A DNA stretch of 32,000 bases. Origin: Patescibacteria group bacterium (GTDB lineage Bacteria; Patescibacteriota; Patescibacteriia; UBA2591; UBA6264). Positions 1-32,000 of this stretch are shown in pieces. Positions within the stretch are counted from its first letter, which is position 1. Each line of letters begins with the position of its first letter. The DNA lies in contig JAQTOB010000003.1 of the NCBI GenBank assembly GCA_028713575.1, forward strand, positions 1 through 32,000, in the 5' to 3' direction. The notes beneath the pieces were generated by a model. That model searched no databases. It was given only the letters and a program-made list of their open reading frames with translations, and had not been told where the DNA came from. Both the position numbers and the translations under genes were made by a program.

Positions 1-2492
1 TGGTTTATTTGTTTTTTGATTTTTTCCTCACCTAAAACAATTCTCTCCATTTCTGGCTGGGAAATGTCGGCAGAAACCATTATCTTGGCCCTGACTTTGC
101 CATTAATTTGAACAATTATTTCTTTTTTCTCTGTTTTAATTAACTGTGGGTCAAATGACGGCCAAAATTCTTTAAAAATGCTAACGGCCTTAGGATTTAT
201 TTTTTGCCATTGTTCTTCGCTAAAAAACGGCGCAAAGGGAGATAATAAAATCAAGAATTTTTCTAAAACTTCTTTGGACACCATTTTTATCCTTATCTCA
301 TTTATAAAAGACATTAAACAGGCAACCGCGGTATTAAATTTCATCTGATCAATATCTCTGGTCACCTTTTGAATGGTTTGATGCCAAAGGGGCGTCTTGC
401 TAATTTTTAAATCCTTGTTTTCATCCTTTTCCTTTAACCAATCATTGACATAAGATTCTATTTTATCTAAAAATTTTTTTACACCCATTAAAGCATTATC
501 ATTCCAAGCCATGGTTCCGTCAAAGGGTCCAATAAACATCAAATATAATCTTAAAATATCAGGCCCATGTCGGTTAAATTTTTTAATAACCTCTTCGGGA
601 ATAATGACATTATTTTTTGATTTGCTCATTCGTTGGCTGTCAGGTCCAAGAATTACGCCATGGGAAACCCTTTTAATATACGGCTCGGGATATTCTTTTG
701 GGACGGCATTGATATCCCATAAAAATTGGTAAATAAAACGGGAATAAAGTAAATGAAGGGTATTATGTTCGTCGCCACCAATATAAACATCAACCGGCAA
801 CCAATGGCTCAAAATATTTTTATTCTTAAAAAAAATGTTTTGAAAATTTCTAATTTTAAATTTCAAATTTCTAAACAATTTCAACTTTGATTTTTCATCT
901 AAATCAGTTTTTAATTTATCCGCAAAACAATAGGCAAGAAAATACCAATCCGAGCCGGCCCAATTCGGCATGGTGTCTGTTTCTCTTTCCGCCGGACCGT
1001 CGCATTTGGGACAGGTTGTTTTTATCCATTTCTCCATTTTAACCAAAGGGCTTTCTCCCGTATCTGTGGGCTCATAATGCTCTACTCGCGGCAATTCTAT
1101 CGGCAAATCTTTTTCATTAACTGGTTGCCAACCGCATTTTTTGCAATAAACCATGGGGATAGGTTCTCCCCAATAATGCTGACGGGAAAAAATCCAATCC
1201 CTTAAATGATAATTTTGCATTTTCTTGCCAATTTTTTTATTTGTCAACCATTCTATCATATAATCAAAAGCTTTGGCCGGAGTTAATCCATTAATTGGCG
1301 GAGAATTGACGATTTTGCCATTATCTACATCAGTATAAGCGGCTTGGTCAAAATCCCATTCATTTCCCGGCACAATAACCGGAATTATTTTTAATCCAAA
1401 TTTTTTAGCAAACTCCCAATCTCTTTGGTCATGGGCCGGGACCGCCATAATTGCCCCGGTCCCGTAACTGGCTAAAACAAAATCGGAAATCCAAATTGGA
1501 ATTCTCTCGTTATTCGTCGGATTAACGGCAAATAAGCCGGAAAATACGCCTGTTTTTTCTTTATTTAATTCCGTTCTTTCCATGTCCGACTTTTTCTTTG
1601 TTTTTTCCAAATAATTTTTAATTTCATCAATATTTTTGATTTTTATGTTTTTATTTTTAATTTTGAGAAGCGAAGCGACGAGCGGATGCTCTGGCGCCAA
1701 AACCATAAAAGTGGCTCCCCATAAAGTATCGGGTCGGGTAGTAAATATCCTTAAATCTTGGTTAAGTCCTTTTATTTTAAAAATTACCTCAGCTCCTTCA
1801 CTTTTGCCGATCCAATTAATCTGGGCGGTTTTGACTTTTTCAATAAATTTTGTCTGTTCTAAACCATTAATGAGCCGGTCAGCATAATCGGTGATTTTAA
1901 CTATCCATTGGCTTAAGCTCCTTCTATTAACCTCAGCGCCGCATCTTTCACATTTGCCGTCAACGACTTCTTCATTGGCCAGACCGATTTTACAGCTCGG
2001 ACACCAATTAATGGGCATTTCTTTTTTATAAGCTAATCCTTTTTTAAATAATTGAACAAATATCCATTGGGTCCACTTATAATACTTGGGGTCTGTGGTA
2101 TTTATTTCTCGGCTCCAATCAAAAGAAAATCCCAATATTTTCATTTGTTTTTTAAAAAACTCTGTATTTTCTTTGGTAATAATTCGGGGATTTTTCTTTT
2201 TTTTAATAGCATAATTCTCCGTGGGCAAACCAAAAGCATCCCAACCCATGGGGAAAAGCACTTCATAGCCGGCCATTCTTTTAAAGCGAGCATAAACATC
2301 CGCGCCGGTAAAAGAAAAGGCGTGTCCGACATGCAGGCCAGATCCGGAAGGATAAGGAAATTCAACTAAAACATATATTTTCTGCTTGTCTGAATTTTCT
2401 TGAGCCAAATAAATTCCCTCTTCGTCCCAAATCTTCCAAGTTTTCTCAATTTCTTTAAAATTTTGGCCATTTTCCTCTTGTTGATAACCCAT
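1..2492 (-). CDS. leuS: Leucyl-tRNA synthetase; C-terminal end runs off the window (absent from ORF track because no stop lies in the window)
   Basis: Own translation from ATG at 2492..2490: MGYQQEENGQNFKEIEKTWKIWDEEGIYLAQ. It contains FPYPSGSGLHVGHAFSF (HIGH-type), GWDAFGLPTENYAIK, TTRPDTLWGATF (CP1 editing), GGDEHNTLHLLYSRF and SQRMSKSKNN (KMSKS-type, about 620-650). The frame stays open to base 3. Confidence 0.95.
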   Translation of the reverse strand, partial: MGYQQEENGQNFKEIEKTWKIWDEEGIYLAQENSDKQKIYVLVEFPYPSGSGLHVGHAFSFTGADVYARFKRMAGYEVLFPMGWDAFGLPTENYAIKKKKNPRIITKENTEFFKKQMKILGFSFDWSREINTTDPKYYKWTQWIFVQLFKKGLAYKKEMPINWCPSCKIGLANEEVVDGKCERCGAEVNRRSLSQWIVKITDYADRLINGLEQTKFIEKVKTAQINWIGKSEGAEVIFKIKGLNQDLRIFTTRPDTLWGATFMVLAPEHPLVASLLKIKNKNIKIKNIDEIKNYLEKTKKKSDMERTELNKEKTGVFSGLFAVNPTNNERIPIWISDFVLASYGTGAIMAVPAHDQRDWEFAKKFGLKIIPVIVPGNEWDFDQAAYTDVDNGKIVNSPPINGLTPAKAFDYMIEWLTNKKIGKKMQNYHLRDWIFSRQHYWGEPIPMVYCKKCGWQPVNEKDLPIELPRVEHYEPTDTGESPLVKMEKWIKTTCPKCDGPAERETDTMPNWAGSDWYFLAYCFADKLKTDLDEKSKLKLFRNLKFKIRNFQNIFFKNKNILSHWLPVDVYIGGDEHNTLHLLYSRFIYQFLWDINAVPKEYPEPYIKRVSHGVILGPDSQRMSKSKNNVIIPEEVIKKFNRHGPDILRLYLMFIGPFDGTMAWNDNALMGVKKFLDKIESYVNDWLKEKDENKDLKISKTPLWHQTIQKVTRDIDQMKFNTAVACLMSFINEIRIKMVSKEVLEKFLILLSPFAPFFSEEQWQKINPKAVSIFKEFWPSFDPQLIKTEKKEIIVQINGKVRAKIMVSADISQPEMERIVLGEEKIKKQIN

Positions 2493-2494
2493 AC

Positions 2495-2522
2495 TTGACT
2501 TTTAAAATAATAATGTTAATAT
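2495..2522 (+). promoter_or_regulatory. Sigma70-like promoter for the LysM-CHAP gene
   Basis: TTGACT (2495-2500), 16-nt spacer, TG at 2514-2515, TAATAT (2517-2522). In AT-rich DNA -10-like hexamers are common, so the -35 carries most of the weight. Confidence 0.4.
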
Positions 2523-2575
2523 ATAAAAGTTATATAATTGTTATAACCTCTCTAATGTAGCATAAATTTTCATTT

Positions 2576-3739
2576 ATGCAAGATAAAAATTATTATTCAA
2601 TGGCGAAAAACATTGTTTTAAGCATTATTTATTTTTTCCGTTTTTTTCTTCCGGGACAAAAACGGATTTTCTCCTTTAAAAAATTCACTTTGGCTGGAAT
2701 TTTAATTCTAACAGCCATTTTTTCTTTTTCGCAAATAAATAAAAAACCAATAAATAAAGTAGAATTAAGTGAAGAAATTATTGTTGAAACCGGCTTGCCA
2801 ATCCAAGCTGAAGAAATAGAGCACGACTTTCAAATCGCGGCTTGGCGAGAACCAGATGATATTTTGGGGTTAAGCGAGGAGTCGGAAATCGCCTTAATTT
2901 TCGGGGGGAGCGTCTTGGTGGCGCCGGAAACGGAAATTAATGAAAAAGACATTTATCGCCAAACTCGCACCGAGATTGAAACATATATTGTTCAACCGGG
3001 AGACACGATCAGCACTATTGCCGAAACATTTGGTCTCAATTGGAACACTATTTTTTGGGCCAATAATTTAAACTACTGGTCAGTAATCAAACCCGGAAAT
3101 GAATTAAAAATTCTACCGGTAAACGGATTAACTCATACAGTAAAAAGGGGAGAAAATATTTCTTCTATTGCCAGCAAATATAAATCCTCGGTTGAAAAAA
3201 TCATAGAAATTAATAATTTAAGCGAAGAATTGGCGGTTCAGCCGGGTATGATTTTAATTGTTCCTGACGGCACTCCGCCGCCTGCCCCGACTAAACCAAA
3301 ATATGTATCTCCAAGTCCTCAATTAGTACAACAAAATTATTCTAATTATTGGGACTGGAGAAAAAATACTGATTGCCATTTATTTGTTTCCCGACAGTGC
3401 ACTGATTGGGCTGCCTTTAAGTGGGCCAGCGAACAAGGTCAATGCGTGCCATCTTGGAGCCATGCTCGATATTGGTTTAAAAACGCGCAAAAAGACGGCT
3501 ATGAAACCGGAAACCAGCCAAAACAAGGGGCAATTATGGCCCTAACCTGCACCAGCTGGATTTGCGGTTATTATGGACATGTGGCTTATGTGGAAGATTT
3601 TGACGAAAATACTGTCACTATTTCCGAAATGAACGGTTTAAAACGTTTAGAGCAATCAACTCGCTCTTTTAAAAATATCACTAATCAATGGCAGGGCGGT
3701 TGGAAAATTCTTGGTTATATTTATCCAAAAAACAAATAA
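2576..3739 (+). CDS. Secreted/membrane-anchored peptidoglycan hydrolase: N-terminal TM, 2x LysM, C-terminal CHAP amidase/peptidase
   Basis: Two LysM repeats (YIVQPGDTISTIAETFGLNWNTIFWANNL; HTVKRGENISSIASKYKSSVEKIIEINNL). CHAP-like Cys (SRQCTDWAAFKW) and His (YGHVAYVE). Hydrophobic N-terminus. Confidence 0.85.
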   Translation: MQDKNYYSMAKNIVLSIIYFFRFFLPGQKRIFSFKKFTLAGILILTAIFSFSQINKKPINKVELSEEIIVETGLPIQAEEIEHDFQIAAWREPDDILGLSEESEIALIFGGSVLVAPETEINEKDIYRQTRTEIETYIVQPGDTISTIAETFGLNWNTIFWANNLNYWSVIKPGNELKILPVNGLTHTVKRGENISSIASKYKSSVEKIIEINNLSEELAVQPGMILIVPDGTPPPAPTKPKYVSPSPQLVQQNYSNYWDWRKNTDCHLFVSRQCTDWAAFKWASEQGQCVPSWSHARYWFKNAQKDGYETGNQPKQGAIMALTCTSWICGYYGHVAYVEDFDENTVTISEMNGLKRLEQSTRSFKNITNQWQGGWKILGYIYPKNK

Positions 3740-3780
3740 AATAATGTTATTTAAAAAAATTATAAAAAATATATAATAAT

Positions 3781-3802
3781 GGGCGACCATCTGTGGTCGC
3801 CC
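3781..3802. terminator. Bidirectional rho-independent terminator between convergent genes
   Basis: Perfect 9-bp stem GGGCGACCA / TGGTCGCCC with loop TCTG. ATTTT follows on plus and an A/T-rich tract on minus. Confidence 0.75.
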
Positions 3803-3838
3803 ATTTTAAATTATGTTAAATTGAAATAAATTGTTCTC

Positions 3839-4678
3839 CTAATACTCCCACTGACTTCTAACTTTAAAGCCCCATTCTTTGGGAACATCTCCGTGAAAAT
3901 CAGAACCAATGGTGATTTCCAGGTCATTTTCTTTGGCAACTTTTTGCCAGTGTTCCATCTCACTCCAAGAATGATGTGAGGAAATTGCCTCTAGTCCGTC
4001 AAGTCCCATTTTTTTAAACTCAACAATCAGGCCATCGTCTCGCCAAGAAAGATGCTGTCCAGGATGAGCCAAAACCGTCCAGCCGCCGGCTTTTTTAATT
4101 AATTTAATCGCTTGGATAAAGGGGAGTGTTGTTTCCGAACAAATTAAATGTCCATCTTTTCCCACAAAATATTTAGCGATAATTTCGGTAATGGGAATAA
4201 TTTTACCGGGAAACCAATTAAAATCTTTTTTTATCCTCTTCCAATTTTGAGGATTTTTTTGAAAAGGCCCGGCCAAATGAATCAATCCTTGATATGAAGA
4301 AATAGTGTTAAAAACCTCTTTTTCATTTAATTTCCATCCGTCCATCTGAAGAATTTTAATCGCTTTTTTAATCCGGGGAATCCGTTGCCTCTGGAGTTCT
4401 TTTAGAGAAAAGCTCAAATTTTTATCACTTAAATTGAAATCATAGCCCAAAAGATGAAAAGATCTGCCCTGATAATCGGTGTAAATCTCCACCCCGGCAA
4501 TGGCTTTTAGCCCCGCCTTTTTTGTTAAAATTAAAAATTCATCTACGCCGTCAATCGTGTTATGGTCTGTTAGGGCAACTTTTTGAAATTTCTTTTCCTT
4601 TAATTTTTTGACCAATTCCTTAGGAGAGTAAATTCCATCGGAATAATATGAATGAAAATGTAAGTCCGTTTTTATCAT
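3839..4678 (-). CDS. PHP-domain metal-dependent phosphoesterase
   Basis: N-terminal DLHFHSYYSDG and ALTDHNTIDG, later HPG and SDFHG His/Asp clusters typical of the PHP fold. 4-bp overlap with the upstream gene. Confidence 0.8.
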   Translation of the reverse strand: MIKTDLHFHSYYSDGIYSPKELVKKLKEKKFQKVALTDHNTIDGVDEFLILTKKAGLKAIAGVEIYTDYQGRSFHLLGYDFNLSDKNLSFSLKELQRQRIPRIKKAIKILQMDGWKLNEKEVFNTISSYQGLIHLAGPFQKNPQNWKRIKKDFNWFPGKIIPITEIIAKYFVGKDGHLICSETTLPFIQAIKLIKKAGGWTVLAHPGQHLSWRDDGLIVEFKKMGLDGLEAISSHHSWSEMEHWQKVAKENDLEITIGSDFHGDVPKEWGFKVRSQWEY

Positions 4679-5721
4679 TTTGATTTTAGTTCTAAAATTT
4701 TTTTTCTGGCCTCTGACAATAAAGTGGCCATCCCCCTTTTTTTATATTCCTCGTTGGTTTCCACAAAACTTAAAACAGCCGCCATTTCCAGTATCTTCTG
4801 GGCTTCAAAATAAAGCAAGCGGTATTGCTGATTTTTATTTATATGGCCGCCAAAATATGATCTTAAAAATTTTTTTCTAATTTTTATCCCCGCTGAAGAA
4901 TAGGGAGCATAATAACGAAACATTGAGTCATTCTGAGCCAAAAATCCGCCCACATCTTCCAAGGGGTCTCCCCTAAAAGCATAACAAAAATCTATGAAAA
5001 AAAAGTTGTCTTGATGACAAACAATGTTCCCCCAATGAAAGTCTGAGTGAACTAAACTAAAATTTGATGGTGTTAAAAAAAATTCTTCGTGTTTTTTTCT
5101 CAAATCCCATAATTCTTTTAAGAGAAGATAAAATTCGGAATAAATTTCCGGCGCGCATTTTCTGACCAAAAAAAACCAATGCCTCCGTTCTTTTTTTTCT
5201 TGTTTAATGTCTTTAATTGGCAAAAATGAAAGTCCTTTTTTAAGATGATGAATTTTTTTTAAGAAAATCGCAGCTGAAGAAATTATTTTTAAAAGTGGCT
5301 TTATTTTTTTCTGAGATAAAAGCGTTTCTGAAGAAATCCCCGTCGTTTCTAAATAAAATAAAATGTTTAAGGGCTGATAATAATAAATAAATAAAGGGAT
5401 GTTGTCTCCGAGCCTGTTTTTGTTTAAAAATTTAAGAACGTTTCCGTCTCGCCGAGGCGAATCCTGAAATTTATGGGTCCTGGCTCTGATTATTTTTTCT
5501 CCAAAATCAGTAAATAATGTATATTTAAGGGTCATGTTTCTGAATTTTCCTCGAAAATTTCTAACCAAATCAATTTTTATGTCCTTTAATTCTTCTTTTT
5601 TGTTTAAAAAAAAATTTTTTCTTTTTTCAAAAAACAAAAGCATATACCTATAATCCAGGACCTTTTTAATGTTTCCTGTTTTAGGAATTTTGATAAAAAT
5701 CATAAATGCCTTGCCTCTCAT
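4675..5721 (-). CDS. Aminoglycoside-phosphotransferase/choline-kinase-fold (APH-like) small-molecule kinase, substrate unknown
   Basis: Catalytic-loop-like HSDFHWGNIV (HxDxxxxN) followed by FFIDFCYAFRGDPLEDV (DxD/DFG-like). Confidence 0.6.
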   Translation of the reverse strand: MRGKAFMIFIKIPKTGNIKKVLDYRYMLLFFEKRKNFFLNKKEELKDIKIDLVRNFRGKFRNMTLKYTLFTDFGEKIIRARTHKFQDSPRRDGNVLKFLNKNRLGDNIPLFIYYYQPLNILFYLETTGISSETLLSQKKIKPLLKIISSAAIFLKKIHHLKKGLSFLPIKDIKQEKKERRHWFFLVRKCAPEIYSEFYLLLKELWDLRKKHEEFFLTPSNFSLVHSDFHWGNIVCHQDNFFFIDFCYAFRGDPLEDVGGFLAQNDSMFRYYAPYSSAGIKIRKKFLRSYFGGHINKNQQYRLLYFEAQKILEMAAVLSFVETNEEYKKRGMATLLSEARKKILELKSK

Positions 5722-5890
5722 TTAGTCTTTTAATAAAGCGTCAAAACTAAATAAGGGAAATAAACTTTTTAATCTTGCCCAAATAAAGGGCTTCTCTAAG
5801 GGCAATGCCAATTCTATAAATACATATAAAGACTACGAATTCGCAGCATTTGTATGGTTAATTCGCATTAATTTGTATCGCTACTTTTTC

Positions 5891-7870
5891 TTATTTTTTC
5901 CTCTGTCTTGATATTTTAAATTTAAAACCGGGTTTACTCTTTTTATAAGAAATGATGGTTGTTTTTTCGCCACGATTATTTTTTTTAAAAAACACCTGTC
6001 GCCAATCTTTGCTCTCCACCAGAACAGATAAGTCTGCCGACTGGTGGAAGATGTCTTTTTCCAATAATCTTAAAATTTTAAAAACCAGGCTTTGATTTTT
6101 AACGATTATCTTTACTTTTCCCCGACGATGATGATAAAAACACTGTCCTGGTTGATGATAAATCTCCGTCCGGGAAAACTTCATCAAACTCATTTCATCC
6201 CAACCGTGTTCTCCTAAACAATACTCTATTTCTTTTGAGGGAATTTCGCAGAAATAAAAATTGTCATCTTTGTCCCAAGAAAAACCCAGGGGTCGTTCGC
6301 TTTGGTTTTGATTTTTTAATGTTTTTTTTATTTCTTCAAAAAGCTGTTTCGGTTGTTTTTTAATAAAATTATTTTTTTGCCAGTCAATAAAATGTTTCTG
6401 GGCAAAAAAAGAAAATTCTTCCGGCGCGTGTTCCCAATAATCTTTAAGTGAGGGCAATTGACGAACCTGACGCAGGTCGTCAACTACATGTAAAACATCA
6501 TGGACATCCATACCGCTTTTTAATTTATAAATCGCGTCGCGCCATTTAATGGCTTTTTCAAATTCTTGACTGACAACTGCTTTCTTCATCTCGTCTTCAA
6601 ATTCCAATATCATGGAATTAAATTGGCCGGCCAATACTCTTTTTTTATAAGGAACGGACTTCCATGTTTTCATAGCCCGACGATAAGCCCGCCTGATTTT
6701 TCCGCTCCGTTGCCAATCAAAAGCAATACCAATTATTTGTTGATAATAATTTTCCGCCTGTTCTCTTATTTTTAAAGAAACGTTCGGTATAGAAAAAACA
6801 ACCTGTTTCAGGGCGTGAGCTCCTTGTTCTATCATTTCTAATGACCACCACGGTTTGGCCGAGGCCCACCAATACTGATCAGATTGTATGGCCTTGTCCA
6901 TTTTGTCTCTTATTTTTTCATATCCCGATATTTGATGGTCAATTTTGTTAATTAAGCCAAAAACAAAATAAGTGAATTTCCATTGAAATTGGTGAATGGG
7001 ATTTTGGGGATGCGACCAAAGAGTAAATGAATGTTCCTTTTTTTTGTCCAGCCAGAAGTCCTGTTCTTCAGAAGACCAAGTGCTGTCCCTTGGCTCAATA
7101 ATTTCAGAAACGCCAAATTTTTCAATCAAGTCAGAAACAAAAACTTGCGGTATTTTTTTATTTTTATATATACTAAAAAGAAATTCTTCTAATCCCGGCC
7201 GATGATGACCAAATGTTTCCGCGTCCATTACAGTCAATAAATAACGGTCTTTCTTAATTTCTTCCTTTCCCGCTTCTTGTATAAAAGATTCAAAATGGCG
7301 AACAATGGCCGAAAGAATCAAAACGCTTATTCTTTTGTCTCTGAAAATTATTTTAAAATCATTTAAATCTTTGATTGAATATATTTTTTTAAAATCAGGC
7401 TTTGTTGGGGCGGCCAATTCTTCAGCGATTATCCAATCAAACCCCGCCTCTTTTGCCGTTTGCGCCACCTTTTTACTGTAAGCGAGCTCGGGAGAAAAAA
7501 ATCCTTGCGGTTGCCAGGCATCGCCAAAATATTTTTTATTGGTTCTGTTATTTAATTCTATTTGTCTTTTAATTTCCTCCTTTGGTAAAAGAGGAAGAAA
7601 GGGATGATATTTTACTCCGCCCGTAAATTGAACCTGTCCTCTTTTTGCCAGCATCTCTATTTGTTTGATAACATCTTGATATCCGTTTTTGAACAAGGTT
7701 TCGGTTAAACCAGCGTTTATGTTAATTGTTAGTTTTGCCTTCTTGTTTAAAAGCAATCCTTTTAAAATTTTTCTATAACTTTCCTCAACAATCCTCTCTA
7801 AAATATCCTTTTGTTGATTATATGGTTGATAAAAATGCAAAAAATTGGCCCAATGCATAAAATTATTCAT
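5891..7870 (-). CDS. Glycoside hydrolase family 57 protein (branching-enzyme-like) fused to a UVR motif and an unassigned ~200-aa C-terminal region
   Basis: WANFLHFYQP (GH57 region I-like), YHPFLPLLP, WIIAEELA, VMDAETFGHH (GH57 acid/base region). UVR-like LEFEDEMKKAVVSQEFEKAIKWRDAIYKLK at about 6511-6615. Paralog of 7867..9033. Confidence 0.75.
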   Translation of the reverse strand: MNNFMHWANFLHFYQPYNQQKDILERIVEESYRKILKGLLLNKKAKLTININAGLTETLFKNGYQDVIKQIEMLAKRGQVQFTGGVKYHPFLPLLPKEEIKRQIELNNRTNKKYFGDAWQPQGFFSPELAYSKKVAQTAKEAGFDWIIAEELAAPTKPDFKKIYSIKDLNDFKIIFRDKRISVLILSAIVRHFESFIQEAGKEEIKKDRYLLTVMDAETFGHHRPGLEEFLFSIYKNKKIPQVFVSDLIEKFGVSEIIEPRDSTWSSEEQDFWLDKKKEHSFTLWSHPQNPIHQFQWKFTYFVFGLINKIDHQISGYEKIRDKMDKAIQSDQYWWASAKPWWSLEMIEQGAHALKQVVFSIPNVSLKIREQAENYYQQIIGIAFDWQRSGKIRRAYRRAMKTWKSVPYKKRVLAGQFNSMILEFEDEMKKAVVSQEFEKAIKWRDAIYKLKSGMDVHDVLHVVDDLRQVRQLPSLKDYWEHAPEEFSFFAQKHFIDWQKNNFIKKQPKQLFEEIKKTLKNQNQSERPLGFSWDKDDNFYFCEIPSKEIEYCLGEHGWDEMSLMKFSRTEIYHQPGQCFYHHRRGKVKIIVKNQSLVFKILRLLEKDIFHQSADLSVLVESKDWRQVFFKKNNRGEKTTIISYKKSKPGFKFKISRQRKK

Positions 7871-9033
7871 TTTATTGTTTTTTTGATTTCTGTCGCCTTT
7901 AAAATCTCTTTTAATAAAAATTTTATTTTCTTCTTTTTATCTGATTTTAAATTTTTCTCCAAAAGTTTGAATATTTTTGAAAAATATTCCGCGCCAAGAA
8001 AAATCATACTTGGACCCCACCATGGTCGATTTGATGCCCACCAACAAGGGTCAGAAAACAGGGCTTTATCTAAAGTTTCTCTGGCCTCCACATAATTATT
8101 ATCTTTAACAGATTGATAAACCAATTTTAAAATCAATTTTGTAAGTTGTTTAAAATTTTTGTGAATTTGATTTTTAGGGTCTGACCATAAAGGATAAAAA
8201 TTGTTATTTTTAATATCCATTAATTCCGTTGCCCAACTGGATTTTAAAGGACTTACTTTCTCCGTCTGGCCCGTTTTCAATAATCCCAGATACTGGGAAT
8301 AATTAATCATAACAATTCGGGAATCAAGGGCTATTTCTTTCCAAATATCAATTAAATAATTTTGATGATGTCCAAGATTTTCTCCATCAAAAGCCGTTAT
8401 TAAAAACTTATTTTTTCTGCCGTTTCTTCCGGCTGCTGAAAAAAATTTGTCAACTGAATCAAGCCAATCGCCAAAAAACGTCGCACTCAGTCCGCGATTT
8501 CGGAAAACAATTTTAATTTCTTTGTTAAGAAATATTTTTAATTTATAAATTTTATCAAAACTTACTTTGCCAAAATTTCCTTGATAGGCTATCTCGTCTA
8601 AAGCAATCCATTGATATCCTTTTTGCCTGATAACTTTTGCCGCCCTTTTACTATAGGCCATTTCTGGAAGGAAAAATCCTTGTGGTCGCCAAACAGCGCC
8701 AAAATATTTTTTGTTTATTTTTTCGTTCAAATCAATTTGTCTAATTATTTCTTTCTTGGGTAAAAATGGCAAAATTGGATGATAAGCGGCAGACCCCGTT
8801 AATTCTATTTGTCCATTTTCTGCCAATTTTTTGATTCTGATTATAATGTCCTGATGGCCAGAAGCACTCAATTGTTCGGTTAAAGACGCGCAGATATTCA
8901 AACTTATTTTTATTTTTTGACAAGATTCTAAAATATTTAGAATTCTATTATAAGATTCAAAAACAACCTCATCAATGATTTTCTTTTTTTGTCCTGGCGG
9001 TTGATAAATGTGCAAAAGATTGGCCCAATACAT
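7867..9033 (-). CDS. Glycoside hydrolase family 57 protein (catalytic domain only)
   Basis: WANLLHIYQP, YHPILPFLP, WIALDEIA, TAFDGENLGHH. Aligns along its full length with the N-terminal 390 aa of 5891..7870. 4-bp overlap with that gene. Confidence 0.75.
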   Translation of the reverse strand: MYWANLLHIYQPPGQKKKIIDEVVFESYNRILNILESCQKIKISLNICASLTEQLSASGHQDIIIRIKKLAENGQIELTGSAAYHPILPFLPKKEIIRQIDLNEKINKKYFGAVWRPQGFFLPEMAYSKRAAKVIRQKGYQWIALDEIAYQGNFGKVSFDKIYKLKIFLNKEIKIVFRNRGLSATFFGDWLDSVDKFFSAAGRNGRKNKFLITAFDGENLGHHQNYLIDIWKEIALDSRIVMINYSQYLGLLKTGQTEKVSPLKSSWATELMDIKNNNFYPLWSDPKNQIHKNFKQLTKLILKLVYQSVKDNNYVEARETLDKALFSDPCWWASNRPWWGPSMIFLGAEYFSKIFKLLEKNLKSDKKKKIKFLLKEILKATEIKKTIK

Positions 9034-9082
9034 AAATGTTTCGTTAAATTAAAATTTTAAAATGAAAGGTAAAAAATTATTT

Positions 9083-10585
9083 TTACTTTTCTTTTATTGT
9101 TTTTGCTTTTTCGTTTTTAGTTCTCATCTTCTTAATCGCTTTTCTATATAAAACCACGTATTTTTTGGCCGGCAATGTCCAAGAATAAGACTCTTTCATA
9201 CTTCGACGAACCAAGTTCCGCCAAGCGGCCTCTCTTTTATGGTTTTCTAAAGCTCGAGCAATGGCAAATAACAAATCATAAGAATTATAAGAACGAAAAA
9301 CAAAACCATTCCCTCGCCCCGTGGCCGAATTATAATCGCTAACCGTGTCTAAAAGACCGCCCACGGCATGAACAATGGGAATGGAGCCATAACGCAAACT
9401 GATTAACTGAGAAATGCCGCACGGCTCAAAACGGGAAGGCATTAAATAAATATCTGAAGCCGCATATATTTTACGGGCAATGTCTTCTCTAAAAGGAGAA
9501 ATAAATAATAATTTTTTAGGGAACGCCTTTTGACTCTTCCTTAAAATTTCCCTGTATTTGCCGCCACCGCTACCAACCACAACAATCTGTAAATCTTTTT
9601 TTAAAAGATGGTCCAAGAGATTGATTATCAGTTCAAACCCTTTTTGCTCCGTTAGTCTATTTGCCAAACCAATTATAGGAATTTTGGCATTCACTTCCAA
9701 ATTATATTTTTTTTGAAAGATAAGTTTATTTTCTATTTTTTTTTCCAAAACATTTATATCATAATGGACATAAATATTCGGGTCAAATTGAGGATTAAAA
9801 ATGGCATAATCTATGCCGTTAATTATACCATAAATATCTTTTTCTCGTTTTTTAAAATGCTTCTCCATTTGGCAACCATATTCTTCGGTCATTATCTCCT
9901 GGGCATACCGCAGACTGACAGTATTGATAATATCCGCATTTAAAACCGCTCTTTTTACAAAATTAATCCATTCTGTTTTCTTGAGATTTTCCGGTGGCAA
10001 ATTTCTTCCGTTATCTTTTTTATTGATAGGAATTTTCCACCAATCCTTTGGTCCTTGAAAAAGTAAATTATGAATGGTAAATAAAGTGGCGACATTTTTG
10101 AATTTTTCTTCCTTTTTATATTTTATTTTTAAATAATTTGGGATTAAACCGGTATGCCAGTCATGGCAATGAATCACTTGCGGTTCAAATTTTAAATTTT
10201 TAATCAATTCTATGGCTGCTAAATTAAAAAGTAAAAATCTTAAACCATTATCTGGATAATTATACATTTCCGACCCTCTTTTGTGGCGAGACCCAAATAG
10301 CCTTTGTTGACAAATAAAAAATACCGGGTATTTGTCCGGACAAATGGCCTTTTTAAAACCAAATTTATATTCTTGACCGTCGAAATTCAATGATAAATGA
10401 ATGTTTAAATTTTCTACTGTCCATTTGTCCTCTTTTATAAAGCCGTAATAAGGAGTAATCGCCATTACTTGATGTCCCAACCGCTTTAAAGCTCGGGGCA
10501 AAGAACGGGTAACATCGGCTAGCCCGCCGCTTTTTGAATAAGGAGAAATTTCTGAACTAACATGGACAATTTTTAAAGCTCTCAT
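9083..10585 (-). CDS. glgA: Glycogen/starch synthase (GT5)
   Basis: N-terminal KIVHVSSEISPYSKSGGLADV (KxGGL motif), HCHDWHTGL, and C-terminal PSRFEPCGISQL typical of GlgA. Confidence 0.9.
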   Translation of the reverse strand: MRALKIVHVSSEISPYSKSGGLADVTRSLPRALKRLGHQVMAITPYYGFIKEDKWTVENLNIHLSLNFDGQEYKFGFKKAICPDKYPVFFICQQRLFGSRHKRGSEMYNYPDNGLRFLLFNLAAIELIKNLKFEPQVIHCHDWHTGLIPNYLKIKYKKEEKFKNVATLFTIHNLLFQGPKDWWKIPINKKDNGRNLPPENLKKTEWINFVKRAVLNADIINTVSLRYAQEIMTEEYGCQMEKHFKKREKDIYGIINGIDYAIFNPQFDPNIYVHYDINVLEKKIENKLIFQKKYNLEVNAKIPIIGLANRLTEQKGFELIINLLDHLLKKDLQIVVVGSGGGKYREILRKSQKAFPKKLLFISPFREDIARKIYAASDIYLMPSRFEPCGISQLISLRYGSIPIVHAVGGLLDTVSDYNSATGRGNGFVFRSYNSYDLLFAIARALENHKREAAWRNLVRRSMKESYSWTLPAKKYVVLYRKAIKKMRTKNEKAKTIKEK

Positions 10586-11061
10586 AAATTAAAATTTTTT
10601 GTTTGAGCACAAGTAATGGCAATTGCCAAAGCATCGGCAACATCGTCTGGCTGGGGTATTTTTTCAAGGCATAAAATTGATTTTACCATTTTTTGTATCT
10701 GTTCTTTTGAAGCTCGACCATAACCTGTTAAGGCCTGTTTTACTTGAAGCGGGGTATATTCTTTAATTGTTATATCGTTTTGCGCCGCCAAGAGCGCGGC
10801 AATTCCCCTGCTTTCGCTGACTTTCATGGCTGTTTTGGCGTTTTTGGCGAAAAAAATGGTTTCAATCGCTATGATGTTTGGTTTATATTTTTTAATCAAC
10901 AAATCTATTTCTTGATATATTTGTAAAATTCTTTGGCTAAAAATTTTCTGAGAAGAAGTTCTGACGCATCCATAATCGGAAACAAAAAATTTATTTTTCT
11001 TAAAAACAAGAATTGCATAGCCAACAATAGCAATGCCGGGGTCAATACCTAAAATAATCAT
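10582..11061 (-). CDS. ruvC: Crossover junction endodeoxyribonuclease RuvC
   Basis: MIILGIDPGIAIVGYAI, ..IAIETIFF..N..TA, C-terminal PQPDDVADALAIA. ATGA overlap with the glgA start. Confidence 0.9.
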   Translation of the reverse strand: MIILGIDPGIAIVGYAILVFKKNKFFVSDYGCVRTSSQKIFSQRILQIYQEIDLLIKKYKPNIIAIETIFFAKNAKTAMKVSESRGIAALLAAQNDITIKEYTPLQVKQALTGYGRASKEQIQKMVKSILCLEKIPQPDDVADALAIAITCAQTKNFNL

Positions 11062-11166
11062 AAAAACATAAAAATATTAAAACATTAAAACAAACAACTC
11101 TTATTCTAATCCATTTTTTAATTCATTAATAGTTTTTTATTCTCTTGTTCTTGTGTTTTAATAAGA

Positions 11167-11889
11167 CTATTCTATATTAGTATAATAACTATTAATGTCT
11201 TGGTCTTCATCTAATTCAATAAAAATATTGTCTATTTTAGATTGAGTTGATTCGTCTACTTTTATTGGGTCTTTGGCAAACCATTCTATTTCTGCCGATT
11301 CTATGCTAATGGCGTTATCTTCTATATGTTTTTTTATCCGCTCAAGGTCTTCCAATTTTATATAAATAACCAATCCTTCTTCCTCGTTTTTAATATCTTC
11401 GGCGCCAAAATCAATCATCTTCAATTCTAAGTCTTCCGGGCTTCCTTTTATTTCTTCCTTAAGAATCCTAATGACCCCCTTTTTCTCAAACATCCAAAGA
11501 ACTGAATTTTGCCCCCCTAAATTTCCGCCATATTTATTAAAAATCCTTCTTAGACTGGAAACTGTCCTGTTTTTATTGTCAGTTAGAGCTTCTATTAAAA
11601 TAGTGGTCCCGTTTGGTCCAAAGGCCTCATAAATAACTTCTTCTATTTGCTCGCCAGCCAACTCGCCAGTTCCTCTTTTAATCGCTCGTTCAATGTTGTC
11701 TTTTGGCAAATTGGCCTTTTTTGCCCTCTCAATTGCCAGGCGCAATTTAAAATTAGTTTCCATGTCCTTACCTCCTTGTCTGGCCGCAATAGTAATGGCA
11801 TGTCCCAATTTAGTAAAAATGGCGCTTTTCTTTGCGTCCAGCGCTCCTTTAAAATGCTTAAGTTTTGCCCATTTTGAGTGTCCGCTCAT
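11167..11889 (-). CDS. yebC: YebC/PmpR family DNA-binding transcriptional regulator
   Basis: MSGHSKWAKLKHFKGALDAKKSAIFTKL...AIERAKKANLPKDNIERAIKRG, the family signature. Confidence 0.92.
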   Translation of the reverse strand: MSGHSKWAKLKHFKGALDAKKSAIFTKLGHAITIAARQGGKDMETNFKLRLAIERAKKANLPKDNIERAIKRGTGELAGEQIEEVIYEAFGPNGTTILIEALTDNKNRTVSSLRRIFNKYGGNLGGQNSVLWMFEKKGVIRILKEEIKGSPEDLELKMIDFGAEDIKNEEEGLVIYIKLEDLERIKKHIEDNAISIESAEIEWFAKDPIKVDESTQSKIDNIFIELDEDQDINSYYTNIE

Positions 11890-11912
11890 ACTGTTTATAA
11901 ATTAACAACCAT

Positions 11913-11941
11913 ATTATATCAAAATTAATTGTTTTAAACAA
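11913..11941 (-). promoter_or_regulatory. Extended -10 promoter for yebC
   Basis: The minus strand reads TTTTGATATAAT (TGnTATAAT; plus 11913-11921) with TTGTTT about 17 nt upstream. The same TTTTGATATAAT string occurs upstream of PBP1A. Confidence 0.4.
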
Positions 11942-11961
11942 TAGACAATCATAAATCTTTG

Positions 11962-11970
11962 TGTTAAATT
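11962..11970 (+). promoter_or_regulatory. Possible extended -10 element 7 nt upstream of the PGI/PMI ATG (leaderless-type arrangement)
   Basis: TGtTAAATT at 11962-11970; ATG at 11978. Confidence 0.3.
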
Positions 11971-11977
11971 TAATAAC

Positions 11978-13018
11978 ATGATGATTCTTGATAATTTATC
12001 AAAAATTAAAAAGTTAGACAAATCAAACATGGCCGGATTTATTGCTGAATTCCCTCAAAAATGCCAACAAGCTTATAAAGAAGCGCAAAAAATCAGCCTG
12101 TCAAAAGAATATAAAAACGTCAAAAACGTGATTATTTGCGCTCTGGGAGGTTCGGCAATTAGCGGAGAATTAAGTAAGGGCCTGTCTGATCAACTAAAAA
12201 AACCAATTATTATTAATCGTAGTGAAAATTTGCCCAATTCAACAGACAAAGATTCTTTGGTTGTTTTAATAAGTTATTCCGGGAACACTCAAGAGGTTCT
12301 CCTTTGTGGCCAAGAGGCTAAACAAAGAAAAAGTAAAATTTTTATTATTACTCAAGGCGGGAAATTAAAAATTTTTGGGAAACAAAATAATTTCCCCATG
12401 TTTAATTTTGCCTATCCCGCTCCACCTCGAGCTGGCTTGGCTTATCTCTTAATGCCCTTGTTGGTTATTTTTGAAAAAATTGGATTGATTAAAAAAAATT
12501 CTTTAAAAATAAATAAAAAATTGCAAAATTTTTGTCAAAATTTGAACCCTCAAACGTTAACGAAAAAAAATCTTGCCAAATATTTGGCCTACGCAATGTT
12601 TGATCGTTTGCCCATCATTATCGCTCCGCCTGAATTAGTCAGTGTGGCCTATCGATGGAAAACACAAATGGCTGAAAATGCAAAATCTTTCTTATTTTTT
12701 GAGGCCAAGCCAGAAATATTCCATAATTTCATTGAAAGCGTATTTCCAAAAAGATTAAACGATGAATTTATTTTTTTAATTTTCAATGACATCAAAAAAA
12801 ATTATTTAAATAAAAAATCTTCAAAAATACTTGAAAATTTTTTAAAAGAAAAATTTTGTTGGGAAAAAGTGCCGTTCTTTGGACAAGACGCCCTAACTCA
12901 AACATTTTCTTTGATTTTGCTGGGGGACTGGATTAGTTTTTATCTTGCCCTGCTTAATGAAGTTGACCCTTCGCCGGTTAGACAAATAAAAAAATTTAAA
13001 AAACATTTAAATGAATAA
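11978..13018 (+). CDS. Bifunctional phosphoglucose/phosphomannose isomerase (SIS-domain, archaeal-type PGI/PMI)
   Basis: SIS motif ICALGGSAISGE, LVVLISYSGNTQE, C-terminal LLNEVDPSPVRQIKKFK typical of the bifunctional PGI/PMI family. Confidence 0.8.
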   Translation: MMILDNLSKIKKLDKSNMAGFIAEFPQKCQQAYKEAQKISLSKEYKNVKNVIICALGGSAISGELSKGLSDQLKKPIIINRSENLPNSTDKDSLVVLISYSGNTQEVLLCGQEAKQRKSKIFIITQGGKLKIFGKQNNFPMFNFAYPAPPRAGLAYLLMPLLVIFEKIGLIKKNSLKINKKLQNFCQNLNPQTLTKKNLAKYLAYAMFDRLPIIIAPPELVSVAYRWKTQMAENAKSFLFFEAKPEIFHNFIESVFPKRLNDEFIFLIFNDIKKNYLNKKSSKILENFLKEKFCWEKVPFFGQDALTQTFSLILLGDWISFYLALLNEVDPSPVRQIKKFKKHLNE

Positions 13019-14747
13019 TTTTTTAACATATAATTTAAAAAATTGGGATTGGTTAAAATATTTTTTTATTTTTTCTTTTAGCTTTATTGTTTTTCTTTAT
13101 TTACTCGTTCCTCCGGGTATCTTATGTCCAGACGGCTTTTTCCATACTAAAATGGCTTTATTGTTGAAAGAGCAAGGAGTGATAAAAAATTTCCCCTGGA
13201 CTCAATTCACCACTTATAAAGACCTTTTTGTTGACCATCATTTTCTTTACCACTTATTTCTCGTTCCCTTCTTAAGTTTGCCCTCTCCTCAAAATATGGA
13301 TATTTTTTCCCTGGAAACAGATTTTTTAATTAAAGCTAAATTGGCTACCGCATTTTTAGCCAGCCTGACATTTTTAATCCTTTATTGGTTTTGCCGACGA
13401 ATGAAAATAAAAGGGTCTTTAATTTGGACGATGACAGGATTTTTAATCCCCGCTTTTCTTTTCCGCCTTTCTTTAATCAGAGCACCGGGAATTTCTATTA
13501 TAATATTATTGTTAAGTTTTTATTTCATTCTAAAAAATAAATATTCCCCGCTTTTTCTTTTATCTTTTATTTATGTTTGGACCTACGGCGCCTGGCCACT
13601 GCTGATAATAGTAATTTTTTTGTATTGCTTCGCCGGGGCGTGCCAAAAATTAAACAACCAAAGAAATGAAATATACCAGAAAATCAAAAATCAAAAATCA
13701 AAATGTAAAATTAAAATTCAAAATTCAAAAATTTTTAAAATTTATATTGTCATTTTGCATTTTATATTTTGCATTTTGCATTTTATACGCTCTATTTTTT
13801 CTAAAAACAACATAAAACTCATTATTGCCTGTATGGGGGGGATATTCGTTGGTCTTGTCGTCAATCCTTATTTCCCAAAAACCTTCCCTTTTTATTGGCT
13901 ACAAACATTTAAAATCGCTTTTTTAAATTATCAAAGTAAAATCGGCGTCGGCGCCGAATGGTATCCTCCTAATTTAAAAACTTTTTTTATTAATGTTCTC
14001 CCTGTTTTTATCCCCTGGATAATCTCCTGGGCTTGGTTTGCTTTTAAAATAAAAAAACATAAAAAATCTTCCTGGTTTTTCGGTTTTATTTCCTTGTTTT
14101 TCTTTTTTTACACCCTAAAATCTTTTCGCAATATTGAATATTTTATTCCCTTCTCCATTGTTTTTAATGGTCTTATTTTCTCTCAAATTATTAAAAAAAT
14201 AAATTGGCAAGATATTAAAAATAATTTTAAGGCCTGTTTTAATGGACCAAATAATATTTTTTATTTTATCGCCGGACTTTTTTTAATTGTCTGTGTTAGC
14301 ATTTCATTTGGTTTTTATTTAAATTCAAGCATTAAAAATCTTCATCAAGAATATCAAAGAAACGGCCGACCGTTAAATCATTTACAAATGGCCTCTACTT
14401 GGTTAAAAAATCATGCCAATCCCGAAGAAATAGTTTTTCAAAGCAATTGGGGAATTTTCCCACAATTGTTTTATTTTAATTCGCAAAACTATTACATTAA
14501 TGGTTTGGACCAAACATTTATGTATGAATATAGCAAAGAATTATATCAGGATTGGTTTGATTTAGTTGCTTACAAAACAGGTCCGGAAAAAGCGGCTAAA
14601 ATTTTGAAAGAAAATTTCAAGGCTAGCTATGTTTTGGCAGACAAAAATGATGAACGTTTTGTCAAGCTAATTAAAAAATCAATCGGATTAATAGAAGTAT
14701 ATCAAGATGAACAAGCGATAATTTACCGAATAAATTATGTCAATTAA
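13011..14747 (+). CDS. Polytopic membrane protein, GT-C-fold (PMT/ArnT-like) glycosyltransferase candidate
   Basis: More than 10 predicted TM segments with a soluble C-terminal ~150 aa. The operon context with GT2 supports the role. The family assignment is an inference. Confidence 0.5.
   Translation: MNNFLTYNLKNWDWLKYFFIFSFSFIVFLYLLVPPGILCPDGFFHTKMALLLKEQGVIKNFPWTQFTTYKDLFVDHHFLYHLFLVPFLSLPSPQNMDIFSLETDFLIKAKLATAFLASLTFLILYWFCRRMKIKGSLIWTMTGFLIPAFLFRLSLIRAPGISIIILLLSFYFILKNKYSPLFLLSFIYVWTYGAWPLLIIVIFLYCFAGACQKLNNQRNEIYQKIKNQKSKCKIKIQNSKIFKIYIVILHFIFCILHFIRSIFSKNNIKLIIACMGGIFVGLVVNPYFPKTFPFYWLQTFKIAFLNYQSKIGVGAEWYPPNLKTFFINVLPVFIPWIISWAWFAFKIKKHKKSSWFFGFISLFFFFYTLKSFRNIEYFIPFSIVFNGLIFSQIIKKINWQDIKNNFKACFNGPNNIFYFIAGLFLIVCVSISFGFYLNSSIKNLHQEYQRNGRPLNHLQMASTWLKNHANPEEIVFQSNWGIFPQLFYFNSQNYYINGLDQTFMYEYSKELYQDWFDLVAYKTGPEKAAKILKENFKASYVLADKNDERFVKLIKKSIGLIEVYQDEQAIIYRINYVN
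13681..13790. repeat. AT-rich imperfect palindromic repeat element embedded in-frame in the CDS
   Basis: Left arm is (AAAATCA)n-AAAATGTAAAATTAAAATTCAAAATTCAAAA. Right arm is ATTTTGCATTTTATATTTTGCATTTTGCATTTTA, whose reverse complement is AAAATGCAAAAT units. It encodes KIKNQKSKCKIKIQNSKIFKIYIVILHFIFCILHFI. Confidence 0.7.
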
Positions 14748-15495
14748 AGCTCCAAATTATAAAACAATTGCTGTTTTGCCGGCCTATAATGCGGAAAAAA
14801 CATTAGAAAAAACCTTGGCAGACATTGATCAAAATTGGATTGATAAAATCATTTTGGTTGATGACGCCAGCACGGATAAAACCGTGGAAATTGCGAAAAA
14901 TTGCGGGATAGAAACATTTAAACACGAAAAAAATCTCGGTTATGGCGGAAATCAAAAAACTTGTTATAAGAAGGCGCTGGAAAGAGGGGCGGACATTGTG
15001 ATTATGATTCATCCTGACCACCAATACGACCCCACCTACATCCCTCAAATTGTTCTTCCAATTATCCGCGGTCAGGCTGACGCGGTTTTTGGTTCTCGCA
15101 TGATGGTTAAAGGTTGGGCGCGGGAAGGGGGAATGCCCGGGTGGAAATACTGGGCCAATATATTTTTAACCAAAATAGAAAATTTAATTTTAAGACTTCA
15201 TTTGACTGAATACCATTCCGGCTTTCGCGCTTACCGGAAAGAAATTTTACAAACCATTCCTTTTAATCTAAATTCTAATGATTTTGTTTTTGATACGGAA
15301 ATTATTATCCAAATTAAAATCCATAAATTCCGAATTATGGAAATTCCCATTACCACCCGTTATTTCAAAGATGCCTCTTCTGTTGGTTTAAAAAAAAGCG
15401 TTGTCTATGGCTTGTCTATTTTGAATCGCCTGATTAAATATATTCTGAGTAAAATCAAAATAAGAAAAGAGCTTCGGTTCCGATTAAAAACGTAA
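14737..15495 (+). CDS. GT2 glycosyltransferase, polyprenol-phosphate sugar synthase-like (Dpm1/GtrB/ArnC-like)
   Basis: AVLPAYNAEKTLEKTL...LVDDASTDKT...GYGGNQK...IHPDHQYDP (GT-A DxD region). 11-bp overlap with the upstream gene. Confidence 0.85.
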   Translation: MSIKAPNYKTIAVLPAYNAEKTLEKTLADIDQNWIDKIILVDDASTDKTVEIAKNCGIETFKHEKNLGYGGNQKTCYKKALERGADIVIMIHPDHQYDPTYIPQIVLPIIRGQADAVFGSRMMVKGWAREGGMPGWKYWANIFLTKIENLILRLHLTEYHSGFRAYRKEILQTIPFNLNSNDFVFDTEIIIQIKIHKFRIMEIPITTRYFKDASSVGLKKSVVYGLSILNRLIKYILSKIKIRKELRFRLKT

Positions 15496-15560
15496 AATGC
15501 AAATCTCAAAGTATGACCCGCCCGCGCAGGCAAGAATAAAAATGTAAAATTTTAATTTTG

Positions 15561-15576
15561 TCCGTCAGTTGACGGA
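15561..15576 (+). terminator. Weak hairpin downstream of the GT2 gene
   Basis: TCCGTCA-GT-TGACGGA followed by TTACTCTTT. The T-tract is poor. Confidence 0.3.
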
Positions 15577-15644
15577 TTACTCTTTGATACCTAAATTTTA
15601 AATCAGGAACGGATGAGTGTTTTATAAAAAACTTTACTTCCTAT

Positions 15645-17261
15645 ATGACTATTAAAAATTTAATTAAAAATATTTCTTGGAAGGACTGGCTGTTTCTGAT
15701 TGGGATGGCTTTTTTAGTGATTTTAGCCACCACTGTTCCTTATTTTTATGGTTATTCCAAAGCAAATGAAAATACTTATTTTTTGGCCATTCCGTCTTTA
15801 AACGAATTTGATTATCCAAATTATTTTTCTTACATTGAGCAAGTCCGACAAGGACATTTTTTATTTGAAGATTATTATACGACTGAAGCGCAACCGCGCG
15901 TTATCCTGAATTTATTTTTTCTTGCCCTCGGCCTAATTGCCAAATTCTCTCACTTGTCCGCCATAGCTATCTTCCATCTTGTCCGCGTTTTCCTGATTCC
16001 TATTTTTATCTTTGTTTTTTATCTTTTCCTAAAATTTTTGTTCCAAGAAAAAATCAAACAAAAAATATGTTTAATTTTAATTTGTTTTTCCAGCGGCTGG
16101 GGATTTATTCTTTATTCCTTATCTTCTATTTATAAACAATCAATGGATTTGTGGGTTCCTGAAGCCGTTACTTTTCTCAGTTTTTATACTAACCCGCTTT
16201 TTATTTTTTCTTTGACTTTAATTGTTCTGATTTTCTTTTTAATGCTTTTGTCCGCTGTTAATAAGAATTATCGCTATGCCATTGCGGCCGGGCTGGTTGG
16301 TTTAATTCTTTTCCAAATTCATCCTTATCATTTGCCGACTGTTTTTTCTGTTTTAATCGTTTTTTGGCTAATAATTTGTCTGCGCGAAAAAAAAATAAAT
16401 TGGTTATTTTTTAAATACGGTTTAATTTTCTTTTTTCTTTCTCTCCCTCCTGTTTTGTATTATTATTGGCTTTCTTCTTCTCATTGGCTAACAGTCCATC
16501 GCATCAGTCAGGCAACCCCTGCTGGCCTCACTCCTCCTTTCTGGCCATTTCTTATTAGTTATGGTTTACTTTGGCCATTGGCCTTTGTTGGTATTTATCC
16601 TGTTGTTAAAAATAAAAAAAAATATATTTCTGTTTTTCTCCCCGTTTGGCTAATTACTCATATTATTCTGGTTTATTTGCCTTTTCCCCTGCAAAGAAAA
16701 TTAACAGAAGGTCTTCATTTAGTCCTTTGTTTAATGGCCACAGAGGGAATTTTCTTTATTTGGCAAAAAATAAAAGAAAAAAAAATCTTTAAATTTTTTA
16801 AAAATAAATTCTTATTTTATGTTTTATTTTTGTTTTTCTTTTCTCTTTCAAATGTCTTTATTCTAAGCAAAGACATATTCCTTTTTTCTGACCCTGGCTT
16901 TTCCTTGCCCAAAAAAGCAATGGAGCCAATGCTTTGGTTAAAAAATAATTCATCAGAAGATGCAAAAGTTTTAAGCGTCAAAAATTTATATCTTCACAAT
17001 TTAATTCCTGCTTTTAGTGTCAGAAAAGTTTTTGCCGGCCATAGTTTTGAAACCGCTTATTATCAAAACAAAATTAAAGAAATTGATTGGTTTTTTAATA
17101 CCAATATTAACGATGACGAAAAAGAAAAATTTTTAAAAAAAAATGGCTTGAATTATATTTTATTTTATAAAAACGGCAATTATTCTTTTAGGCCGAATGA
17201 AAAAAAATATTTAAAATTGGTCTTTGAAAACGAATTAATCAATATTTATCAAAATCAATAA
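15645..17261 (+). CDS. Second polytopic membrane protein, GT-C-like glycosyltransferase candidate
   Basis: More than 10 TM segments, a first-loop acidic/aromatic patch (NEFDYPNYFSYIEQVRQGHFLFEDYY) and a soluble C-terminal domain. Family assignment inferred. Confidence 0.5.
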   Translation: MTIKNLIKNISWKDWLFLIGMAFLVILATTVPYFYGYSKANENTYFLAIPSLNEFDYPNYFSYIEQVRQGHFLFEDYYTTEAQPRVILNLFFLALGLIAKFSHLSAIAIFHLVRVFLIPIFIFVFYLFLKFLFQEKIKQKICLILICFSSGWGFILYSLSSIYKQSMDLWVPEAVTFLSFYTNPLFIFSLTLIVLIFFLMLLSAVNKNYRYAIAAGLVGLILFQIHPYHLPTVFSVLIVFWLIICLREKKINWLFFKYGLIFFFLSLPPVLYYYWLSSSHWLTVHRISQATPAGLTPPFWPFLISYGLLWPLAFVGIYPVVKNKKKYISVFLPVWLITHIILVYLPFPLQRKLTEGLHLVLCLMATEGIFFIWQKIKEKKIFKFFKNKFLFYVLFLFFFSLSNVFILSKDIFLFSDPGFSLPKKAMEPMLWLKNNSSEDAKVLSVKNLYLHNLIPAFSVRKVFAGHSFETAYYQNKIKEIDWFFNTNINDDEKEKFLKKNGLNYILFYKNGNYSFRPNEKKYLKLVFENELINIYQNQ

Positions 17262-17268
17262 AAACAAA

Positions 17269-17291
17269 AGCGTGATTCATTAAATCGCGCT
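17269..17291. terminator. Terminator between convergent genes, best on the minus strand for the pilin-like P2-P1 unit
   Basis: AGCGTGATT / AATCGCGCT 9-bp stem (one G-U), loop CATTA. On minus it is followed by TTTGTTTTT. Confidence 0.55.
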
Positions 17292-17319
17292 TCTGTTAAA
17301 ATGTATCAATTTCTTAAGT

Positions 17320-17748
17320 CTAAGAAAAATATTTTATCAACATCATTGAGCTGGATGGGCCGGGTTTACTGGGTTTACTGGTTGCTTTTGATAAATTTTC
17401 AATCACAAAACGGGAAATTGCGTATGCAAGGACAATAATAATCAATCCAATAAAAGCGTTTTGAAAAAGCGCTTTGGCTTTTTTAACTTGGTCTTCCTTG
17501 CCGCCGGCAGTCATCCACATAATGCCCCCAATAATAACCAAAATTAACAAAAACACTCCCGTTAAGGTAAAAATCGTTCCCATAATCTTCCCTGTAATTG
17601 CGCTAATATCCCGTTGTTCTCCTAATTTAGCGCTATCTGCCACTTTATCAAGTTCCTCTAATTGAGCAGAAACATTTAAAGGGATTAGGAAAAAAATCAT
17701 TAAAACCAAAACAAACAATTTGCCTTTTTTTGGATTAAAAATTCTCAT
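17320..17748 (-). CDS. TrbC/VirB2-like 'pilin' small membrane protein, paralog P1
   Basis: Signal peptide ending LNVSAQ. Core VIIGGIMWMTAGGKEDQVKKAKALFQNAFIGLIIIVLAYAISRFV (TM-basic loop-TM). Ser/Pro-rich tail TSKPSKPGPSSS. Confidence 0.7.
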   Translation of the reverse strand: MRIFNPKKGKLFVLVLMIFFLIPLNVSAQLEELDKVADSAKLGEQRDISAITGKIMGTIFTLTGVFLLILVIIGGIMWMTAGGKEDQVKKAKALFQNAFIGLIIIVLAYAISRFVIENLSKATSKPSKPGPSSSMMLIKYFS

Positions 17749-17756
17749 AAATTAAA

Positions 17757-18140
17757 CTATGCTTCAGTTACCTCAACTATATTGCTGATAACAAAGGTAG
17801 CAATGGCATAGGCCAAAACAACAATTATTAGCCCTACCAAAGCAGAACCAATTAATTTTTTAGCGCTTTTAATTTTGTCCTCATTTCCAGCTGAGGCCAT
17901 CCACTGAAATCCGCCGATAATAACCAAAACAACGGCCACTAAGCCAAGAAGGCTTAAAACAATTTTAATAATATTCCCCACCACTTCGGTTATGCTGGCT
18001 TCACCATAACCGGCTACTTCGCGAAAATTCTGTACATAATTATTGCCCAGGTCCAAATTACTGGTCTGCGCTAATAAGGCTGAAGGAGCTAAAGCCGAAA
18101 CAATGGCGACTAAAGCAATTAATGATAAAAATTTTTTCAT
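17757..18140 (-). CDS. TrbC/VirB2-like 'pilin' small membrane protein, paralog P2
   Basis: Signal peptide MKKFLSLIALVAIVSALAPSALLAQ. Core VIIGGFQWMASAGNEDKIKSAKKLIGSALVGLIIVVLAYAIATFV. Confidence 0.7.
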   Translation of the reverse strand: MKKFLSLIALVAIVSALAPSALLAQTSNLDLGNNYVQNFREVAGYGEASITEVVGNIIKIVLSLLGLVAVVLVIIGGFQWMASAGNEDKIKSAKKLIGSALVGLIIVVLAYAIATFVISNIVEVTEA

Positions 18141-18220
18141 TTTAAAGCTCTTTTGCTTCTACCTCCTGGAAGCAATTTATTAATTCGACCTTAGATTAAT
18201 TATATTACATATATATTTTA

Positions 18221-18249
18221 TATATAAACAAAATCATTAAATTTGTCAA
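18221..18249 (-). promoter_or_regulatory. Sigma70-like promoter for the P2-P1 unit
   Basis: The minus strand reads TTGACA (18249-18244), 17 nt, then TATATA (18226-18221), with TG 2-3 nt upstream of the -10. Confidence 0.45.
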
Positions 18250-18311
18250 TCCTTTTATATAATAATCTAAAAAAAATAAAGAATCAATGTTAAAAAGTGG
18301 ATATCTTTTTT

Positions 18312-18656
18312 TTATTTAAGAAAAGCTTCTATAATAAAACGGGTGATGGCATAACTAAAAAACACCAAACCCATGCCCAATATGGCCCAAACCAAAGTGT
18401 CTTTCCCTTTTTTAATTTTTTCCGCTGAACCGCCGGAAGTCATCCATGTTATCCCGCCGACAATAAACATCACCAAAGCAATCACGCCGACAAATCTTAA
18501 AACATATTGGATAATACTGGCCGCCAAAGCGGAAATGTCTTTGTTTCCCAAGGGGTCTTCAATTGAAGGAACCTCGTCGGCTAAGGCAACTCCAAATAAA
18601 AACAATTGAATTAAAATTAATCCTAATAATATTTTTTTGTTTTTTTGTTGTTTCAT
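18312..18656 (-). CDS. TrbC/VirB2-like 'pilin' small membrane protein, paralog P3
   Basis: Signal peptide ending GVALADE. Core FIVGGITWMTSGGSAEKIKKGKDTLVWAILGMGLVFFSYAITRFI. Confidence 0.7.
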   Translation of the reverse strand: MKQQKNKKILLGLILIQLFLFGVALADEVPSIEDPLGNKDISALAASIIQYVLRFVGVIALVMFIVGGITWMTSGGSAEKIKKGKDTLVWAILGMGLVFFSYAITRFIIEAFLK

Positions 18657-18674
18657 AAAAATAAATTTATTTTA

Positions 18675-19451
18675 TTAGGGGGAACAGGGTTTGCTGTCTA
18701 GACTTTCAAATATTTTTTTATAGGTATCTGGTCCAACCAAGCCGTCCACTTCTAAATTATTGGCGGATTGAAATCTTTTAGTGCACTCTTTTGTGTCTGA
18801 ACCAAACTTACCGTCCGCCACGCCACAATTACATCCCAATTGATTCAGCTCATCCTGATAAATTTTTACCGCCTCGCCCCGGCAACCTTGTCCTGCTCCG
18901 GTCCAAATACAACCATAACACCAGGACTTATTCTTTGTAGGGGGGACCAAACAGGCCGGCCATTCTGTTTCCTTTTGTGTCGTTTGGTTTGATAAAAGTC
19001 TTTCTGTCCCTAAGGCTTGCATTATCACTTTTACAATAGTAAAAGAAATTAAAATAATCACTAATCCGATAATTGCGCCCCTGACAATGTCTTTTCCTTT
19101 TTTAACTTTGTCTTGCGAACCGCCGGAAGTCATCCAAACAATACCGCCAATAATTAAAAATAATATGGCAAAAACACCGGAAAACTTTAAAATTTTGTCC
19201 GCCAAATTAATGAATATTGTAACCATATCATTTAAGGTGCAATCTCCACAACAGGCACACTCGGGGCGAGAAATAAATAAACCGACATAACAATTATCGT
19301 ATCTTTTTCCCTGGCAAGTACAATTATAATACGTATTGCCTTCTTTGTCTGTTTGGGGGCTACCGCAATCTGAAACAGCATAAACCGAAGATGTCAAGCC
19401 AAACATAAAAATAAGTATTAAAAATGCTAAAATTTTCTTTTTAAAAAACAT
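18675..19451 (-). CDS. Pilin-like core (paralog P4) fused to Cys-rich ectodomains and a C-terminal PG_binding_1-type peptidoglycan-binding domain
   Basis: Signal peptide ending SSVYAV. N-terminal Cys-rich stretch CGSPQ..CTCQGKRYDNC..PECACCGDC. Core LIIGGIVWMTSGGSQDKVKKGKDIVRGAIIGLVIILISFTIV. C-terminal LNQLGCNCGVADGKFGSDTKECTKRFQSANNLEVDGLVGPDTYKKI. Confidence 0.7.
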   Translation of the reverse strand: MFFKKKILAFLILIFMFGLTSSVYAVSDCGSPQTDKEGNTYYNCTCQGKRYDNCYVGLFISRPECACCGDCTLNDMVTIFINLADKILKFSGVFAILFLIIGGIVWMTSGGSQDKVKKGKDIVRGAIIGLVIILISFTIVKVIMQALGTERLLSNQTTQKETEWPACLVPPTKNKSWCYGCIWTGAGQGCRGEAVKIYQDELNQLGCNCGVADGKFGSDTKECTKRFQSANNLEVDGLVGPDTYKKIFESLDSKPCSP

Positions 19452-19511
19452 AAAATTGACGTTAAGAATTAATTTAGTTGGGCATTTACGGGTTTAAACA
19501 AAGAAAACGCA

Positions 19512-19546
19512 AAATGTCAGCTTAAAATGTCAAAATTCAAATGTCA
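19512..19546. repeat. Three direct AAATGTCA boxes (minus strand TGACATTT) upstream of P4
   Basis: Copies at 19512-19519, 19525-19532 and 19539-19546, spaced 13 and 14 bp. Two read as full TTGACA on the minus strand. Confidence 0.6.
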
Positions 19547-19633
19547 AATAAAAGTTTGAATTTTTAATTTGACTTGTCGTTAAAAATTTAAATTTTAACG
19601 TTTATTTCGCATATTCTAATGTTAAATTAACTT

Positions 19634-21010
19634 TTAATAAGTTAGATTAATTTTTTGAACACAATAATTAATCGCTTTATCAATTGTTTTTTCTCCGCTG
19701 AACACTTCGGCTACCATTTGCCTAAAAGATTCTTCAACTAAAGAATAATTTTTCCCCCTATACCAAGTCTGAGCCGTAAGCACTCCTTTAACAAAAGGCG
19801 CTAAGTCAAAATCTTCTAATTGTTTTTCAATCAGGGCTCGGTGGGCGGTTGGTTTTTTTGTCCTCTCAATGAAGGTTTGGGCATTTTGTGCTTGGGTGGC
19901 ATAAAGAAGAAAAACCCAAGCCTCTTGAGGATGTTGGGTTTTTTTGGAAATCGTTTCCAACCAGTAACGCGCATAATTGATTTCTTTGAGCGAAGCGCTA
20001 ATTTGCGGAACCGGCGCAATATCAAAATTTAATTTTGGCGCCTGTTGTTTAATAAGGGACAAATAGTCAGAATAACCAAAAATGAAAGCCACTTTTCCCT
20101 GAATAAAAGATTCTAAAGAATTGGGCATTTGATCGTGCCAGGTATAAATTTCCTGATAAGGGTCGGCAAAGCTGGTATAAAATTTTAAAGCTTCTTTGCC
20201 GGGAAAATAATTCGGGTCATCAATTAATGGTTGATTAAAAATCGCTCCCCTTGTATAATCGGCCATGGCTGTTCCATTCTGCATCATTAATAAAGAAAGA
20301 ATGTCTGTTAAATTTTCCACGTTTTTGGAAGAGCCCATAGCCGCGCCGGAACGAAGGAAATCCCCTTGATTGTCTTGAATTGTTATGGTGTGAACATCGT
20401 TGACAAAATCTTGCCAATTTTTCGGCGCCTCAATAATGCCGGCGCTATTTAAAATGTCTTGGTTATAATAAAGACTTAGAATGTCTAAAGACAGGGGTAG
20501 ACCATAAATTTTATCATCAATGACCAAGTCCTTGGAAATTGTTTCTACAAAAGTTTCTCTCAGGTCTCTTAAGCTGGGCGCTTTCTTTTTTTCTTCTATA
20601 ATTTTTTGTTCCTTCTTTATTGTTCCTGTTGTTATTTGTCGGCCAATCGTTAGTTCGTCTAATAAACTTAAGGGTAAAATTTTAGTTTGATATTTTCCCA
20701 ACCAGGTATTGGGGATGGCAAAAATGTCCGGCCCTTGGTCTTCCGCCCAGGCTTCCAAAAGGGCTTGCTCATATTCCTCTGGTCTTATTTGTTGATAAGT
20801 AATGGAAATGTGAGGATATAGCGCCCTAAAACTCTGTAAAATGGCGCTAAAAGCGTCTTGACCGTCTTGCGGCCGCCAATAAACCAAATTGATTGGTTTG
20901 ATTTTCTCCGCCATCTCTTTTGACGTACATTTGCATCCCAATCCGGCAGTAATTAAAACAACTGAAATTAAAAACCCAATTAAAATTTTTGTTTTTAGCT
21001 GAAAAATCAT
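19634..21010 (-). CDS. ABC-transporter extracellular solute-binding protein (sugar-type, family 1), probable lipoprotein
   Basis: N-terminal TM/signal with Cys (ITAGLGCKC). Typical SBP_bac_1-like length and motifs (LVYWRP.., GPDIF.., KVAFIFGYS). No permease or ATPase gene is adjacent. Confidence 0.75.
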   Translation of the reverse strand: MIFQLKTKILIGFLISVVLITAGLGCKCTSKEMAEKIKPINLVYWRPQDGQDAFSAILQSFRALYPHISITYQQIRPEEYEQALLEAWAEDQGPDIFAIPNTWLGKYQTKILPLSLLDELTIGRQITTGTIKKEQKIIEEKKKAPSLRDLRETFVETISKDLVIDDKIYGLPLSLDILSLYYNQDILNSAGIIEAPKNWQDFVNDVHTITIQDNQGDFLRSGAAMGSSKNVENLTDILSLLMMQNGTAMADYTRGAIFNQPLIDDPNYFPGKEALKFYTSFADPYQEIYTWHDQMPNSLESFIQGKVAFIFGYSDYLSLIKQQAPKLNFDIAPVPQISASLKEINYARYWLETISKKTQHPQEAWVFLLYATQAQNAQTFIERTKKPTAHRALIEKQLEDFDLAPFVKGVLTAQTWYRGKNYSLVEESFRQMVAEVFSGEKTIDKAINYCVQKINLTY

Positions 21011-21209
21011 TTTTCTATTTTATTTTTTTATAAAATTCCGCAAACTTCTTTTAGCTTCTCTATTTTTTAAACTAAAAGCAATATTCACTCGTGAAAATCC
21101 TCTCTCCCCACTAAAGTATATCAATCTCTCTTAAATTTACAAGCACATATCAACCAGGCCTTTATTAATATTTAGTTTAATGAATTTTTATGAAAAATCA
21201 AGCTCCCCT

Positions 21210-21237
21210 TTGTGTTTATTTTATTTTTTGATATAAT
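21210..21237 (+). promoter_or_regulatory. Extended -10 promoter abutting the PBP1A ATG (leaderless-type)
   Basis: TTGTGT (21210-21215), 16 nt, TGaTATAAT (21229-21237). ATG at 21245, only 7 nt downstream. Confidence 0.45.
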
Positions 21238-21244
21238 ATTTTCC

Positions 21245-24091
21245 ATGATTAAAAAGAAGAAAAAAAACGCTTGGCGAGTTAAGCCCATTGGTAAAAAGAA
21301 AAAAGGGAACAAAATTATTAATTTTAAAAAATTATTGATTTTTGTTTTCCTTATTACCCTAATGGCTTCTATTTTGTTCTTTGCTTCGCTGGCTTGGCTT
21401 AGTAATAGTTTGCCCCATCCAGACAAACTTTTGCAAAGAAATATCGCTCAGAGCACCAAAATTTATGACCGAACGGGAAAAATTATTCTCTATGAAATAT
21501 TTAATGAACAAAGAAGAACATTGGTTAAACTTTCAGATATTCCCGACCATCTTATTAATGCCACTTTAGTAACTGAAGATAAAGATTTTTTTAAACATCC
21601 CGGATTTGATTTAAAAGCAATAATTCGTTCCGTCTTCATTGATATTTTACGAGGAGGAAAAGCTCAAGGCGGATCAACTTTGACTCAACAGTTTATTAAA
21701 AACGCATTTTTAACCAAACAAAAAACATATCAAAGAAAAATAAAAGAATTGATTTTAGCTTATCAAATTGAAAAAAAGTATTCAAAAGAAGAAATTTTAC
21801 AAATGTATTTTAATGAAATTCCTTATGGGTCAACTGCCTACGGAGCCGAAGCGGCCAGTCAATTATATTTTGGCAAATCTGTTCGCGACCTAACCTTAGA
21901 TGAATCTTCTTTGTTGGCCGCCATGGTACAATCTCCCACCTATTATTCTCCGACCGGGGATCATCAAGATGAATTAATCCTTAGACGAAACAATATCCTT
22001 GGTGCCATGGTAGAAAATGGCTATCTTACTCGCGAAATGGCGGAAATGGCAAAACAAGCCGACACTTTAAAAAAAATAGTTTCTCGTCATGAAAACATTA
22101 TTGCTCCGCACTTTATTATGTATGTAAAAGAACTCTTAACGGAAAAATATGGCGAAAGACTGGTAGAACAGGGCGGCCTAAAAGTAATTACTACCATAGA
22201 TGTCAATAAGCAAAAAACGGCAGAAGAAACAATTGATAAATTTGCGGAAAAAAATGAAAAAATTTTTAAAGCCACTAACGCGGCCCTGGTTAGTTTAGAT
22301 GTGGCGACTGGCCAAGTTTTGGCCATGATTGGGTCAAAGGACTTTTTTAATAAAGATATAGATGGACAAGTCAATATTGCCCTAAGACCAAGACAGCCCG
22401 GGTCTTCTTTTAAGCCGATTGTCTATGCTGCCGCTTTTGAAAAAGGTTTTACGCCGGAAACGATTTTATTTGACGTGGAAACTAACTTTGGGTCAAGCAG
22501 TGACACAAATAAAAATTATATTCCGCAAAATTATAATGGAGAATTTTATGGACCAGTAAGCATGCGCCAATCCCTGGCCGGTTCTTTAAATATTCCGGGA
22601 GTAAAAACTCTTTATCTGGTTGGATTAAAACAAGCCCTTGATTTAGCGCAAAGAATGGGCTATACCACCTTAACCGATGAAAATCGTTATGGATTATCAT
22701 TGGTTTTAGGGGGTGGCGAAGTTAAACTTTTAGAACATGTTTCCGCTTTTAGTATTTTCGCCCGGGAAGGTAAAAAACTTCCCATTACCACTATTTTAAA
22801 AGTGGAAAATAGCGAAGGGAAAATACTTGAAGAAAATGACGTTAACCTTTTATCTCATCAAGAAATTTTAAACCCACAAACCGCCCGTTTAATTAACAAT
22901 ATTTTGTCAGATAATCAAGCGCGAGCTTTTGTTTTTGGTCAAGAAAATTATCTTACCTTGCCAGACCGTCCTTTGGCGGCCAAAACCGGGACCACTAATA
23001 ATTTTCGCGATGCTTGGATTGTTGGATACACACCTGATTTAGTCACTGGCGTTTGGGTGGGGAACAGCCGCAATGAGACAATGGCCAATAAGGCCGATGG
23101 TTCACAAGTGGCCGCACCTATTTGGCGGGAATTTATGTCCCAAGTTCTAAGCCAAACACCAGTCAAAACGTTTACTCCGCCAGAACCGATTGAAACCAAT
23201 AAGCCAATTCTAAAAGGAATACTGCCGGATGAAGTTGTTTTAGAGATTGATAGAACATCCGGCAAATTAGCCACAGAAATGACCCCTGTCTCTCAAAAAA
23301 TACAAAAAACCTTTAAGGGTTATTACCCTATCCTTTATTATGTCAACAAGGATAATCCACTAGGACCAATGCCGGAAAATCCTTCTCTTGACCCCCAATA
23401 CGAACGCTGGCAAGAAGGGATTAAAAATTGGTTAAAAACTCAGCAAGGCAATCTTGATATTCCGCCATCAGAATATGACGACATCCATGTTCCCGCTAAT
23501 CAACCCTTGGTGGAAATACTCTTTCCATTCAATGACGCTGTTATAGATGAACAATTATTTGAAGTAAAAATAGATGCTCAAGCGCCTCGCGGAATCGCCA
23601 AAATAATTTGTTACGTTGATAATATTCCTCTAGCCCTCGCGCCCATGTCTCCGGAGAAACAAACATCATACTATTGCTCCCTAAATATTTCCGGAATCAA
23701 GTCCGGAGAACATAATCTTGCTGTAACCGCTTCTGATGACGCGGAAAACAGTCAAACTAAAACTATAAAAATTAGAACTACTCAATTTTTTAAAGAAACC
23801 ATATCCTGGCTAAATCCTCAAAACAATTGGACGATGTCACAAAATGATTTTCCTTTAAACCTTAAAATCCTCGCTCCGGCAAAAAAAATAAAAAAAATCA
23901 AATTTTTTTCCCGCAATCTGACCACTTTAAACGCTTCTTTAATCGGCACTGTTTTCTCGCCAGAAGCCAGTGGGCCGATTGAATTCTCTTGGTCCATGGT
24001 TGACCAGGGAGAACATGAAATCTGGGCCGAGTTAATTGATGAGGACAACCAAACTTTAGTCGGAGAAACGATTAAAATAAAAGTGGACTGA
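21245..24091 (+). CDS. Class A penicillin-binding protein (GT51 transglycosylase + transpeptidase) with a C-terminal beta-sandwich-like extension
   Basis: GT51 motifs ATLVTEDKDFFKHPG, GGSTLTQQ, RKIKEL. Transpeptidase motifs SSFKP, SLN and KTGTT. ATG at 21245 is preferred over the track's GTG at 21212 (MIKKKKKNAW.. followed by a TM segment). Confidence 0.9.
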   Translation: MIKKKKKNAWRVKPIGKKKKGNKIINFKKLLIFVFLITLMASILFFASLAWLSNSLPHPDKLLQRNIAQSTKIYDRTGKIILYEIFNEQRRTLVKLSDIPDHLINATLVTEDKDFFKHPGFDLKAIIRSVFIDILRGGKAQGGSTLTQQFIKNAFLTKQKTYQRKIKELILAYQIEKKYSKEEILQMYFNEIPYGSTAYGAEAASQLYFGKSVRDLTLDESSLLAAMVQSPTYYSPTGDHQDELILRRNNILGAMVENGYLTREMAEMAKQADTLKKIVSRHENIIAPHFIMYVKELLTEKYGERLVEQGGLKVITTIDVNKQKTAEETIDKFAEKNEKIFKATNAALVSLDVATGQVLAMIGSKDFFNKDIDGQVNIALRPRQPGSSFKPIVYAAAFEKGFTPETILFDVETNFGSSSDTNKNYIPQNYNGEFYGPVSMRQSLAGSLNIPGVKTLYLVGLKQALDLAQRMGYTTLTDENRYGLSLVLGGGEVKLLEHVSAFSIFAREGKKLPITTILKVENSEGKILEENDVNLLSHQEILNPQTARLINNILSDNQARAFVFGQENYLTLPDRPLAAKTGTTNNFRDAWIVGYTPDLVTGVWVGNSRNETMANKADGSQVAAPIWREFMSQVLSQTPVKTFTPPEPIETNKPILKGILPDEVVLEIDRTSGKLATEMTPVSQKIQKTFKGYYPILYYVNKDNPLGPMPENPSLDPQYERWQEGIKNWLKTQQGNLDIPPSEYDDIHVPANQPLVEILFPFNDAVIDEQLFEVKIDAQAPRGIAKIICYVDNIPLALAPMSPEKQTSYYCSLNISGIKSGEHNLAVTASDDAENSQTKTIKIRTTQFFKETISWLNPQNNWTMSQNDFPLNLKILAPAKKIKKIKFFSRNLTTLNASLIGTVFSPEASGPIEFSWSMVDQGEHEIWAELIDEDNQTLVGETIKIKVD

Positions 24092-24111
24092 AGTTATCCC
24101 CAGTTATTTGA

Positions 24112-24139
24112 TTGACAAAAAAAAGAAAATAAATAAAAT
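24112..24139 (+). promoter_or_regulatory. Candidate promoter at the start of the orphan intergenic region
   Basis: TTGACA (24112-24117), 16 nt, TAAAAT (24134-24139). Confidence 0.35.
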
Positions 24140-24300
24140 AATTTTATTATCAATTATCAGTATTAATTCATTTATTTAAAAATGAACTCGGCAATAAATT
24201 ATTTTTCTCAAATTATCGCTTTGAATGTCTTGATTATTGGCCTTAAAAAGCCGGGTCTATTGTGTTTTAAAAAATAAAAACAAATAAAAATAAAAAAATA

Positions 24301-24326
24301 GACCCGGTAAATCGGGTCAATTTTTA
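24301..24326 (+). terminator. Rho-independent terminator-like hairpin inside the orphan region
   Basis: GACCCG-GTAAAT-CGGGTC followed by AATTTTTATTT. The left arm overlaps an alternative 10-bp pairing (24251-24260 with 24298-24307). Confidence 0.5.
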
Positions 24327-24360
24327 TTTCTAATTTAGAAAATGAAATAAAGGAGGAAAA

Positions 24361-24486
24361 ATGGAAGAAAATCTTTATGATAAAATCCTGAAGAACCAAT
24401 CTTCCCTACAGGGAGGACTGGAATGGGCCTTTCTTCATCTGGGAGACTTACAAAGTTTTTACCAGGATGAAGAACTTCAGGACTAA
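24361..24486 (+). CDS. Candidate small protein (41 aa), not in ORF track
   Basis: AAAGGAGG sits 4 nt upstream of the ATG, the only strong SD noticed in the window. The ORF MEENLYDKILKNQSSLQGGLEWAFLHLGDLQSFYQDEELQD is followed directly by a strong terminator. The region also folds into nested helices, so an ncRNA is an alternative. Confidence 0.4.
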   Translation: MEENLYDKILKNQSSLQGGLEWAFLHLGDLQSFYQDEELQD

Positions 24487-24490
24487 AAAA

Positions 24491-24508
24491 GGCGGCCAAT
24501 TGGCCGCC
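24491..24508. terminator. Bidirectional rho-independent terminator
   Basis: Perfect palindrome GGCGGCCAATTGGCCGCC flanked by AAAAAA upstream and TTTAAACTTT downstream. It serves the minus-strand SdpI-like gene (T6 on minus) and the plus-strand sORF. Confidence 0.8.
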
Positions 24509-24525
24509 TTTAAACTTTGTCAAAC

Positions 24526-25161
24526 TCAATGTTTTTCTTTTTTATATTCAAAATAAGAATAAACAAAAAGATAAAGGGCTGCCGAAATTATCGGAAGAAC
24601 AACAAACCAAACGGCATATTGCTTAAAAATTATCCCCCATAAAACGATAAATCCCGCAAGCTTGAACAACTTTCCTCCCAATTTATGAGTCTTGTCCCAG
24701 ACCCCTTCACTGCTTAATGTCCAGGGAGTTCTGATACCGATAAACCAATTTCTTTTGGCTTTTTCAATCAACCAACCAACAAAATAGAAAAGAAGACTAA
24801 GGGGAAAAATCATCATCCGCAAGAAATCAAATCTTATTTTTAGATTCCAAAAAATAGTTAGAATATAAAGGTAAAACAAAAACAGTACAATTAAAATAAT
24901 AAAAAGGTCAAAGTATTTTCTAAATTTTATGATATTTTCCTTTAAGGGGTCTATTTGTGGAATTAGAAGAAAGAGCAGGGCTATAACTAAAGAAATTATC
25001 GGCATTAAGAACAATCCCCATGGCTTTGTAAGATAGCCGTCCACTTCTCCCCTGGCATTCCAGTGCGAGGCCATTTTCGCCGGCATTTGGGGGTAAAAAT
25101 AAACACCAACAACGAAAAATAATATAATTATTAAAAAAATAATTGTTTTTGTTTTATTCAT
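24526..25161 (-). CDS. SdpI/YhfL-family membrane protein (DUF1648 + SdpI-like)
   Basis: MASHWNARGEVDGY (DUF1648 signature) and multiple TM segments. ATG at 25161 (MNKTKTIIFL..) is preferred over the track's TTG at 25197. Confidence 0.7.
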   Translation of the reverse strand: MNKTKTIIFLIIILFFVVGVYFYPQMPAKMASHWNARGEVDGYLTKPWGLFLMPIISLVIALLFLLIPQIDPLKENIIKFRKYFDLFIILIVLFLFYLYILTIFWNLKIRFDFLRMMIFPLSLLFYFVGWLIEKAKRNWFIGIRTPWTLSSEGVWDKTHKLGGKLFKLAGFIVLWGIIFKQYAVWFVVLPIISAALYLFVYSYFEYKKEKH

Positions 25162-25360
25162 AAAAAATAATAATAAATAAACTAATAGTAAAACCAATCA
25201 ATTCGATTATTATGGTTTTGCGATTATTAATATCCTCTCATTAAAACCGCTTTTCTAGGACGGATTTACTCTTATTAAAACGATGAATAAAATAATGATG
25301 AGCTATAATTATAGGCGTTGCCAAAACACTAATTAAAAATAAAATTTTTATGTTACAGAT
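25153..25360 (-). pseudogene. Degenerate paralog of the 67-aa membrane protein gene at 27004..27207
   Basis: Own translation: ..NIKILFLISVLATPIIIAHHYFIHRFNKSKSVLEKRF**EDINNRKTIIIELIGFTISLFIIIFYE. The intact copy reads ..LKSILLLIGVLSVPLIVLHRRFIHRLDKDKSPLEKWFQWEDVNNHETVVMMIIGFIIGLLVCYLL. There is no ATG, and CAA TGG (QW) is replaced by TAA TGA. Confidence 0.7.
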
Positions 25361-25370
25361 TTATGATAAA

Positions 25371-25838
25371 TTATTTTTTGACTAGCCAAGAACTGGACTG
25401 AATTTTTCCCCTTTTGCCTATGTTATAAATCATCTTAATTCCCAGCCGTTTACAAAGCTCAACTTCCGGCACTGGATCGCCGTCAGGCTTGCGGTCGCCG
25501 CCATTAGCAAAAATGTTTGGCCGCAATTTTTTTAACTCGCAACAAACGCTTTTATCTATGTCATCTGGTTTGTGTTTGGTTAAAATCACCCTGTCTACTA
25601 ATCGCAATGCTTTTAAAATTTCTTTTCGCTCCGCCTGTGGCATAAAAACATAGCCCTTCTTTTTCTTCAACCAATTATCATTATTTAAAATCACTACCAA
25701 TTCATCGCCCAACATTTTTGCCTCGTTAATCATATCTATGTGCCCTATATGCAAGGGGTCAAATCCTCCGCTTACCGCCACAATAATTTTTTTCTTTCGC
25801 TTGTTAATTTCCCTGTCCATATTCTTATCTATTATCAC
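25371..25838 (-). CDS. Cytidylyltransferase-like nucleotidyltransferase (HxGH superfamily; TagD/RfaE-domain-II/RibL-like)
   Basis: VAVSGGFDPLHIGHIDMI (HxGH), ANGGDR, and C-terminal SSS motif region. 14-bp overlap with the upstream MazG-like gene. Confidence 0.8.
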   Translation of the reverse strand: MIIDKNMDREINKRKKKIIVAVSGGFDPLHIGHIDMINEAKMLGDELVVILNNDNWLKKKKGYVFMPQAERKEILKALRLVDRVILTKHKPDDIDKSVCCELKKLRPNIFANGGDRKPDGDPVPEVELCKRLGIKMIYNIGKRGKIQSSSWLVKK

Positions 25839-26154
25839 CGTTTCCGAAAAGCCTGTTTCTTTTTTTCCGCGATATCAATTTTCTGATGTTGGCTAAAGCC
25901 AATTCATCTAAGGAAATATCCAATTCCGCGGACACCTGAGACACATACCAAAGGACGTCCCCCAGTTCTTTTTTTATTTCCCGCTTAGTTCTTTTGTCCA
26001 CAATGCCGCCCTTTTCTCTTAAAACTTTTTTAATTTTTTCCGCCACTTCGCCGCTCTCACCCACTAACCCTAAAACAGGATAAATAAAATTTTTTCCTTT
26101 GTTTGGATAAACCGCTGTTTTTCTTGATTTTTTTTGATATTCATTAAAATTCAT
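25825..26154 (-). CDS. MazG-like nucleoside triphosphate pyrophosphohydrolase (small single-domain type)
   Basis: LGLVGESGEVAEKIKK ... ELGDVLWYV, the EExxE/D helical motifs of the MazG family. Confidence 0.8.
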   Translation of the reverse strand: MNFNEYQKKSRKTAVYPNKGKNFIYPVLGLVGESGEVAEKIKKVLREKGGIVDKRTKREIKKELGDVLWYVSQVSAELDISLDELALANIRKLISRKKRNRLFGNGDNR

Positions 26155-26243
26155 AGCTTAAAATTAAATTTTATGATTTATGATAAGGCGCCCCCCATCG
26201 GTCCAGTGTCCCCATCAGTCCGAATAGATTCGCCCTAATCAAT

Positions 26244-26984
26244 TCACCCTATAAACTTCTGAAATTTTTGGTAAAATCTCGGTTTAATTAGAACTGAAAG
26301 TCCCAAATGTCCGCCCTTTTTTAAAGACAAAATTTTACAGCCTGTCATCCGGGCAAATTTCTTTGTCGGGCCAGAAGAAACAATTTTATCATCATCAGTT
26401 ACAATAATAAAAATTTTTTGGCCATTAATTCTATTAATAGCCGTCATGGGATTGTAAAATTTACCTGATTTTAATTTTCCCCAGTCCTTTTGCTTAAAGC
26501 GATAACCATTTCTAAAGGCCATTGAAACAAATTTTCCCATCCAATCAAGCGGTTCTGTTTTCATTTTTACCCGCCAATCTATAACCGGAGAAAACGCCAC
26601 CGCTCTGGTAATTCGCGCATCGGACGAACTCAGTAAAACAGCGGGACCGCCGAAACTTGAACCGACAAGAAAAATTTTACCCGGTTTTACTTTATAAATT
26701 TTTCCATCCCATAAATTTTTAAATCCCTTGGGTAATTCATCTATAATATCAAGGATATCTTGATGGGGGGAAATTTTAAGAAACGAACCGTCGCTTTCCC
26801 AGGTGCCGCGATATCTGGGATTAAAGACCCAAAAACCCTTTTGCGCAAGAAAAATCATCAATTCCTTTATTGCCGGATAAGAAGGCATACCTCCGCAAAG
26901 AATTATAACCCTTGATGATTTATGCTTTGACGGCAAAAATTCGCAAATGATTTCTTTTTTAAACCGTGTACGAAAAAGATACAT
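26244..26984 (-). CDS. Alpha/beta-fold hydrolase (S9/dienelactone-hydrolase-like)
   Basis: Nucleophile elbow LVGSSFGG (GxSxG), later DDDK Asp and GGHLG His candidates. Confidence 0.7.
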   Translation of the reverse strand: MYLFRTRFKKEIICEFLPSKHKSSRVIILCGGMPSYPAIKELMIFLAQKGFWVFNPRYRGTWESDGSFLKISPHQDILDIIDELPKGFKNLWDGKIYKVKPGKIFLVGSSFGGPAVLLSSSDARITRAVAFSPVIDWRVKMKTEPLDWMGKFVSMAFRNGYRFKQKDWGKLKSGKFYNPMTAINRINGQKIFIIVTDDDKIVSSGPTKKFARMTGCKILSLKKGGHLGLSVLIKPRFYQKFQKFIG

Positions 26985-27003
26985 ATTTCAAAAACATAAA
27001 CAT

Positions 27004-27207
27004 CTATAAAAGATAACAAACGAGCAAACCGATAATAAAACCGATAATCATCATTACGACCGTTTCGTGATTGTTGACGTCTTCCCATTGAAACCATTTT
27101 TCCAACGGGGATTTATCTTTATCAAGACGATGAATGAAACGGCGGTGAAGGACAATCAAGGGCACTGACAAAACGCCAATCAATAATAAAATGCTTTTAA
27201 GTCCCAT
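27004..27207 (-). CDS. Small two-TM membrane protein (67 aa), unknown function
   Basis: Two hydrophobic segments flank a charged loop (HRRFIHRLDKDKSPLEKWFQWEDVNNHE). A recognisable degenerate paralog at 25153-25360 supports that this is a real gene family. Confidence 0.6.
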   Translation of the reverse strand: MGLKSILLLIGVLSVPLIVLHRRFIHRLDKDKSPLEKWFQWEDVNNHETVVMMIIGFIIGLLVCYLL

Positions 27208-27231
27208 AAACTATATTTTATTCCCCCGTAT

Positions 27232-27942
27232 TTAAAACTTCAAATACTTTTCCCACTTTTCATATAAAGCCCCGGTGGCCCGCAAATCACCGACGTTATA
27301 TCTGGCAATGTCTAAGAACCTTTTTTCTTTAAACAATTTTCCCACATCATCGCCGGTTACGCCCTGCGCCTTGGGGCTAGTAATACCGAAAGCGCGACTC
27401 CAAAGATGAAGATTGCCTTTACGCTTAACTGCACCGTAAAAAGACAGTTGGTCAAGCAAATCAATATGTTTGGCTTCAAATTTTTGGCTATTTAAATAAC
27501 GATTAGACATTAAGTCTTTGGTTGGTTTAACCCCGTGAATGGCCGAACGAATCATTAGAAATGGCACGTCAAAAGACCGACCGTTAAAACTGATAAATTC
27601 CTGATATTCATTCGCTCCCTGCCAAAAGTTTTCCAACATCTTTTTTTCCGGCAAAGGACAAAAGCGAATATTATTTTCTTCTAATTCTTTTTCATTTGTT
27701 TTCGGCGATTGGTAATAAACCACACCTTTGTCCTTTTCGTAATCTAAAACGCCAATAGCCACGATTTCGCCAGTTAAAGGAGAAAACCCCAAACCGTCTT
27801 TTAATTCTTTAAGGGCCTCGGCGTAATCCGATTCGTTGAGCGATTCTTTTTTAATCCAGCGAGTTAGACTTTCTTGAGTAATCGTATCAAGTTGTTCAAA
27901 GTCCTCGCCAATGGTTTCAATGTCAAAAATTAACTTAGCCAT
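27232..27942 (-). CDS. RNase H-fold 3'-5' exonuclease related to the PolB exonuclease domain
   Basis: Exo I LIFDIET, Exo II ISFNGRSFDVPFL, Exo III YNVGDLRAT (YxxxD). Confidence 0.75.
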   Translation of the reverse strand: MAKLIFDIETIGEDFEQLDTITQESLTRWIKKESLNESDYAEALKELKDGLGFSPLTGEIVAIGVLDYEKDKGVVYYQSPKTNEKELEENNIRFCPLPEKKMLENFWQGANEYQEFISFNGRSFDVPFLMIRSAIHGVKPTKDLMSNRYLNSQKFEAKHIDLLDQLSFYGAVKRKGNLHLWSRAFGITSPKAQGVTGDDVGKLFKEKRFLDIARYNVGDLRATGALYEKWEKYLKF

Positions 27943-28122
27943 AAATTTTTCTTATTTATTTTTTATTTTTTATTTGGAGTCTAACTCCCTAAACATCCCT
28001 TCTAAAATTCGCACCAATAAAAAGTTGTAAAGCAAAAATTTCAATTTGGTGCGATTTTGATTGATTTTCAATTTTCATTTAATTTTCTTTTAAAAAAACC
28101 GTATTCCCTAAAAAAACATCTC

Positions 28123-28971
28123 TTATTTCTCCACCACCAGCATTATTTTATCTCCTTTTAAAACTTCTTGGGCTTTTTGGTCTTTGTCTAATTCGCAATT
28201 TTTCTCCGATTCAAGCGGCCAGTCGTGAATAGCGTTCAAAAGAATGTCTTCTTTATAAATGAAATCTTTTCCTTTTTTAGTGCCGGGGTCATTGGTAATA
28301 AATTCGTCGTCTTTATATCCTTTAACCACCAACATATGATAAGCTGGGCCTGGTGTTTTATAATAAGGATTCTTTAACAGCCGGCCAGCAGTGGGCAAAA
28401 TTACCAAACTTCCTTTATTCAATTCCTTTCTAACATCATTTGTCTCTTCAACTTGAGTAAAATATATTTTATCCATTTTAAAATATTCTTGCGCCAATTC
28501 TTTGACCCTTTTAATATTCAAATCATAATGTCCGCCCCAATTCTCTATCTGCCATTTAACTAAACTCTGGATTTCTTTTTCCGCTTGCTCCAGCGTCAAA
28601 AGGCGATTACTTCGCCAATATTCAGCCATAATTAAAGTCGCTTCCTCGCAGGCTTCATTGTGTAAATCGTCCCAAACGGCAAACGGGGCCTGAACAGTAA
28701 AAGGAACTTCTAAATCAACTTCTTCTTTTATTTCTTCTTTTATTTCTCCCGCTTGTTCCTCTTTGGTTATTTCCGGCTCAATGACGTTAAATTCATTAAC
28801 AAGCGGCTCTGTTCGCGGGACCGGCTCTAATCCTTCTTCTGATAAAACATTTGATGACGTCTTGGGCATAAAAATCCAAAAGTCAAAAACAAAAACCGTG
28901 GCCAAAACAACAAAACCAATAATTATTTTTTGTAAAACTTTTTTTCTTTTTAATCTTAAGTCCCTAATCAT
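28123..28971 (-). CDS. Membrane-anchored C39-like (Peptidase_C39_2/BtrH-like) cysteine peptidase
   Basis: N-terminal TM. FTVQAPFAVWDDLHNEACEEATLIMAEYW (Cys motif), YHMLVVKGY (His), ITNDPG. Confidence 0.7.
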   Translation of the reverse strand: MIRDLRLKRKKVLQKIIIGFVVLATVFVFDFWIFMPKTSSNVLSEEGLEPVPRTEPLVNEFNVIEPEITKEEQAGEIKEEIKEEVDLEVPFTVQAPFAVWDDLHNEACEEATLIMAEYWRSNRLLTLEQAEKEIQSLVKWQIENWGGHYDLNIKRVKELAQEYFKMDKIYFTQVEETNDVRKELNKGSLVILPTAGRLLKNPYYKTPGPAYHMLVVKGYKDDEFITNDPGTKKGKDFIYKEDILLNAIHDWPLESEKNCELDKDQKAQEVLKGDKIMLVVEK

Positions 28972-28982
28972 ATCAAAACTAT

Positions 28983-29453
28983 TTATTTAAATATCCAGAA
29001 TTTCTGGATAATAAAACGAAAAAACAAAACAATGATCGCCGCCAAAGCTTTGCCTAAAAGGTCATAAATGTTCCCCGTTTCCACAAAAATATAAAGCAAA
29101 AACTGATAAAAAATCATACCCCCGACTCCGCCGATAATCCAAAATTTAAGATATTGAGAAGCTACATTTTTCCCTTGATTTTTAAAAACCCAATTCTTAT
29201 TAACAATAAAACTGGCTACAGCGCCGACGGACATTGAAACAAAATTAGCCCAAAGATAGTGAATTTGCCAAAATAAAAAAACTCTGGTCAAAAAAATATA
29301 AACGGCAAAATCAAGCAGGGTTAACAATCCACCGGAAATAATGAATTTAACCAATTGCCTTAAATAAAGTTTTTGACCGATAATCGGAATTTTATAAAGA
29401 AGATTATCTGTCCAAAAAAATAATTCTTTTATCTTTAAAAATGGATTTTTCAT
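28983..29453 (-). CDS. GtrA-family membrane protein (polyprenyl-phosphate-sugar handling)
   Basis: Four TM segments and VKFIISGGLLTLLDFAVYIFL, typical of GtrA-like proteins. 4-bp overlap with mltG. Confidence 0.8.
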   Translation of the reverse strand: MKNPFLKIKELFFWTDNLLYKIPIIGQKLYLRQLVKFIISGGLLTLLDFAVYIFLTRVFLFWQIHYLWANFVSMSVGAVASFIVNKNWVFKNQGKNVASQYLKFWIIGGVGGMIFYQFLLYIFVETGNIYDLLGKALAAIIVLFFRFIIQKFWIFK

Positions 29454-30520
29454 TTTAGATAAAGCCCTTTATTCCAATTATGCTCAGTAATGGTTCGGCT
29501 AAAAATCATTTTACCTTCAGGCGTAGAAAGAAAACAACAATAATCATTTTCTAATGGTTCTACGGCCGCTTGGATAGAGGCGAGTCCGGGGTTATTAATC
29601 GGCCCCGGAGGCAAACCTGGATGAAGATAAGTGTTATAGGGAGAAGATATTCTTGTGTCCTCGTAGCTTAATCTTTCTTTAGGAGAACCAAGAATATAAT
29701 TAATTGTGGCACAGGACTCTAATGCCCAGCCTTCTCTAAGTCGACGCCAAAAAATGTCACTAACTAAACGACGGTCCTGTTCTAAAGCGGCTTCTTTTTC
29801 AATCAAAGAGGCCATAATCATTACTTCATGAATGGTTTTCCCCTTTTCCTTAATTTTTTTTCTAATTTCGGTGTTTAATTTTTGATTAAAATTATCCAAC
29901 ATTTTTTCTATTATTATTTGAGAGGTCGTTTCTTGATAAAAACGATAAGTGTCTGGAAACAGATATCCTTGCAATATGGCCTTTTCGTCGTATTCGCCAT
30001 AATCTATGCCATTTAAAAATTCATACTTAACAAACAAGGCGTTATCTCGGCTAATTTCCATTAATGTGGCAAAAAAATCATCTTTTATCAGCCCTTCTTT
30101 TTCTAAAATATATTTTAATTCCATATTTGTTCCGCCCTCAATAATCGTAACTGTCTTCTCTGGCGCCAAGGGTGAATTAGTTAAGGTTTTAATTAAATCT
30201 CTTAAACTAAGGTTTGTGTTTAAATAATATTCTCCCGGCCAAAAATCATTTTTAGCCTGAGTTAAAATGGCGTAAATTTTAAAAAATAAAGCGTTCTTTA
30301 CCAAACCCTGTTCTTTTAATTTTTCCCCTATCTCTCTAATGCCCTCTCCTTTTTCAATGGTTAGAGATTTTACTTCTTGGCCAAATTCTTCTGTTTCTTG
30401 TTGCTCCTGTTCAAAATTAAAAACCGGCATTTCTAAATGGTCTTTTTGAAATAAAAAATGCAATAAAATTACAACAAAAACAAAAAATAAATATCCTAAA
30501 ATAATTCCTTTTTTAGACAT
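29450..30520 (-). CDS. mltG: Endolytic murein transglycosylase MltG (YceG-like)
   Basis: N-terminal TM, MASLIEKEA, SPYNTYLHPGLPPGPINNPG. Confidence 0.9.
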   Translation of the reverse strand: MSKKGIILGYLFFVFVVILLHFLFQKDHLEMPVFNFEQEQQETEEFGQEVKSLTIEKGEGIREIGEKLKEQGLVKNALFFKIYAILTQAKNDFWPGEYYLNTNLSLRDLIKTLTNSPLAPEKTVTIIEGGTNMELKYILEKEGLIKDDFFATLMEISRDNALFVKYEFLNGIDYGEYDEKAILQGYLFPDTYRFYQETTSQIIIEKMLDNFNQKLNTEIRKKIKEKGKTIHEVMIMASLIEKEAALEQDRRLVSDIFWRRLREGWALESCATINYILGSPKERLSYEDTRISSPYNTYLHPGLPPGPINNPGLASIQAAVEPLENDYCCFLSTPEGKMIFSRTITEHNWNKGLYLK

Positions 30521-30561
30521 AATTCCTTTTAAAAATTAAAATAACTTAATTCTTTCAAAAT

Positions 30562-30600
30562 CCCGATTAGAAATTATGTTAACATAGAATCTCTAACGGG
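30562..30600 (-). terminator. Hairpin downstream of the small basic ORF
   Basis: CCCG(A)TTAG ... CTAACGGG, an 8-bp stem with one bulge and a long loop. On minus it is followed by ATTTTGAAAG. Confidence 0.3.
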
Positions 30601-30631
30601 ATAAATTTGATTAAATTTTAAGTCCTAAATT

Positions 30632-30772
30632 TTAAATTTTGGAAATGTTAAATTTTCTATATAATTCTTGAAATAATTTTTTTTGCGTGTTATAATCCAA
30701 AGATTCTCGGCGAAGACGAGCTTTTTCTTGACGAATGTATTTTCTAAGACCCTTGGAAAATCTCTTGGACAT
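30632..30772 (-). CDS. Hypothetical small basic protein (46 aa from ATG 30772; the track starts at a TTG at 30817)
   Basis: MSKRFSKGLRKYIRQEKARLRRESLDYNTQKKLFQELYRKFNISKI. Only ORF and charge evidence; no family recognised. Confidence 0.3.
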   Translation of the reverse strand: MSKRFSKGLRKYIRQEKARLRRESLDYNTQKKLFQELYRKFNISKI

Positions 30773-30845
30773 AAATTTATTACTAACATTAATATCATAA
30801 CTAGATTTTAGAAACAAAACAAGCCCTAAGATTATCCTGCGGAAT

Positions 30846-30873
30846 TTGTAATTTTAATAAATTAAAGTATAAT
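30846..30873 (+). promoter_or_regulatory. Promoter abutting the trxB ATG (leaderless-type)
   Basis: TTGTAA (30846-30851), 16 nt, TATAAT (30868-30873). ATG at 30880 leaves 6 nt, so the A of the ATG falls at the expected +1. Confidence 0.45.
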
Positions 30874-30879
30874 AAAAAT

Positions 30880-31821
30880 ATGATTTACGACTTAGTTATT
30901 ATTGGGGCCGGGCCCGCCGGTCTGACCGCTTCAATTTATGCCTCTCGTTATGGTTTAAAAAATCTAATTATTGGTCGCACCCCTGGCGGCACTGCTACTG
31001 AAGCTTATCGGGTAGAAAATTATCCGGGCTGTTCGGCAATGACCGGGAATGAATTGATGAGAAAGGTTCTTTCCCAGGCAAAAGAATATCAAGCAGAACT
31101 AATTAACGCCGAGGTAAAGGAAGTCAAAAAAGAAAAAAATTTTTTCACCGTCAAAACCGACACCCGTCGTTCCTTTAGGGCGAAAACTATTGTTCTTGCC
31201 ATGGGATTGCGTCGCCGAACCCTTGGTGTTCCAGGAGAAAAAGAATTTTTTAACCGAGGCGTCGCTTATTGCCCTACCTGCGATGGGCCTCTTTTCAAAG
31301 ATAAGGTTGTGGCCGTAGTTGGCGGCGGAGACAGCGCCCTGACTTCTTGTTTGTTTCTTTCAAAAATAGCCAAAAAAGTTTATCTCATTCACTGTCTGCA
31401 ATATTTTGAGGGGCAAAAAATTTGGCAAGAAAAAATCAATCAAGAAAAAAAAATCGTCAAAATTTTCCCCCGAAGAATAGAAGAAATACATGGCCAACGA
31501 TTTCTGACTCACGTTATCTTAAATAAACAATATAAAAACAAAAAAAGACTAAACCTTGATGGCCTTTTTATTGAAATTGGGTCTCTGCCGGCGGAACAAG
31601 AAACAAAATTTATTTTGGGTTTAAAAATAAAAAGGGATCGCTCTGGATATGTAATAATTAATGACTCGGGACAAACAAACGTTTCTGGTTTGTTCGCGGC
31701 CGGCGACCTTACCGCTCCAGCTAATAAATTAAGGCAAATCATTACCGCTTCGGCTGAAGGAGCCATCGCTGCCAAGGGGGTTCAAGATTTTTTGGCCAAA
31801 AACCGACTTAAAACAAGTTGA
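30880..31821 (+). CDS. trxB: Thioredoxin-disulfide reductase family flavoprotein (low-Mr TrxR type)
   Basis: DLVIIGAGPAGLTASIYASR (FAD), redox CPTCDG, VVGGGDSA, C-terminal GDLTAP...QIITASAEGAIAA. The HRRxxxR motif is replaced (see findings). Confidence 0.9.
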   Translation: MIYDLVIIGAGPAGLTASIYASRYGLKNLIIGRTPGGTATEAYRVENYPGCSAMTGNELMRKVLSQAKEYQAELINAEVKEVKKEKNFFTVKTDTRRSFRAKTIVLAMGLRRRTLGVPGEKEFFNRGVAYCPTCDGPLFKDKVVAVVGGGDSALTSCLFLSKIAKKVYLIHCLQYFEGQKIWQEKINQEKKIVKIFPRRIEEIHGQRFLTHVILNKQYKNKKRLNLDGLFIEIGSLPAEQETKFILGLKIKRDRSGYVIINDSGQTNVSGLFAAGDLTAPANKLRQIITASAEGAIAAKGVQDFLAKNRLKTS

Positions 31822-32000
31822 TAAAGCAAAAGGGTTACGGCGGAAAAAATCATTATATCTGCGATATTTATAACAACAAAAAAGAAATCAAGATAATCTA
31901 TTACCGCCCCATATTTAAATCTATCTAATAAATTACTAAAGGCGCCGACTAAAATGGCGGTCCAAGAGAAAACTTCAAAAGTTTTCCCTTTTTCATAGGC
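31782..32000 (-). CDS. lspA: Lipoprotein signal peptidase (signal peptidase II), C-terminal part; N-terminus beyond the window
   Basis: Own translation of the minus strand from 32000: AYEKGKTFEVFSWTAILVGAFSNLLDRFKYGAVIDYLDFFFVVINIADIMIFSAVTLLLYQLVLSRFLAKKS*. The GAxSNLxDR...VxDy...xNxAD motifs are present. TGA stop at 31784-31782. Confidence 0.85.
   Translation of the reverse strand, partial: AYEKGKTFEVFSWTAILVGAFSNLLDRFKYGAVIDYLDFFFVVINIADIMIFSAVTLLLYQLVLSRFLAKKS

What the first reader, a model, noticed from the sequence alone, without database searches (positions are those of the whole stretch)
17320..19451. Tandem quartet of TrbC/VirB2-like 'pilin' paralogs with no secretion machinery in the window
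Seen: four consecutive minus-strand genes form two units, P4-P3 (18-bp gap) and P2-P1 (8-bp gap), separated by a 170-bp spacer that carries a promoter. All four have a signal peptide and a TM-basic loop-TM hairpin with a near-invariant core. P1: VIIGGIMWMTAGGKEDQVKKAKALFQNAFIGLIIIVLAYAISRFV. P2: VIIGGFQWMASAGNEDKIKSAKKLIGSALVGLIIVVLAYAIATFV. P3: FIVGGITWMTSGGSAEKIKKGKDTLVWAILGMGLVFFSYAITRFI. P4: LIIGGIVWMTSGGSQDKVKKGKDIVRGAIIGLVIILISFTIVKVI. The mature N-terminal ectodomains and the tails are unrelated to each other. Established: this topology and loop resemble conjugative T4SS pilins (VirB2/TrbC) and the 'pilin' family annotated in CPR genomes. Inference: no VirB4, VirD4, VirB6 or other assembly ATPase lies within 32 kb. 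These may therefore be a diversified surface-filament or adhesin set with variable tips on a constant core, relevant to an episymbiotic lifestyle, or a membrane scaffold unrelated to secretion. Their assembly route and function are uncharacterised.
Basis: partly seen in the sequence, partly recalled or inferred. Interest (0 to 1): 0.72.

Follow-up and report, generated by a model that had tools for sequence, protein, structure and literature searches.

The report
VirB2-like pilin array, Patescibacteria chromosome
Four neighbouring genes of an ultra-small (Patescibacteria/CPR) bacterium encode secreted two-helix membrane proteins of the conjugative-pilin (VirB2/TrbC) family; such pilin arrays are already described in this phylum, so the find is a new member of a known kind whose function is still untested.

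Summary
Four minus-strand genes (P1 17320-17748, P2 17757-18140, P3 18312-18656, P4 18675-19451) each encode a signal peptide and a TM-basic loop-TM hairpin. All four pass Pfam's threshold for PF18895 T4SS_pilin. P3 also passes PF04956 TrbC/VirB2. No T4SS ATPase or channel gene lies in the window or in 10 kb further right.

This is a known kind. VirB2-like pilin arrays in Patescibacteria were reported in 2018, 2023 and 2025, and NCBI already names P3 "TrbC/VirB2 family protein".

Details I did not find in the papers read:
- In 63 of 79 related loci (class ABY1 where classed) the array directly follows a conserved lipoprotein-type solute-binding protein, with no ABC permease nearby.
- None of the 79 loci has a VirB4 or VirD4 relative within 10 kb. 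Three of those genomes are listed elsewhere as VirB4-positive.
- The four genes are positional orthologues in 13 genomes.
- P2-P1 have their own conserved promoter and leader.
- P4 carries a peptidoglycan-binding tail.

Most likely these are non-redundant subunits of one envelope structure, built by a T4SS encoded elsewhere. That step is inferred, not shown.

The parts
19634..21010 (-). Solute-binding-protein-like lipoprotein (458 aa), the conserved upstream partner of the array
   Evidence: Pfam SBP_bac_1 85.3 bits and SBP_bac_8 80 bits. A member of this cluster lies in 65 of 80 sources (79 related loci plus the window), and in 63 loci it is directly followed by a pilin gene on the same strand, with a median gap of about 9 bp and several 4-bp overlaps. 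It has a conserved N-terminal [ST]G[LF]GC Cys after the hydrophobic segment. The top 120 homologues are 47-84% identical. No MalFG-type permease lies in any of the 79 loci.
19452..19633 (-). SBP-P4 spacer (182 bp), with three TGACAT(TT) direct repeats at 19546-19541, 19532-19527 and 19519-14
   Evidence: Sequence read. The orthologous spacer is 1-35 bp in most relatives. Strains differ here by 9-bp and 7-bp indels. Function not tested.
18675..19451 (-). P4: signal peptide, Cys-rich N-terminal ectodomain, pilin hairpin (residues ~79-144), linker, C-terminal PG_binding_1 domain (191-247)
   Evidence: PF18895 35.0 bits and PF01471 52.8 bits. In the AF2 model the C-terminal domain matches the SleB N-terminal domain 6tci (TM 0.83, rmsd 1.3) and other peptidoglycan-binding domains. 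The hairpin matches pilins 8dfu (prob 0.97) and 8exh (26% identity). The Cys pattern is conserved in 10 homologues.
18312..18656 (-). P3: the smallest pilin (114 aa; about 88 aa mature), the most VirB2/TrbC-like
   Evidence: PF18895 36.4 bits and PF04956 TrbC 36.4 bits against a 27.9 cut-off. AF2 mean pLDDT 82.3, above 90 in the hairpin. This position is the best conserved across 13 genomes (67% core identity).
18141..18311 (-). P3-P2 spacer: conserved promoter and leader region
   Evidence: Elements in the window: a DnaA-box-like ATATCCACT (18304-18296); TTGATT-N17-TATTAT (18287-18259); a second TTTATA-N18-TATAAT (18228-18199); an invariant AAGGTCG (18192-18186) starting 7 nt after that TATAAT; and a hairpin TTGCTTC/GAAGCAA (18175-18153). 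Across the 13 orthologous spacers (window included), the box matches with 0-2 mismatches and is followed 5-9 nt later by TTGA[CT] in 10 of 13. AAGGTCG is present in 11 of 13 and AAAGTCG in the other two. No Rfam family matches.
17757..18140 (-). P2: pilin (127 aa)
   Evidence: PF18895 36.6 bits, TrbC 23.6 bits (below cut-off), NCBIfam NF045849 38.0 bits against a 40 cut-off.
17320..17748 (-). P1: pilin (142 aa) with a Ser/Pro/Lys-rich C-terminal tail
   Evidence: PF18895 32.2 bits. P1-type and P2-type proteins are each other's closest paralogues.
11978..17261 (+). Context only: a convergent envelope-glycosylation cluster (PGI-like, 578-aa polytopic protein, polyprenyl-phosphate GT2, 538-aa polytopic protein)
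   Evidence: Pfam and NCBIfam results. The same convergent arrangement occurs in many related loci. At the equivalent places L089 and L090 carry MptA_B, PMT_2 and PIG-U (GT-C type) hits. The two window polytopic proteins themselves have no family hit.

Best explanation
Shown. This is a chromosomal locus of a Patescibacteria bacterium; the related loci that a published table classes are ABY1. It encodes a solute-binding-type lipoprotein followed by four Sec-exported proteins of the VirB2/TrbC-like pilin family (Pfam PF18895). Each has a cleavable signal peptide and a two-helix hairpin. The conserved basic loop (WMTSGG..K.KK.K) should face the cytoplasm, with both ends outside. The four are ancient, positionally conserved paralogues. 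P4 carries a peptidoglycan-binding domain on its outside-facing C-terminus. P2-P1 sit behind their own conserved promoter and leader.

Inferred. The four are non-redundant subunits of one hetero-oligomeric envelope structure: the pilus-like or wall-spanning part of the Patescibacteria type IV secretion system. That system's ATPase (VirB4) and channel genes are encoded elsewhere in the genome. After Sec insertion the hairpins wait in the membrane. A VirB4-type ATPase extracts and polymerises them through the conserved cytoplasmic loop, as is established for Agrobacterium VirB2. P2 and P1 would be the abundant shaft subunits. P3 would be a minor subunit. P4 would be a base or collar that fixes the structure to the cell wall. 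The co-transcribed lipoprotein would be an accessory receptor or adhesin at its foot or tip.

Purpose. By analogy with Southlakia epibionticum, where the pilin array and T4SS are essential, the structure would mediate contact with, or exchange with, a host cell.
For: Family membership. All four exceed the PF18895 threshold, and P3 also exceeds TrbC/VirB2. NCBIfam's Mycoplasma-ICE pilin-like model scores just below its cut-off. Among membrane hairpins, the P4 model's best PDB matches are conjugative pilins: 8dfu (prob 0.97) and 8exh VirB2 (26% identity).

Topology. The peptidoglycan-binding domain lies after TM2 and the loop is positively charged.

Non-redundancy.
- Best hits fall at the same array position in 154/156, 156/156, 136/156 and 103/156 comparisons across 13 genomes.
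- Between strains of this species there are 0 non-synonymous changes in the array plus SBP, against 18 elsewhere in 20.8 kb.

Physical association of hairpins. Single polypeptides carry 2-17 tandem hairpins after one signal peptide.

Separate expression of P2-P1. The promoter and leader are conserved.

T4SS elsewhere is plausible.
- 2,417 of 3,035 Patescibacteria assemblies have VirB4.
- The pilin gene lies near virB4 in only 1,135 of 1,948 assemblies that hold both.
- Three ABY1 genomes that carry unlinked arrays in my set are listed as VirB4-positive.

Functional precedent. The pilin series is essential in S. epibionticum (PMC10633639). A pilus-like conduit is the reviewers' working idea (PMC12857230).
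Against: No VirB4, VirD4 or VirB6 relative was found in the window, in 10 kb beyond it, or within 10 kb of any of 79 related arrays. I could not check the rest of this genome.

The constant genetic partner is a solute-binding lipoprotein, not a T4SS gene.

Fold searches gave no statistically significant pilin match. For P3 the best pilin hit has E 1.7, and helical hairpins are common.

No VirB2-type filament has been seen on any Patescibacterium. The filaments solved from a cultured Saccharibacterium are Ig-like Pam pili.

A peptidoglycan-binding subunit and relatives with 900-2,300-aa ectodomains fit a membrane anchor as well as they fit a filament.

The major/minor subunit assignment rests only on promoter layout.
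Confidence: 0.5

Rival explanations
1. A T4SS-independent module. The lipoprotein SBP and the hairpin proteins form a self-contained membrane and cell-wall complex. The hairpins oligomerise in the membrane as an anchor, ring or scaffold. This complex displays variable ectodomains and the ligand-binding lipoprotein at the surface, for adhesion to or capture of host glycans. The VirB2-like fold is reused without a secretion ATPase.
For: The SBP gene is adjacent and often translationally coupled in 63 of 79 loci, while no T4SS gene is ever adjacent. The SBP has no ABC permease partner nearby. It is more conserved than the pilins. P4 binds peptidoglycan. Family members carry very large ectodomains or many tandem hairpins. 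The neighbourhood is envelope-glycan biosynthesis.
Against: Sequence-family membership in a pilin family whose known members depend on VirB4. The strongly conserved cytoplasmic loop suggests a conserved cytoplasmic partner. Related genomes do encode VirB4 elsewhere. In Saccharibacteria the arrays lie inside the T4SS cluster. Gene adjacency in small syntenic genomes is weak evidence of function.
Confidence: 0.2
2. An interchangeable variant set. The four pilins are alternative major subunits of one T4SS pilus. They are kept to vary the exposed surface for different hosts or to escape recognition, as proposed for the VirB2 paralogues of Bartonella and Anaplasma and suggested for Patescibacteria.
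For: The exposed N- and C-terminal parts are far more variable than the core. The published interpretation of Patescibacteria arrays is adaptation to different host strains.
Against: Each array position is a stable orthologue across 13 genomes. There is no non-synonymous variation among six strain-level assemblies. The members differ in architecture (P4 peptidoglycan-binding, P3 minimal). Fused multi-hairpin proteins imply co-assembly. No recombination repeats flank the genes.
Confidence: 0.1
3. Not pilins at all. They are generic small two-helix membrane proteins, such as holin-like or stress proteins. The Pfam match would then be driven by hydrophobic composition.
For: Foldseek finds no significant match, and many unrelated hairpins score similarly. 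No PDB sequence match was found.
Against: Four independent hits lie above curated thresholds, including the classical TrbC/VirB2 model. The motif GG..WM.SGG...K.KK.K is conserved well beyond hydrophobicity. The proteins have signal peptides, which holins lack. No lysis genes accompany them. The same family sits inside T4SS clusters in Saccharibacteria.
Confidence: 0.03

Closest known systems
VirB2-like pilin arrays of Patescibacteria (Southlakia epibionticum ML1 T4SS cluster SEML1_0006-0019; the 'array of small signal-peptide proteins' of Nanosynbacter TM7x; 441 arrays in 383 assemblies)
   Same: Same phylum and same Pfam families (PF18895/PF04956). Tandem genes on one strand, each with a signal peptide. 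Low identity between members: the literature gives a mean of 25% and a maximum of 54%; here identity to P1 is 34-42% full length.
   Different: The published arrays were counted near virB4 (Fig. S9 legend) and are richest in Saccharimonadia and Microgenomatia. This array is in an ABY1-type genome and is not near any T4SS gene. It is coupled to a solute-binding lipoprotein gene and has a fixed four-member composition conserved in 13 genomes. Essentiality is known only for S. epibionticum.
VirB2/TrbC conjugative pilins of diderm T4SS (Agrobacterium T-pilus VirB2, PDB 8exh; RP4 TrbC)
   Same: Signal peptide, two hydrophobic helices and a short basic loop. P3 passes the TrbC/VirB2 Pfam threshold. 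The P4 hairpin aligns to 8exh over 72 columns at 26% identity.
   Different: Ordinary 23-28-residue signal peptides read from the sequence. No evidence of cyclisation or of a TraF-type peptidase. The organism has no outer membrane. There are four paralogues instead of one gene. The genes are not in a virB operon. The structural match is not statistically significant.
Archaeal conjugation (Ced-type) pilus of Aeropyrum pernix, PDB 8dfu
   Same: A VirB2-like pilus made by an organism with a single membrane. It is the best pilin match of both models (prob 0.63 and 0.97).
   Different: E-values are 1.7 and 0.5 and identity is 15-16%. It functions in DNA import in archaea. No sequence-level relationship was shown here.
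Mbov_0395/MMCAP2_0565 pilin-like conjugal transfer protein of Mycoplasma ICEs (NCBIfam NF045849)
   Same: A small pilin-like hairpin of a wall-less monoderm T4SS (MPF-FATA world). It aligns over nearly the whole 80-position model (P2: 8-80).
   Different: All four score below the curated cut-off (19-38 bits against 40), so they are not members. The Mycoplasma proteins are ICE-borne single genes.
VirB2 paralogue clusters of Bartonella and Anaplasma
   Same: Several divergent virB2 copies in tandem.
   Different: Those are read as antigenic or host-range variants. Here positional orthology and the absence of strain-level amino-acid change argue for fixed, distinct roles.
Cluster-type carbohydrate solute-binding proteins of ABC importers (MalE/GanS-like)
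   Same: The upstream gene has the SBP_bac_1/SBP_bac_8 fold signature and a lipoprotein-type N-terminus.
   Different: Similarity to named SBPs is only weak (29 bits or less against cut-offs of 291-700). No permease or ATPase partner lies within 10 kb in 79 loci. Its constant neighbour is the pilin array.

Membership tests
Pfam PF18895 T4SS_pilin / PF04956 TrbC-VirB2 (VirB2-like conjugative pilins) | Profile-HMM score above the curated gathering threshold | tested here: met
   PF18895: 32.2, 36.6, 36.4 and 35.0 bits against 26.6 for P1-P4. PF04956: P3 scores 36.4 against 27.9, while P1, P2 and P4 fall below it.
Pfam PF18895 T4SS_pilin / PF04956 TrbC-VirB2 (VirB2-like conjugative pilins) | Cleavable signal peptide followed by two hydrophobic helices joined by a short basic loop; small mature size | tested here: met
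   AxA-type sites read from the sequence. AF2 helices 41-72 and 78-113 in P3. Mature sizes are about 88, 103 and 114 aa, and 233 aa for P4 with its extra domains.
Pfam PF18895 T4SS_pilin / PF04956 TrbC-VirB2 (VirB2-like conjugative pilins) | Fold match to solved conjugative pilins | tested here: inconclusive
Pfam PF18895 T4SS_pilin / PF04956 TrbC-VirB2 (VirB2-like conjugative pilins) | Encoded with VirB4, VirB6 and other T4SS genes | tested here: not met
   None in the window or in 10 kb to the right. phmmer with pCF10 PrgJ, PcfC, PrgH, PrgK and PrgL found nothing in 1.48 Mb of window plus related loci. That search had no positive control.
Pfam PF18895 T4SS_pilin / PF04956 TrbC-VirB2 (VirB2-like conjugative pilins) | A VirB4 ATPase present somewhere in the same genome | not testable with these tools
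   Only 10 kb either side of window genes can be fetched from the 517-kb contig. Indirect evidence: three of four related genomes in the published Table S1 are VirB4-positive.
Pfam PF18895 T4SS_pilin / PF04956 TrbC-VirB2 (VirB2-like conjugative pilins) | Polymerises into an extracellular pilus; maturation by cyclisation in the VirB2/TrbC subgroup | not testable with these tools
   Needs microscopy or mass spectrometry. No TraF-like peptidase was seen in the window.
Patescibacteria VirB2-like pilin array (as defined in PMC12102498) | Two to eleven VirB2-like genes in tandem, or separated by one gene, with low mutual identity, in a Patescibacteria genome | tested here: met
   Four genes with 34-42% identity to P1. 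The relatives are Uhr-, Falkow-, Magasanik- and Komeilibacteria and similar groups, and NCBI labels the proteins 'Patescibacteria group bacterium'.
Patescibacteria VirB2-like pilin array (as defined in PMC12102498) | Located within 20 genes of virB4 | tested here: not met
   No virB4 lies within about 19 kb to the left or 22 kb to the right of the array.
Type IV pilins (T4P, class III signal peptide) | N-terminal G|F/M-T-L-x-E prepilin peptidase motif | tested here: not met
   None of P1-P4 has it (sequence). It is present instead in unrelated genes upstream of some related arrays.
NCBIfam NF045849 Mbov_0395-family pilin-like conjugal transfer protein | Score at or above the curated cut-off (40 bits) | tested here: not met
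   29.0, 38.0, 27.8 and 19.2 bits.
SBP-dependent ABC importer (for the upstream gene) | The binding protein is encoded with its membrane permeases and ATPase | tested here: not met
   No BPD_transp or ABC_tran gene is in the window. A motif scan found no ORF with a MalFG-type EAA loop and one small ABC-type ATPase ORF in 79 loci. Partners elsewhere in the genome are not excluded.

The most novel reading that the evidence does not exclude
In ABY1-type Patescibacteria the conserved 'orphan' solute-binding lipoprotein and the VirB2-like hairpin proteins may form a self-contained surface device that works without a T4SS ATPase. One version: a ligand-capturing, wall-anchored conduit or scaffold in which pilin-fold hairpins replace the usual ABC permease partner or display host-binding domains.
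Probability: 0.15. Interest if true: 0.75.

Novelty: new member of a known kind. Interest (0 to 1): 0.35.

Why it matters
Patescibacteria make up a large share of bacterial diversity, and most appear to live attached to other cells. In the one species tested genetically, a T4SS with a VirB2-like pilin series is essential. What it builds or moves is unknown, and no such filament has been seen.

This locus does not answer that question. It does give testable detail for a large, uncultured class:
- a fixed set of four distinct subunits;
- one subunit tied to peptidoglycan;
- a separate conserved promoter for two of the four;
- a constant solute-binding lipoprotein partner.

If the lipoprotein link is functional, it would point to what the structure recognises. 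If complete genomes keep the module without VirB4, the pilin fold would have a use outside secretion.

Tried and rejected
- **PDB sequence search.** A profile of the four proteins gave only chance hits.
- **PrgF of pCF10 as a monoderm VirB2 equivalent.** phmmer gave weak hits, and only to pilin ORFs (best E 1e-4). Pfam does not place PrgF in PF18895, and hhalign gives 2.8% probability. I dropped this idea.
- **Walking along the 517-kb contig to find VirB4.** Look-ups are limited to window proteins. The right side could be extended by 10 kb. The two left-end proteins were found only on short contigs of other assemblies.
- **The T2SSE ATPase just outside the window as a VirB11.** It is PilT (424.7 bits against a 319.1 cut-off).
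- **The two unannotated polytopic proteins beside the array (13011-14747, 15645-17261) as VirB6.**
  - They have no Pfam or NCBIfam hit, even at E of 1 or less.
  - PrgH found nothing.
  - They are co-oriented with a polyprenyl-phosphate GT2.
  - Relatives have GT-C hits at those places.
  - A glycosyltransferase role is therefore more likely but not shown. BLASTP of the 538-aa protein against two of those GT-C genes found nothing.
- **Peptidoglycan-binding domain as a general feature of the first array member.** It is present in only 4 of 64.
- **Rfam search of the whole window.** No family matched.
- **Promoter consensus scan alone.** The count equals the shuffle expectation. The promoter claim rests on cross-genome conservation instead.


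Full report
**1. Observation**

- P1: 17320-17748, 142 aa.
- P2: 17757-18140, 127 aa.
- P3: 18312-18656, 114 aa.
- P4: 18675-19451, 258 aa.

All lie on the minus strand. The gaps are 8, 171 and 18 bp. The quoted core peptides are exact. Alignment gives 34-42% identity to P1, with 15 invariant columns. Eleven of these lie in the motif region around I.GG..WM...G.....K..K.....A..G.

Each protein opens with a lysine-rich n-region, a hydrophobic stretch and an AxA-type signal-peptidase site. This is read from the sequence.

AlphaFold2 with 95 homologues models P3 as two long helices (41-72, 78-113) joined by a five-residue turn. pLDDT is above 90 across the hairpin. P4 has the same hairpin at 73-147.

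The loop is net positive. P4's extra C-terminal domain is a peptidoglycan-binding domain, which must be outside the cell. The topology is therefore N-out, loop-in, C-out.

**2. Family**

All four pass Pfam's curated threshold for PF18895 T4SS_pilin. P3 also passes PF04956 TrbC/VirB2. NCBIfam's pilin-like conjugal transfer protein of Mycoplasma ICEs matches all four but below its cut-off.

No solved structure is similar in sequence. Foldseek gives no significant hit for P3. The highest-probability match is the Aeropyrum pernix conjugation pilus 8dfu. For P4 the hairpin matches 8dfu (probability 0.97) and the Agrobacterium T-pilus VirB2 8exh (26% identity). Its tail matches the SleB, CtpB and endolysin peptidoglycan-binding domains at TM 0.83 and rmsd about 1 Å.

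A profile of the family finds 90,470 clusters (at 50% identity) with E of 1e-3 or less among 1.84 billion representatives. This is a very large family.

**3. Source and surroundings**

The window is 99.57% identical to a 517,351-bp JGI metagenome contig and 100% identical to Logan contigs. NCBI holds the same proteins from a 'Patescibacteria group bacterium' MAG. It names P3 'TrbC/VirB2 family protein' and P4 'peptidoglycan-binding protein'.

Every ORF of at least 90 aa in the window except five was scanned: 2052-2369 and four ORFs nested inside longer genes on the other strand. The scanned ORFs are housekeeping or envelope genes:
- LeuRS, a LysM-CHAP protein, GH57 ×2 and GlgA.
- RuvC, YebC and a PGI-like protein.
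- A polyprenyl-phosphate GT2 flanked by two unannotated polytopic proteins.
- PBP1A, GtrA, YceG and TrxB.

Ten kb further right holds LspA, FtsH, DnaN, HU, an M23 peptidase and an ATPase that is PilT, not VirB11. The left side could not be extended. So no T4SS gene lies from about 19 kb left to 22 kb right of the array.

**4. Relatives**

A scan of one genome per species found 349 relatives. I examined the best 79 loci. Their titles name Uhr-, Falkow-, Magasanik-, Komeili-, Kerfeld- and Buchananbacteria. The members that appear in a published genome table are class ABY1.

With an HMM built from the four cores I found 558 pilin-domain ORFs. Nearly every locus has a same-strand array of 4-14 genes.

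Clustering the neighbours showed one outstanding partner: the 458-aa solute-binding-protein homologue that also precedes P4 in the window (19634-21010).
- It is present in 65 of 80 sources, that is 79 related loci plus the window.
- In 63 loci it is directly followed by a pilin gene on the same strand. The median gap is about 9 bp, and several pairs overlap by 4 bp.
- A GalU-like gene precedes it in 43 loci.
- Two look-ups that started from SBP homologues again led to arrays of four and five T4SS_pilin genes.

The SBP has a conserved lipoprotein-type Cys. It is 47-84% identical among its top 120 homologues, so it is more conserved than the pilins. It has no MalFG-type permease nearby in any locus.

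**5. No T4SS machinery near any related array**

Among ORFs of at least 400 aa, the only Walker-A proteins are FtsK, FtsH, DnaA, UvrA and BipA, plus one 490-aa ORF in L016 that matched no Pfam family. phmmer with pCF10 PrgJ (VirB4), PcfC (VirD4), PrgH, PrgK and PrgL found nothing in 1.48 Mb. That search had no positive control.

The published Table S1 nevertheless lists three of these genomes as ABY1 and VirB4-positive: SG8_24, Uhrbacteria RIFCSPLOWO2_01_FULL_47_25 and Magasanikbacteria CG11..39_34. A fourth, a 463-kb partial assembly, is listed as negative.

The same paper reports:
- VirB4 in 2,417 of 3,035 assemblies.
- Pilin genes near virB4 in only 1,135 of 1,948 assemblies that hold both.
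- ABY1 T4SS loci lying beside comF, recG and radA.

Unlinked arrays are therefore normal in this class. They do not show that the machinery is missing.

**6. Structure of the quartet**

Thirteen genomes share the same four-gene layout: a long first gene, one of about 115 aa, a spacer, one of about 122 aa and one of about 140 aa. Best hits between genomes fall at the same position in 154/156, 156/156, 136/156 and 103/156 comparisons.

Core identity at one position across genomes is 52-67%. Between positions it is about 41-43%. P1-type and P2-type proteins are the closest pair.

Within orthologues the hairpin is 51-67% identical, the N-terminal ectodomain 28-35% and the tail 14-23%.

Between the window and the 517-kb strain there are 42 synonymous and 18 non-synonymous coding differences in 20.8 kb. 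The array plus SBP (3.3 kb) has one synonymous change and no non-synonymous change. Other strains add three more synonymous sites in P4.

Many family members are single polypeptides with 2-17 hairpins in tandem after one signal peptide. Fusion of this kind suggests that the hairpins pack side by side.

These results together favour fixed, co-assembling subunits over interchangeable variants.

**7. P4**

The Cys-rich N-terminal domain and the peptidoglycan-binding tail are conserved in about ten homologues. Only 4 of 64 first-position pilins have PG_binding_1. Other lineages put other, unannotated extensions on the first gene. These reach 906 aa in first-position genes, and 981 aa (L047) and 2,334 aa (L073) in pilin-domain proteins elsewhere.

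**8. Regulation**

The P3-P2 spacer is conserved in layout across the 13 quartets. Reading from the stop codon of P3 towards P2:
- A DnaA-box-like motif comes directly after the stop codon. The consensus is TTATCCACA. It has 0-2 mismatches and is followed by the -35 in 10 of 13 spacers. In the window it reads ATATCCACT at 18304-18296.
- 5-9 nt later lies TTGAC-N17-TAnnAT (window 18287-18259).
- Further downstream lies AAGGTCG, present in 11 of 13 spacers, with AAAGTCG in the other two.
- In the window AAGGTCG starts 7 nt after a TATAAT (18204-18199). A 52-nt leader with a hairpin follows.

AAGGTCG is rare elsewhere. It occurs 129 times in 1.35 Mb, and 14 of those lie within 150 nt upstream of a pilin gene.

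P2-P1 are therefore a separate, conserved transcription unit. SBP, P4 and P3 form the upstream unit. In this species a 182-bp insertion-like spacer with TGACAT repeats and strain-variable indels separates SBP from P4.

**9. Interpretation**

Identity as a Patescibacteria VirB2-like pilin array is well supported and already known:
- bioRxiv 10.1101/258137.
- PMC10633639.
- PMC12102498.
- PMC12857230.

The mechanism is inferred. Sec-inserted hairpins would be polymerised by a distant T4SS into a wall-spanning or pilus-like hetero-oligomer. P2 and P1 would be the main subunits, P4 the wall anchor and the lipoprotein an accessory.

The main rival is a T4SS-independent SBP-hairpin envelope module. 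The invariable SBP linkage and the lack of any observed VirB2 filament in the phylum keep it alive. The only filaments solved so far are Ig-like Pam pili.

**10. Verdict**

The SBP coupling, positional orthology, peptidoglycan-binding subunit and conserved internal promoter are modest additions. I did not find them in the searchable literature.

Noticed in passing
window 18141-18311 (minus strand): A conserved intergenic layout sits between the second and third pilin genes in 13 genomes. In order it holds a DnaA-box-like TTATCCACA motif, a -35/-10 pair, the motif AAGGTCG, and a leader hairpin with GGAGG in its loop. A DnaA-type box next to a pilin promoter could couple expression to the cell cycle. 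One strain SNP (18167) falls in the hairpin loop.
   Followed up: partly
window 19452-19633: The SBP-P4 spacer is 182 bp here but 1-35 bp in most orthologues. It carries three TGACAT(TT) direct repeats 13-14 nt apart. Strains differ here by 9-bp and 7-bp indels.
   Followed up: partly
P0243 (1775 aa), P0242 (820 aa), P0241 (552 aa), P0247 (364 aa): Some single polypeptides carry 4-17 pilin hairpins in tandem. In the two that were read (P0241, P0247) they follow one signal peptide and are joined by linkers of about 15-20 residues ('poly-pilins'). It is unclear whether they are processed or act as covalent oligomers.
   Followed up: partly
L073 6912-13916; L047 6945-9890; L030 4203-6923: Pilin-domain proteins of 2,334, at least 981 and 906 aa. 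The hairpin sits near the N-terminus in L073 and L047 and near the C-terminus (residues 777-839) in L030. The large remaining regions were not scanned individually, apart from L030, which was included in the family scan.
   Followed up: no
L029, L038, L042, L056, L069, L076, L077 (upstream of galU-SBP-array): In Magasanikbacteria-type loci, three genes precede the galU-SBP-pilin operon on the same strand. Two of them have type IV (pseudo)pilin N-termini (KAFTLVE, TTLLELA).
   Followed up: partly
window 11978-17261 and 28983-29453: A convergent cluster of a PGI-like gene, a 578-aa polytopic protein, a polyprenyl-phosphate GT2 and a 538-aa polytopic protein, plus a GtrA flippase-like gene. This looks like an extracytoplasmic glycosylation system. 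Both polytopic proteins lack any Pfam or NCBIfam hit. Similar genes flank many related arrays. P1's Ser/Pro-rich tail could be a target.
   Followed up: partly
L008 17041-20637 (about window 37,900-41,500): dnaN, HU, an M23 peptidase and a PilT-family ATPase lie 18-22 kb to the right of the array. dnaA is not next to dnaN here.
   Followed up: partly
window 17320-21010 compared with L001-L006: The array and SBP show no amino-acid change among six strain-level assemblies from different samples. Neighbouring genes carry 18 non-synonymous differences in 20.8 kb.
   Followed up: yes
record titles of L009-L012, L014, L017 and others: Many MAGs that are plainly Patescibacteria are titled 'uncultured Gammaproteobacteria bacterium', and one is titled 'Lysobacteraceae'. 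The public records appear mislabelled.
   Followed up: no
window 2576-3739: A secreted protein with two LysM domains and a CHAP domain, a peptidoglycan hydrolase type that some monoderm T4SSs use as a VirB1 equivalent. It lies 15 kb from the array, with no evidence of a link.
   Followed up: no
L091 19545-19772 (pCF10 prgF): PrgF, a 75-aa two-helix protein of the enterococcal T4SS, gave weak phmmer hits exclusively to the pilin ORFs. Pfam and hhalign did not confirm any relationship.
   Followed up: yes

Follow-up and report, generated by a model that had tools for sequence, protein, structure and literature searches.

The analysis showed that P4 (gene 1, g1) is a specialised hairpin subunit, the first of its kind in a chromosomal module with vertical conservation in one Patescibacteria lineage. 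P4, located in the window (the whole 32-kb stretch of DNA analysed), displayed the order signal peptide–Cys-rich N-terminal ectodomain–VirB2-like transmembrane (TM) hairpin–Cys-rich linker–PG_binding_1 domain (PGB), and the module had the gene order solute-binding protein (SBP)–Cys-rich decorated hairpin g1–three plain hairpins g2 to g4 (Table 1). The chimeric architecture and the predicted topology, taken together, are very probably correct, and the initial annotation of P4 as a chimeric pilin-like protein, which combined a VirB2-like hairpin, Cys-rich ectodomains, and PG_binding_1 in one intact ORF, was upheld.

Table 1. Positions of the module genes and of the parts of P4 within the window
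Feature	Position	Strand	Remarks
SBP, first gene of module	19634..21010	-	family-1 oligosaccharide-type; SBP_bac_1, E 9.7e-24
P4 / g1	18675..19451	-	intact ATG ORF, 258 aa; VirB2-like hairpin plus C-terminal PG_binding_1
P4 signal peptide, aa 1-25	19377..19451	-	KKK n-region, hydrophobic core, VYA/VS cleavage-type site; from sequence reading and hydropathy
P4 N-terminal ectodomain, aa 26-75	19227..19376	-	8 Cys; C-x-C-C-G-D-C directly before TM1
P4 TM1–loop–TM2 hairpin, aa 76-148	19008..19226	-	T4SS_pilin core; PF18895 35 bits; loop WMTSGGSQDKVKKGK
P4 variable spacer, aa 149-162, and Cys-linker, aa 163-192	18876..19007	-	linker consensus WPxCPxPPT...WCYGCxWTG...GC
P4 PG_binding_1 domain, aa 193-250	18702..18875	-	three-helix bundle, two DG-hh-G-xx-T repeats, internal Cys
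g2	18312..18656	-	plain 114-aa hairpin paralogue; PF04956 36.4 bits (cut-off 27.9) and PF18895 36.4 bits
g3	17757..18140	-	plain 127-aa hairpin paralogue; PF18895 36.6 bits; positional orthology
g4	17320..17748	-	plain 142-aa hairpin paralogue; PF18895 32.2 bits; positional orthology

Architecture and predicted topology of P4

Two Pfam domains were detected in P4: (i) PF18895 (T4SS_pilin) at residues 83-143 (E 1.5e-8, 35.0 bits vs cut-off 26.6) and (ii) PF01471 (PG_binding_1) at residues 191-247 (E 4.4e-14, 52.8 bits vs cut-off 23), the latter match spanning the whole profile (1-57). A PG_binding_1-type repeat had initially been placed at about 18690-18870; PF01471 confirmed it, and the domain boundaries given in Table 1 lie close to that span. 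In the AF2 model, this domain had helices 193-204, 218-230, and 241-249 (pLDDT 80-90), and Foldseek matched it to CtpB, to SleB-N, and to a PG-binding protein of C. difficile (probability 1.0), with rmsd values of 0.8-1.3 Å over 57-60 residues against 4c2g, 6tci, and 5tv7 (probability 1.0); phiKZ gp144 was matched at 7e-10 in the PDB profile search. Two D-G-(hydrophobic)2-G-x-x-T repeats, which we take from the phiKZ gp144 literature to be the PG_binding_1 signature, were found in P4 as DGKFGSDT at residue 213 and DGLVGPDT at residue 236, and both were intact in all 11 fused orthologues. Judged by profile, modelled fold, repeats, and predicted extracytoplasmic site, the PGB of P4 is placed in the PG_binding_1 family.

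P4 contained 16 Cys, namely 8 before TM1 (an initial count of 10 in this N-terminal stretch had to be corrected) and 8 after TM2, the signal peptide, both TM helices, and the loop being free of Cys; the strings first quoted for it (CGSPQTDKEGNTYYNCTCQGKRYDNCYVGLFISRPECACCGDC, WPAC, WCYGC, GQGC, GCNC, and GVADGKFGSDTKECTKRFQSANNLEVDGLVGPDTYKKI) were every one recovered. An even Cys number in each ectodomain and zero in the hairpin were found in 13/13 family members. The N-ectodomain had C44/46/54/65/67/68/71, G69, and D70 invariant in the family alignment, and its residues 27-55 formed a small beta domain in the AF2 model (pLDDT about 80); the ectodomain gave no match in searches of Pfam and PDB. 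The signal peptide region was modelled as helix 2-18 and showed the lowest conservation within P4, the hairpin was modelled as helices 73-107 and 113-147, and the hairpin loop carried 5 K/R vs 2 D/E (net +3). In the Cys-linker, C181 and C190 were invariant in the alignment consensus, and pLDDT fell below 50. Because P4 combined a cleavable-type signal peptide, a loop of net +3, and Cys that were even in number and restricted to ectodomains, we strongly infer that the N-ectodomain and the C-terminal linker plus PGB both lie outside the cell and that the loop lies in the cytoplasm; this prediction agreed with the extracytoplasmic placement of both extensions proposed at first from pilin topology.

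Mean pairwise identity was 0.61 for the N-Cys core, 0.60 for the Cys-linker, 0.52 for the hairpin, and 0.28 for the signal peptide, so that the two Cys-rich parts and the PGB, with values of 0.58-0.61, were conserved no less than the hairpin. Strain-level diversification of g1 vs g2 to g4 was not seen, the strains available for this comparison being near-identical ones.

Four assemblies made independently of one another (JGI, NCBI, and two Logan runs) contained the same uninterrupted ORF and locus, and the P4 protein was identical or 99% identical across these four samples; a frame fusion or assembly artefact was rejected on this ground. A 243-aa version of P4 reflected an alternative start call only and was no separate gene form. 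It is very improbable that P4 represents an assembly chimera, or a prophage lysis cassette in which a holin-like 2-TM protein is joined to an endolysin wall-binding domain: PG_binding_1 is frequent in endolysins, the PHROGs matches of the C-terminus were all endolysins, and small 2-TM proteins are superficially holin-like, but the inter-domain linker was invariant in about 20 diverged clusters, the Pfam search found no catalytic lysin domain in P4, and housekeeping synteny was kept in many species, in addition to the one uninterrupted ORF in the four assemblies. The proposal that the hairpins were holins of such a cassette was likewise dropped, since they had no PHROG match, holin or other phage. 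Failure to match PG_binding_1, a frame fusion, and cytoplasmic extensions had been named in the initial annotation as outcomes that would count against it, and none of the three was found.

The hairpin array and its genomic setting

P4 had been described as a 258-aa protein sharing a TM–loop–TM core with its three neighbours, and indeed all four proteins exceeded the PF18895 threshold. The plain hairpin g2 additionally exceeded that of TrbC/VirB2 PF04956, while P4 scored 15.6 bits against the TrbC profile, below the cut-off; NF045849 (pilin-like conjugal transfer protein) gave a sub-threshold match for all four genes, with 38 bits for g3. The g1 to g4 genes were tandem and divergent (29-48% core identity) and were recognised as positional orthologues: 50 of 56 best matches fell in the same array position, and identity was 0.50-0.67 within a position (0.67 for g2) vs 0.32-0.51 between positions, with g4 nearest to g3 among the hairpins. 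The constancy of this set of four orthologues speaks for one defined hetero-assembly and not for antigenic variation.

Structural comparison gave weak matches for the P4 model (8dfu, TM-target 0.70, probability 0.98, E 0.56; 8exh, E 5.1), and all PDB matches of the g2 model (pLDDT 81) had E > 1 and were mostly generic helical hairpins, 8dfu ranking 15th. The word "pilin", as applied to the P4 array, is putative and denotes sequence-profile homology alone.

The SBP matched arabino-oligosaccharide, maltodextrin, and chitin-oligosaccharide binding proteins in a sequence search of PDB, and no ABC permease or ATPase (BPD_transp_1 or ABC_tran) was found beside it in the window and the Pfam-annotated orthologous loci. 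An SBP orthologue lay directly upstream of the hairpin array at 29 of the 48 species-level Patescibacteria loci and at all metagenome loci, often with a gap within 10 nt, and this linkage spanned Uhrbacteria, Komeilibacteria, and Parcubacteria-labelled genomes. VirB4, VirB6, and VirB3/PrgI were absent from the 32-kb window and from within 10 kb of the array in metagenome loci; at the species level, 47/48 loci had no T4SS ATPase or VirB6 within 10 kb, and a VirB4-like gene was detected by Walker-A screen near the array of the remaining one (1/48), where there was no SBP. The module was set in a housekeeping chromosomal backbone (PBP1a ... YebC-RuvC) and not in a mobile element, and its synteny was kept across many species. 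The window contained PBP1a, YceG/MltG, and LysM-CHAP genes, from which it follows that the source organism makes peptidoglycan. A promoter/terminator scan around the module returned counts no higher than those of shuffled controls.

This setting bears on a non-pilus alternative, which we consider improbable: the four hairpins would form a T4SS-independent membrane hetero-oligomer (ring, pore, or platform) partnering the presumably co-transcribed oligosaccharide-binding lipoprotein, and the complex would be fixed to peptidoglycan by g1, its possible task being the capture, sensing, or import of glycans from the wall or of other oligosaccharides. It is in keeping with the SBP directly upstream of the array and bare of any ABC permease or ATPase companion, with a neighbourhood devoid of VirB4-like genes, with the fixed and orthologous subunit set, and with P0214, a natural six-hairpin polyprotein (12 TM), which shows that hairpins can work side by side in one chain. 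However, g2 scored above the Pfam threshold for genuine TrbC/VirB2 pilins and several conjugation pilin-like families matched, the same family is housed in the T4SS locus of S. epibionticum (PMC10633639), a T4SS may sit elsewhere on the 517-kb contig, and SBP-coupled hairpin transporters have no known precedent. On a related and similarly improbable proposal, the SBP-linked four-hairpin module as a whole would be a T4SS-independent envelope machine conserved across a large Patescibacteria lineage, in which a VirB2-type filament or pore, fixed to the wall through g1, and the orphan SBP lipoprotein capture or import glycans, possibly derived from the host wall; if true, conjugative-pilin parts would here make up an apparatus for attachment or uptake of a new kind. 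The tight and widespread link of the array to an orphan SBP, and not to T4SS ATPases, hints at glycan capture or T4SS independence.

Distribution of the fusion and its possible role

The initial annotation had called for a survey of the fusion beside pilin paralogues. The hairpin–PG_binding_1 fusion proved common to about 20 protein clusters (clustered at 90% identity), 11 clusters with 45-100% identity contained both Pfam domains (PF18895 and PF01471), and the record titles of the relatives named Patescibacteria, Parcubacteria, Uhrbacteria, or Komeilibacteria. For this architecture survey, a g1-specific profile was more informative than a hairpin-only profile, which matched at least 2,690 clusters with only short plain pilins among the matches listed; the full-length profile search was dominated by multi-PG_binding_1 repeat proteins, and single-stretch full-length matches alone were interpretable.

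PG_binding_1 was an accessory module of g1. It was present in about one third of the g1 orthologue clusters, in several copies in some, and was missing from about 45 clusters. Some g1 orthologues carried a different small Cys-rich domain at the C-terminus, and others had tandem linker plus PGB units (repeated, for instance, in P0136 and P0142) reaching 500-770 aa from the membrane. Elsewhere in the phylum, hairpins were fused to Big_5/TIG adhesin-type Ig-like ectodomains, up to about 2,380 aa, and the P4 fusion is one variant of many hairpin-plus-ectodomain fusions in the phylum.

Our preferred reading, held tentatively and at somewhat less than even confidence, is that P4 is a wall-tethering subunit binding the cell's own peptidoglycan. 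P4 is very probably exported by Sec and its signal peptide cleaved off; the two TM helices are predicted to span the cytoplasmic membrane, the short basic loop facing the cytoplasm and the disulfide-rich N-domain and the Cys-linker/PG_binding_1 lying outside. The PGB would hold the cell's own peptidoglycan non-covalently, and this binding would fasten the g1–g4 hetero-assembly to the wall. The assembly may form a membrane platform or the foot of a VirB2-type filament, with g2 to g4 as putative bulk subunits and g1 as a minor wall-engaging or terminating subunit. In function, such a tether would come nearest to the basal pilin anchoring sortase pili and to the PG_binding_1 domain of GspA/ExeA. 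If this reading is true, P4 must contact peptidoglycan, which constrains the location of the pilin-like assembly.

Several observations favour this self-wall tether: (i) the PGB follows TM2 at a distance of only about 45 residues; (ii) the organism makes peptidoglycan of its own, to judge from the genes in the window; (iii) the PGB superposed on solved domains, with intact repeats and with Pfam scores to match; and (iv) g1 to g4 showed positional orthology in a housekeeping setting and no phage holin-like matches. The ectodomains were at least as conserved as the hairpin and P4 was near-identical across the four samples, which points to constraint and not to an arms race. The predicted topology of P4 and the published essentiality (S. 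epibionticum) and high expression (Paceibacteria) of homologous PF18895 arrays were counted on the same side. The variable g1 C-terminus speaks against the tether, as an essential self-anchor should be universal and short-reaching, and so do the missing T4SS genes nearby, the low AF2 confidence of the linker, and the non-discriminating hairpin fold search; the adhesin-type Ig-like ectodomains on other hairpin fusions favour a display role over a self-tether.

Such a display role is the essence of an alternative that we consider unlikely, although less so than the non-pilus one, namely that g1 enters a g2–g4 VirB2-type filament as a minor subunit, at the tip or on the side, and grips host peptidoglycan during epibiotic attachment. 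In VirB2/TraA-type pilins, both termini are on the filament exterior (F-pilus structures), so that such a filament would display the PGB and the Cys-rich domains. Domains at the g1 C-terminus were often exchanged and repeats often multiplied (no PGB, one to several PGB units, or other Cys-rich repeats), as is typical of avidity-driven surface binders; the Big_5/TIG ectodomains elsewhere in the phylum sat on the same hairpin; g1 headed the hairpin array, which fits an assembly-priming subunit that ends at the tip; and Patescibacteria are mostly epibionts, and PGBD proteins have been proposed for host attachment (PMC10936435). Against a host-wall adhesin, however, ectodomains of the fused clade were conserved like the hairpin and showed no strain-level variation (near-identical strains), the short linker fits the own wall, the PGB would have to pass the own peptidoglycan without sticking, Gram-negative and most archaeal hosts have no exposed peptidoglycan, and the module had no linked T4SS genes or filament. 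Separately, Kuroda et al. 2024 described "PGBD" proteins with high expression; the P4 family was judged not to be the same, since the one of them that could be traced, PMX_810_sub_00350, is about 690 aa long and had no pilin match.

Few envelope features are known to be essential and specific to Patescibacteria, VirB2-like arrays being one of them, and the soluble ectodomains and the SBP are open to biochemistry without culturing the organism.

Comparison with known systems

Earlier papers have described VirB2-like pilin arrays of Patescibacteria. The array SEML1_0014-0019 of Ca. Southlakia epibionticum is essential (Wang et al. 2023, PMC10633639), PF18895 arrays are among the most highly expressed Paceibacteria genes (PMC10936435), and an array was near virB4 in 1,135/1,948 assemblies and was thus not universal there (Quinonero-Coronel et al. 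2025, PMC12102498); the role of these arrays has been called "completely unknown" (PMC11665869), and whether a conjugative-type pilus can be built in a monoderm is debated (PMC12857230). The architecture of P4 had not been recognised as a described one in the initial annotation, and full-text literature searches likewise found no paper describing a fusion of a VirB2-type pilin with peptidoglycan binding, or the SBP linkage. The P4 array and arrays of the SEML1_0014-0019 type shared Pfam family, tandem divergent paralogues, signal peptide plus two-TM hairpin, and chromosomal location, but the P4 array adjoined an SBP instead of VirB4, VirB6, or PrgI, its four genes were position-specific orthologues, and the disulfide-rich ectodomains and PG_binding_1 on its first subunit are unmentioned in PMC10633639 and PMC12102498.

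P4 and VirB2/TrbC/TraA (PF04956; 8exh and 8dfu) shared a signal peptide and a pair of hydrophobic helices with a short basic loop between them, and g2 passed the TrbC gathering threshold, while structural matches were weak. Canonical conjugative pilins are 70-120 aa in length, have no folded ectodomains, and belong to diderm T4SS operons, and VirB2 and TrbC are cyclised. P4, by contrast, carried putatively folded extensions of about 50 and 110 aa in a monoderm-type host.

The comparison was also applied to three kinds of wall-associated proteins. (i) In GspA/ExeA, a periplasmic PG_binding_1 links type II secretion machinery to murein, and P4 resembles this protein (EpsAB, 4g54, at rank 22 among the Foldseek matches of P4) in having PF01471 predicted outside the cytoplasmic membrane on a component of a secretion or pilus system; GspA is an accessory factor with a cytoplasmic AAA+ ATPase domain and a single TM, whereas P4 had no ATPase domain and two TM, and the sequence relationship was confined to the PGB domain, making this a functional analogy only. 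(ii) Basal pilins of sortase pili (SpaB-type) offer an analogy only, that of a minor, wall-attached subunit ending the filament; they have Ig-like folds, an LPXTG signal, and covalent sortase linkage to lipid II, whereas P4 showed no homology to them and no LPXTG motif, and its attachment would be non-covalent. (iii) Nearest to P4 residues 193-250, in sequence as in structure, were the wall-binding modules of phiKZ gp144, SleB, and CtpB; endolysin/autolysin PGBs target a catalytic domain to the wall, whereas the PGB of P4, free of any such domain, had extra Cys (putative staples) and was preceded by a conserved Cys-linker.

Architecture and topology of P4

P4, the 258-aa product of the first hairpin gene (g1) of the module, was encoded by an intact ORF and combined a VirB2-like hairpin (TM1–loop–TM2), Cys-rich ectodomains on both sides of it, and a C-terminal PG_binding_1 domain (PGB). 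In the Pfam search, PF01471 was matched over its full-length profile at residues 191–247 (E 4.4e-14, 52.8 bits) and T4SS_pilin (PF18895) at residues 83–143 (E 1.5e-8, 35 bits), exceeding the gathering cut-offs of 23 and 26.6 bits, respectively. The PG_binding_1-type C-terminus proposed in the initial annotation was thereby recovered above threshold, and the chimeric architecture was supported by Pfam, family alignment, and AF2; every peptide string quoted there was found in P4, while the claimed 10 Cys of the N-terminal stretch had to be corrected to eight: P4 had 16 Cys, eight before TM1 and eight after TM2, with none in the signal peptide, helices, or loop by sequence count.

P4 was conserved across assemblies and species: four independent assemblies contained the identical five-gene locus (517-kb JGI contig, NCBI GCA_028711035.1, and two Logan runs) with 99–100% P4 identity, a 243-aa version being an alternative start call only, and a homologue search gave 11 clusters with both Pfam domains at 45–100% identity. 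In the family alignment, invariant cysteines flanked the hairpin on both sides, the motif C-x-C-C-G-D-C directly before TM1 was invariant, and WPxCPxPPT...WCYGCxWTG...GC formed a conserved linker preceding PGB. The four assemblies, homologous clusters, invariant Cys, and conserved linker excluded a frame-fusion artefact; an artefact or phage origin of P4 was effectively excluded.

The AF2 model of P4 from the family alignment (mean pLDDT 71) displayed an N-terminal signal-peptide helix, a small beta domain (residues 27–55), two long helices (73–107 and 113–147), a low-confidence linker (~150–190), and a confident three-helix bundle (193–249). By Foldseek, the bundle matched solved PG_binding_1 domains (CtpB, SleB-N, and C. 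difficile PG-binding protein) at 0.8–1.3 A; phiKZ gp144 and the PG-binding domain of EpsAB, a type II secretion protein, were further matches. The hairpin gave weak matches to the Aeropyrum conjugation pilus and Agrobacterium T-pilus. The plain paralogue g2 was modeled better (pLDDT 81) with no significant fold match, and since its matches were non-significant, generic helical hairpins, the 'pilin' assignment of the hairpins rests on sequence profiles, not fold.

The P4 signal peptide showed KKK in its n-region and a cleavage-type site, VYA|VS. The loop between the two helices had a net charge of +3. Each ectodomain had an even Cys count in 13/13 family members (6–14 and 6–10) and no member had Cys in the hairpin, a pattern that would be expected of fully disulfide-paired extracytoplasmic domains; both DG-hh-G-xx-T repeats of PGB were complete in 11/11 fused members (hairpin plus PGB). 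Because of these features, we strongly infer an N-out, C-out topology with disulfide-bonded ectodomains, and the extracytoplasmic placement of both extensions, as initially annotated, holds as a prediction from signal peptide, loop charge, and Cys counts.

The four-hairpin module and its SBP neighbor

All four hairpin genes (g1 to g4) gave sub-threshold matches to the NCBIfam 'pilin-like conjugal transfer protein' model. They were position-specific orthologues, with best hits in the same position in 50/56 and identity of 0.50–0.67 within position vs 0.32–0.51 between positions, a pattern that speaks for an assembly with four defined subunits and against a variable array. The gene order from the solute-binding protein (SBP) gene through g1, g2, g3, and g4 was kept across homologous loci, and the outer flanks varied. 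One locus (L024) had g1 split into two ORFs, with frameshift, pseudogene, or sequencing error possible.

Scanning a single genome per species yielded 48 loci, in 29 of which an orthologous SBP gene lay immediately upstream of the array, often with a gap of <=10 nt, in genomes titled Uhrbacteria, Komeilibacteria, and Parcubacteria, among others; several of the remaining loci, with no SBP seen, ended at contig edges. No ABC permease or ATPase gene was found near the SBP gene. A VirB4-like ATPase (Walker-A screen, then Pfam) occurred within 10 kb of the array in 1/48 loci, at L046, where the array had no upstream SBP, and there may be two array classes, T4SS-linked and SBP-linked. That g1 belongs to an SBP-coupled, T4SS-independent membrane assembly was judged quite improbable. 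The widespread SBP link to the four-hairpin module, not found among searchable papers and supplements, appears undescribed, and it is the more consequential by-product of the analysis.

The window (~34% GC) represented a low-GC chromosome with housekeeping and wall genes, including PBP1a, YceG, LysM-CHAP, RuvC, YebC, and glycogen enzymes; T4SS genes were absent locally around P4, with no VirB4, VirD4, or VirB6 in the window. The LysM-LysM-CHAP and Peptidase_C39_2 genes, each recurring in the same neighborhood across many orthologous loci, together with PBP1a and YceG made this a wall-centered region. The 578- and 538-aa membrane proteins, without Pfam or NCBIfam match, were kept beside the module in >20 species loci; their pairing with GT2 suggests candidate GT-C-type glycosyltransferases. 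The GH57–GH57–GT5 genes formed a cluster for glycogen-type storage, within a reduced genome. The same Patescibacteria-type backbone, PBP1a–SBP–array–YebC–RuvC, was present in many species-representative records titled 'uncultured Gammaproteobacteria bacterium' (L007, L009, L010, L013, L014, L016, and others), titles that look like placeholder mislabels unfit for taxonomy.

Coordinates of features in the window and in homologous loci (L numbers)
Feature	Sequence	Position	Strand	Remarks
LysM-LysM-CHAP wall hydrolase	window	2576-3739	+	
Two tandem GH57 genes adjoining GT5 gene	window	5891-10585	-	one GH57 with UVR motif; GT5 starch/glycogen-synthase-like
Large polytopic membrane protein	window	13011-14747	+	578 aa; flanks GT2
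GT2 gene	window	14737-15495		
Large polytopic membrane protein	window	15645-17261	+	538 aa; flanks GT2
g4	window	17320-17748	-	PF18895
g3	window	17757-18140	-	PF18895
g2	window	18312-18656	-	PF18895; also passes TrbC/VirB2 threshold
g1 (P4)	window	18675-19451	-	
SBP	window	19634-21010	-	family-1 oligosaccharide-type; directly upstream of P4
SBP-hairpin linkage	window	19634-21010 with 17320-19451	-	loci L001-L029, L036, L039, L040, L042, L043, L052, L053
Peptidase_C39_2 protein	window	28123-28971	-	
Split g1, N-Cys ORF	L024	9998-10396		
Split g1, hairpin ORF	L024	10474-10689		
VirB4-like ATPase	L046	18422-20845		P-loop_TraG/AAA_10/DUF87
Giant hairpin proteins, 670-2,380 aa	L034, L037, L038, L041, L050, L054	3957-12431, 7784-16627, 9842-16072, 15-7163, 9749-12688, 7878-14165		start with signal peptide and T4SS_pilin hairpin
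P0214	L059	1777-3435		552 aa

Distribution of the PGB fusion and possible roles of g1

PGB was present in g1 of 10–12/48 species loci, and more fused representatives, including P0136, P0142, and P0137, came from an exhaustive profile search. With a profile specific to g1 (N-Cys domain and hairpin), ~45 more 90%-identity clusters (174–240 aa) without PG_binding_1 were recovered, and the conserved g1 core is thus the N-terminal Cys-rich domain and hairpin, with PGB as an accessory C-terminal module in roughly one-third of clusters. The g1 orthologues P0136 (935 aa) and P0142 (653 aa) carried several tandem Cys-linker–PGB units, and the C-terminal extension of P0137 (532 aa) carried Cys-rich repeats of another kind. 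Domain accretion thus has a hotspot at the g1 C-terminus. Within the fused clade, N-Cys core (identity 0.61), Cys-linker (0.60), and PGB (0.58) were conserved at least as well as the hairpin (0.52).

Elsewhere in the phylum, hairpin arrays reached 14 genes, and hairpins were fused to ectodomains of up to ~2,380 aa with Big_5 and TIG Ig-like domains; such domains followed the hairpin in the scanned giants of L034 (903 aa), L037 (674 aa), and L050 (979 aa), and the hairpin apparently serves to anchor or display adhesin-like ectodomains. These adhesin-type fusions, together with the turnover and repeat expansion of the g1 C-terminal module, favor g1 being an adhesin for the host wall, presented on a filament, the main alternative, which we consider rather unlikely. 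P0214, a single such occurrence located within an array of four single-hairpin genes, had six head-to-tail T4SS_pilin hairpins, joined by short linkers and lacking internal signal peptides, which suggests that hairpins are able to work next to one another within a single 12-TM polypeptide.

Our tentative preference, held at a little short of even, is that g1 would be a minor subunit fastening the hairpin assembly to peptidoglycan of the cell itself; in favor of this are the short linker to PGB, the strong constraint on the ectodomains, the housekeeping setting of the module, and a cell that makes its own sacculus.

Comparison with known Patescibacteria arrays

VirB2-like arrays of 2–11 genes have been reported in Patescibacteria (441 arrays in 383 assemblies), with a pilin gene near virB4 in 1,135/1,948 assemblies having both (PMC12102498). 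In methanogen-parasitising Paceibacteria, T4SS pilins ranked with the most highly expressed genes (PMC10936435); the one traceable PGBD protein of that study (~690 aa) had no pilin match, and no mention of a pilin–PG_binding fusion was found among searchable papers and supplements. A 2025 review singled out the Patescibacteria systems as the only ones in monoderms that may produce conjugative pili (PMC12857230). Within the same Pfam family, the S. epibionticum array was essential and adjoined VirB4 and VirB6 (PMC10633639), whereas the P4 array, in a window lacking both, stood beside an SBP gene. P4 belongs among these already known VirB2-like arrays, and its PGB fusion is a variant of them.
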